Shown: piece by piece, positions 1 to 64,000 of the stretch
Layout of the letters: every line of letters starts with the position of its first letter
How positions within the stretch are numbered: position 1 is the first letter of the stretch
Assembly: GCA_964199315.1 (NCBI GenBank)
Contig: OZ116706.1
Coordinates: 27,838,001-27,902,000, forward strand
From: Orbicella franksi
Lineage: Eukaryota
Direction of reading: 5' to 3'
Length of the DNA stretch: 64,000 bases
Notes under the pieces: generated by a model
Database searches by the model: none
Told to the model about the DNA's origin: nothing
What the model saw: the letters and a program-made list of their open reading frames with translations, nothing else
Translations under genes and position numbers: made by a program

Positions 1-2459
1 TTTTCTAACTATCGCGGAAAATTCTAAATATCCCAAAAAATATCCGGATATTTATGTAAAGCCCTAATGGACGGCTTGCCTTTAGGGAAAATTTCCAACC
101 ACACTCAACTTTTTCTGCAAGCAAGCGTTTCATACATACGAGAGTTTTTTTTTGGAGACGGCATTAACCATCAGCCGAATTTTAATACTGCGTAAAATTT
201 CGCAGTTTGTGGGAAAAATAATCTTAACACACACTGACAATAGAATACACCAGGTTTAAACAGACTTTTTGACATCCGTCGGCGATGTTATAAACAACAA
301 ATTATCTGGGCGGGAGACGTTATTCTCTGCTTAAAAGGTAGAACAGAAATTGCTTTGCTTTTGTCGAGCTGGGATGAAGTAAGACCGTCTTGTCAGTCAA
401 ATCGAGCAAATGACAAGCGTTAGATATTGGCTTCTTTTCTTTTGTGTTTTAGGATTAGATCAGTGAACATGTCTCGTTTTCACCTAAAACATAGTGCTGC
501 TCTTTTGAAAAGACTCGACGCATCTAATTCAAATAAAAAATGATTTATTCCGTCTTCAAACTGACCAATACTTTTTTCATACCTGTATGAAATTTTTGAT
601 CAGATTGTTTCAGTGGCTGAAAACTCATAGCAAAACCCGGCCTTCAAAGGGTTTCCCAAATTTTACTGGTTATAATCTTCAGACATTTTTCCCCATAAAA
701 TTTAAGAAAAAACTGTAATTAAAATAGACAACGAAGCTGAGACGTTTTAGGCCATTAAGACATAATTTATGATCACTGCTCAAAACCTTAGACAGGTTGC
801 CAATTCATTTTCCCAACAGATGTTTCTGACAGTAGAAATGTTTTTCTCTCAATAAGACGCCAAAAAGTCTCTCTAATAGCTAAATACTTCACTGCTAGAT
901 TTATGCATTCTGACAATTCTATCATTCTTGACCTAAAACCGTTTTTCAGACATAAAAAAATTCATCGAAATTCGTGAGTTGAAAAACATGCATGTCGGCC
1001 ATAAAGAATTGTTTTGCCTTTCCTTGCGTCACCTTTAAACTGGAAACAATAAGATTAAAGCTCGACTGATGGAAATATTGCTTTTGGTTTTTTGTTTCAA
1101 TAAGATGAAATTTCGGTAAAACGTCGTTTGCCTTTTAATTCAAAAACTGAGTGTTTGATATTATGTTACTTAGAGACCGTTAAGATGGTAGCGAGGTCCG
1201 GCGAAAGAGCAGTGAACTAACTGCATGAACGCAAACCAACAACCTGGTAAGACGAAAAAAGAGTAAAAACGAACTTTAAAGTGTTAACCACAGGTCCAAA
1301 TATACACCCACAGCTAAAAGAAAGCATCTCACCCGATCTCGTGCAGGCATTTTAATCATTTCGACGAGCGCGCGTGAATATATTAAGCACTTGCTTTGTG
1401 CAGTACTGGCCGACGTCTTGCTGTTAATGGCCATTTAATAACTCTGTCTAGAATTAAAAGTTAAAGTAAACATACTGTCCAATGATATTCGGACAGCAGA
1501 CAAAGCGATTCGTCGAGTTAAATGTCAATTGCCTTTGTAGAGCATTTTTAACTCGGAGATAAATTGTGAGGGTTTCGTTTAGTCGATGCAAGACTCGCAA
1601 GTGACTGCAGTGACAACAATGTGGAACACCGAATCCCAAGATACTAGATAGTGTTTTTATCGAAAGAAAAACAGAAAATCGCTAAATAAACCCAGTCTCT
1701 TCTCTTAAATATAATTGGGAAAAATTACGTGATGTTATAAAAGTCTTCACCGAGTCGCTTTTATGCGTAAGAAGTACAGCTGGGAAATACAGAAAATGAG
1801 GAAGTTGATTGTTATCAGAAAGAACCGACTTCAGATTGAAGTGTGATAGGACAGCCTTATAAAAATTTGCCCTCATATTCATCAAACGTATTTTAAACAG
1901 TTTTGGGAAGTTAAAACAAATGTTTTGATTTGAAAAATGGTAATTTATGATAATGTTGGTCGACTTATTAGCTATTGAGGTAATTTCAATCCAAGACACA
2001 GTTGTTTTGACATATAAATGAGAGGTTTAAGGCTTCAGTCGTGTTTAAAAGCTATTGACAAATAACTGACCAATGGCGTGCTGATAATTTCCCGTATCAC
2101 ATAGTAAAAAAAAAGAAGTGAATAATAGACACGTTTTTACTCACTCCTCCCACGAGTGGGAAAAAATACGCTCGCTTAGTTAAAAGGCCCTTTGGCACGA
2201 AGTCAACAGCTGTTTGGCTTATTAGAAGCCATTTAAGCTGCGGTAACGCCGGAGTACACCACATTTCCTCGGTTTAATTCTCGAATTGCTATTTCTTCTC
2301 GCCACTGATCTGGTGACCTCAGCGAAGATCGCAGGCAAATGGGCAAAGGGCTAATGCTTGTTTGATCACTAAACACAAACAATTTAAGAGTTTGATTTCT
2401 GGACACCGTTGTACTTTACCATACATCGCAACTGCAGGGAAGGAGCGGAAGAACACAAG

Positions 2460-3473
2460 ATGAAGAATTCTGCCGAGGAAAACACAACGACAATCTCGTT
2501 GCTCAATTTTGTCAGCAATGCGACCAACACCTTGAAATTTGCTCTGGACAAGCCAGTCAAACCGAAGAGAAAAGTGAACCATCGAAAGTACCTTCAACGC
2601 CAGCTCAAAGGCAAGGCATCTTCTACAACATGTACGATGTCTTACGAGAGTTCTTGGATGAGCCACGGCGAGGTACTCGACCATGTTTTAAAACCGGGAC
2701 AGCAACAGAACTCTTCCGGGGAACGATCTTCAACCAAAAACTCCAAGGAAAACCGCGCCGAAAAGTTACAAGCGCTAGAAATCAATACGCCTGCATTTAA
2801 TCACGAACAAGGGAAGGGAAAGACAAGAGACATAAAGCGGAAGCAGCGAATAAGCGATGCGAGGTTTCCCGAAGAGATTTTTTCTACGCCTTCGCAACCA
2901 CTTAGAAAACGAAATCTCCCCGAGTCGTTTTGGAGCGAGCCATCGTCAGCCAAAGTATCGCGTCAATCTGTGCAAGCAACTCGCCACCCAACCGCAAGTT
3001 TCACGAACAACGATTTGCAGCGCTCTGAACTTGAAATGCTAGATTGGCTTCGTCCCGAGTTGGACGATTTCATTGAGCGTTGGTCGGAAGAGAGCGATTG
3101 TGCGTCGAACAATTCAAGTCGCCCTGCCAGTTTATCTGATGGCAGTTCCTCAGTGGATCCGTATTCACCGTACTCGGACGAATCAGAAAATAATCTCGCA
3201 TCTATGGACGAATTTTTCGAACAGCGCGTACCGTTTTCGTTCGACAATTCCGCGAAAGCGGAAGATTTTAGAGCCCCTTCCGTAAGAAGCTACGCAACTT
3301 CACACACTGTTAATGACATTGCCTGTAACATGCAGCAAAATTACAGTCAAAGGCAGGCGACCCACGCATCTACCTGTTATGGGGGAAATTATGGTTTTTC
3401 GGCATCTAAATGGAGCGCGGCAAACCAAACTCGGGCGAGTTATTTCGAAAATGGTTACAATATTCTCTCGTAA
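2460..3473 (+). CDS. FAM181: FAM181-family protein (337 aa), single coding exon
   Basis: ORF 2409-3473, first ATG at 2460. Contains [36 protein letters not shown] (FAM181 N-terminal signature, cf. [22 protein letters not shown]) and [15 protein letters not shown] (YAP/FAM181-type omega-loop motif). A versus B paralog cannot be assigned. Confidence 0.88.
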
Positions 3474-6400
3474 AACCAAACGAAACATTCTCGGTTAGGA
3501 CTTGGAACACTGTTTTTAGCATAACGCGCGTGCTAGGAGCAATTTTAATAATTTCAATAAATTGTAGACGATATTCCATTTTGCCGCCACTTAAAAAGTG
3601 TTTTACTAATTTGTAAATTATTACGAAAGACTTTGGCAATATCGGAATTGGAAAGTTCTGTACGTTGCTTTGGTTGTCAAATTTGACTGTTAGCTTCGCT
3701 AGAAGCTCGACAACTGTCATTTCCTTGACGCATTAAGACTTCTGTATTTGCGTATTACATGTGAAATAATTTAAACGTATTTTTCTCACTCATACCCAGT
3801 TTATAACCTTTTAAGAAGACCTCTCCAATGTTCTGACTCGAAATATTGAACTTTATGTTAGATCCGTGCGTAAAAGCATAATTTTGTTAGAAAATTTCAA
3901 TATCTATAATTTTGAGATGATGTTTGATCGGCAAGAAAAATTAGAAATCCACAACAAGGAACCAATTTTAGCATTTTCTCTGACCAGAGAGAATATTAAA
4001 AAATAACACTAGTTGCAATTTTACCTCTATTAAGCTCACTTGTAGCTCTGTATTTAATATTTGAAGAATATATTAAACTTAAACAACGAAACAAGATTTT
4101 TTTCTTCAGTGTTCCTCTTGCGTAACCGGGCCAGTTTGACAATGGAGACCTTTTGTGCGTGCTGTGTTTGATATTTTGATATCCAAATAAAAGTGAATTC
4201 GCACAAATTTTGGAGACGCAGTTTGGCTGCGGCATGTGTACAGCTGCTTGCGAACACAGACATGTCTTATCAAATGGCCATCACAAGTTTATCACTGCTT
4301 TGTTTAAGCTTTTTTCAGAGCCGTAATTATTTTTTAAGGAGTATGCCATTTGCCCAACCGCAAGGTTTAAAGCAGTTTTCAAACGCGCACACGATTGTCC
4401 CAAAATAAATACGGTATTTTGTTTCTTTAAGGAAAATAAACGCTCAAAATTATTTGTGACATTAAGAATGCTATTTCTTTAATCTTTCAAGCGGCAGAAG
4501 CGATTAGGAGGTTTATCCGAACAAAAGGAAATCAAAACAATTCGCTAAACAGAGTTATCATACCACGAGGTGGAGATGTAAAAAGGCCTGTCTCATCAAT
4601 TTTTCATTACATGGTTTTTATTAACAAGTTCACCTTTTGCGCGCAGTTTAGGTCCAGTTGAGAGAAAGAAACAAGGAAAATGCTCTTTCTAGAGACAAAG
4701 TAAAACATTCTAAAAGCGTTGTTTTTTCGTGCATGCAGAGGCTTAAAATTGTAAGAACGGGGAAAAGATTTTATCTTCAAATCGTCAATTTTTTTATGCG
4801 TCGTATGTTATCGCTTTCTCTTTCAATAGATGGTCTGTAGTTAATTGGAAGATATGTTATTAAAATTCTCCCAAAATAACGCCAGGCACTCGATGAAACT
4901 GAACTGTCAAAACTATTTCTGCAGTTTAAGAAATTATGGTACCACGATGGTTTGTGTTTATCGCTAAAACTAGTAGACATCATTGAATTAAGACAATGCA
5001 TCGTAGACTTTTAGCTGGATGATAATTTTGTGGTTAAAAATAACTCGGCGCTTCGGGCAACGAGAGATGATGGTTGAAAAAGATTTAAACTAAATGGACG
5101 AGCAGAAAATAATAGCCCGCGTTTTTAGCAAATATTCGCACACGACTGTCCGCAGGCGAGTTCGCGCGTTATTCTGTTGCAAATTGAATTTTAGCAGTAT
5201 ACCAAAATTAAAACCGTGTCCCATTTGCATCTTGTCAAAGCTTTCAGCTCAAGGGTGCTGTCATTTCTAAGCTGAATAAATTGTGTGTTTGTGTCGGGTA
5301 TTTTAGCTTTCAGAGAACAGACTTTGGCAGGTGTTCGCAGTTCTTCACCACTCAAAAATCGAGTATGTCGTTAACTTTTGTCAAAGTCAAGTGACTGCCC
5401 GTTAGCATGTATTTTTTGCTGGGTTATTTGCTGTTTGTTGTTTTTGCTGCGCACTTGATACGAAAATAAAGTTATTTATCCACTCCAGCACAGCAGACAT
5501 ATTTTTTCTGCCCTCCTCAGTAAGACCACTATTAAACACTCTTATACACTGTTGTAAAGACAAACTTTGACTCTACCTGCACTCCAATATTTTTGTTAAT
5601 TCTACACACATACCGAGACAAATAAGCAAGTTGGATCAAGGTGACAGACAGTTGTTCATCTTGCTTGCCGTTCTACAGTTATTTGCGTTATTGGAGAATT
5701 AAGAAAAAGCCCATTTCAACTCAACTTTGAGGGAAATTTACTGCTATTTGAGACGGAAAGGATTTTCGACCACCAAAATTCCAAGCGAAAGCTAAACGCG
5801 GTGGGTTTCCTAATTATTTTTAACGATCAAAATTCGGACAAGCAGCCAAGTGTAAATTGCGTTCGGCAGGTGGTATTTTGTATGTTTAGCTCTTGCTTTA
5901 ATGGCTTTTCTCAAACTCTGTCCCACATATAAAACAGAAGCTCACACTCTTTCAAGTTATTTACACCCACGAAATAAATTTAGACCGCATGTTAAAAAAA
6001 AATCGAAGCCGACAAAAAATGCAATAGTCAAAGAGCATTTCGTACCTTTTTCGCATATTACTTGTAAGGTTGTGTCATTCAACGATAATTTATTCATAAT
6101 CACGAAGGGTTTCACGGAATTTTTTTTTGTACTTTGATTTTACCTACATCATTTAGTCGCTCAAGACGTTGTCTACCTTCAAAGTTGATCTTAAATTTCA
6201 GGAGTGGTTTTCTCAACATTACTTCAACAAATTATTAAAATGTACTTTTAACAGCCTTAACAGTCAAGTGTCAGTCCTTAACGAGTGTTTAGCAACATAG
6301 CGTCTTTGTTTAGTTCGTTACTCATATATCGACGAAAAATTAAGGAACAACGAAATTTCGCGTCGATCTGTGGTGTCGGCTGATTGACAAAAGTATCGAG

Positions 6401-8371
6401 TATACGCAATGACTTCTTGAACAAAAAAAATGCACCATTTTCGATAGTCATCGGTTTATAGTCAGTGAGGAACTAAAGGTAAATTTTTAATGGCGGTTGT
6501 TCAAGCGAAAAACAAGCTTAAAGAATGGCAAGACAAAGGCATACAGGAAAATAGGTCAATAATGTGCCTTTTCAAAACACAACAATAAAGTCGCTATAAT
6601 ATTATGCTTTGAAGGCAGATGTTTCGAAATGAAAAATTCCATATGTCGGCAGTATCCATATTAGCATTACGGAGGATCCACGGGGAAAAAGGGGCTGCGC
6701 TGCTTGCATCAAAAGCCTGCGTTGTTTGATACCTGTTTTTGTAAATTCTAGCCGTTGCTCTGTATTGCACACGCTTTTTTTAATTCACCTGGAAAACGGC
6801 GACCTTAAATTAAGCTTTTGTTTCGCGCTTTTCAAGACAAATATCTCAAACGCTCTTTTGCCGTTTTATTTTTTCAGTTTAAATAACAGCCCGTCGAATG
6901 AAACGGCTTCCTTGTTCCTGAACTGAGATAATGTTGTTAGGCTCCGCATGTTTAGCACAAAAAATTAACATGATAAAAAGGAAAACTATATCGAAAACAA
7001 GCACATGGACTACGTAGCAGGACATTTATTAAACGTTAGGCAGTTGAAAAAACAAAAACAGAAGAGCAATAACAAGGAAAGATTGATTGTTTACAACTGC
7101 ATTTTAAAAAAGGTAAACTGGCCAACTGGTTAATCTTGTTTGTTCAATTAGTTCGCGAAGCGATGCTCGTAAGCTAGAAACCCAAAATCGTTTCTTTTCC
7201 ACCGCTGGGTGTTTTGTCCTTGTATTCAGGATGACTGGTACAGCGGAAATCCCATGAAAGGGGGAAGTTTTCCTCGATGCAGTTATTCCAATATTTTGAG
7301 GTAACCGGCAGGTGCAGTCAATTAGCACCTCTTATGCTCTGTAAAATGGACAAAAAAATGTGCTTGGCCGCCCCCGAACAAAGCGAAATCACATCGAAAA
7401 AGAACAAAGAGGAATCACTGACTTTTCACATGGCAACAGAAAATGTTACTTTGAAAAGGACAAACATGAAATCCTTTCTTAGTACACAATAAAATGCGGT
7501 ACACAATGGAAATCATAGATTAACTTCTATAAGCAAGGTGACTTCAACACTGATCGCGTTGATCTTCGGTTCGAAGAACGCCAGCTAAACTGAACCATTG
7601 TTCCTTCGTTATACCAGGAACTTCTATTTATAGTAGGCTGAGAGATTGAGAAAGAAATCTCCGAGGTGGAGTTTATAAAACAAAATGCACGGTATAGATA
7701 ATAGTTTTGATTCCAGCGAATCAAAATTTTGCCAATAAACTAGGTTCTCAGTCACTGATTTCAGTAGGTTTCTCAAATCGTGCAGAGTCCCTTGATACAA
7801 TCTTTTGTCCCCAAGTTTCACGGCGGGTTTAAATCAGTGTTCATTAGGATAATGGAAGCATGCTATTTGTGAGTCTATTGTTCAGAGTGAAGTATCAACA
7901 TTACACCTGCAACATGCCTTAAAAAGACAAAACGACTCTAAGTTGTGACCGTGATGTTCAATGTATTCGACCTGTCATTATTTGAAATCTGGCCCCACTT
8001 ACGGTGAAAGATGTCACTGATATATCTGAAGTCACGGAAGTTAAAAACACCAAATTGCGCTTTGCCACACGAAAGTGAGAAATGCAAAGAAAACATATGA
8101 AAATGGACTAAGGTACGAGCCAGATTCCACGATAGGTGTCACTTGGAAGTTAAACAGTTTCACAAGTTTGCGTGCGTGAGAGAGGGTGAGAGTGCGATTT
8201 CTGACAGCACGCAATTTTCACCTCTCAGATTTGCTGGCAGATCAAAAGAGAGTTTAATTAACATGTCATACTTTCAGCTAGTCCTTTTTGGGGGCCACCC
8301 ACTGAAAGCGATGAACAGGAAAATAATGGAGAAATAAAATATGAAACAGAAAAGTGTTTGGTTGAGTTTAT

Positions 8372-8663
8372 GGGTGCTTACCAACTCTCAGAATGAACCG
8401 TTTGGGATCACCGTTGAATAATGGTAATGTTTTTTTTCCAAATCAGCAAACCAACCGAACGAGATGGCGCTTACCATTTACAACTCGATTTCCCGTAATT
8501 GTTTCGGCTGATGAGAGACTGGAAACTGGAAAATTTAGCAAATGGTAAGGAAGATCATCTCTGGAGGTAGTGAACAATTTCCGAACAGATTTTCTTAAAA
8601 ATTACAGTTCCCTTTGACTTTCAACCGGAATTTCCGGATTTTCTGGCTAAATGGTAAGCAATC
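8372..8663. mobile_element. Non-autonomous DNA transposon (MITE-like), about 290 bp
   Basis: Inverted termini GGGTGCTTACCA... and ...AATGGTAAGCAATC; further (G)CTTACCATTT / AAATGGTAAG copies inside; no coding capacity. Confidence 0.5.
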
Positions 8664-10822
8664 TACTGTATATTATATCATATTATTATTATTATTATAT
8701 GCTGTGAGGTTTTTTTTTGACGGTTTGAAATTGCGGTCTGAAAACCGACACAGGATTCTGTTGTCCGTTTTTCGTTTTCCATGCATTTTGCTATCGCGCA
8801 TTCTTTTACCCAGCGCTCCTTTGTCTTCTTGGTTTCACGTGACCGAAAGAAGCAAAACCTCCTCGGTCCCAGGTTTCCCGAATAGTGAAAAAAGCGGCCT
8901 TCCTTTGACGGAGCACGAGTTTGCTACGATTGGAATACCGACAGCCAATCATATGTTCCTATAGCTATGGCCGCTTCCAACCACAAAAGCAAGCAATCAA
9001 ACAAGTGCGACTAACATCACTGAAATTTCCCCTTGCAAGTCTTCACTTTCTCCTGTAGATATACGGTTTGGGCAGACGGTGATGCAAAGACACTAACAAG
9101 AAACAAATTTTAAATGTTTGAGTAGGTTTTTAAACACCTAAAATCTCAGGCATTACACAGGGCTATGGACGAGTATGAAACCTTTTAGTATGAATCTACT
9201 AGCGTTCTATCTCGAATGTCGTTCTCTGATTGGCTACGTTACTATGTATCTCTTCTGTTGTAGATTGCGAGTGTGCGGTTGTTAGCAAAATGGCGGCCGC
9301 TATGTCTATGAAGGATATTTGAATAATTTACTTTCAACTTAAAAGTTTTAAACGACTAGTAGATTAGTAGTAGGCCACCAACTGAAGGAACGTTGACGAT
9401 TAAAAGGATGAAAAAACTTCATATTTTTATGTTTGGAAATTTATTATTTCAATATATCTTCCTTCCGCATTTTGCCATTGTCCATGATGAGCTTAGCAAA
9501 GAGCGCATCTCGCAGGCAAGCAAAAGCACTGCTGAGGAAAAAGAGTGTTACTTTGAAATACAAATAAGAAGCCTAGCTGTGAATTGCAGACACATAAAAG
9601 ACACAATAAAGATGGCAGACACGATAAAGACAGCCGCGACAAAAACAAACCACAAGACCTTATCAAGAGAGGACGAAGGATAACAATTAATTCCCCATAT
9701 GCGCCTTACTCCTAAAGTAATCCTTTTCAGATTATTTCAGACCACTCCCAGTCATCCCAAGGGGGTCTAGAAAACATCCAATCATGTGATGCGGATTTTG
9801 CTCACGTGGGCAGTCCAAGCGGCTTTACACGCGTTTTAATCCTGCACGAAAACATCCACGCAACACGCGTGGTAACAATATCTGCTGAAGAACTGGGTAC
9901 CATGTATAACAATAACTTGAGAAGGATTACCTTGGGAATAAGCCTTATATGGGGATAAACACTCTCTCACTCTTCATCCTCTCCTGACCATATTCACAAT
10001 AGCCGCCATAATGTTTTTCAAGTTATCGTGCTAATTAGCCATGCGGTCTCGCAGGGGGATAACGTTGGAAAAAAGACAGTTCTCGGAAAATTGCCTTGTC
10101 CCAATAGTGAGGCATTTCTGTCAAAATCTTTTTTGAGAGCCAAATTATGGAGTGCTGATTCCATTCTGCTACGTTGATATTATCTGAAATAATAGAAACC
10201 AGGTAAAATTTGCTGATTTTAACTTATTTGCCCCCTCAGAAATCATGCGCAAAATTATCACGTCAAAACAAACACGACGGCTATCGTAAATAAAGTAAAA
10301 CAAAAAAGGAAATCAAGAAAATTTTAAAATAAGGCACACCAATGAGAACACGAGCCCGGGTAACCGTTCGATTTGGTACAATCCTACAAGGTATAAAATC
10401 CTAACTACATCAATTATAAGCCAAGGAGTTGGTGACGTCACTTGGTGCGTCAATAACTCCTTTTTTGGAGGCAAAGAAATGTTTCTAACAAGTTGATTGG
10501 TCTAAGAAGATAACCTTGAATACTTTGAGTTGGTTTCTTTGGGTTTTGTTTTTAAAACATCAAGGAAAAAGGTAAGACTTAATGTCTGTTAGTAAGAAAA
10601 TATTTTGTCTAGTTCCAAGTTGCTGTAAATCAGTAAAAATTTGTTGACGTAATAACCTTTAAAAACACCTTTTGAGGTATTATAAAAAAAAAACGGTTAT
10701 TTAAAAAGAAATTTCTGTTTAAAAGAATTCTATGAAAATGCAAATCGTAGAAAAAGAGGAAAGCAGAGAGACACTACTTGTAAAAGGTGGGCGAGTCAGC
10801 CATGCAGCCATGCCTGCTATGG

Positions 10823-13800
10823 TCACATGCCAATGGTCATCGCCCAGGCTGGGTCAGTTATCACGTGATCTAAACTGGGCAATGCGCTGTTTGCTTGAGA
10901 CTGGGCTCCAAGCTGAACTGGGGGTTCTTTGTTCTCCTGTTATGTAAAAACCGAAAAAATAAATGTAAATAGCACACCATGATTTGAAAATCAAGATGCT
11001 TTTCAATGCTAGTGATAAGGATTTACCAAACTTATAGTTTGACTCTTCAATAAACTAACTTGAATTTTTTCTAACTCACATTGCTCTATTTGTTGCTCAT
11101 TTTGCATTAAAGAAAGAGGAAAATGAAAACATAATTTCCCGCTTTTATATTCTTCATTCTATTTGTAAACTGTGAATTTTGGTATCACCTAGGGCAGTCA
11201 GCGTGGTGGATCCAGACCTTGAGCTAAGGGGGGAGGGGGGTTGTGCTTGCCCTACCAGCTTTTCTTCCTTCTGCAAGTTTTTTTTACCCAAAATAAGGGG
11301 GGGGGGGGGGCCCAGGCCCCTCCCCTAGATCTGCCACTGTTCAGGACAGAACATCAATATTTTTTCTGATCAACATATCAGGCATGGAATTCATTAGATT
11401 TCTTCATAGAGGAAAGCATTCAATAACTTACAATGTCTTTATCATAGTCCTTGTTTACCTGTTTTAGAAAGGTACAGTATCTTTGAGACGACAAGTAAGG
11501 CTTGTGCCACACTCAGATAAATCTCCTTTAGGGAACAATTCAAATTTTTCAAGGAGTGTACTCTCCTTCAACATGCGAGTCAGTCCCAGGACAGGAAGCT
11601 TTTAAATGGAATATACTATTTACCTGAAATATAACATTTACCTGAAGCATCTGGAGCAAGAAGTCATCCTGCATTGTTGGAGCTTGCAGTCTTCCTGGCA
11701 CAATCTGGTTTGACCAGTGCTGTGACAAGACAACCTGCTTAAGTCAGAGACAGAAGCTTTACTCAGCACTTGTAAAAAAAAGTTAATGCTACTAATTTTC
11801 ATTTACTAGTCTGACACATGGGAGTTTTCTCGTTCCTTAAAGATTTGATTTCTTCGTCACACCAAGATATTATTTTTACCTTTCACATGTGAAGTTAAAG
11901 TTGAATTTGCCTTTTTTCACACAGAAAATAACATTTTCTTGAGTACAATTCATTAAAATGGTTGTCTAGTTAATTTGAACATTTTTGTTTACAGTCCTGA
12001 CCTCAGTTAACGTGACTACTGTTTTCAGTGCTTTTAAAATTACTAACAATCTGAGATGTCTTAGATTTGAATGTTTCATCGATATCCCATAGAATAAAAA
12101 GAACATTACGCTTGGAGACACGAATTTTATCTTCTCACAAGTGCTGATGGCATACGTCACTTGTTTGCTTCTTCCCTCACTTTATTTACTAGTCTGACAC
12201 ATGGAATTTTCCTTGTTCTTTAAAGATTTGATTTCTTTGTGACATGAAGATACTATTTTAACCTTTCACATTTGAAGTTAAAGTTGAATTTCTCTTTTCA
12301 CACAGAAAATAACATTTGCTGCTAAAAATAACTTTGTTTGCTGAGCTCATTCCCAAAAAATACCATCAGCACTCAATAATAAAACTGATATCCCCAGACA
12401 GTCATGAAATGTTCTCTGTATTCGTCCAAAACAAATTGAAATCACAGACAATATCATACTAATCTTATATTTAAGATTATTTTTAATATATTGCTAATGT
12501 CATTGTTCACATGTTCATCATGTGGGTACGAGCGAAATATTACAACAATCCCAATTTTTTTACAGGGAGGGTTTCACCGTTCAGCATATGTACGTCTGTA
12601 TTATTAATTTGCCTGTGCATGCTTTTTGACAAGGGTCCAGTTTTTCGTTGTTTATGGACCAATCGTAAGCAAGTTACCTAATTTTGCATACAAGTAGCCA
12701 AAAGGGTCATAAGGGTCATAAGGGTCAACACTAAATTCAATGGTTGACAACCTTGGTAAAATTGACTGAAATCTTCTGAGAATTTTGGTCATCTGTCATT
12801 CTGCCACGAATAACTATAGCACACGATTACTGAAGTACATGGGGTTTTTAAAGCAATAACATTGATAAGAAGCAGAAAAAGTATTTCGATTTAGAGACAT
12901 GCGCTGAACCATGAAATCCTCCCTTTAACAAACCTTTTATGTTTACAGTTCTGAAACAGGTTTGAATTCACGATTTGCCCAGCTTTGTTCAATGTGTCTT
13001 TGTTTAAACACATACTGTGAATTAAGTGTAAATCAATAAATATATGAATTTAAAAGATACAGTTGTAGTTTGGTTTAACTTTTGTGCTGAGAAACCTTGG
13101 GCTGAGAAAATTTTCTGTTCATAGCTAATATGACCAAAAAAATGTTCATATCTAGTATGAACAGAAATCTGTTTTGCTGTTCATAAAACTTAAAATTTTG
13201 GCCATGGGTTACTTGAGAAACTGTCAAATATCATTTTAGCTTAAGCTATTTAGATCACTTACCTGACTTGTTTGAGGATCTGGTGCAGACATCTGTGTAG
13301 TCGTAATCTGACAACTAGTTGGCAGTGAAAATGCCTGGCTAAAGTTTGTGACAGGAAAACTCATTTGACTTTGGTGTGCCATTCCTACAACAGTTGAAAG
13401 GTTTCCTCCAGTTGTTGGTGGTGTTGATGAACTTGACAACATCAAACTTTGAAAAGATGGCCCCCTTTGCTCGGCTTGGGAGGCGATGTTTGCACTTGGG
13501 AAGATAACCTTCTGGATTGCTTGGTATGGCAGTGGATTCTGCGGTAATCTAGTGTGAACATTCTGTTGCTTAATAAAGCCAGGAGCTGACCTGGGCTGAT
13601 TGAAAGAACTCACGACAGATGTTGCAACCTTCCTTTGAGGTCCAAGGGAGAGGTCTTTCACAGAGTCAATCACAGCTACACCTGAATTACTAACACTGTT
13701 CAACACATTCTGTTGGTAACTACATGTAAACACTTTATCTATTTTAGGAACATGCTGAATTGCCATGGTTACTGGCTGCATGGGAGCCATTTGATGCGAA

Positions 13801-16800
13801 ACTTTATAAGGGTTTTGACCAACATAGCCTCCGCTACTCTTTGCCAAAAAAGGTGAAATACTAACTCCTGTGCATAAAGTTCTTGCTACTAAATCTGATG
13901 AAGAAGGTGTTGATATATTTGCCATGCTCCCTGAAAAGGAAAGATTGTTTCCAACATGCACATCCTTTGAAGATGAACTTTTACTTGGACTTTTCTTATT
14001 GTGGTTTGTTTTCCCAGAGTTCTTGGAAGTTTTTGTTGTCTTGGAAGTAGCCTTCTCTGTGACGTGGCAATCTTTTGCTTCACCGATGAGTGTTGCAGAT
14101 GAGTCTAAAAGATAATGTTCTCCTTAAAGGGATATTACAAATAACATAGCCCTCAATCTGGACCTCATTCTAGGCTCTGTTAAAAAATTTATAGGCATCT
14201 GTATATTCAAATCTTCCTGTGAGACACAATACCAAACTAGCATAACTTTGAAAATGCCAAGACACTGCAGCCAGGATAGATCATAGTAGAACATAATTTA
14301 AGTCATTCTCTGGCTAAAAATATTTTAAACCACAAGTCAAGCTTGCTCATCATTTCACCATTTAAACAATTTAGACAGTTGAAAGCAGGTGTTTTAAAAT
14401 ACTTTTAGCAAGAGAATGTCTCAAGTTTTACTTAACATATAATATGCTAATTTAGAAAACAGTCCTAAGGAAATACGTGTGCCGATCGGTTAAAAATCGT
14501 GCTTCTATAACTCAATGGAAACACAGAACTAGCACAAGCTGTTTGATTCAATTTAATACATTTTTGTAACTTTGTGGTGAGGTTTTCTGCTTATATTGTA
14601 TTGCCTTCTGTTTTGAGTTTGATTAATCTCAAACCAAACAAAACACAAGTTTTGGAGTGAGAAAATTTTTTATACAAGAAAAATTTATACTTCAGTTAAC
14701 TTTTTGTCCAGGGTTAGCGTTAACTAACTTCCAAACAACACGGCCCTGATTACAACAAGTTAACCTAGCTTGAGCCCGCTATCCAATTGAAAATCAGTGC
14801 TTCCAGGTGAGCAGTCAACTTCAAACTATACACATGATCTCGATGAGCTCTAAACTTGAGCCTGTGATATGGTCATGTGATACTGGTCAGTGGATACCTG
14901 GTTTTGACAGGTGTCAATTGACCATAATATGGATGTCTAATATCAAAGAAATACGTTATAAATCAAGGCTACATGTCTTGGTCAGCCTATTGGCTGGAGT
15001 ATGGCCACCATGTTGTGCAACCCCATGGTCGTCTAATGTGTATATGCCCATGAGTAATACCGCTAGCCATGATAACCATGAGAAAGTCAACTCATGGGTT
15101 TCCTTTTCTTTCCTAAATGAGCATGGTGCTCAGCTTGGTGGCCCTTAATTTTCATAAGCACTGAATAAAACCCAGAAAAGCCAGAAGAAGAAAAAATGAT
15201 GAAATCTAGAGAATTTCAATTTTGCCTGGAGGTACCTCTTATCACTCCCCCCCCCCCCCCCATCTCCACCAAAAAAAGAACAACAACAACATAATAAAAA
15301 TAAGGTCAGCTGGCTTAATAAATAAACATCACAGATTCCACTCAGCCCCCCGAAAAATTTCAGAAGAACGGTATTACTAAGTGTGAAACTGCACGCTCTA
15401 CGCATTTTCCAGGAGACCAGTGATTAAACAAGCAGGTATTTTACCTTGGTCTGTAGACTCCTTGGGTGGTTCTTGTTCCTTCTTGACTTTTCTCTCTTGC
15501 ATTTCTTTGATTTTGTTTTCTTTCACTTTCTTTTGGTGGACTTTTAATGCCTGGATGACTTTCTCAGATTGCAACAATTCCTTTAAAAATGTATTGTTTA
15601 TCAAATTACAAAAAATTTACAGCAGTATATCTACTCCTTTAATACCCTACCCTCCCCCCCTCCCCACCTCACATTCCTTTTAAAAGTGATTACAAGCTCC
15701 ATCCTTTATGAATGCAAATACAATGGAATTCCGATTTTTCGAACCTCCAGGGGAAACAAAAATTGGTTCGAAAAATCAGTGAGTTAGAGGAATTGGGGGT
15801 AAATACACAGTGTTTGACTGAGGAGGGGAAACAACTTTTGGTTCAAGTTATCAAGAGGCTTGAAAAATTGAGGGTTTGAGAAATCGGAATTCCACTGTAT
15901 CACGATGTAAATAATCCACGACCAATCCTGTTATTCATACCTCCACCTTAAACAGGGGTTTCATTAAGGAATGGGCACCTGGCAAATTGAGTGGCTTTGA
16001 AGATGATTTAGCCCACTCCATTCGACTATTCATAAACCTCTCCATAAGTCTCTAAAATGTTCAATAAACTATCATCACCTAGTTAACAATTTCTCCACTA
16101 AATCTCACCAGTTGTTTTTCAGCCAGCACTTGTTGAAGCATGCTGGCATACTTTTGTTCCATCAGACACTTTTCCTCTGCAAGTTGACTCTCAATAGACT
16201 CACTTTGCATTTCCTGAACAAAAGGATGATTACAACGATAAATTGACCTGCCTTCCATGTTGATGTGCTTTACACTAACTGTAGGTTGTATATTTGTGTG
16301 ATTGTTCAGGAGAGGTTAGTTCTCAACATAACTGTAGTTGCAGGTGATACACTTTTTGAAAACCTGAGCCAAAGTTGAGGGTGGTACAGGGGGAATCTCT
16401 TGCATGGTTCATGAACGGAAATAAAAATCACGGGAAATAAGCAAGTGAGATAAGCCTTTTAATTGCTCTTTTTTTGAGCCACGAAAACATCAGGACAGCT
16501 TTCAAACCAGTACAAACATTGGGAAATGTTTTCAAAAAGCCCAAAGACTGGCCGACAAAAGCGCAATTAAAAGGCATTGTGAACAAAGTGACCTGTAGGA
16601 CATGTTCTTTCACATATGTCGGGGAAAGCAGAAGAAATTGGAAATCTCGGGGGGCCAAACACAAGCCCGGAACCAATGGAAATGGCAATTCCGCAATTAA
16701 ACAGCATGCGGAAATGGGCCACGCTATACATCCTAGTTACGCCAACATTCTTGAAACAGGTGTGAGTGGCAAGAACAAAAGACTGTTTCTGGAATCCTTG

Positions 16801-19165
16801 CACTCTTTCTTAGACAAAAAACTCCATAAATGAAAGAGCACCCTTCCCAAGGGTTTATGCGTCACTGGTTGCCTCCCTAGGGGGCAACGAACAATAACAT
16901 CCCAGCTTACTAAAATTCTGTGAATCACGCGAAATCATCATTCTCTGAAGAAGACCGCAGAAAGCGGTCAAAAATTTCGAGACAATTTTACTTTTTTTTT
17001 TAGATCTGTTTAAACTGTTTTTTTCAAAGAACTATGAGCACAGATCGCTCCAACAGTTTTATTTAACATTCTCATGTATGGAACTAAATGCATCAATTTT
17101 GATAATTATACAAAAATATTAGCCGGGGATATTTAAATACATAAATGCATTACCATCAGCACTTGTAAATTAGGTAGTTCACCACCAAATGTCTACTTAT
17201 AGAGCGGTAGAGGGCTTGGGGTTCAAGAAAAGGTGTACTTTAGTTACTACAGTTGAAACTCTATACAACAGCCACCTTCAGTACAGGGGAAAGTGGCTGA
17301 CGCAGAAAGGTGGCCGTTAAGGGGAGATAAGGTTGTAATATGACACTATGTATTGATTAAACAGAAACCAAACAGTAACAGAGGTCAATGACATGTGGCA
17401 TGGATCAAGTTTGGTAACCTTTTACAAAATAAATGGGGTTTTGTATGTACCGTTTGCCAGTCATGGATTAACTGGCCATTGTCCAGAGGTTATTTTACCA
17501 AGTTGGAACCAGGCTTTTAGCCAGGATTTGAAAAGTGGGTGACAAAAATGCACTACAGGGCTTGCTGAAATGAACAATTATAATTCAACATATGAAAAAT
17601 AAAACAATTTTCTCTAATAAGTGGCAGTCCACAGGATGCCTGGCACCCATCTGGCTAAGAGCCGGGTTAGAACGCACTTAGGTGACTGTTGCCATTGTCG
17701 GGAGGTTAAAATAAGAGTGAACATATGGGCTGACTGCCAGGATAGGAAAAAAATGGTCATAGTAAGGACATGGCCATAAGTGGAGGGTCTACTGTAATAA
17801 AATTCATCCTCATGAAGATTCAACATCAAGAAAGAAAAGCATGACAACCTACCTTGAAGAACAGATAAATAAGAAACTTTTTACTTTGCATTTTTGACAA
17901 TGATTTTAACTGATTTGCCATATAATTGGTATGAGGGTCGTACATGTATGGGGGAAATGTTGGTCTCTTTCTTGTACACCCCTAGTATAAAATATTACTT
18001 TAATATTATTTATTTATTATTTGCATTGTTTCCTATTGCTTTTCTGAAAGTTCAACTGTAGTTACCCACCAGTTGTGATTGAAAAGAGATTTCTACTTAA
18101 CACCAAACTGTTTTCTTAAGTACAATGCTTTGCAAAAGCCTTTCAGCAAAATTGTTTTTGAGCAGTCTATCTTAGCAGTCTGCTTCCCCAAAATTCGGAC
18201 CCCTTTGGGAACCAATCAGAAATCTCTTTTTCAAAGCAGGCCAATTTACCATGTAATAAAAAAAACATTACAAGACTTTGGTAAACAAATTGTATATTAA
18301 CTTATCACACAAAGATCATGATTATTTGACCACATATACCCACTAAAGCCTTTTTGGAACAAAAGCTGATACAACAGAAAAAAACTCTTCTGATGGCAAT
18401 ACGTTATTTTTGGCCATGCGAGGCAAAAAACGGATCATTGCCTAAATACACATAATTGTCTCAAGTTGACAACGAAGTAATCTTGTTTATGTTAATCAGT
18501 GCGCAATGGAAATTTGTACGAAGTGATCGCTTTAAAGGAACATATGCCCTTGTTAGCGACTATCGCTCTCAGAATCAAATGAGTTGTCTCCTTTTCATGC
18601 TCAGAGAATTAAAATTCATGACAGAAAAAGACCGAACTTTACGAGCACAAAAGCGTGATTAAAGATCACTGGAAAATTATTTAAATTCCAGATTAACGCA
18701 TGTAAGGATATTATTTCAACATTTCGTGTTATTGCTGCGGTTGGGAAATGCTGCGCAAATATACTACCAGGATTGATTAGTGTTTTAATGAACTTTAGAA
18801 GCGAAACCTGTTAAATACACCATTGAATTGAAATCGGTGTTAAAACAATGTGAAATGAAAAATGGAAATAAGCTTCACAAAGACATGTGACTTGTGTCGA
18901 GGGAGAAGTTGCTTTTTGTCGAAATCCAAAATCACAAGCTCTGAACAATACATAATTGATGACTCTTGAAATATTTAAACACTTTTATGCTACTCACGTC
19001 TGATCCCTGCGCTCTTCGCTTTTTCTTCTTGTAATTTTGTTTGTACCTATTGTTCCTATGCTTGCGACACAGGGCTGTCCTTGATCCCACCGTGTTTTCA
19101 TGGCATCCTTCTATTTGGCAAGTTTTCGACGATTTTCGGGCCGCATCCAACACTGTACCGTCCAT
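10823..19165 (-). CDS. RFXAP: RFXAP-like protein (about 485 aa) with long Ser/Thr/Gln-rich C-terminal extension; predicted exons 19165-18998, 16213-16109, 15580-15445, 14104-13263, 11734-11642, 10936-10823
   Basis: Exon 1 encodes SKTCQIEGCHENTVGSRTALCRKHRNNRYKQNYKKKK (cf. recalled human RFXAP SKTCTYEGCSETT...MCKKHRNKMYKDKYKKKK). The exon 2/3 junction gives MLQQVLAEKQL|ELLQSEKVIQAL (cf. LLEQVLNQKRL|SLLRSPEVVQFL). All junctions are GT-AG with compatible phases (0,0,1,0,0); total 1458 nt = 486 codons. A further 129-nt phase-0 exon at 17981-17853 is possible but unsupported. Confidence 0.75.
11199..11338. mobile_element. Short MITE-like element with internal poly-G tracts
   Basis: Degenerate inverted ends (GTGGTGGATCCAG ... 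CTAGATCTGCCACTG) around G-rich spacers. Confidence 0.4.
11801..12317. repeat. Intronic direct duplication of about 135 bp (11801-11936 and 12184-12317)
   Basis: Both copies run ATTTACTAGTCTGACACATGG...AAAGATTTGATTTC...GAAGTTAAAGTTGAATTT...CACACAGAAAATAACATTT with scattered substitutions. Confidence 0.9.
15721..15897. mobile_element. Tc1/mariner-type MITE, 177 bp, TA target duplication
   Basis: TA|CAATGGAATTCCGATTT ... AAATCGGAATTCCACTG|TA: 17-bp terminal inverted repeats with one mismatch, flanked by TA. Confidence 0.8.
16420..16985 (+). mobile_element. Penelope-like retroelement 3' fragment (degenerate GIY-YIG endonuclease), antisense in an RFXAP-like intron
   Basis: ORF 16474-16833: IRTAFKP...KPKD...GIVNKVTCRTCSFTYVGESRR...SAIKQH...ILE...KRLFLESLH, the GIY-YIG plus Cys/His pattern of Penelope-like elements. 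Frameshifts at both ends; hammerhead-like motif downstream at 16945-16978. Confidence 0.85.
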
Positions 19166-19609
19166 TCTTGAGTTGTGGTTCCAAATTCCGCGAAATCCGT
19201 TGTTCTGCAAGCGATTTATGAGCGCAGTTTCCAACACGTGGTTAGAATGAATGAAATCTGGGCCATGTTTGAAGACTGCGCACTAAATGAACCACAGGTT
19301 CGCAGCAACGACCGAAAAAGAATTCGAGCTGGACCAAGCGTCAGGAGAGTCTTTTAAATCTCTGCAGCTAATTAAATGATGCAAAATGTAACACTAACTC
19401 CTATTTTCGCGGAAAGAGGTTCGAAATTTTGGACCTTCAACTCAACAAAGGAAAAACTCTCATGCAAATGAATGAATGAAATTGCCTCGTTTCAAACAAA
19501 ACACTTTGATTAGTTCGAAGAGTTTTTGTTGATTTTTCCAATGAAATTCTGCATCGGTGTTATATGTCGTGGTTTCGCTTTAACGTAACTGCAAAAAACC
19601 GAAAGCCAG

Positions 19610-19765
19610 AGTTCAAAATGGCAGATAAACAGGAAAAAATGATAATGCGAACGCTGCGCGATCGACGGTGCGTTCGCTTGCTTCGTTTCCCGCTAAAATG
19701 ACAACAAATAAAACCGGAAGTAAACCTGATCTTGGAAACGAGGTCGACCGAAATCACTTCCGTTC
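19610..19765. promoter_or_regulatory. Candidate core-promoter region between the divergent RFXAP-like and TLC-domain genes
   Basis: CpG-enriched patch with ETS site CCGGAAGT (19714-19721) and YY1-like AAAATGGC (about 19615-19622), about 450-600 bp upstream of the RFXAP-like ATG. Motif match only. Confidence 0.3.
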
Positions 19766-22624
19766 AGCGAAAAAAAGGAATCCCCCGTTTAGGTTTGAGA
19801 GGAACTGAATTAACAAGAAAGGTTTTCGATGCTGTTTCCATTTATGTACCCTTTCCTTGTACAAATGACTTCCTCCAGAGCAAACGTTTATTCTCCCAAA
19901 CAAATGTTAGTTCCGGTAGTGCTGTGACTCGCGAACAGCTAATCGGCTCAAAGAAGCGTTTGGTTCGAATAATAATTTCGAACAAAACACTCGTTCCCTT
20001 GGAATCGACAGGCAGGAAACGAATTCGTTTAAAGATAGGATTTGGCTACGACATTTTTATGTCGTTACGTATTATCTGGGAAAATTTGTGGCTTCCCTAA
20101 ATGAAAATAATCACTTTGCCCCTTAAAAACCGGAAAATTTGGGGGTAGTTAGCACTTTTGTACGCCCTTTGTCTAACGCCCAACTGAGCAATTCAACCTT
20201 CAATGTTAACGTTATTAGTCCTAACAACTCGAATAGTTTACAATCTTGGATCAGGTAACCGAAGCTTCAAGTTTTGCAATCCTGTCTACAACGTTTCGTT
20301 CCAACAAATCCAGTCACATGAAACCAACAATTCAGTACCTAATACGGACATACGCTGAAACAACTGTAACAGACCTCAACCTTCAATTATACGCCTCACT
20401 GAAGCATCTCTGTGGAAATAAATCAACTGGCTCGAAAGTGGTGTGTCGTGCAGCTCAGAATGACGTCATCTTCATTTTCCCCGTCACCACGAGGAACATT
20501 TAGTTCACTTTCATCATTTATTGGATTAAAATAAAAGGTTCTGAAAGAGAGTTTAAACCGCCTTCCACGATGACTGTTATATTGGATGAGCAAAAATAAA
20601 TATATAAATAAAAAAAAAGTAACATACTGCAGAGCAATGTGAATTCGTTTCAAAACAAAAGAAATAAACATTTTTGCTTAATAATCTAACTATTATGAAG
20701 CACGGTTATCATGCTGCGCAAGGTGGTTTTAATTTCCCTTTCGAGAACCTATCCCGGGAATAATCTTTTTGAGTAGTTTTTCCTGTTGTGCGGTTGTTAG
20801 TTTCAAAACAAAATTTCCATTTCTTATTATAAAACTTTTAAGTTTTATAATAAGAAATGGAAATTTTGTGATTAAAATCATCAACTTGTGCAAGGGTAAA
20901 CTCAATGCAAGAATAGGCTGAGCTAACCAGCAAGGTTAGTCGATCAAGGCGAATTATATCTAAATTTCCCAGCTCAATATTTGAAGATTGCGGAGAGTGC
21001 CACTAACGTTCACCCATCCACATGATCCAGGGACCACGGTCCTCCCGCGCGGAGGAGCTTGCGAGTGGGATCGTGGGTGTTCTCCGCGATCCTCCGAGAA
21101 CTCCAGCGAGTTGTAAATGAGGGTGGGCTTAGATGCCAAGTCTGTGAAGATAACTTTTTACCCTCATTGGTTTGTCTTTTACCGTGACATGACATTAGCT
21201 TTACTGAACCACGAGGGACGGGGAGGGGGGGGGGGTGGGGGGCGAGGGGGCTAGACAAGAAGTTATCCATGGTAATGGCCCTGTCAATTCCAAGCCCCTG
21301 GCCCTGCATTCCAAATGTTTGCCCCTGTGGGTTTGAGAGTGAAGCTCGGGTCCGTTGAATGAAGCGCGGGACTCCAAAGAGGTCCCCATCAACTCAGTTT
21401 TTATACGCTTTTTTTTGTTGAGGGAAATTAAAAATTTTAAAAAATAAACAAAGAAGAATGTACGTATTTTAAAAAGTGAAAGATCAAATTGCCTTTGACA
21501 ATGCCCCACCCCCGGGCTGGGCAGGAAATGGTGTCAAATGCCTGCGAATGGAAGAGCTTAGAATCAACGAACGGTAGTTCTTTGCACGGAATCTAAGTTT
21601 ATTTATACATGGGCGAATATCTTGGTGTTATATAACTTATAACTTCAGCAATGAACGTAAGCATCGAAACAAAAGCACAGTAAACATTAGATTACCAATA
21701 ACTTTTCAGTACGCGCGATGCAAAGTTCCAAGTATTAGAGTGACGTGGCGTGACTAAATATGCTCGCCTGGCTCCCTTACGAACCATCGCAGTTAAAAAA
21801 CTCTGGCTAGCTAGAAACGATCAAGGTTTTTAAGACATCCAGACTCAGGTTGGAAGGACTGCCCACAAACCACGCAAAATGTTGTCATGAAAGTGTTTGA
21901 TCTAACCCCAACTTCTCTCTCAACACTTTGCGTGACGTTTCGGCCAGCTCGTTGTCTAGACAGTTTTTGGGACAAGTCTGATCCCTGCATGCCGTAAAAA
22001 CAATATGAGAATTGTTGATCGACGTAGAATTCTTTGCGCTTCTTGATAAATCTTGACTTCCTGGTCAATACGGGATGTCTGAAAAAGGGAAAAGTTGGAA
22101 GGGAAGAACAACTTTCTCGGTTTTGTGACACAATGTCAATAATATAAACTTTAAGTGGGCGGCTGAGCTAAGTTTATAAGTGCGATTGTTTTTTCCTCAA
22201 TTACTTGGTGAAAAGAGTGGCATCCCGCTAGTCATGGAAGAATTTTTAAAGAGCTCATAAAAAACCGCGCTGTATGCGAAAATGAAACGTTTAAGGCTTT
22301 TTCATCTAACACCGGAACTCGAATGTACACTGCCACGCTGGTAACTCGTGACAGGGCAATAACAAAGGCGGGCATTCTTGCGTTAACTTCAACTTCCGCT
22401 TCCGGGATTTTCTTTCGGAGTAGAGAAGACATATTTAGACTATGACGGTACTTCCCCCTTTTGGCTTTGATAAAAAAATTGACGTTTGCATAGGGGTTAT
22501 TATTGCCCCGAGTTATTCAAACTGCCACTCTACCTCAGACAGCAGAGCTTGAAGGCGGAAAAATTTAAATCGTATATTGTCAGGCTGCGAGACCGAAAAC
22601 TTAGAGACCTGAGAGACAGACGAG

Positions 22625-25600
22625 ATGACAGCACAAGAAAATGCCCCAACTCAAACTTTGAGTTACAAAAGTCTAGAAATCCTTCTTATTGTGTCAGTGA
22701 CTGTAAATTTCTGCGTGTCATGGAGTGTTATTTTGCCAAAAATGTGCCGAACTGTTCTGCGAGGTTTTGGACGTAAGCGAGAACAAGAAATCGAGGAACG
22801 AGCCGATGATATGCCGTCCTTCTGTCGGCGATTGTAAGTATATTTTGTTTATAGAGAAATATTTCAGAGGAGAAATGAGAAGCTTACTTAAGAAATCCAT
22901 TCAGAATTAAAGAAGTATTGAGTCTTATGTACAACAAAAGATTTAACAGCTCAGCACGTTGAATAGCTAGATCTCTGTTCGCACTTCCGGTCTTTACGAT
23001 TGTTCGCTGAACTAAGCAGTACATAAGACAGCTTAGCGTTAAAGGTAATGTTTTGAAGTTGTTAACACGACCGAGCAAAACTATCAAGAGCTTAGACTGT
23101 TCTCTATCAGTTAAAGTCAAATATGAATCGGCAGTCGATTCAAAACAGGTCACAGAAAATTATTTCGACCGATCTACAGTTCTGTTGAGAAAAGTTTTGT
23201 GTATTTTCTTAATTTTCCTTGACAGAACTTTTCAATTTCACGGTACCAGAACAGCAATGTTGCGAATTGAATTTCCAGGTATTTCTAATGCAGCAGGATT
23301 ACATACTTATGAAGTTTTCTCCAGCAACGCAAGGCAGCCATTTTAAACATATTTAAACAGAAAAAATTTTATCGTCCTGTTTTTAAATTTAATTAAAATT
23401 TCATAGAATAATTTCCAAAGATTATTTTTATCTCCTTGCATATTTAATAGTTCAGGGACACTAATTTTTTAACAAGCTGGGAAAAAGGTTACTAGGGTAG
23501 TTGAAATGGTTGCTCCAAACAATTTTCGCATCAAAAACTGGCTTTAAAATCCATTTCGTTTGAGATGGTTTTTAATTCGTAAACTTGAGTCCAATTTTGT
23601 GGGAAGGCCGAGAGAAATAATGATTTTAGGGGAAAAACACCGTAGTTTTGCGAAATGCAATATAGCTTAATTCTGCTGTCGTCAAAACGCATGTTTCGAA
23701 AGCTTGAAAATCTTGTGCTCTTCGCTGAAACCCTCTTTCAGTTTCACAGAGGATTTAGAACTTCGTTAGTTTCGTTGCAGTTAGGGGAATTCGCAACGGT
23801 TCAGTGAATTTCTTGAATGGCTGAATTTCAAAACTTCTTGACAGTGAAACATATATTTTAATGCGGTGCACAACATATGTTTTTGGTCATTGGTAACCAA
23901 ATCATTCCCCTAACAGGAAACGTTTCTGGGTTTTTACTCAGTCAGCAGATGGTCCAATATCATGTTCTTAATTTTTTAATGCTATGCTGTGACAATAAAA
24001 AAGGGAATTTGACAGGAAGAGGAGTATGTCGCATCAACTGTAACTTCAGTTCCCATTTATCTGCCTTGTTGCATCATCAGCAACATTATTTATATTGCCA
24101 GTGAAAAAATCCCATAAAAAGTTCCCAGTGCTTTTACATTTTATTATATATTTTACAAGCTTCTGCTCTATTTTATTCGTATATTCCCGATTTTGCATTC
24201 TCTCTCGTCATTATGTCATATTGTTTTTAAGTAAACGGACTATTTTAAGAGGAATGCTATAATTACTTCATGGCCTTCAACGAAGCATTGTCGCTTTCGA
24301 CTGACTTATATAACGGTTAATTTTACCCAGTTTCGACTCAGATTTTAGGAAGTTTCGTCATCGGGAAACATGACTGAAGTTTCAGCAAAAGAAGAAGTGA
24401 AACCGGTGTGGGAGATTTAACGGAAGACTCAAACTCGCTCTTCAACGCAAAAGTAAACCAACGTACGAACAACTGCCGGCTTTTATGAAATGGCTTGTTA
24501 ATTTAATGATTCAAAAAGCGACTTTTCTCTTTGCTTGTTACAGCTTTTTCTATGATAAGAGTTGAACTTCGAAGCAAAATTTGTTGGTCGTTATGTAATA
24601 CTCACTGACAATCAATCTTGCCTGGTACTTGAAAATTTTAAGTTATATTTTCACCATTTTGGTGACGAACGAAGTAAAAAGGAATTCAATATTTCTGACC
24701 AAAACATCAAGCTTAAGATATATGGGCCCACGCTTTTACGTATTAGTTTCAAAACCCTCCATAATTTGTTAGAAGTGAAAACTAGTCATTTCAAAGTCTC
24801 AGCCCACGAAAAATGGGCTGTATGGCAACATTTCAAATTTTAAAACGCGAACGTCCGATTCTCTCACAGTCGGTGACATTTGAAGGCAATCTTCTCGCTC
24901 TTCCTTCGATATATATTCGTTAATACTCTCTTGTTAAAGTTTTCCTCCTCCACCTTTTCCAAATTGTTAGACCTAATGCGTCATTTCAGGCAAATTTCAA
25001 TCGCTTGACAGGATAAACAGGAAAACTGACATACCATGAACAAAACATATTTCATTCAGCTGAGAAAACGAGACGGTAAATAACTCTTCTATTTACAGAC
25101 AGAGGAGGGCTTTTATCTTTTATTGGCTCGTTAAACTTGATTTTTCGACACCAGATACGACTTATGACGCATTCATTGGTGTGGGCATAAAGAAAAACAC
25201 TCATGCTTCTTTGGTCTTCCTGTTCGAATGTGATTTGATCAGGTGCTGGCCAAACTGGGGCTAAAAATGGAAATCAATGTTTTTAAAATAGATAACACGA
25301 AAAGCAAGGTCAAAAGTGTAATAAGTGAGATATTATAAATTTCAGTTCAAATAGAAACTAAAAATAAGATAAAAGTTATCCAAAGAACCAGTTACTAGTG
25401 ATTGGTCGTCATTGTTTTTATGAAGGATGTATTTGTGCCAAGGATATGCTTTTTTCCCAAAGCAAACTTCCAATCGAAGCTGTTAAAACGTTTTTGGACT
25501 TCTTTGGCATTGAATCAGTGGCCTTTTGAAGTTTTAAAATAAGGCAACTGATCAAAAATTAGAGTTTACCAAAAAAATGACAACAGGAAAATGTTTTTTT

Positions 25601-26594
25601 TTAGACATTTACTGACCAACTTTGTTTGACTAGTTATAATATTAAAAAAATTATTTCCTCTAGCTATCATTGATCAAGATAGTAAAGTTAAAACCTTCCC
25701 TTCTCATTGCTGGTCTCAAATGTTTTAAGACTAATTGTTTATTTTCTTATTTCCAGCGCTACCAACCTTGTATTTTGTGTGGCATTACCAGCATGCGGAA
25801 TTGTCCTATTAACGAACTCGGACGTCATTCAGAAACCTTTCTCCGCATTCAACGGCTCGTTTCGCTTGGTGTTTTCCATCGCCTTGGGTCATTACATCTT
25901 CAAAACAGCGGAAGTTGTCACTTTCCATCGAGAGATCTTCCACTTCAAGCCCCTCCTTGTCCATCATCTTGTTGCTATGGCAACTTGCATCACGATTCTG
26001 CATTACGAACAGAACGCCATCATGGGCGTGATCATGCTGCTTGTCGAGGGAAGTCTGGTATTTGCGGAGAATGAGAGAGAGTATTTCCGCCAAGTGGCCA
26101 GTCCTCGAGAGGAATCGAAAATGAGGAAATTTGGATCAGTCGTGGTTTTTCTGCTTGCTATTGCCATAAAAGGAGTCTTCCCAGTCTCTCTCATTGTCAT
26201 TGCATTCCTGACGTCACTTGACGAACTTTTGAAAATGTCTTACGTTCCTCTGGCCTTCTTCTTTCTAAGTCTGGTCTTCTTCGCCGCCGTCGACTTGTGG
26301 TTCTTCAGAGACGCGTGTGCCGAGCTTTCCCGCCAATTTTCCAGGCCCTCTCCTCGTTTAATCATCATACCCCTTCACAACAACTCCATGCCAGCACCAC
26401 CGACCACTGCTATTAACAACGACGGGCTCAAGAAACTCTTGCTCTCCAGGGATGGCGTACATGGCTCTGTGCAAATTACAGAAAATGCCCTTTGGGATAA
26501 AGATTTGAACTTAAGTAAAGATATGCCAGCGATATTACCGCTGGAATCTTCAACACCGGACGAGATTAAAGGACAGCTAGTTATAGAAATGTAA
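22625..26594 (+). CDS. TLC (TRAM/LAG1/CLN8)-domain multi-pass membrane protein, 348 aa; exons 22625-22833 and 25757-26594
   Basis: Phase-2 donor TT|GTAAGT (22833) and acceptor TTCCAG|C (25757) join to give FCRRF-ATNLVF; 1047 nt = 349 codons. Several hydrophobic helices with LLVHHLVAM and LLVEGSLVF, matching the HH and LxE(x)S motifs of TLC domains. Confidence 0.7.
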
Positions 26595-28350
26595 TTTATC
26601 GAAAGTAAACCTAGCTAGAGTTGGCACAAGTTTCAAGTATTATTGTTTCTATTCGTGAACAGGTTAGACTATATGGCAATGCCGTGTGCACTCGCTGTAA
26701 TCTTCTATTAAATGGAAGAAAATTCGAATGCTCTGGTGACCAAATAGACCTCAAAGAGGATTTCACGTACTGCAAAGAGACACTGAACAGTCTAGATAAT
26801 TTATGGTATTAGTTAAAACTAAACCCGTTTATAAATGATAGAAATCATACGACCGGTAATTTCTTAGGTTGATAAAGCACTCTTGAAGCCATAACGAAAA
26901 TTACATCGTGTTTACCAGTTTACTAAGGACTAACCAAAGATATCTTTCTATTTAAGACCGTTGTCATGCTTCAAATTAATTAAAAGCATATTAATAATTT
27001 ATTGACTTTAAATGTTATTATCTAAAATTAAGGTATAACTATTATATAACCGAGAGTTATAAATTTTTATAAGAAAAAAATAACATTATTCAGACAGAGT
27101 TGTATGCTTTAGTTATGAATGAAAGTATGGCATGAAATGCTATTTTTCATTTGATCTGTTGTAGCTAGATTACTAGCAAACCAAATCTATCGCCCACTAA
27201 GTAATACCATTTTGTGTAATATAAGTTGTTGAATGTCACAATGTTTTACCAACTGTCCAACTGTACAAGTTAGACAGTTGTGGATTGTGGAGGTAATTGT
27301 GGAAATACAATGTGTTATTTATTTTAAAAGTATGTCTGACTAGAGACAGCCGCGTTTAATGGGTAGATACTAAACAAAAAACACTACAAATTTTAAAATA
27401 AAAAAACAAAATTGAAACCAAACTTTACTGAGTTTATTTCTTGTACCCCAGACGAGAGAAGGGAGAGTCCATGAAAGCTTATGAGCGTCAACATTTCCCC
27501 TTAATTTTCTTCTTAATCGGCGAAAAACTATAATTGACGGTATTCTCTAACAACAAAAAATTTTCTAAGAAAGCCAGTTGAAAACCGTGCGGTACCGCGT
27601 AGGGTGTTCTATTTCAAATTTTCAAAGTGGCTAAATATTATTCTATTTCTTGGGCTCCATTTTTTAGGTATCTGGAAATAAACGGGATCTAGTTTCCACG
27701 AAGTGGTTTTTATCTTAGGGTTGGGTAAAAATAAACTAGAGTCACCTCTTTAAAAATTGAAAGAGGAGTGTGATACCTTAATTCCAAGGATATTTTCCGA
27801 AATTTCCACTGAAAATCCCATCACGTTTAAACGGGAATACTCTCATCCCCGGAGGAGGAGGAGGCGGTTTTTCCAACTCTGGTTGGCTATCAGTGTCTTT
27901 GGCGCACTTGCTAACGAGAATTGACGAGAATTGACATCATCTGCCAATCAAACACGGAAAAGATCCCTCTTTTACTTCCAAGAAAATTTTGACGACGTTG
28001 AGATTCAATGAGAGTTTGAGCTTCAACGGGCCTCGTTCTCTTTTGCCATTGGTCGGGGTGGAAAGGGGATCCCAAGGGGAGGTGGGTGTGGTGGGGAATA
28101 GCGGGAATCCATCACTGTTCTCAGTTAAAGGACCAGGCTCCAGCAATATGTAATACGCACTCTCCGTGCTTCTTCATTACCAGGCCCGGGGTGGAGGAAG
28201 GGTGAGGAACGAGTCCCCTAGCTCGAGGCCTACCACATTCCAACGCGTAAGGGACAAGGAAATGAGGGAGTCATCAGGTTAATTACGGTATAGAAGTATT
28301 ATAAGAAATGAATAAAAAACAAGAGTTTATATTATAAATTTAAAGTGTTT

Positions 28351-28450
28351 TAAAGCCCCCGCAACACGTCGCAACAAGGTAGCCAAACGCGCGCAACATG
28401 CTGCGCCCAACAATGTGCGTTGAAATGTTGCGATTGTTTGGCCGGGGCTT
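28351..28450. mobile_element. Internally deleted MITE
   Basis: Inverted ends AAAGCCCC...GCAACA and TGTTGCGATTGTTTGGCCGGGGCTT in A/T-rich flanks. Confidence 0.5.
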
Positions 28451-29723
28451 AAAAACTGAACGAAGGGAAGATCGCGGTACAGTTCTAAACAATTTGTCGG
28501 AAGGAAAATTTAAAGTCAATCTTAACTATTCATGTTTTGTTAAATGTCATCGCTTATCTTCGGCTAAAACATAACCGCGAATCCATTCCACCTAGGGTAG
28601 TAAACTACTGAAAACCTTTTTTACAACCTTTCCACCTGAGGGTTGAGTCATATTATTGGGTTCTAAGTTGGGTCGAGCAGTTTTTCTTTTGGCTGAATTT
28701 GTTCAATTTCATTTTCTTTCACTTCGAAATTCTCACACAGTCAGCACATTTGTGAATGTTCTTCAAACGAACAAGGGAGAAGTAGAAAGTAACAAGGAAG
28801 AAATAATCGATTTGCAATTTGATTAAACGCGTTCCGAAAACCTCTCCAGCGTATGAAACAATGTGTAGAGTTCTAAAGACGACTAGGTCTGAAATAGGAT
28901 AGAGATTTAATCCAGAGGCTCTGTCTGAAATATGACGAATGAAATATGATTCGTTTAATTTCTCTCTAAGGGGTTTGTTTTGTGTCGTTATTCTCTTAAT
29001 GATTCCTTCGCTTTTTAACGTTCTTCGGTTTGTGCTCCCCCCCCCCCCCCCCCGCACTCCTCATTGAAATGGCCCAAAGCTCCTTGTGGTTGAACAGCTC
29101 ACTTCAGGAATTCCAAGAGTATGATTTACCAAATAAGTTAAAAGAGTTTCTGGATTGAACTTTGTTACCTTCCATAATTACAAAAAACTTCTCTAAAACT
29201 GCGCAATATGTCTGGGAAATCAAATGGTGACGACGAGTAAAATCAGGAAATAATTTCAAGCGCGTTTTGGAAAGAAATCTAATAATTTTCCGAGCCCTCA
29301 TTTTTTAATTTCACGAGTATACCATTTGATTTCCTTTTAATATCATGGATGACAAGTCATGCTTACAATCCTGGGTTTTTGACTTGTTTATTGTATCGAG
29401 AAATTTCGCGCCAAAAGTAATTTCACAAAATAATTTTGTTATTTCACATGTGAAATTATAAATTTTAAAAATGTTGAAATTTCGCGCCAAAATTAAGAAG
29501 TAATTTGTCACCCATGATATTACATAACACTGCTAATTTATCTCAGAAACAATCGATATTGACAATTCATAACAATAAACGCCATCCTGAACGTAAGGTT
29601 ATGCATATAATGGGTTCTCTTTCATTAGACCTTGAAATGACTACGAACAAATAGAACGCAAACATTAACGCAATAAACAAACGAATGAAAACGAAACAAA
29701 CGCGCCCGGGGTTTGGTTGGCCT

Positions 29724-29782
29724 CAACCTCGTCCCCAGGGCCTTCTCCTCGACGATTTTCGAAGGCCCTGGGGACGAGATCG
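29724..29782. mobile_element. 59-bp minimal hairpin MITE with 10-bp target-site duplication
   Basis: Perfect 18-bp inverted repeat CTCGTCCCCAGGGCCTTC (29728-29745 / 29761-29778); TGGTTGGCCT repeated directly on both flanks (29714-29723, 29783-29792). Confidence 0.8.
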
Positions 29783-30411
29783 TGGTTGGCCTCGCAAGCT
29801 CGAACGCGCAAGCCGATATACAAATGTTGCGATGACGTTGCTGGATTTCAACGATCGTGATTGGTCCATTGAAAGATGCATTCTCCATCATATGGAAATC
29901 TAAAAGGGAAAACGCACTAAAACGAAAATACATTTTCAATGTCAAATGAAAATCGCTCTAACTTCTTTTCTTGACGCTTTGTCTAATAACCTACAAACTT
30001 TTCAACTAAACAACGCTTTAGAAAATGTTTGCCTATACCGGATTCAAGTAATTTAAATCAACAAATCGGCAACTGAAGAATACGATTGACGATTTTTTAG
30101 CTAGATAAGACTTGAGCGTTGTAAAACCTTGTTGCAGCTAGAACTGTGGGTTTTGAAGATTTGTTACGATTTGCATTTGAAACTTTTTGTGCTTTGTTAA
30201 AGCAAGTTGCTTGACCTATGTTGGAAAAGACATGACGTCATTATCATAAAAATTCAGTGAAAAGATATGACGTCGAAGGCGCGAAACCAAAGATTCTTCA
30301 ATTTCAGTTATCCTTTTATGACTGGCTGTTTTAGCTTTGCTAAGATGACTTTGTACTGTTAAAAATCAAACCACTTTATATAGAGATAGAAAAACGTTAT
30401 TATCCCTCATT

Positions 30412-32204
30412 CTAGTGTGACTGTTTCTCTTTCTTTTTCCCTCGCGAGAAAAGCCCGCCAAATTTACGCGACGATTTCTTGTCTGCACCGTGTTCATCAG
30501 TTGATTGCTCATCACTTTTTTTCTCACTGCGTTCTTTTTTCTTCTTTTTCTTCTCCTTCTTCTCCGTGTTGTGATTCTCCCTGAAGTCAAACTCTTCGTG
30601 AGCCATTCTATTATCAGATTCCGACGAATAAGTAGTATCTTTTTGTTCTTTGTCAACTTTATACTTGCGTTTACTCCCGAACATTTTGGAAAATCCGCGC
30701 GCCATAAAAGATTTGTTCCTCTTTACCTTGGTCGCCTGGGCGCCAGAAGGATGTAAAAATGTACTGTTTGACTCTTGGTCTTCCATCAGAGGGCTTAATG
30801 GACTCAATGGACGGAGGCCGCTGAGATCCGACTCGCTTGTTCTTCGTGGTTCAACTTCCTCAGTGTGTTCTTCTCCACTTTCACTCAGTTCTTCCAAAGG
30901 ATGTTCACGATTTCTATCGACGCTTAACTTGTCGCTTTGGTCGATAGTCACAGTTGGTAAGACTAGTGCTTGTTTGTCCTTTATCTCGCTTTGTTTGTCC
31001 TCTTGTTTATGTTCGGTTCTTTTATTACTGTTATTATTTCTCTTTTGTTCACTTCTTTCCCTTGATCCCTGGTCCCCTCCTTGTGGAAGCTGAAGAATCC
31101 ACGGATTGTCATCCTCCACCTCAAGTGATTTTTTGATGCTTTGTGATTGGTTCGCAACTTCAGTTTTCCCACCATTTTCGGACAGCGCTGTATTTTGCAG
31201 AGCTTGAGGTCTTTCCGCCGAAATTTTTCCGCTTTTCTTTGGTTTGCGTTCTTGCGAACCTTCTAGACGAATTAACTTTGGATCATTTCTTACTTCCGGC
31301 CGATTAAAAGCTACAGGAATATCTGATAATTCTAATGAAGTCTTTATTTTACGATTGGAATCGTCAACTTGTGTAGCTGATGTTGAACTCGTTTCAGTCT
31401 TTTCGCGGTCATTTTGTTTCGTTGTTGATTTTGACTCAAATGTGTTTAAGTCTCTTTCCTTATCCTCAATCTCCACAGGCAATAAGCTAGAGACCTGATC
31501 ATTGAGTCTTTCCTCTTGCTTATAACCATTTTCACGCTGCCCAGTATTATCTTCATTGGGTGAACTACAAGAATCGTTTATTACAGTATCATCGTCGCCT
31601 TCCTTAGCGAACGCCACCTTCTGTTTTGGTGCAACTAAACTATAGCCTTCTTTGACAGTCACCAGCTCAGGTTTTGAATCAACCTGTGCTTTCTCAGGTG
31701 TTTCTGTGGGCGACAGGTCCTCGTGAACTCCATTAACCATTACCAGTTCACCATTCTTGTCAGAAAAGCGTCTGTCGGTTTTATCCACATTGGGTGAGTC
31801 CCACGAAGATTCAATTGCCTTTTCCTTTTTGTCTAATTCCTCTTTAGCTTGAATTGCAAATTTATCTTCGTTTAATACATTTTTATGTACTGCAGAAGGT
31901 ATTTCTCCGTCTTCCTCTGTTTTAGAGGTATATTCTGTAGCTGATTCGCCTGGTTCTTGCTTCTTAGTTTTATGCATTTCCTCTGACGTGTTAACTGTGG
32001 GTGATTTTATTTCCTCAGCAGGTACCATACTACGTTTCTCAGATATTTCTTCGCTCTTTTCAGCCTTCTCTTCTCTCTGGTGCGTTTTATTCTCGACTTT
32101 ATTTCCTTCGCTGACAAACACGTCATCTATCATATCTGCTCCTGGCGTGCCACTGCCATTTTCATCTTGTTCAGCCACATCTGGCATGACGAACACCTTT
32201 CCGC
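30412..32204 (-). CDS. Large single exon encoding a charged (E/K/S/D-rich), probably disordered 590-600 aa polypeptide with a basic C-terminus; either a separate gene (ATG 32187) or an alternative last exon of the formin
   Basis: 619-codon stop-free ORF with strong compositional bias. Polypyrimidine acceptor TTTTGGTTATTTTTAG|G at 32205/32204, 17 nt before ATG 32187. No recognisable folded domain; basic motifs KVKRNKSFMARGFSKMFGSKRKYKV and RKFGGLFSRGKKKEK. Confidence 0.7.
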
Positions 32205-32786
32205 CTAAAAATAACCAAAAGATCACTTTAACAACGAAACGTGACTCTGTTAATATAAATTTTTTTGGCATTTCAAGTGGATATTATGGTTTGAAAAGTC
32301 AACCGGAAATTGACCCTTCGTGTCGAGACTGGTCGGAAATAGCCACGAATGCGTGGGCTTTGAAATTAATCACGTGACTGTAGCCTCGTTTCCATGAGTA
32401 AAAAATTACAAGGGGGTCACCGGTACTACTCCAAAATTCTGTCAAAATAATCGCTATTTGCTACTCCTTGGGTGCGTGTGATGCGGACGTGAAAAGTGGA
32501 ATATTTTTCATATCAAGTCATTTGAATCAATGCTCCTCTATTCAAACTATAACGCACTACTACAAGTGATATTTCAGTGAAACGTTCATAGCAATTTGTA
32601 GTCTATAATTTATAACTAAAACATCGAGTTTGTAAGTCTCTTGGAATCTTCGCTGGGATTTAATGTCATTTAAGAAGACAAACATTGCTGCTATGTAAAA
32701 GCTCGTGACATTGAGTAGATAAAGGTCGAAGTATTTTATATCACGTTGAGGAAAAAACACTTATGTTGATAAACATGTTTAAACTC

Positions 32787-32864
32787 GAGCAATCGTCTGT
32801 TTACACATTTAATTAAGTTAAACAAGAGCAATCGCCTGTTTAAACATTTTAATTAAGTTAAACA
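32787..32864. repeat. Tandem duplication, 2 x about 39 bp
   Basis: GAGCAATCGTCTGTTTACACATTTAATTAAGTTAAACAA followed by GAGCAATCGCCTGTTTAAACATTTTAATTAAGTTAAACA. Confidence 0.85.
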
Positions 32865-35456
32865 GATTCGTCAAAGGGAAACAATCAACCGAGAGTTAAA
32901 CAATATCAGTCTCCTACTGAATTGTTTGACCATCAGTTTTGAACGCTTGTTAAAATAACAAACATAGCCAAATTTACACGGATTAAACATACTGAAAAGG
33001 TTTTTTAACTGAAAGCTTTCAGCTTCTTCAGCTTTCAGCTTCTGCACAAAAAGAAACGAAAACCTTAAACCCGCGCCATGCAGATGAACAGAGCTACTGA
33101 ACAGGAAAAAAAATGTAAACACTTGAAACTTAATAACCGCAGGCCATATTCTGGATATCTGGAGTATTTGTAACTGTGATTTAAAGAACACAAGCTTTAT
33201 TTTGACTGCAGGAACATCCAAACTGACTATTTTTAAAGACAGTGACAAAAATAATTGCTACACGAAATTTTATCTGAACTAACCTAGTCAGAAGACTCAA
33301 TACTTCATATCTCATTCTGTATTCGCTCTAGTGGCCCTGGAATTTATGTTAATTTTTTCTAGAAAATATTTTTTGTGCCCTTTTAAAGGAGATATCATAG
33401 TCTTCACTGCTGTAAATACTTGACGAGATATTAAATAAAGAATATGATGTGGTCAATTTTGCCTTTCTTTTCGTGATGAAAAAGAAATCAATACTTCATT
33501 TTGGTTGTCACGGCATGAGTTTTGTTTCGTTTTGTTGGCCAGCCTCTCTGAATAGTGACGACAGCCAATGTCTGCATAAAAGAGGTTATACAGAGAATGC
33601 TATTAAAAGAACCTTTCTTTTGATTCTATTTTCGACTTAAGGCAACAAAAGAGTGTTCATTATTTGTAGGAGAGGGACTGCTACAGTGAAGGGGGGTGGG
33701 TGGGGAGGTGAAAGGTTTTAACTCAGTGTAGGGGTAGGGCGTCACAGAAAGGGTTTTAGCCAACAGCTTAACAACATGAAAGAGAAACGTTTGGCATTTA
33801 TAGGTCATAGCATCAGAAACGAAAACAAGTGTAGAATCGTCTTAAATGTAGATGCGTTTCCATCCTTAAATTAAGAATACTGCAATTGCAAAAGTTCACA
33901 GAGGTAAGTCTCCGGATACTGTCACTGTAACCCTGCCTGCCACTCGTAATTAACACTCTGCCACATGATGACCAAAGCTTACAAAGTCACGTGCTTAACA
34001 CATGTTGACACATGGATGAACAAGTCAAGAGGCGTGGTGATTCTTTGATATCAAATGACACACCAATTTCACCATGAGCAACCTGTTCCTAACACGGAGT
34101 GGGAAGTGGGTAATAGAACTCTCTGTTGGACGTTGAATTAGAAATGAACCAAACCGCTTAGCACGCAACTCACCACTGGCACGATGCACATCATACGTGC
34201 AGCCAGTCTTAGTCCTACGTTTTCGTCCTGAATTGTATGTTTTCCTTAACTATTGTCCCACAAAAGCAACTCAAAGTGCAGGGGTGTATACATATGCATA
34301 TAGATTAATGACGGAAGATGGTGGGGTGGGAGGAGCTGGGGGGGGGGGGTTTCAAAAACTGTCCGTTGTTACAGAGGGGAGGAAGGGAAGGTTTGCTTTC
34401 GTCCTAAAATTTAATTCCCAATTTTCATATTTACCAGCCACTTTGCCCGTAAATAATGAACACTTTCTAACTATGTTCTCAAACTAAAGCAACCCTCTAA
34501 AATTTTATTCAAAAATACACATTTATGAAGCCAAAAAAATAAATCAAAATAGGGGCTGCGACAGAAAAGGTTACAATAAATAAAACAAATTAAGGCATAA
34601 ATATTACTTTATCATCCAACAGATTGTAAACCACGAATATAAGAAAATTTTACGAGCAAGCAACTTCGTTCTTGCGTCAGCATTGCTATATACCCTCTTT
34701 GGCAGCTGATGATTGGGTCTTAAAGTCACAACAAAAAAAGAATGTAAAAGAGACTTAGGCCATGGTGAAATCAAATTCACAAAGCCTTCTCTTTTACCAG
34801 AAAGAAATTATTTTCCAGCAACAAAATTCAACAATGAACAGACAGGATTAACACCGGATAATTTCACATTAAGCTTTCTTTTAAAGTCCAACTTTCTAGA
34901 CAAGAAATTTATTACGTATACAGTAATTAAAAAACTATAAGCTCATCTTAGAAAAAATAGACTCAAAGCGAGCAACATTTTAAATTGTAGTTTTTCCTAG
35001 AAAAATATATTCAGCGCGCATTGGAAGCGTCGATAAAAGAACTAATTTGAATTTCCTGATGTTTTAAATTGGGCTACAACAGATTGAATGTTTGTGGTTT
35101 TGTTGGATTAATTTTTTTATTGAGCAAAACTTTACGAAATTTTCGTCATCTTTCAGTAGAAATACCCTTGGTTCTTTTAATGCACCGGATTCCTAAATTA
35201 TGTGTCTTTAGAGTTGTCCTTTCAAGAGACTTTAGAGTTTCTATTTCTCTCTGTTTTTTTTTTTTTTTTTTTCTTCCTTTTTTTAATCCAGCCTGGTTGG
35301 TACGGTCGGAATTGGCCAAGTAGTCACAAACAATGCTTGAAAGAAAAATACTTTTAAATTCTTTTTCGAATCTGGAAACAAATTGACTGTTTGACTTGAC
35401 AAACGCAAGTACAACAAGCAAGTGCACATTTTAATTATTCTACATATACTAACAAT

Positions 35457-38400
35457 CTATTTGACGGGAAGGGAAGGCCCCTCGAGATTTCTTTTCAACA
35501 CTATCTCATTCTCCTTTTCTTCGATTTTGTGCATCCTTGCTGGGCTCGAGCTCTTTCGAAAGTCGTCCTTTGCTCTTTTAGCATTACCTCCTTCATCGCG
35601 GCTCAATTTTGCCCTGGGGGATGCTGATTTACACCCGCCGGGTGTTGTACTCTTGGAGCTCTTCCGCAGGGGGAATCCTTTCCTTATGTCGCTGAGTAGT
35701 CGGTCGACAATGCAGCCTTCTTGTTCCTCGTCAAGGGGCCGTGGTTTGCCTTTCTTTACTCCTGCTAAGCCTGCCTTAGCGTTTCTTGCTGCCTCCTCCT
35801 CTCGTTTTTTCTCACGTGCTTTGCGTTTCTCTTCTTGGATACGAAACTGTTCGTTTTCCTGAGATGAGGAAGATGAAGTAGTGATAAGCAATGCCTACTG
35901 CCGTTCTAATTTTGAAGGCCTGTTGTTACCAGGAGTTGCACACTTATTTCCATCACGCGCGAGTTACAGCTGAGATTAACACCAAAAAGTTCTTACAGAC
36001 GATATAGAAATTACATGGATCTGAGTAGCATTTCTGTTTGACCGTTATCAAATTAAATACGTCTGCCCTGATGTTGATCATGAATTTTGTCGTAACATTG
36101 TTTTGTCATCGTCGCACGTTCTGTGATGGGGGAAAAAATCTGGTTCCCCTAAATACGAGTTCGAGTTCGAGTTCGAGTGCATCAAACCACTTTTTGCTGA
36201 TAACATATAATTCTTTTAATTCAACATCTATGATTACCTTCTTTGCTTTCACCAGCTGATCACAGAAAGTCTTAAACAGCGACAGAAGCTCCTGCAGTTT
36301 TAGCTTGCCTTCGTCCTCACAGAAATACAAAGCCAGCTGTTTCGTCAGGTTGTGGATTTCGGCAATGCCTTCGTCGAGCTTCTTCGTCTTTTCCAAAGCA
36401 CCCTGGCAAATAAACAAAATGTTATCAGCAAAGAAAGAATATAAATAGCCATATATCGATTTAAGGGTAGCTTTACAAACAGCACACCTGGTTGGTAATT
36501 GCGTACCGAAAGAAATCACTTAAATTTATGGTTGATTTATACCTCAATGAATTCAGAAAACTGTTTTACGATGTCCTTCGGTCCGGTTTTCATGGCTTTT
36601 TCAAGTTCATTGAGTTTGGACTTTAGTGTCTTCACTTCTTCAGTGATGTTGTCCACAGATAGCCTAAAATTAAATAAACAGCAATGTCAACGTTTCAATT
36701 TTTTTTTTCATTTCGCCTGCAAGCTTGATTACCAGCCACTGTTACGGGAAATGAGCCCGCGTGCACTCCGCTCTTCTCAAGGAACGCGATCGGACCCGAC
36801 AGAGCGGCGGACATCAAGCCTTATTAACCTGTGAAGGACAGAAATCTTACTGTGCTTCTTTTAACACTAGCTATTCTCAGTGAAATGGGAACTTTTAGTC
36901 ATTTACATAAAGAAGTATGCTTGTATGTCTATAACGGCTGATGTGTAACAAGGAGAAACAGCACTCACTTTACAGCTTTGTCTAGATGTTTCATGTCATC
37001 TGGAAATTGCAATACCTTCTCTCGTTTCTCTTCGGCAACCTGAAATTTGAAGATTATTCATCAGAGGACATTTTCTTATCGTGGAGTACAGTTTCCGACT
37101 AAGCCACGAAATAACTAACTTTTTGCGTTGGGTTTTCGTCTAGTCACTTTCAAAATGAATAAAATACTCTTAAAATACTCCTAACCAATCAGAGCAATAC
37201 ACTGTTGTTTATTGATCAATCATGACTTCGCTCAGGCGTGCTTTCCCGCGCTTGCCAACCGTACTATTTCCCCACCCTTGGCTGGCACTGGTTGCAATTT
37301 TTCCCGCGCTTGACACTGGCGACATGTTTTCCCGTCCTTGGCACCGATTACACGGTTGCTTCAAGTTCTGACTGCACCTTTCTTTATTTGCATTTGCTGT
37401 TATTACTTTATTACAATGACAGTCGCTACTACTATAACTATCTCAGAAAACTGCAAACTTACGTGAACTAAGAAGTGCATGAGGTTCATGCGTGGTTTGT
37501 TAGCTCTCGTATCCACGATCTTCAGAAGCGAGTTGATCTTAAAGGCAACAGCGTTTCCTGCGTAACCACCCTGTGTCGTAAAAACAAGAAACAAGATACT
37601 AAGTACTCCTGTGGCTTTCTACTAACGCAAAGGACCGAGGGAGTCACAGATATGAAAACGATAATAGATCAAGCATACTTACAGAGTTTAAGAAATTACC
37701 GATGATTAAAATCAACTGAAGGACTTCTGGTAGAATTTCACTTTTCAGGATATCTAGAAAATATGAGGAACAAGAAACTTTCAAAACCAATATCATAATT
37801 ATGAATGCAAATTTTAAAGAGAGAGTTTACAGGGAATTTTCTCTAGAAACGGTGAGAGATAGAGGAAGGGTTTCTTCAATCTGTAGAATTAAAACTTGGT
37901 AAATATAAGTTAAAAAGGATTCAAGCCGAACTTGAAATATTTTTTAACTTCTTTTACTTCTTTGAACAAAACCACGAAGATAATTCGTGACAATCGATAA
38001 CTTGTTCATCTCAGCTAAGATTTCTTGATTTAAAATCATGTTCTCGGGGCCGTGGCCAAAAAAATAACGACTGAGGCAATGTGCTCGGTAAACAATGATT
38101 CTCTTCCTGGGCATTTTGCAGTGATTTACTTTTCCCTCCAAAAAAGATACAGCAGAAACGAAAAACAATGACTGAGGCAAGTGCCTCGGTTTGCCTCATA
38201 CTCACTACGGACCTATTTCTCTCAATTAAATGAGAGAAAAAATATGAAAACCTTGGGAGAATTAAGCGCAGATCTCTGGGTATCTGCTAACAGTGTACAC
38301 ACCTTCTATCGCTCCCTTTAATGCTTCAATACTCGGTTCGATGGTTTCCAGTGTTATCTGGAATTCCTCCTTTTGTAACATGGCTTCAAGGCGAAGGCTG

Positions 38401-41400
38401 TAGCTGTTAGAAACGACGAGATATTAAAAACAGTCACTGCAACATTTCTAAATCCACAACAACGACCTGATACAGAACAAATATCAAGAGATTTCATTTC
38501 TTTGAAATTAACTTCTCAACTCATTAATAATTGATAAGTTTAAACAAAGGAAATCACGACCGTGACAGTGTTTAGATGTGTGATCGCGATTAGCACAGAT
38601 TTTTACAATTTTATTTCTCCGTTTTCTGCTAAGTTTTAGTTTCGATTGGGACGATACATGTAGCACTTAAGACAGCCTTTGACCACATTTCCAAACATCT
38701 CAAAGTTCGACAAAAATACTCCATCGTATTTTCAGCTCTCTTCTCAGTGTTTGCAAATGTGGTGAAACACGGTTTTTCGTGTTTGATAGATTACTTCAAT
38801 ATATTCTTACCCAGGGATGGAGACCAGAGCCAAAAGAAACTTCTCAGCTGATCCTAACTGCGTTTTATCTCCGGAAAATCCTTTAAGCATTTCTCTCTGA
38901 GAACACGAAGGACAGTGATTATATGCAAATTTACTGAAGGGCGTTATTTTCCAAAGGATATATCCTACCCTATGGGTTGAAATATACAATAACTCTTCCA
39001 TTTCCAAGATCAAAATATCAGTTCTCTTTAGTGATTGCCATACATCGCTTTCATTGTTAGTTATGAAAATTTGGTGCTTCATTTGACCTCTCTAGAGAGT
39101 TCGGTTATTTGAGGAGCGAAAAACCGCGAGTGCAAAGAAAGGAGAGGGGCTTGGGGAGAGGGGCGAAAGAGCGAAAGAAAGTGTACCCTTATTGATCGTT
39201 TTCTTTGTTCTCATCACCTATCCGTTTGACAATGCAATGGTATTGTAGAGGGAAATAAGATCTTGATATTTGTAACTGACCTCAGTGTTATCTGGTAGAA
39301 TTTTGATGAACGCTTTCAGGACATCAACGTCAAAGGCCTTACTGTCTCCTTTGAGGATGATAGCAACGATTTCTTCATTCGTCCTGGCAGAAAAATTAGA
39401 CAAAAAAAAACAAACAACATTTGATAACCGTTTGAAAAACGCAGGCCCATTGCTCTCTCCATTGCTGGGAGCTTTGCTAACCCTAAATAAAAAACGTTAC
39501 GCCAACTAATGGATAGTGTTAATCCCTTGAACAGCCAAGGCCTGGAGGCACTATGGGAGTAAAGCGTCTTAGACCCTAACCAGGAGTTATTTGGCCTCCG
39601 CACGCACCTGTTGCTCTTTGTTTGGAAAAGGAAATTAGAGGATGCTGAAAGACTTACTTTTTAAACTGCTTCATGAAAATATTAACATTTAGGCTCCTCT
39701 TAGGGTCGAGAAGAGTAATCTGCAATAAAAAGAAATCAAGAAATTTCCTGTCATCAATAAGACCGATTTGTCTTACAACTAAACCTTCTCTTGCTCAAGA
39801 CATGACCCAGAACTAAATACTAGGTTTGTAGAGATACCCTTATGGCCCTAACTAATTTACAGATAGATTCCATGTTGTCGTGCGTCTGTTCAGTAATAGA
39901 TCAAAGATGGATCACACATGACGCCAAAATTTGGTAAGAACAAAAAAATGGCACACGAGGTGTTACGCGAGTTAACGAGTTAATGTGCGAGAGAAACTCG
40001 AGGGAAAGTCTCCGTGTGAGCATTGTTTTTCATTCACCATTTGTTAAAAGACGATCAGTAAACAATAAGGTGCCCGTCTATCCTTACCTCTGAAGGTTCC
40101 TTCTTTTTAGATTCCGTCTTCTTGGCTCCCGCTTTCTTCTGACAAAACCACTCCTCCTCCAGATGAAAATCAGGCTGGATAACTTCCAGGGCAAGGACAC
40201 GAGCCCACACACACGTCTTGCTTCTCTGTATCACGTGCGGGGGCAGTTTCTGCCACGCTAGGGATCGCATCTTACTCTTAGGCTTCACCGCGGGAGTGAG
40301 TGGACAGCTGTAACTCCGTTGCACATTCTGCTGGTAGCCTCGATTGACTCCAAACCCACCAGGCGGAGGGGGAGGGGGCACGCCTCCAGCTCCTGGAGGA
40401 GGTGGGGGTGGAGGAACCCCGCCCATACCGGGTAAAGGAGGAGGTGGAGGTGCCCCGCCCATCCCTGGAAGAGGAGGGGGCGGAGGCACTCCTCCCATCC
40501 CAGGTAAAGGAGGAGGCGGAGGTACCCCGCCCATGCCTGGAAGAGGAGGGGGTGGAGGTACCCCACCCATACCTGGGAGAGGAGGAGGTGGAGGTACGCC
40601 ACCCACACCTGGAAGAGGAGGGGGCGGAGGCACTCCTCCCATCCCAGGTAAAGGAGGAGGCGGAGGTACCCCACCCATGCCTGGAAGAGGAGGAGGCGGA
40701 GGCACCCCACCCATGCCTGGAAGAGGAGGAGGCGGAGGCACCCCACCCGTACCTAGAGGAGGTGGTGGAGGCGCTGGAGGTGGAGGAACTCCACAATTTC
40801 CTGGTGTTGTTGTCTCCGTCGGAGGTGGAGGAGAGGCTGGTCTCCCGTACGGAAAACTGGTATCTTGTCCAGGTAATGGAGGGGGTGGAGGTGGGGGCGG
40901 TGGAGGCTGGGCATGGGTTGATTCTGCCTGACTCGCCACTACTTGACAATTGTCATTTAATGATTTTCCAGGGAGCTGTGTCGGTGTCGGTGCCGGTGCT
41001 GGTGCCGGGGGTGCATTGGATTCTCTAAGTTCAATAGCTACACTTTCCAGGTCTAGCATAAGATCAGGGCTGGACGACCGCTCCTCGGTTTCTTTGTTAC
41101 TTTGTATAATGTCTTCAAGAATTTTAACAGACGAAGCAGGGGGTGGTGCTTCGTCAAAAAATGTCACTGGGCACGCTTCCTCTAATGCCGTGTCTGTGGC
41201 CGAGGCTTGAATTTCTTCAAACACCTCCTCTGCTACAACAGGTGTAGAATTGGGGCCGTCATCAGAGACGGAACGTACGCAAGCTGAACGCACATCTTCC
41301 GTGGACTGTTGAGCCACAGACATCCGCTGGCTCATGTTTTCATCAAAAGAATCATTTCGATCAGCACTGCGTTGTCTTGTAGAAGTCTCTCCATTTTCTA

Positions 41401-44400
41401 AGCCCACGAGTTCTTTCTCGCCGGCTTCCAAGAGAGCGTCTACTCGGCTGGCGCTTTCAAGGTTCACAGCTCGTTTGACGAGTTTCTCGATCACCTCCCA
41501 AACAGAGTCCGACACAGGCGAATCGTCTTCTATAAGAAGCAGGTTTTGCAGGATACTTAACAGGTTTACACCTTGAGGTTTGTTGCTGACCTAGTGCGGA
41601 TGACACACAAATTTAAGTAAAGAGAAAGTCAAGGGTTACATGTTATTGTTGATACATGTTGAATGTTTCTAGTGGTCAGTGCGCTTAGCTACAACTAGCT
41701 AGTTCTCAGGCATGCCACTTAAACTGAAAGAAAGAAACATTTCAAATAAACATAATAGGCTCAAACATTCCAACTGGAGGGAGGCAAACCAGTTGGCTAT
41801 TTACAAGCATGACCGAGGAGTTGAAATAGGGACTACCGGGAAACAATACCAGCTAAGTGGTCAGAGCGGGACTTGAACCCGCGCCCTGCGGATTTCAAGT
41901 CCGGCGCCCGAACCACTTGGCCTCGCTGCCTCTCAAAAGGGTAAGAGAGTTAATCCTTAAATAGGTCTTAATCCCGAGGTCATTCCACTAGAGTTTTTTT
42001 AGATCACCACAAAAATGCAGACGACAAAAGTGCAAAACATACCTTTCTAAAAAGGGCATGAAACACATCTAAATGAGAGGTAAGGTTAACCCCCTCCGGG
42101 GAACTCAGATCATCTTCATCTTCCAGTCTTTGTTCTTCAAACACATCAAGTTGAACCAACAACTCTTCATCGTCGTTATGCCTGTAAAGAGTCAATAAGA
42201 TGAATAAAGTTTCTTCACTGCACAGCAGTGCTGAACCGATTTCGCAATAGTAAGCGTGCGGTACGAAATTATTCGTAGGGTAAGGATTTTCATTGCTTAG
42301 GGAACGTGTGCCTAATTAAGTTTTCAAAGAGCTCTGTTTTCAAAATGGTTTTTTTCCATCCACACGAAAACGAAAAGCTGGTGTTTTCAAAAAAGCTTAG
42401 TGTAAACGGTAGGCCTAATCGTAGAGAGAAAGCTCCGTTTTCAAATTTATCCGGCTGAGGGTGGACTGGGCTAGTGCTGTAGTATTTGAAAAACATTCGA
42501 AACTGGGCGCAGGGTACGGCAAAGTGCTATTAAACCAAGTCAACCAACCACGTTAAAGATCGGAAGAACATTGTGCCAGATGTTCTCTCTCAAGGAATGT
42601 GAAGTCTGGGTTGCGAGTTAAATTACCCCACACAGAATATTTCAGCAACTTCAATCTGCATCACCCCCGACAGTCACGAAATAAATTACTTATCTTTGTT
42701 ATCTTGCGACCGACGCAGTTGGATTCTGAGTAGAACACAAATACTTCGTTGACAGCCAACATTTCACGCCGCAGAAAAAAATCAGTGTTTTAAAACTCAA
42801 ACTGTAAAATTAAACTGATCACTTCTTTAATTCATTAAACTTCGCTAGTTATTCCAGAGGTCCCATCTCATAATTCGAATTCTCATTACTTGTTCACATA
42901 CATTGTTTTTATGCTAGAATTGAGGATTTGGAGGCACATAAAGACAATATCCGCCAATTGATCATTTTCTGTATTCTCCTCATCTTTTAGTTTGAAAATG
43001 AACTGATATTGTAATGAGACTGAAGATGTTTATCAGTCATTGGTTAACCGAACTTGTGTACGTGGTCTTGTGGTTTTTATGCTTAATTTAAAACACAACA
43101 AGCGTGCCAAAAAATGTGTCAACGAATTCACTTCCTCATTGATACGCCTAAGAGTACTGCAAGTAAAACCTGAAACTAGTAGAACAGATGAATAAGATTG
43201 TCTGCCGGTTCGTCAGTAAAAGATTCGCAATTTTTACCGTTGGAAACAAGCAAGTGCAAGCTACATAAATCATCTGTCACTCAAAAAAGAAATATGGGAA
43301 CCGTTGTTAGCATTAATATTTTCCAACTCTAAACATTTTTAACCTGTTATCTAATTTCTTACCTTAGATTACTCAGAATGTCCAATAGTCCCAGCCCTGT
43401 AGACGAATAAATCGGGGCCATTAAATTTCAACGAAACAGGACTCCATGCTGGTCTGCTTTCCACCCACAAAATAACCTAAAAAATGCTCTTCTCTCTCGG
43501 CATTCGGTGAGCAAACTCTATCCAAACAATTTGGCGATATCACGAACGTCCGTGGAAATAAAATACTCGCTCGTTTTCGAAAAATATGCGGTAACACCGC
43601 AAAAACGTTTTGTTGTGAAAAAACGTCCGTGTTAACAGCTCAATCTCACTTGCTAGTTCGCCAGGAATTGGATTCGTTGAGTCGAGCTTTGAATGTAAAC
43701 GTTCTGTTTTTGTCCAATTGCGATAAATATTTAAACCACAAACATTTTATCCCTCAATTTTTTCTCTGCTGGAAACGTGACAGAGCCGAACAGTAGGAAG
43801 AGAGCTCGAACCAATTATTTTGGCAACATGCGAGCCGCGATAAGCGACAAGTGTTTAGAAAACAAAATACCGGGAGAATTGAAATGACAATTATATCTAT
43901 TCAAATTCTGCGACGATCCCCTCATTTTCCAGTCGTTAAGACTTTTAAAAATAAAATTAAAGCTTGAAGGCTTCTTAAAATCTTCACAAGAAACTGATGT
44001 GTTTCTTGATACTGTCGGGCGACTGAGAAAATTCTTCGCTCTTCAAATGGTTTCTGTTTCCTTTCTCATTCTTGCCTATTCTAGTCATTCACGGGGCATA
44101 AATGTTTTGTACAGGCTGCATTCTCACAATAGGGCAAGTCTTTGTTAAGTAATATTTTCCTAATTAGCATGAGCGATTCAATTTCTGATCAAGCTACAAA
44201 AATATCAGTTCTAAATATTGAAAGGGCATGACACGATTAGCTGTCCCAAGAAATTTGAGCCCAATGCACTGAATACTTTTTGTGCTACGCGGGTTAAACA
44301 CAACTCAACCCTGATTTCACAAAGAATGTACGCATTCACTAGCGCTTTTGCCACCAAGAAATTTTTGCAGTTTTTTAAAGCTAATTTCTCCTTAAATATC

Positions 44401-46028
44401 ATACCCAAAGAGCCAAAAATTTCGCCAATTACTATGTTTCACAAGCTCTTTAAATTTTTGAGTCAATTCGAACCTAACATGATGCTTTCTCCACGTAAAG
44501 TCATATGTTAATATAAACAATAACGTCAGCAACGACTGCTCTATGGAGCAGATTTCACTTGAGTGTCGAAAGTAATTCGCATTTCCGCTAGTTTTGGTTT
44601 ATCACGTTGGTGATTTGTTTAAAAATTGCGTCACGTTCTCAACCAATCAGAAGTAAAACCAGAACGAATCGTTACTCACTCCCACACGTTTTCCCGCGCT
44701 TTGCGTCCGCTACATGTAATTCCTTTGAATTTTGATTGGTTCCCTGGATTGCCTGTATCCTTTGTGATTGGCTAGAGTGATAACTTTGATTTTGGTTTTA
44801 CCACACGCAGTTGAAAACTCTTCTGATGCTACTAGTTACAAATCTGAAAATTAAATGGAATCTTGTTGATTTTTGTTTGCTATTCTAAACGGTCTTCAGG
44901 TTTTTCACTCCAATATTGTGACAATTGTTCAAAATCAACACTATCTAATTTTGCATGAATTGTTCATGGCAGCGCATTATTTTACCGTCTTGCTTTTTGT
45001 TAGGTTGCAAGGGACGTCAATAATTTCATGATTTGGAAGTTAGCTATTCCAGCAAAGAAAAAATACGTAGCACAAAAACAGTGAATCAAATCCTGCTTTT
45101 TTTCTTAGGGATTTTCCCTCTCACCTGCAAACTCGTTCCGTAGTCTCACGCGCTCTTCAAAGTCTTCCGTAGCTATTAGTATGGTGTTAATGAAGGCCAG
45201 GCATGTGGTCATGTACGGCACAACTTCGGCATTTTTTAATTCGTTGATGATTAAGCTAAATCTGTATCTTTGTCCTTTGGTGAGCTGCGTTTTAAAGAGT
45301 GATAAAAACTGTGACGTTAGCACTAATGTACATTTCAGGTCCAATTAAAGCTATATTTAGCAAATAAAAATACTTACCAAAGACGAAGGATATTTTAAAA
45401 AATTCGAGCCTTACGCGAGGTTTCATCTACATTTCTTTTTTATATTTCTTTCTTTCTTAAAACGAATTGAAAGATTTCTCGCCGAACTAGAACCTAGCAA
45501 TGAATTTCAGGGTCACTTTAGCGGGGTAATAACTACTTCGTCTACTTGTGGTTTTCCGGAGGAATTAATGAGGTTTTCTGGCCTCTGTTTGCAACATCTA
45601 GGAGTTAAAAGCGGCTAGGACTTACGATTTAACCCGGCAAAATCCCGTTTTGCTAGAGTTCTTCCCTGTAACTGACCAGTCCTTGGCTTTCTCAATTTCT
45701 AAGGATTCCATACAAGTGTTAATTACGAGTATAAACCTTATAAAATAATTGATGGGTTTCCTCATTCTCATTACCTGCCTACTTCACAGCCAGCGATACT
45801 GTAAGAGAAATTAGTTGATAATCCTTAAGCTAACACCTGTGGAGATCCAATCCGTCTTATTTCATAATTTTCCATTCTATGCCTTAAGCTCAGATATTTT
45901 GCGTCAAATTACCTTGTAATTCTCGAGAGCATCGATCGCCAGCTGATGTCCTTGGTTGGAATAAAGACACAGCGCTGAAAGGAGCTCGAAGACCTGTTTT
46001 TTAATCATAGTGTTGTTTGTGTCGAGCG
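35457..46028 (-). CDS. INF2: Inverted formin (INF2/FHDC1 family) constant region: rest of DID, FH1, FH2, WH2/DAD. Exons 46028-45913, 45284-45125, 43396-43363, 42181-42043, 41590-40088, 39719-39658, 39383-39281, 38896-38811, 38403-38303, 37753-37683, 37570-37463, 37039-36969, 36663-36543, 36402-36238, 35858-35457
   Basis: All 15 exons have GT-AG ends and consecutive phases agree (3242 nt; with a 397-nt first exon, 3639 nt = 1212 aa plus stop). Motifs: [24 protein letters not shown] (INF2 DID), poly-Pro FH1, [68 protein letters not shown] (FH2), [19 protein letters not shown] (INF2-type WH2/DAD, 35717-35661). Confidence 0.95.
40350..40750 (-). repeat. Coding 36-bp tandem repeat of the FH1 domain ([12 protein letters not shown] x9 plus 2 degenerate units)
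   Basis: Read directly from ORF 40055-41515. Confidence 0.95.
41645..41932 (-). mobile_element. tRNA-derived SINE in a formin intron
   Basis: Minus-strand head GAGGCAGCGAGGCCAAGTGG (A box)...GGACTTGAAATCC (tRNA-Ser(TGA)-like anticodon arm)...GGGTTCAAGTCCC (B box), no acceptor-stem pairing, followed by a non-tRNA body. Confidence 0.75.
42295..42480. mobile_element. Partial copy of the GTCCACAC-TIR MITE family also at 46179-46521, opposite orientation
   Basis: Shares TTAGTGTAAACGGTAGGCCTAA (reverse complement of TTAGGCCTACCGTCCACACTAA at 46212) and GCTCCGTTTTCAAA motifs. Confidence 0.65.
44546..44824. mobile_element. MITE-like dispersed repeat with CCAATCA/TGATTGG cores; related fragment at about 37180-37380
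   Basis: Degenerate inverted ends GAGCAGATTTCACTTGAGTGTCGAAAG ... TTTTACCACACGCAGTTGAAAACTCTTCT; internal TTTTCCCGCGCTT motif shared with 37240-37350. Confidence 0.55.
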
Positions 46029-46178
46029 CTGAAATCAAAAGAAGAGAAAAGTGAATAAGCTAGAGAGCCCTGCGTACGTTTTCACATGCTAACCTGGCGA
46101 GAAAAAATAACATAGTCAGTTAAAGAGAAAATAAATTGGGGAACCAATTACCCAACTCATTCCTTTTCTTTTGAATAT

Positions 46179-46521
46179 GGCCTCGTCCACACTATAGCTT
46201 TATTTCTACAGTTAGGCCTACCGTCCACACTAATCCGTCAAGAAAACGGAGCTTTTCGAAAACACTCTTCAAACCGGGGGAACTTGAACACATCGACTTT
46301 GCGTTTTAGTGTGGAGGGAAAACGTTTTGAAAACGGAGCTTTTCACGATAATAATGTAATTTCCCCGACCGAGCTTCCTCAAACACAAATCCAAAATGAC
46401 CGGTGATTGTTGCGTTTTCAAATTCCTCAGGCATAGTGCGGACGGAAAAGATTTGATCCGTTTTCAGAGTGAAACCTGAAAACGAAGAGTGAAATTCCTC
46501 CGGCATTGTGTGGACAGGGCC
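46179..46521. mobile_element. Non-autonomous DNA transposon (MITE), about 340 bp
   Basis: Inverted ends GGCCTCGTCCACAC ... GTGTGGACAGGGCC; repeated GAAAACGGAGCTTTTC motifs; superfamily uncertain (PIF/Harbinger-like is a guess). Confidence 0.75.
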
Positions 46522-47942
46522 TAACACCACATACAAAATTAATAAACAGAGACAAACTGGTGGAAAAACTTATTTTTGGTATCAGTGCCAAGAGTACTCT
46601 CGCAAAAATACGTATTTTGTGTATTTTTAGCGCAAACAATAGCAATTTTTTATTCGTAAGTAAAACACTTATTACTCGGCACGCGAACTGCGAAAGTAAC
46701 TTGTCAGCCAGCTAGAGTATTACTGAAAACTTTCTTTAAATCGGGTTTAATTAAAAACAGAGCGAAAACCACTGAGTCCTTCGTAGGCATTCAGAAGTTT
46801 TAATGAGACAAAGCACAATCTTGAAAAAGATTTTATCACTTACGTAAAATAATTGCTACAAAGAGCTCAGTAATTATCACTAAAATGATTCTCTCGTAAA
46901 TTGAATTTTCCAGCTTATAAAAATGTCATTCAATACCCCTTAAAAATTTCCAGTGATGTATAGTTCTCTTTAAAAAAAATTCCACAATAAGACGTTCTTT
47001 TTAATTAACTTTTTTGGGGAAAATGGCACGGAATATAGTATTTTGATATTAAATTTCAAAGAGGGCGAGATGACATTTAGCTTGCAAATAAGAAACTTCT
47101 CGTCGACACAATAACTCTTTCAGTCATTAGCTTATTGGTTGCTTGAATGATTAAAACTCCTCTTCAACAGACACGTGTAGGACAACAAAGACCCACAATG
47201 AGACATTTGAAATTAAAGTGTCAAGACACGCGACAAAAAAGTACACACTCCTTCATATATCAACCTCACTTGGCAATGTTCAGAAAAGCAATCATTAAAG
47301 TCACTAAAATGAACACTAATGATAAACAATTTTTGCACGAGCCAAGAACGAGAAAGAATTTTATGATTTTAGTTTCCCAAAAACGAAAAAAAACAGAGCC
47401 ACTTTGTATCCTGCGTTTTCGCCAAGGGTTTCAATTCCTTTTACAAGTTCTCAATGATAAAACACTCGCTGAAACAAAACTCTAATTATGTGCTTCTCAT
47501 TTCTTTCACTGCGTGAGAACAAGTTTGAAATTTATCAAGTGTTTCAACCCAAAGTCAATAAAAACTGGTTAATTACCAAGCGAGGGAAAATTTCTGACAT
47601 GTTTTGGAAAACGGAGACATTTATATCAAGAAAAAAAAAACGTCTTTCTTCCCTCATGTTATGGAAATAATTTACGAGTTTTGTAGACGCAACAATATTA
47701 CTGTAAATGAGAAAAGTTATGATGCTTCGCAGAAAGTCTGTTCTGTAAATTAATCACTCTTTACAAGATGGCCCCTCATCACGTGAGATTCACAAAGTCA
47801 TGTATCCACGACACAAAAGAAACACCCTACCTAACAGAAATCGAAGATCCGCTTGCGAGTAATTTGTTGGCAAAATACCCTTGTGTTTCTTATTAAAAAA
47901 ATATAAATATTCTTCATTGAGGAATATAACATGAAAGCTAAC

Positions 47943-48339
47943 CTTCAACAAGGTTCCTTACTAAAGTGCTGTTTTGTACCATTGAATCGAGCCCTTGTTT
48001 AGAATTCATGACTGCTTTGATGCAATTAACACATTCAAGTTGCAGAAACGCCTCGACAAACGCCATTCTTCCACCTCGACTTAATCTTTCCAAAGCTTGA
48101 AAGAGCACTTCCATACCACCTTCAGAGAGAAATTCCGCGATCCATTCCGGGGAGCTTGTTTGAAGTTTTGTCTTGAGTCCCGAGAAATTTCGTAGACACG
48201 AGGAACTGAGCAGTCGAACGCAAAGCTCGGCCGAGACATCGGTGGAAATGGAAAAGTTCTCGATTTGTTTTCCATCAGTGGTGCAGTTGAACTGCTGGCG
48301 AACTACAGTCCACCTCTTCGCCACTTTAACATTGGCCAT
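47943..48339 (-). CDS. INF2: Formin variable first coding exon A (132 codons + 1 nt): MANVKVAKRWTVVRQQF...LVE
   Basis: ATG 48339; SAELCVRLL...EWIAEFLSEGGMEVLFQAL...LQLECVNCIKAVMNS; donor GAAG|GTTAGC, phase 1, in frame with constant exon 46028 (G|CG = Ala). Confidence 0.92.
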
Positions 48340-51300
48340 CACTGATAACGGAGTTGGAACAGCGAGCAATAAAGTTGCCGCAACCAACCAAAATATATCA
48401 ACAACCCGTTTGCGGTCAGCGAAAAAAACCCTTTCAAAGTCATTAACCACCTCCAAGAATGCTATAGATTTTATAAGACTTACTAGTTCCTCCGTAACAA
48501 TTAACAACGTTAACAAAGTCTCTCGTGTTGATATGACATGTCATCGGCCCTTGTAGCAATAAATATACTCGGAATGATTAAAACTTGCCACGCAACCCTT
48601 GCCTCGAAACGATGTTCGATAATCTTGATGCACGCAAAAAAAAATTCGGTTCGTTGGCGGATGAATGGACTCCGTCCAAGTTATCGAGAGGCGAGACAGA
48701 ATTTTTAAAATAAAGTGCAAACAATCGCTTGCAGACGTCGCAAATTGAATGGTTTGTTAATCATTTAGCCAGTGCTTTTACAGTAAAAGACCCAAATTGT
48801 AATTACAGCAGAATAGTAAATGAGCCACCCCAACTGACTTGAATGTCTCCGTTGACTTAAAGATATGGAGATTATTTAAAAATAAAGGAAGGAATTATTC
48901 TTCACAGGTTTTGATATACAGCGTCTTGTTTTGATGAATTTCAAGTCTTTGAAACTATGAACATTTTAAAAGCGTGCATTCTGTGGGGTTCCAACTTTAG
49001 ACTTCTGAAATGATTTGAATAGGTATGTCACATAATACGTAATTATTTATTTCAAATAGAAAGCATTTATTTCGTGCAGTTGCGAAATAACGACGGTTGT
49101 CTTGTAATTTGTCGCCCTTCGCCCAACTACTGAGATTAATTTGAAGAAAAAAATTTCAATATTTTTGAAATGACATTTCAACAGTACACTATGGATGTCT
49201 TATATAGGAAACACCATTTACTAAATAAATGATTTTTAACTTCCTCCCCCTGGCGTAGACGGTAAATTGAAGTTTTGCAACTGAAGGCAACCGTCAAAAG
49301 ATTCTAAAATTGTGGAAAGTAATGACTGCTTTTGACAGTAGGTTGGTGCCGGAGCGCTGGGAAGAGAGGGCCGCGAAAAAGGTAATGTTGCAATTTGCAT
49401 CAATTAATGCTTTCGTGTTATTTTCGAACCCTCGACCGGCCAACACGGATACATCGTAAATTGCAGTAACATTTCCAACGTATTTTTACCCCCAATGTTC
49501 GTCTTTTGATTAGTTGTTTTGGTACTAGACAACAGAATGTACAAGATATTGCAAGGGAAACTAAGGGATTTTGCCCATTCTGCGAAATTTTATAAAGAAA
49601 GCATACAAATGCCGTACACAATATAATTCACGCAAGAAACGGACAAAGGCGTTTCAAAACCCATTCATCATATTCATTAGAAACGTTTGTTGCACTGATC
49701 ACTTGATTCTAACAGAACTCTTTAAAACAAACAAGTTAATAGTTTGAGCATTACTTTAGAGTGAAACCTTTAAAAAACAAAGGGTATGTTACAAGCCGTA
49801 TGCTAATCTCTTGTTAATGGCTCATTGAAACTCAATCCGAAAATAAGCTCTCATTCTTAAAGCGATTTTTGTAAAATTACTTTAGAAAGATCGGCACAGA
49901 CCGAAAAAGAAAACGGGTTATGTTTTAAATGGAATATAAAAAATACTTTGGCTTTGTTTCTATACATGTAACAGAAACTCAGGCAGTTTCTGAACACATT
50001 GAGAATAACTCTGAACTACTGTGGAAGCAGTTGTCTACGCGAAGCCTATTTTCCACAACACGATCGTTTGGCTTTTATCCTCACGCACTCATTTTCATAT
50101 CTTTCTGATGTCAAAATACAGTGCTGTTTTCTATTCAGCTCAACACACAATAGCTAGGAACAAGTGCTGTGCCTCCATACACAACTAAACTACGATATAA
50201 TTTAAACCATAGCACATCGAAACTTCTCTTTCCTTTTTGACCAGCGCAAATTGTAGCGGTAAGGGCGACCCATTCGTTTCATAAGGATTACATCGTCTAG
50301 TTGAATCAGGAAATGTGTTTTGCTACGAGAATTGACTGTGAACGTCCTTTACAGAAGGTTTTGCTTGCAGGGTGTCTTGGTGGATTTGTTATCACGCAAA
50401 CAAGTCCAGTCAATCTCTTTGCAAATGGCAACACAAAGTTCATTTGTTATCATATCGGCCAGTATTGTTTCAAGCACTCAAATTTTACATTTTTCCTTTT
50501 GCCTTTAATTATTGCATTCCTTGGCCGACGCGAACACGTCAAAATAAACTAAATCGAAAACATAAAATAAGACCGAAACTAGATTCAGGACTTACTTAAA
50601 TGGTTCTTCAACCTTATTTCTTTCTGAACTTGAAGAAAACAAACTGAAACCGCGATAGCGAGAACACATTTTTAGGATATGAGCTGGGAGAGCACCATTA
50701 TCTCGTTTTTAATTAAACTGATGCTGAAACGAATTCTAAAGTTGGTTCGTCGAGGGAGGCGTCAATAAAATGGCTTTAAAAATGTTGTCAATTCTATGAC
50801 AGGTTTTTAGAGTTCTCCCGTGAAGAACAAGCAATTTTTAAATATTTAAAATGGACTTTTCTGTCTGGCTGGGTTATGAAGCTGTCGACAGTACTATTAT
50901 TATGCATGTATGCGGTAATGTGACAAGCATATAGATAGTAATTCAATAGTAACTTAGTAATGGACCCATATTTCATTTCGTTAAAACTAAAACGACTTTT
51001 TTAATCTTTATAGTCAATAGAATATCTGCTTCCAAGGGAACGACTACGAAATAAACAAGCACGCGCGAAATTATATCTCTTTCACACCAATCAGATCGCC
51101 CTTGCTAAAAATTTCAAGAACAAAATTTCCATAAGAAATGTCCACACGAAATGTTTTTTCCTGCAGTAATTGTAAGAAAAGGGCTGATCTTTAACCCTCT
51201 TGATTCCAAACTTGACAGATCTCCTTCTGATTGTCAAATTTTCGTTTTTCTTTCGCGAAGTTCCGGACCAATACCGCGCGAGCGAGGTATTTCATTGAAT

Positions 51301-52029
51301 ATAACGTTACCGGGCGGTACATATATTGATATAAGAGAATTAGGCGCAGGCTCTTTGACGTTGTTTGCGTTTAGAATAAATTTTATACAGAGTAATTTTG
51401 TGACTATTCTACATTTCTCTTTCACTTTCGAAAGAGAGAGAGAGAGAGATAATTATAAAAAGCATTTGTCCAAAACAATATTCACATTTTAACACCTGCC
51501 CCGCCGTAAACAACAAGCAAAGAGGCAGGAAATAAAATAATTAACCAACGTGGAACAATTTTACAACGACCATACTGTTAGCTAAATCTACGAAAATGGT
51601 CAAGATCAACAACGTTACAGTTATACGACTTGGCAAAAGTTTAATTTAATGTGGGTAGAAAACTAAATAAACGATAAGTTGCGTATGCAAATTTGATTCA
51701 TTTTTGCTTAATCCTAGGTCAACAATAGCAGTATTCACTGGATCAGGTGATATTACAAACGGTGTACAAACCACGCGAAATGTGTTATTCAATGGCTGAA
51801 ATCATTATATTTCCAGATATTATTTTACTGTGGAACTTTTCAATAATTAGAAGCCCACTTCATTTTACGGCTAAGACAAGAACTTATTTTAACCAGATTC
51901 AAATTTCGGTGTGCTTCTGATGTCAAACACATTTAACAGCCGCGAACATTGTTTACACAACATGAAGATACTCGACGGAATCTGTAACCCGGGCCCAAGG
52001 ACTATTGCTGTAAGTTTCAAGTCGCTTAC

Positions 52030-52411
52030 CTTTAACCAGTGATCTAGTTAACTCGTTGTTCGCGGTCATAACTTCCAAACCAACCGACGAATTCATAACT
52101 GCTTTTATACATCTCACACACTCGATTTGCTCGAGAGCTTCTGTGAACTTCAGTCCATTTCTAGAAGATAGTGACGTTAGACCATCGAATAAACAGTCGA
52201 ATCCGCCGAGATTAAGAAATTCACTTAGCCATTCCTTGCTTGCCTTTTCGAGTCGCGGACGGATGCCAGAAAAATTCTTCAGCGACGGTGTTTTCAGTAA
52301 CTTAACACACAATTCTGGGTCAGCATCTGCTATGAGGCCGCTTACAACTGAAGAGACGTCGTTTTGATCAGAAATCCTTCGCCATTTTGATCTCGACGCG
52401 TTCAGAGCCAT
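52030..52411 (-). CDS. INF2: Formin variable first coding exon B (127 codons + 1 nt): MALNASRSKWRRISDQ...LVK
   Basis: ATG 52411; ADPELCVKLLKTPSLKNFSGIRPRL...WLSEFLNLGG...ECVRCIKAVMNS; donor AAAG|GTAAGC, phase 1. Confidence 0.92.
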
Positions 52412-53574
52412 TTTCGTTCCGCGCAGAAACTGCGACTTGGGACTGCGATGACAAATGAGGCAGGTTGTGTGCGCTTGTATGACGTGCGGGCCAGAGAAAC
52501 TATTATTTAGCCGGCCTTGCACGAAACACAAGTGCTGGGCTCCGAAGTGCGCAGACACTCGAAGATTCTTGACACGATAGAGGGAACAAAGGTTGCCAGC
52601 GACTTTATAACGGACCACTCGAACAAAAGCCGAGATAATTCATGTTTTGAGAATGTTTACAAATTTAAGCCGTGGGAATCGCGCTGAAATCCCTTGAGAA
52701 ATGTTTATTTGCTTTTAATAAGTTGTGAGGATGGTCAATATCCAACGTTAAAATGTGCCTGTCATTCAATGATATTCTAACGGTACCGTTTCCTGACTCT
52801 TTCCTTACAGCGACGGATCTAGGATAAATGGTGACTGATACAAAGAGTGCCTCCTAGAGGGGCCACGCTCCCTTAGGAAACGTTCTGGAATTTTTTTACC
52901 CCTACAGTCCATCTGAGTAATTCTGAAAAATCTGACCGATTTCTGTAAAAACGTTGGAAACCAGTATGGATCCGCGCCTGCCTTGAGTTGTTTTTTCATG
53001 AAATGAGCAGACAAAGAGGTACAAATCTGTTCAAATTCCGATCGATTGAGGTGCAGAGAAAGGGAAGAAATTATCTGGAACTAAACGTCTAGAATTACCT
53101 CTTATCGAGAAACTGTGAAAAATAATACAAAAACTATCAGCAAAATTAGACAACTCATTAACCTCTGCCTCTATGTCGTGCTGTCTTCTATGAATTTACA
53201 GCTTAAAACTATATATTTGTGCTAAGGATATTTGCACAACATAAGAGGGTTCTCTTGTGTGACCCTCTACCGGAAGAAGTCAAGAGCTTATGCCTGGGCA
53301 AAACACCGGAAGTGACGTAGGAAATGCTACATCCTGCTTTGGCCATCGGTGGAAACAATTCGCTGACAAAAGTTTATTTGCTGTGAATACAAACGAAGAA
53401 AATAAAGAAATATTCTACGTTGATAGTTAAGTATTCTCGATGCACAATCAGCCTCATCAACTCTAGCATAAATAAATTTATGTGTGTGTGTCCCTAACAA
53501 CGAGAGACAGACATAAAGACAGACAGAACTTGAGTAACTTGAGTTACCAAGTAACTCGAGCCTCGAAAAACTTG

Positions 53575-53980
53575 TTATTGATTTTCAACACCAGTTTTAC
53601 AAAGAATCAAGAGTTCAGAAATCAAAAGTTCGATTTAGTTCGACTGTCCAATTATTTTTGTGTGAGTCCGATTTGGTTTAGTCTGCTGGCAGCCGGTTTT
53701 TTCTCTTAGGGTCACTTAGACGAATGTTCAGTCGTCGCGAACGCAAAATAAAAGGACAGTATGGCAGTGGCCGAGTGGGGAAGAAGGTGTGCCGCGCTTA
53801 TGTCTCGTCCCATTCCCCTTTACGCTAAAGTGTCACTCCTCATAGCCCCTGCTGAATTTCGAGAGCAAAACAGACTGCCAGTAGTCTAGATTCGGTTCGA
53901 TTGCCGAACTTTAGTTCGATTTAGTTCGATTGAGTTCGATTGAAATACCGTTCGATTGGGTTCGATTGACTATGCCGGGA
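53575..53980. mobile_element. GTTCGATT-rich repeat interrupted by a nested MITE (53679-53888)
   Basis: Inner element has 22-bp degenerate inverted ends TAGTCTGCTGGCAGCCGGTTTT / AAAACAGACTGCCAGTAGTCTA and near-identical 9-bp flanks GATTTGGTT / GATTCGGTT. Confidence 0.6.
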
Positions 53981-55645
53981 AATGCGTTCTTCTCTGTTGC
54001 GTTATGTTTTTGGACGGTGCTGCAAATGTTCGCTCTTCAATGGATTCAGTATAAAATTTACAAGATTCTGTCCGTACAAAAACCAAAACCGTTTCTGTAA
54101 TTTGTTTATTTTGTACCTCTCGTCTGTGTTGTTGATATCGTCAGGTAAACAATTCGTCCACTAAAACGTATTACCGTTTTTGACAAGTCACGCCCGACTT
54201 CGGCACTGCGAAAACTTCGGCCTTAATAATGAGGACTAATATGGCGAAGCGTTCCATTGCAAAAATTTGCAATTGCATGTTTAGATACCTACACTTAAAA
54301 AGCTTTTCTTATCTTTTCGAAATGACAAACAAATGATTAAAGAAAGCAGACTTCTCCTAAAACAAAATTTCTTTGCAAGATCTCTTGTTGATAAGGATGT
54401 TGACCGTTCAGTATAGAAACTCTTTACTCTAAGTAGAATATCTTATTATCCCTTCATTTTATTTCACTAGCTGTCACAATCATGTTATGAATTCGTTTGC
54501 GCAGGAGATGTTTAAAAATAAATAAAATTCTCACGAATTCTACCCTCTGCATTCCAAAACGAGATCTTTTACAATTGGCTTTCGTAGTATGATTTTCTGT
54601 TGTTTTTTTTTAGATAAGAACTTAATTTAAACACCCACTCTGAAACCACATTTTGTCCATACAATAAATTTTTCATGCATTCTGCCTCAGTGCAATATCA
54701 CTTTTGGAAAGCAGGTTTTTCAAAGACAGGTGATTTAAAAATAATAGTCCTATTCGTCAGGTGTTATTGCTAGAAAAGCTGAAATTATTTTGTTACTGCA
54801 AAATAATTTGAATTCAACATCAAAGAAAGTCATATTATTTTAGTGAAACCGGGCTTAAGACCAGAAGAAACAACCATCAATTCACCCGTTAATATTAAAA
54901 TAATCTGTCAGTGTGATAACGAGATCTTCTTGTTTGTTTAATTAAGCCAAACACCTTTATAACGTTACTATTGCACTCGTCCATTCCCTTGCTCGAAGTT
55001 TAGATTCCCCTTACTGCTTTCAGTACATTTGTTATTACTCCAGTTGGAAGAATTTAGCGTCAGATCAGGATAATATTTCTTTATCGATGACTGTCTCTAA
55101 TCCTGTTACCTGTCTGCTTGGTTTTGTACTAATATTGTATGGAGAAATTGAATTTTGATCAATACTAAGATTTAAGTTAATTAACTTTTTTTGGAAGGAA
55201 TAAATAAATACACAGAAGCCTTAGTTTGTTCAGAAATTCAAAATATCATTGCGTGCACAAAATTGAAGCGGCCTATGGCCTGGGTTTTATTTCGTATTAA
55301 ACGTATGTTTGCAGTTTGCAACAAAGAGGGGTGCTTGTTCTCGAAACTGTGGGAAGTTGCAGAAAACCTGTGACAATACGGTATGAACTGTGAAAACTTT
55401 TGTCTAATATATGAAAATAAAATTTATAGGTGATATACACTGCTCGCAAACTTTCTCGTACCCGGCTTTGGAATTAACTAAAAAATATCATCAATTGTTT
55501 CCTCTCTCTACGTATCACAGAACTGAAGCACTACCAGCAAAAATAAAATCTCCTCTCGATTCGTATACAATTTTTAATTCAAGGTTGACTCCACTACAGT
55601 CATAACGACACTAGGTAAATTAAATTTTCAAGAAATTGACGTTAC

Positions 55646-56024
55646 CTCTGCCAAGTCTTCGTGTAAAGTCGCGATTTCCCACCATGAAATCAAGACCAGT
55701 TTTCGAGTTCATGACCGTCTTGATGCAAGACGCACATTCCAAAAGCATAACCGCCGCATCGAAGAACAACTTCAACGAGCCTAATTTTTCCAAAGCGTCA
55801 AGCAAAACCTCCATTCCGTTGTTCTCAAGAAATTGAAGCATCCAATCCCTCGAAGAGTTCTTCAACTTGCTATGGATCCCACAGTAGGTTTGAACAGACG
55901 GAAATCGCAACAAACGAACACAAAATTCCGGGGAGACTTCGCTCGAGAGCAAAAACCCTTGGTCTCCATCGGATAGTCGCCTCTTTAAAGACGACCATTT
56001 GTTTTTAACGGTAAATCTCGACAT
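55646..56024 (-). CDS. INF2: Formin variable first coding exon C (126 codons + 1 nt): MSRFTVKNKWSSLKRRL...LGR
   Basis: ATG 56024; SPEFCVRLLRFPSVQTYCGI...WMLQFLENNGMEVLLDALEKL...ECASCIKTVMNS; donor AGAG|GTAACG, phase 1. Confidence 0.92.
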
Positions 56025-57836
56025 TTTCGACGAATTTTAAACGGAATACATTTCACAGGTAGTTTTGGTGCCCCCTGGGGCACAGAACATTAAAATGCCA
56101 ATCATTACATTGTCCATGGCAACAAAGTAGGCTTACAGCACCTCAGGTCGGCCTGTTTTGACGATAAAAGCCAACAGAAAGTTTCGCATGCGAAAAAATG
56201 AAAGCGGATTTCAGGTGACACCTAGGGGAATTTTTAATAGTTTTTTGTTCCATATTCAAATAAGTCATTAAAATTGCAGCTGGCACATAAAGTGCCTTTT
56301 TAAAAAAAACCAGCTAAAGTTTAGCGAGTGGCATTTTGGGCGGTAGGTCAATAATCCTTCTTTTCTCCAAAACAGTTGGCGTTAAGCGTACAGTTTGGCG
56401 TTCATTCTTTGAGAATTAAATCTAAAAGAAGTTAAAATTCAGTAAAATGCAGTGTTTTAAAGATAACGATTTTGATAAATTCTTGAATCACATTTAGTCT
56501 AACTGCGCGATGAGTTCAGAGCGGTTGGCCGTGCAATGGCCTCATTCTTAGGTACCGGGCTCTAGAACAATTGTTTCACATTGTTGCCTCTCACCACCCG
56601 AGTCTATTAGTGGGTAGCATGCCGAGAAAACGTAATAAAAGTATTGCGGGATTTGGGGAAGATGAGCTTTGTGTTAGACCACAAAGAGATCTTCAGGTAA
56701 TACAACAGCTGAAAAATGAGGGTTCTTCAGCTACGCGCAACACAAGCGTGGAAGTGTCACACACACGCGTGGCGATCGCGATCGCGCGTAACTGACAGGT
56801 CTGACAGATCCAGGTCAGTCCAGTCAGTATAAGGGCTGTCGTCATTACCAAGCCGCCCGTGCGCAGCTCCCGGCTCGAATTAATTTGATTGCATTTTTGG
56901 CATGTGTGACCAAAAGTATGTATTAGCGTAAAACTAAGGTCATATAATAATGCTTCAGGGTTAGGGTCTTTTGAAAAATATCGCTTTAATTGTGGAATTC
57001 TCCTAAAGCTATGAATATGATGAGCGTGGACCTTTTCATCCGATTTTCCACGTGGTCTACGACTGTTTCTCGCGGTGTCCGCTTTTCTGTCCGCTTTTCA
57101 CCTCAGGAAAGAACGCGGGCTCACTTTCCGGAAGGCTTATAATAGTTTGGTCGGTCACGTAAATCCCTCTTCCGTAAAAAAAATTGATTAACAAAACCTT
57201 GTAAAAGAAAAGAGATTCGTTTTTCTCGGAACTGGCTCAAAATGATAGAATGGAAATTCAAACCTTGCTGCGGTATAACCTGAAATATTACTTGTAATCG
57301 TGATTCCAGTTTCCGGTAAACGTCCCAATTGAAAATCCGGGGACACGAAATACCACACTTATAAAAATAAACAAACGATTTTAACGGTAAACATTTATAT
57401 TATTTCAGCTCCTTTCTGCTTTGAATTCGGCAGATCAGATCGTTCATTTAGGGGTTCAAATGATGATTGCTTTGTTCTGGAGTGTCTCGTGTTTAGTTTT
57501 GACCAAAAGAACATGATCGTAGGAGTCATGATCAATGGAGCATTTTACACGAACCGTGAATTCCCACATGAGCAATGCTATTTATAACACAGCTGAGTAG
57601 AAAACACAATAGAGACACTTTCAAACGATTTCTCACTTAACAGCACACTAGCATCGACAATAATATGAAACGAAAATCTCCTTGTACAAGTGGAAATTAA
57701 AACATGTGCAAACTGAACTCTCTGACATGCAACAAGTTCACTGAGATCACACCCCGAGGCACACATTTCTGGTTTGCTTCTAGCTGCAGTAAAGCTTAAG
57801 CAAGCACAAATAATCTTATAGAAAAGAAATCCTTAC

Positions 57837-58243
57837 CATAAACTAGCTGACAGACGAGATCTGGCGATGACAGGAAGTAAAACACGCCAGCTTGAGAGTT
57901 CAGTACTGCTTTAATGCACTGAACGCACTCGAGCGCCACAAAAGCATCCATGAAGGCGATGTGGTAATTTTGAGCTGACAAACGAACCGAGAGAATCTCT
58001 AACGCGTTCATTAACACATCTAACCCTCCAAGGTCGAGGAACTCTGTCATCCACTGGCTGGAACATTTCGAGAGTTTGGGATGAAGCGCGGAAAAGTTCT
58101 TCAACGACGGTATACGAAGAAGACTGACGCAGTTCTGGCTCGATGCTGCTGAACTGTCCTTTAGCTTGTTCGTGTGAATCAACAAAGACATTTTGCTGGA
58201 AAATAGGCGACTTTCGAATTCTTTGCCAGCCTGAATTTTCCAT
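57837..58243 (-). pseudogene. INF2: Formin variable first coding exon D, frameshifted near 58131 (apparent 2-nt deletion); a second ATG at 58191 is in frame with the constant region
   Basis: The frame from ATG 58243 gives MENSGWQRIRK...SSIEPEL; the homology continues as CVSLLRIPSLKNF...ECVQCIKAVLNS...LVY in another frame. Donor TATG|GTAAGG. Length 407 nt; adding 2 nt gives 136 codons + 1 nt, phase 1. Confidence 0.8.
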
Positions 58244-58705
58244 GTCTTAGCAGAGAACGGTAAAGTTTGCTATTTCCGTACTGTGGTTCTAATCTCCCCA
58301 CTAACAGATGTCAGTCTTTTATACTTAATATGCAACCCTCGCTATTCGATCACGTTCAAACCTATTGAAGACGTGACCAATCAGAATTTCGTTACATTTA
58401 TGGGTGCAATTCCGGTGCAATTTTAAAATTATAAAACTGTCCGGGTTTTTTAGGACGCCTAAAAGCTTTCTTTCGCCTACTTAGTAAATCTAAATAAAAA
58501 CTTCTTTAAAAGTTTCAAGGCCTTTTGCATTGAAGGTTTCTTTCACAGTAACGTATCAATCGTGACTGAGATTTCAGGAAGTCTCTCGAATAAATCGAAT
58601 GACTGTAGAAACATGGCGGCCTTGGGTTAACAGGGGTAGTCGATAACCTCTGAAGATGCCAGACAAAAAAAGATCACCTACGGTGCTTTGAAGGGGGCGA
58701 AGTGG

Positions 58706-58834
58706 CGAAATGACGAAATGGCGCTGAGGTTAGCTGCAAATATCACTGACCGGCTCAATAATTGTGAGGATTAACCCTCACAGACACCCGTATCCCACAT
58801 TGACTTTTACCCGTAGTGCCATTTCGTCATTTCG
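58706..58834. repeat. Perfect 17-bp inverted repeat (CGAAATGACGAAATGGC) flanking a 95-bp spacer; probable MITE remnant
   Basis: 58706-58722 is the exact reverse complement of 58818-58834. Confidence 0.7.
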
Positions 58835-60386
58835 AAATTCGTGTTTTAAACACGACCCTCTGAAGAGTGAGATTTAAATTTCTAAGGGGAGCTGACCGTC
58901 ACACGAAAGTCGAATTCAAACCTCAACTGCTTGACTTCTACTTAGTTCAAGATGATGCACACGTTGTGAAATATGAAGCAGAGATTCAAGTACATGCGAT
59001 TGGTTCTGAAGACCTGTCAACCTTTACAAAGAACGTTGTATGACATTTTACCCTTCATTGTAAGTTATAACTAGCGCTTCAGAAAACAATTCTAGGACCT
59101 TCTGTGATTGTTGGGCCCGATCTGTGGAGGCTACTCAGGCATCTACAAATGAACCATTTCCAATGGATCGCGTGACCTGATGAAAGCGATGACCGCATGC
59201 AAATGTTGATGGCGAGGGCACGCTAAAAGTTACATATTCATTTCCTAATAATTATGATTCTCTAAGGTTCAGTAAACAAAAGAGAAAAGCTGCTTCGAGC
59301 CATATAATTAAAGAGAATGTGTCTTTCTGTCACCTCTTTGAGAAACGAGCACGTTGTTTTCTTTCAATCATCGACTTAAACAAACAACACGAATTAACGT
59401 AATTAATTCTATGCACATGGCAGCATGTGCGAGGTTGAGGCGAATCCATTGTTTGTCAATTTGTAAATTACTGAAGCGTTAGTCCGTCTTAATAGACTCA
59501 ACGGGCAGCGCCTTTTGTACAAAACAGTCAGATCGCTTAAGTTCGAGTGTGCACATCGACAAAACCTTCGAATAGATGTTATCTTAGTCTATCTTTCCCT
59601 CAGGCCAAAATTTTTATAGTTTTAGATCTATCGACGGAAAGTCCTGGATTGCAACGATACTGTACCGGGAAAACTAAAATTATTTTTCATCAATCATCGC
59701 TAATTATCTTGAACTGATAATATGTACAATAGATTTCACATCGCCTCGTTCATAAGGTTCTCATCCAATCACATGTCAGGCACGATGCTCTTACGCATGG
59801 GGAAAATAAGTAAAACAAAAAAACAGAAACAGTTCAAGAAAATGTCACTTTCATAGCCATAAATAGACTTTCTAGAGAATATGTTTTTCATAGCCGAAGT
59901 CGTTATATTCAGCCGTAGATCAGTCAGAAATTTGCATGTTGAGAAGGGTCCACTTCATTTGGCTTTCAGCTGCATGAAATTATCTTAACATCACGCAAAC
60001 ATCTCAAGCTATTTACCAAATTCATTGAAACTGGCAAACACTCATTGTCTTGATTTTTCTTTGACATCGAAGTTTAACTTTTAATGATACTTTGCCATAG
60101 AAAACACTTCACAAAATCTGTGAAAGTCGTTCAGTTATGTAAATCGATTGCAAATGAGGAGTTCGGAATTTTCAGATGATAAAAAAAAACATTGAAAACA
60201 TTAGGGATCTGTTAAGACTGTTAATAACTAAAGGAAAATTATTAAAAGCGCAAAAAATTACACCAGATAAACCTATCATTAAATTTTACGTAGGTTATCT
60301 TCGTTATTTGTCGACATCAAATACTCTACTCTTCAAGCACAACATCATTAAGCGAGATAACGATAGCAATGTTAAACTTTACGTAC

Positions 60387-60783
60387 CAGTAACTAGTTGA
60401 TTTGCTAGCGAAGAATGGTTGCTCATGAATTCCAATCCGGTCACATTATTCAAGACAGCTTTAATGCATCGTACACATTCAAGTTGTAGAAATGCATCGG
60501 AAAACTTCGCCAGGCCGCGCTCGCTCAGTTTTTCGAGAACTTCAAACAGCGAAGTTAACCCTCCAAGTTCCAAGAACTCGGTCAGCCATTTCTTCGAACA
60601 ACCTTCGAGTTTCCTAATCAAACTTGCGTATGTTTTAAGCGAGGGAATTCGCACAAACTTGATGAATAACTCCGGCTCTACTTCTTTCAAATCGGTGAGC
60701 AGTTCAAGAGTTTCTTGGCCATCCGTTTGCTCGCTGATATCGAACCCTCCGGCTTTGCACAGCTTCTTCCAGTTCACCGACAT
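60387..60783 (-). CDS. INF2: Formin variable first coding exon E (132 codons + 1 nt): MSVNWKKLCKAGG...LVT
   Basis: ATG 60783; VEPELFIKFVRIPSLKTY...WLTEFLELGGL...LQLECVRCIKAVLNN; donor ACTG|GTACGT, phase 1. Confidence 0.92.
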
Positions 60784-63700
60784 CGCTGTAATTTCAGTTT
60801 TGGGGAGTTTACCGTAGGCTTCAGATCAGTTCATGACAATCGACCGGCAGGGCTTAAGTCATGCAAATCTCAACGTTTTTTTTTTTTTTCTTTTTCCGCC
60901 CACGATTCGAGAGGAGGTTTATGACTTATTCTATAACTGTTGATGGATACGTCTATTCACGTAATCGCTGTCATTTCCCTTTCCCATAGGAGAACAGTAC
61001 AAAGCTCACTATTAAAGGTTACGACCCTTTTCTTGCACGTAAGCGCACAGCAGACGTCAATAATAACAACGAGGAAGTCTGCAACGAAGCGTATCTCCCT
61101 GGTCCTAGCCTATTGATACCTCATTTTCTCTTTCAATCGAAGACAAACACACATGCTGGGCCAAATTATTTATTCAGTGGAAAGTTGTATTCCGATAATA
61201 ATACTAGGTGAATATAGCTATTTTTTTTTATGAGTCAATCTTCATGCCCCTAACCCCCAGGTTAGTTGAAACAGCAGGCCCATATATCCACCAACAACAA
61301 TACAAAATATTCCGGATATGGATAAACGATTTCCCCCAGTGCCCAGCTCTCCCCTTCCCTTCACCTCTTTCCCTTCACTTTTAGGACCTTTATCAGCTAC
61401 AGAACATTGTACAACTTCAAATAGAAAATTTTTCAAATTCTGCCAGTAGATCGCGTGCAGAAAAGAAACTTTCAATCTTCATCAGACGATGGACCATGCA
61501 GAAATGCTAGTATGTACCGACGTCCCGAAGTTCAAGTGCCGAACAATTGCTAGAGGAGAAGCGGAAGTCAAATCGATGTGTAGCATTTAAGTTCTCTTCA
61601 ACTTCACCTACCAACTTGAAAACTGTTTTTTATCTCAATATTAATATTGACTAATGTTATTTATGTCCGAAGAGACTGTTTTAAAGTCTAATGAACGTAA
61701 GCCAAACGGAGGAAAAAAAAGCTATTTTTAAACAGTTCGTCGATCGTTTTACCGTAATGTTGTTCCATATACGTTTAGAAACGATCACCGGTGTAGCTTA
61801 TGTCTGTGGAACATAATCGAAGGGAAAACTTAAAATCACTTTTCTGGGGAAGAGAATTTTTGAGAGCAATGTTGAAATTCTGTTTAGAACTTTCGAAAAA
61901 GGAAGGGATTAGCCATAGAGTCTAAAGGTCATTAATGTTTCATCAACAATTAAAATGTAATTTTGTTTTAAACCCAACAAGCAGAAGTTACTTTCGGACC
62001 GGTTAAAAATAGAAATGTCCCTAAATAATCTCACCAGGTGCAAAACTTGAACATTGAACATTACAATCTGAAAGTTAAGTTTCATCCTACTGACGGTATT
62101 ATAGATTATGATTTCTGAATATATTTTTCTAGAAGTTTTTGAAGAATGTATTATTGAGAGCAGCGCGCGCTATATCATTTGCCTAAATAGGAAGTGGTTG
62201 GCGACAGAATGTAAGGTCATTGACGTTTCACGGTACAGGATTATGGGCTCCACCCCAGATTTTCCGATAACATGATAAGTCAAAGATAAGAAGTATAAAA
62301 AATATGTATTAAACGAACCCGGCTGAGCAGAACTTTCCTTCGGCTATTGAGGGCGCGGGGCCAGATGGGGTTAAATGAGAACTGGCATTTACCATTTTTT
62401 CACTGGGAAAAGGAGATTTGATTCACTGGAGCTGGGGATCATAAACAAAAGAAACTGGAAATGGTATTGGGATTTGCACAAAAAATAGTCTGGAAAAAAA
62501 TGAGATTTGATTTGATTTGTGCTGAGAAATGGACGCCTCTTCAGGACCCTAGATATTAAATGTAAAAATGTTCGTTATTACTCCCCGAGCTTATCGTTTG
62601 GTTATTTCATATTTAATGCCGAAATAAATATTTGTCCTTGGAATCATAAGCGACAAAAATAACACATAAGCGAAAACGGACTAAACGTTTTATTACGGTT
62701 ACGCCAGAAACGTGTGGATCCGCGTGGGAAACCTACATTACGATGTTGAACACAACAAACCCGTTTTCCTTATCAAAGTTAATTCTTTGGTCAAGAATAA
62801 CTTTCAAGAGAGATTCATTGAAACCACAACTTCTCTAAAGTCAAAAATATGTTTTAGCATGATAATCTTGTCACAGGTTACAGCTGAGCAGTTCGAGTGG
62901 ATCGTATTGGAGAGGTAAATTTCTAAAGAAAAAAAAATTGTGAGCTACAAAGGTCACTGGTCGCATCATTGAGGTGGTCGGATTAACGTACTGGGTAAAG
63001 TTAGAAAGAAAACAAAAGTTGGGAACTCCAAAAGGAGGTCGTTATTCCAAAGGCTGTGTGATCAGTCTCAAGTGTACGGCATATCTCCCTCTGCAAGACT
63101 GCTTTTAAATGCCTTTTCTTGGATAACATCTTATCATATGGTTTTGAAGGACATCTAACTCCGGACTGGATGCAAAACAAGGAACCCAAAACGTACAGTT
63201 ATGCGTATTTAGCAAGTTGAAATGTGCAGACGAAACCAGTATTGCCGGCAAAACCTTCGTTCTGTGGTCAGAACCATATTGTCCATCCTTTTGTAGTCTC
63301 CTAGCCGAAGACTTTTTTTACGGTTCGCAGGTCCTCAAGTACTCAAAAACGAATTGCAAGTTACATTTTTCAGGACGAATACCTGTCTACCTGTCAGACA
63401 AGGGTGCCAAATCCCACTGCTTAATACTGATTAACCTCCCTAGTGTCATTTATAATATATAACCCCTTGATCAAGAATAATGGAAGTTGACTATCATGCA
63501 GATTTCTAAAAAAGCCACTGTTGATATTGGTGAACATAAACACGATTCCTTTTTGGCACATTTCTACTTATTCTTTGTCTCAGTCGATTTTTTTTCTTAG
63601 TGATGAAAAACAATTCGCTCATTAAATTTGGATGCATTTATGTTTGGCGCACCTTGTGGCATAAAAACTATTACCAGAGATGCCGAATTGTTTTTAAAAC

Positions 63701-63797
63701 TTTCATTAATTAAAACTGAAATATATATTTCGCTCCTCTCTCTCCTCAAGTGCAACCAGGTATCAATGACATAACAGGCAAACAACGATTTACCTAC

Positions 63798-64000
63798 CAA
63801 TTACTAGTTGATTCGTCAGCGAGGGGTTGTTGGTGACAAACTCTAAGCCCGTCTCATTATTCAAGACAGCTTTAATGCACCGCACACATTCAAGTTGTAG
63901 AAATGCATCGGAAAACCTCGCCACGCTTCGCTCGCTCAGCTTTTGGAGAACTTCAAACAACGTTGAAAGTCCCCCAAGCTCCAAGAACTCCGCCAGCCAT
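63798..64000 (-). CDS. INF2: Formin variable first coding exon F (5' part beyond the window end): ...WLAEFLELGGLSTLFEVL...LVI
   Basis: Stop-free to the window edge; 53/67 aa identical to exon E; donor ATTG|GTAGGT, phase 1. Confidence 0.9.

Follow-up and report, generated by a model that had tools for sequence, protein, structure and literature searches.

A tandem array of seven paralogous first coding exons, probably used alternatively, at the 5' end of an inverted formin-2 (INF2) gene in the coral Orbicella franksi

The window analysed here is the whole stretch of 64,000 nucleotides of Orbicella franksi contig OZ116706.1 (positions 27,838,001 to 27,902,000); coordinates are counted from its first letter and extended beyond 64,000 where needed. 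At this locus lies a formin gene of the INF2 (inverted formin-2) type, which spans about 36 kb on the minus strand. Over 18.5 kb at its 5' end, an array of related exons, hereafter "heads", runs from G through F, E, D, C, and B to A, with the heads 2-4 kb apart, and then comes the constant exon. A DPH3-like gene (CSL zinc finger) in divergent orientation, at about 68.6-69.0 kb, forms the upstream boundary of the array, about 2.4 kb from G. The features, from 5' to 3' of the gene, are the following (a slash marks the splice site).

66058-66451 (extended coordinates; G000:C9:27904058-27904451), minus strand: head G, a type E copy, 2 kb outside the window
63798-64185, minus strand: head F, a type E copy, with its 3' part (63798-64000) in the window
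60387-60783, minus strand: head E, one of the three type E copies; 397 nt; donor G/GTACG
57837-58243, minus strand: head D (type D); 407 nt (2 mod 3), with a 2-bp deletion
55646-56024, minus strand: head C (type C); 379 nt; donor G/GTAAC
52030-52411, minus strand: head B (type B); 382 nt; donor G/GTAAG
47943-48339, minus strand: head A (type A); 397 nt; ATG-bearing first coding exon; donor G/GTTAG
45913-46028, minus strand: constant exon 2; [20 protein letters not shown]...; phase-1 acceptor ttcag/CG
45124-45284, minus strand: constant exon 3, start of Drf_FH3 (Pfam match); bounds from an RNA joint and a loose end at 45124
40058-42207, minus strand: constant exons 4-5, approximate bounds; end of the DID/FH3 region, then the FH1 exon
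35586-39722, minus strand: about ten small FH2-domain exons, approximate bounds
30406-32205, minus strand: large C-terminal constant exon, approximate, from the match to Oculina INF2

The identity of the gene is given by its domains as well as by its relatives. Pfam Drf_GBD scored above cut-off in every head tested (A-E), Drf_FH3 matched exon 3, Drf_FH1 reached 57 bits on the G+C-rich and proline-rich exon 40058-41590, and FH2 was matched piecewise by the small exons, one of them above the Pfam cut-off. Full-length INF2 proteins of Oculina and Montipora match the locus collinearly as far as about 30406, and the relatives of the gene bear the source name "inverted formin-2"; for the head exons, the closest ones are stony-coral sequences. 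Among solved structures, the best match of the orthologous Montipora N-terminus is the human INF2 DID (E 8e-83 to 4e-80), and the fold search also matches the DID structures of mDia1, FMNL, and FHOD; it used an AlphaFold model of a Montipora E-type N-terminus of moderate confidence (pLDDT 60 overall, 72-91 in the head), from which only secondary structure and fold class were taken.

An earlier note on this window, made from its letters, had described at least six such exons, each encoding an INF2-type N-terminal extension with the first part of the DID and spliced to one shared region. tblastn, along with the Pfam matches for A-E, placed the six minus-strand paralogues A-F where listed, with protein identities of 40-80% and E values of 1e-12 to 1e-33 between copies. 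Exon F starts beyond the window, as had been supposed, and extending the window to count the exons brought in a seventh head, G. The search of the whole 497-Mb genome returned these seven heads, all at the INF2 locus, and constant exons 2-4 in a single copy; the constant exon 46028-45913 occurs once in the window, and no second copy was found, whether among the heads or in the rest of the genome, which bears out the single next exon of the earlier description. An assembly artefact, already deemed unlikely there, was rejected as the source of the array, since the head proteins diverge from one another by 20-60% and other genomes contain orthologues of them.

All heads end in the same way, at a phase-1 G/GT donor kept in 7/7 coral heads, and all but D have a length of 1 mod 3; the last G of the head and the CG that opens exon 46028-45913 thus make up an Ala codon before LDTNN. 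This boundary falls at about residue 130 of human INF2, in the middle of the armadillo-repeat domain, and has the same codon and phase as an INF2 exon boundary in the other animals compared; in human and mouse INF2, which share with the coral protein an N-terminal extension with an anchoring Trp, the DID, FH1, and FH2, it lies before ALDT(S/N)N. Each head is the equivalent of human residues 1-130, which form the calmodulin-binding N-terminal helix and the first part of the DID, and constant exon 2 carries the equivalent of A149. No upstream coding exon was found for any head, and the heads begin at the protein N-terminus. The claim that A-E each have their own ATG holds for A, B, C, and E; in D, a 2-bp deletion at about 58131/58132 (CTTTGC to CTGC, with a related coral's D exon as reference) means that, in this assembly, the canonical ATG at 58243 and the DID part are in different frames, and an alternative in-frame ATG is present at 58191.

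Upstream of the PEL(C/F) motif, every head has a short extension of about 30-38 residues in place of a Rho-binding G region; it includes a basic stretch with a Trp, which stands at position 5-10. This Trp is constant, as is the ECxxCIKxVxN core, whereas the hydrophobic positions +3 and +7 from the Trp, which count as the other calmodulin contacts, as well as the linker, differ among heads; head C retains a mammalian-like W..L...L motif. In human INF2, the N-terminus is a Ca2+/calmodulin site required for autoinhibition (PMC11589041, PMC12632326). Judging from these motifs, the Trp-anchored N-terminal helix of the coral heads is probably the counterpart of the human calmodulin/centrin site.

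Comparison with other anthozoans, one of the checks suggested by the earlier note, revealed the same arrangement. In Nematostella, the INF2 RefSeq isoforms X1-X5 have five different paralogous heads of about 125 aa on one body (ALDTDNTMIKK...), and in Montipora foliosa and M. capricornis, the RefSeq isoforms have three different heads; one has to keep in mind that RefSeq isoforms are computed models. The Nematostella heads map in tandem before one constant exon, with GT at the donor position in three of the five heads checked, and the order there (TMEM185A, divergent DPH3, heads E, D, C, B, A, constant exon) is that of the coral, neighbours included. The tree groups coral and anemone heads as orthologues for A (99/95), C (96/83), D (96/86), and E (99/93); head A pairs with the X5 head of Nematostella, as well as with the X1 head of Montipora, and head C with Nematostella X1, while head B corresponds to X2 by position, a pairing that the tree leaves without resolution. 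Intact orthologous ORFs for each head type, at 55-100% identity, are found in many coral assemblies, where several of the types lie on contigs that share a listed length. These comparisons indicate that the five head types A-E were in place, in this order, before the lineages of stony corals and sea anemones separated, and that type E was apparently triplicated later, in the coral lineage.

Outside these groups, heads were found singly: one octocoral INF2 model inspected has a single head, and the bilaterian RefSeq sets (amphioxus, starfish, crinoid, acorn worm, catfish) contain full-length isoforms with one common head, along with two shorter models that are N-terminally truncated or have a different start. 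Among the representative proteins matched, full-length INF2 comes from bilaterians only. In a collection of 5.8 billion proteins, the head ORFs run on into the intron, none of the 120 matches listed contains the constant exon, and a 300-aa profile search found no coral fragments of 165-525 aa.

The coral copies of type E show dN/dS values of 0.12-0.21 at dS of about 1, and E, F, and G are thus under purifying selection. Between head units, no DNA homology was found outside the exons; it ends at the exon edges. The deletion in D and the silence of A in the single informative RNA run (see below) are what one would expect if one or two heads were functional and the others were relics of partial duplications, decaying outside the protein. 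We regard this as very improbable: open frames, starts, and consensus phase-1 donors are intact in all heads but D, the low dN/dS of E, F, and G persists though their flank homology is gone, types A, C, D, and E have Nematostella orthologues in the same order, and RefSeq isoforms include A- and D-type heads in Montipora and a D-type head in Oculina.

RNA from this coral gives evidence of splicing for one type of head. In the polyA run X24, coverage is about 60x per 200-nt bin on the constant exon and essentially zero on head A, and 86 reads carry the joint of exon 3 to exon 2 (45284 to 45913). Fourteen reads of the same run, with 8 start positions, join 46029 to a 27-nt piece with a T at 48043; the same joint is carried by one X21 contig, whose depth is 32, against 34 for the contig of the constant region. 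The piece with this T is present in E, F, and G only, 86 nt from their donors, so that the constant exon is spliced to an E/F/G-type head, on the basis of a cross-mapped 27-nt segment, the letters between being marked "not known". Of the joints to 46028 that the earlier note foresaw for each head, the E/F/G-type one was thus recovered (14 reads and the contig) and the one from A is absent from the joints listed for run X24; likewise, none of the reads and contigs listed for this species directly connects the constant exon with A, B, C, or D. An X21 Logan contig ends exactly at the constant-exon acceptor. Of the words of 52030-56024, a share of 0.17-0.19 is present in the polyA runs X25-X28 and none in X21. 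Exons B and C make up a share of 0.19 of this stretch; the words may also derive from sequence outside these two exons. The intron also contains a highly expressed repeat, at 46196-46477.

Could the heads be independent mini-genes for proteins of about 130-150 aa (the helix and half a DID) that terminate in the intron? Unspliced, their frames do stop 1-25 codons past the donor, the older Nematostella v1 annotation has the heads as separate genes of 127-147 aa, and the Oculina and Pocillopora annotations carry short or chimeric head models. A boundary that shares codon and phase with the INF2 exon boundary of other animals, in the middle of an armadillo-repeat domain, is hard to reconcile with this, as are the donors kept in all seven coral heads (and as GT in three of five in Nematostella) and the reads that join an E-type head to the constant exon; a short, spliced-out form was not seen. 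Of the explanations weighed here, this is the least probable.

We favour, with a probability of roughly 0.8, a single INF2 gene in which seven first coding exons, each under a promoter of its own, are alternatives to one another and are spliced one at a time to the single constant exon; exchangeable heads on one INF2 body, as the earlier note proposed, are found in RefSeq models of other species, and in this coral the joint to an E/F/G-type head is seen. Each head would have its own transcription start, and a transcript begun at an upstream head would read through the downstream ones, which, having no used acceptor, would be removed as intron, as in the protocadherin and UGT1A clusters. The one head of each transcript would then join exon 46028, after which come the remaining part of the DID/FH3 region, FH1, FH2, and the long tail. 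The products would share the actin-polymerising engine and the DAD-contacting Ala149 equivalent, and would differ in the N-terminal helix with its linker, as well as in DID armadillo repeats 1 and 2; as the heads differ over the equivalent of human residues 1-130, head choice should set how, and how easily, autoinhibition is released. We infer that every head has a promoter of its own, that all seven are used in this species, and that they differ in function.

The promoters are also the point at which another scheme has to be considered, in which the heads are mutually exclusive internal cassettes, as in Dscam or myosin, with one promoter and a non-coding leader upstream of G, and splicing picks the head. 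The 2.4 kb between G and DPH3 leave room for a leader exon, and the heads have no promoter motif in common: no 7- or 8-mer is shared beyond shuffled controls by the seven 400-bp upstream regions of the coral, and no coral upstream k-mer recurs in all five Nematostella upstream regions. Moreover, an AG lies two bases 5' of the ATG in A and E, and one base 5' in F, for which reason these three heads may use an upstream leader exon. In B, C, D, and G, though, nothing like an acceptor adjoins the ATG, and an AG at the exact position in two of seven heads is within chance (about 0.07, a binomial estimate); besides, an acceptor two bases before the ATG, as in A and E, would permit in-frame double-head products. 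Every head has its own ATG at the protein N-terminus, and the 2-4 kb spacing, together with the absence of conserved intronic elements among head units, favours separate transcription units. We hold such internal cassettes to be unlikely, though less so than relics or mini-genes.

Alternative first exons with their own promoters remain our preferred reading, and we would extend it, tentatively and at a little under even odds, to a functional one: the five ancient hexacorallian head types may be expressed from their own promoters by cell type or condition, and give INF2 proteins with differing Ca2+/calmodulin (or centrin) thresholds, autoinhibition, or partners.

The closest known designs are the Pcdh alpha/gamma and UGT1A clusters, where tandem paralogous first coding exons, each with its own start and donor, precede one constant set and the products have one functional body with different heads. 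Those are vertebrate clusters of cell-surface receptors or enzymes with about 10-60 heads that vary a whole ectodomain or substrate-binding domain, whereas coral INF2 is a cytoskeletal regulator of a cnidarian that, with 5-7 heads in coral and anemone, varies half a domain (the helix and DID repeats 1-2). The conserved promoter element is specific to Pcdh, and none was detected upstream of the coral heads, whose individual promoters are putative. Among invertebrates, chelicerate sDscam genes have tandem 5' variable cassettes with alternative promoters, joined to constant exons (PMC4835542), and resemble coral INF2 in this layout; they differ from it in phylum, in encoding Ig-superfamily adhesion proteins, and in having cassettes of whole Ig domains. 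Mammalian INF2, for its part, has one head, its known isoform diversity being C-terminal (CAAX versus non-CAAX), as opposed to seven heads in the coral. Plectin is, like coral INF2, cytoskeletal with many alternative first exons, which give different N-termini and targeting; these are short and mostly unrelated, and are not known to form a paralogous family encoding part of a folded domain.

The full-text literature on variable or alternative first exons in INF2 or formins, on cnidarians, and on tandem exon duplication, subscription-only papers being outside this coverage, yielded no description of such an array, in agreement with the lack of precedent put forward in the earlier note. Only the description is new and not the underlying data, as the isoforms are already RefSeq models in other species. 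If our reading is right, this cluster of variable first exons would be the first on record for a cytoskeletal regulator, as well as for a cnidarian, and the design would reach beyond vertebrate receptors, detoxifying enzymes, and arthropod Dscams. In animal cells, INF2 is the driver of the rapid actin burst that calcium sets off, and DID mutations in humans lead to disease of the kidney and of the nerves. There is still debate on the way in which the short N-terminus and the DID keep INF2 inactive, as well as on its activation by calmodulin (PMC12632326). The coral and anemone genes, with their 5-7 modules of N-terminus and half-DID on one body, apparently under purifying selection, form a ready-made comparative series and, if the heads are used as we propose, a natural set of domain swaps for studying the step of INF2 regulation that is least understood. 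The array is also of use for annotation, as its heads have been miscalled as separate or chimeric genes in the Nematostella v1, Pocillopora, and Oculina models.

Translation of the minus strand at the positions of heads A to F, the paralogous first coding exons of the locus, gave six related peptides. All of them have a Trp within a basic N-terminus, together with the PEL(C/F) motif and a core, ECxxCIKxVxN, that does not vary. By tblastn, the only matches of each head peptide in the window were the other heads (all of them, E 1e-12 to 1e-33), which confirms the six paralogous exons of the earlier note. A whole-genome six-frame search found exactly seven heads, all at the INF2 (inverted formin-2) locus; the "at least six" first proposed thus become seven, with F completed and G added beyond the window (extended coordinates continue its numbering past 64000).

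Features of the locus and its flank
46028-45913, minus strand: constant exon 2
47943-48339, minus strand: head A
52030-52411, minus strand: head B
55646-56024, minus strand: head C
57837-58243, minus strand: head D
60387-60783, minus strand: head E
63798-64185, minus strand: head F, complete (six-frame search and extended sequence)
66058-66451 (extended), minus strand: head G, the seventh (six-frame search and extended sequence)
68573-68959 (extended; L008:4573-4959), plus strand: DPH3-like CSL zinc-finger gene, divergent to head G (neighbour comparison)
about 75100-78530 (extended; L009:1141-4528), minus strand: TMEM185A gene, beyond the DPH3-like gene (neighbour comparison)

The peptide of the constant exon matched only itself in the window (tblastn), and constant-region exons 2-4 occur once in the 497-Mb genome; the next exon is indeed single-copy. 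The shared donor also holds, as all seven heads end in ...G/GT. Six of the seven are 1 mod 3 in length, and their last G therefore forms, with the CG opening the constant exon, an Ala codon, followed by LDTNN. The exception is head D (407 nt), which lacks two bases near 58131/58132 (GAACTTTGCGTC -> GAACTGCGTC) relative to its counterpart in a related coral (Logan contig L011). This shifts the frame between the ATG at 58243 and the remainder of the exon; another ATG, at 58191, is in frame. Heads A-E do each have an ATG, as had been noted, but that of D does not open its frame. The deletion may be a true lesion in the species or individual, or else an assembly error. D orthologues are intact in Oculina, Montipora and several Logan/ENA contigs.

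Pfam Drf_GBD scored above cut-off in every head tested (A-E), and the downstream minus-strand exons match Drf_FH3, Drf_FH1 (a G+C-rich exon at 40-41.6 kb) and FH2. Full-length relatives carry the source name inverted formin-2, those of Oculina and Montipora being collinear with the locus between the head and about 30406. Against solved structures, the orthologous Montipora N-terminus matched human INF2 (E 8e-83), an alignment placing the head boundary at about human residue 130 and the A149 equivalent inside the constant exon. Its AlphaFold model (mean pLDDT 60; 72-91 across the head) starts with an N-terminal helix, which a disordered linker separates from seven helices that follow in the head, and matches the regulatory domains of mDia1, FMNL and FHOD in Foldseek. 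From these matches and the model, the head spans the N-terminal extension of INF2 and approximately armadillo repeats 1-2 of the regulatory domain (DID).

The strongest evidence for alternative head use comes from RefSeq isoforms of relatives. The Nematostella INF2 90% cluster includes isoforms X1-X5 (Nv X1-X5), which differ in residues 1 to 124-131, where each has its own paralogous head, and continue with an identical ALDTDNTMIKK... body; three heads (types A, D, E) are found among Montipora foliosa X1-X6 and M. capricornis X1-X3. The Nematostella locus (DS469701.1) reads TMEM185A, a divergent CSL-zinc-finger (DPH3) gene, heads X3, X4, X1, X2, X5 (2-4 kb apart) and the constant exon; both neighbours have the same relative orientations in the coral, and this TMEM185A-DPH3-INF2 micro-synteny is kept between stony coral and sea anemone. 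In a maximum-likelihood tree, head-type order is also equal in the two.

Head types: members; tree support; residues at Trp/+3/+7
Type E: coral E, F, G and Nv X3; 99/93; WLG, WLS or WAA
Type D: coral D and Nv X4; 96/86; WIP or WAA
Type C: coral C and Nv X1; 96/83; WLL, as in mammals
Type B: coral B and Nv X2; matched by position only, Nv X2 being on a very long branch; W(I/F)N
Type A: coral A and Nv X5; 99/95; W(V/I)F

From this shared order and orthology, the five-head array is older than the stony coral-sea anemone split, several hundred million years ago, after which type E was triplicated. Comparisons among E, F and G gave dS of 0.85-1.2 and dN/dS of 0.12-0.21; synonymous sites are saturated between head types, and DNA similarity among repeat units ends at the exon borders. 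Intact ORFs of each type occur in many coral assemblies (55-100% identity), several types lying on contigs of equal listed size. In the bilaterian isoform sets inspected, one head is common to the full-length isoforms, and the one octocoral model inspected has a single head. INF2 of the acorn worm Ptychodera flava may have diversified by whole-gene rather than head-exon duplication (several distinct proteins, P0130, P0290, P0293, P0294, P0321; longest listed contig 50.6 Mb for each). Gene predictors mis-handle the array, calling heads as separate genes of 127-147 aa (Nematostella v1 models P0095/P0383), a multi-head chimera (P0001, Pocillopora meandrina) or a head fused with a frameshifted second head (P0348, Oculina patagonica).

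RNA reads from three polyA raw-read runs (X22, X23, X24) and one Logan-contig run (X21) were mapped to 45050-51049. In X24, depth per 200-nt bin is about 70 on exon 3 and 60 on exon 2 (roughly 100x on the exons themselves), and 86 reads span the joint 45284 to 45913. Head A has a depth of about 1, and the joint 47943 to 46028 is absent from the X24 joints listed. Among the joints listed, one alone departs from the acceptor: it runs from 46029 to 27 nt at 48029-48055 (14 reads, 8 start positions), where position 48043 always has T, not C. A's donor is 86 nt away from this piece; in the reads, that spacing is deduced from read length, not measured, since the letters between the two aligned read parts are not known. 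At equal donor offset, E, F and G carry the exact 27-nt sequence with T; B, C and D have 9-10 mismatches over the 27 positions. These 14 reads explain all apparent head A depth; our interpretation is that they come from transcripts in which an E-type head is joined to the constant exon, and that they cross-mapped to the most conserved segment of A. The same joint occurs in an X21 contig (depth 32), and a 2,701-nt constant-region contig of that run (depth 34) terminates exactly at the acceptor, as expected where the assembly graph branches. Splicing of heads to one constant exon, as proposed earlier, is thus seen for an E-type head, whereas head A is silent in X24. In a second run search, four polyA runs contained 0.17-0.19 of the words of the B-to-C stretch, of which the B and C exons make up 0.19, and X21 contained none. 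This hints at sample-specific use of B and C, although the words matched may also come from outside these two exons.

X22 and X23 bear the species label of X24, yet have no mapped read with identity >= 99%; their reads fall on the intronic repeat only and none on INF2 constant exons, so either INF2 is unexpressed in the sample or the sample is from a different species. Each of three C>T differences in constant exon 3 (45132, 45168 and 45216) is present in roughly half the X24 reads; these resemble SNPs of the RNA donor relative to the assembly, either heterozygous or between strains.

In the simplest mechanism, we infer a separate transcription start ahead of each head; one head per transcript would be joined to exon 2, and downstream heads, having no used acceptor, would be spliced away as intron. 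No motif common to the regions upstream of the heads was found. A shared leader exon, spliced to the heads as mutually exclusive cassettes, is unlikely and keeps some probability from an AG lying two bases 5' of the ATG in heads A and E and one base 5' in F.

Human INF2 binds Ca2+/calmodulin and centrins with its N-terminal ~30 residues, via W11, L14 and L18; deletion of the N-terminus or replacement of residues 20-24 makes the protein constitutively active, and mutation of the calmodulin site locks it off (PMC11589041, PMC12632326). The Trp, set in a basic helix, is retained in every head of the coral and the anemone; the +3 and +7 positions vary by type, linker length and net charge also vary, and the residues invariant among heads lie in the armadillo core. 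What distinguishes the heads is therefore probably their activation threshold or partners, not their capacity for autoinhibition.

The head arrangement is already visible in RefSeq isoform records. Our full-text literature search found no paper on variable first exons in a formin or on the cnidarian INF2 locus, in line with the earlier note, and formin phylogeny papers covering Nematostella do not mention it. The nearest counterparts to the array in the literature are the clustered protocadherins of vertebrates, UGT1A and the chelicerate sDscam 5' cassettes (PMC4835542); the array is of solid interest for formin biology and the evolution of gene architecture.

Finally, a repeat of ~280 bp at 46196-46477, in the intron that separates head A from the constant exon, is extremely abundant in the RNA runs (summed contig depth >5,000 in X21; hundreds of reads in X24). 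Its matches are mostly 90-95% identical, with joints of the "opposite strands" and "goes back" kinds and loose ends that are many and varied. The repeat seems to belong to a widespread, transcribed family of interspersed elements with inverted-repeat structure.
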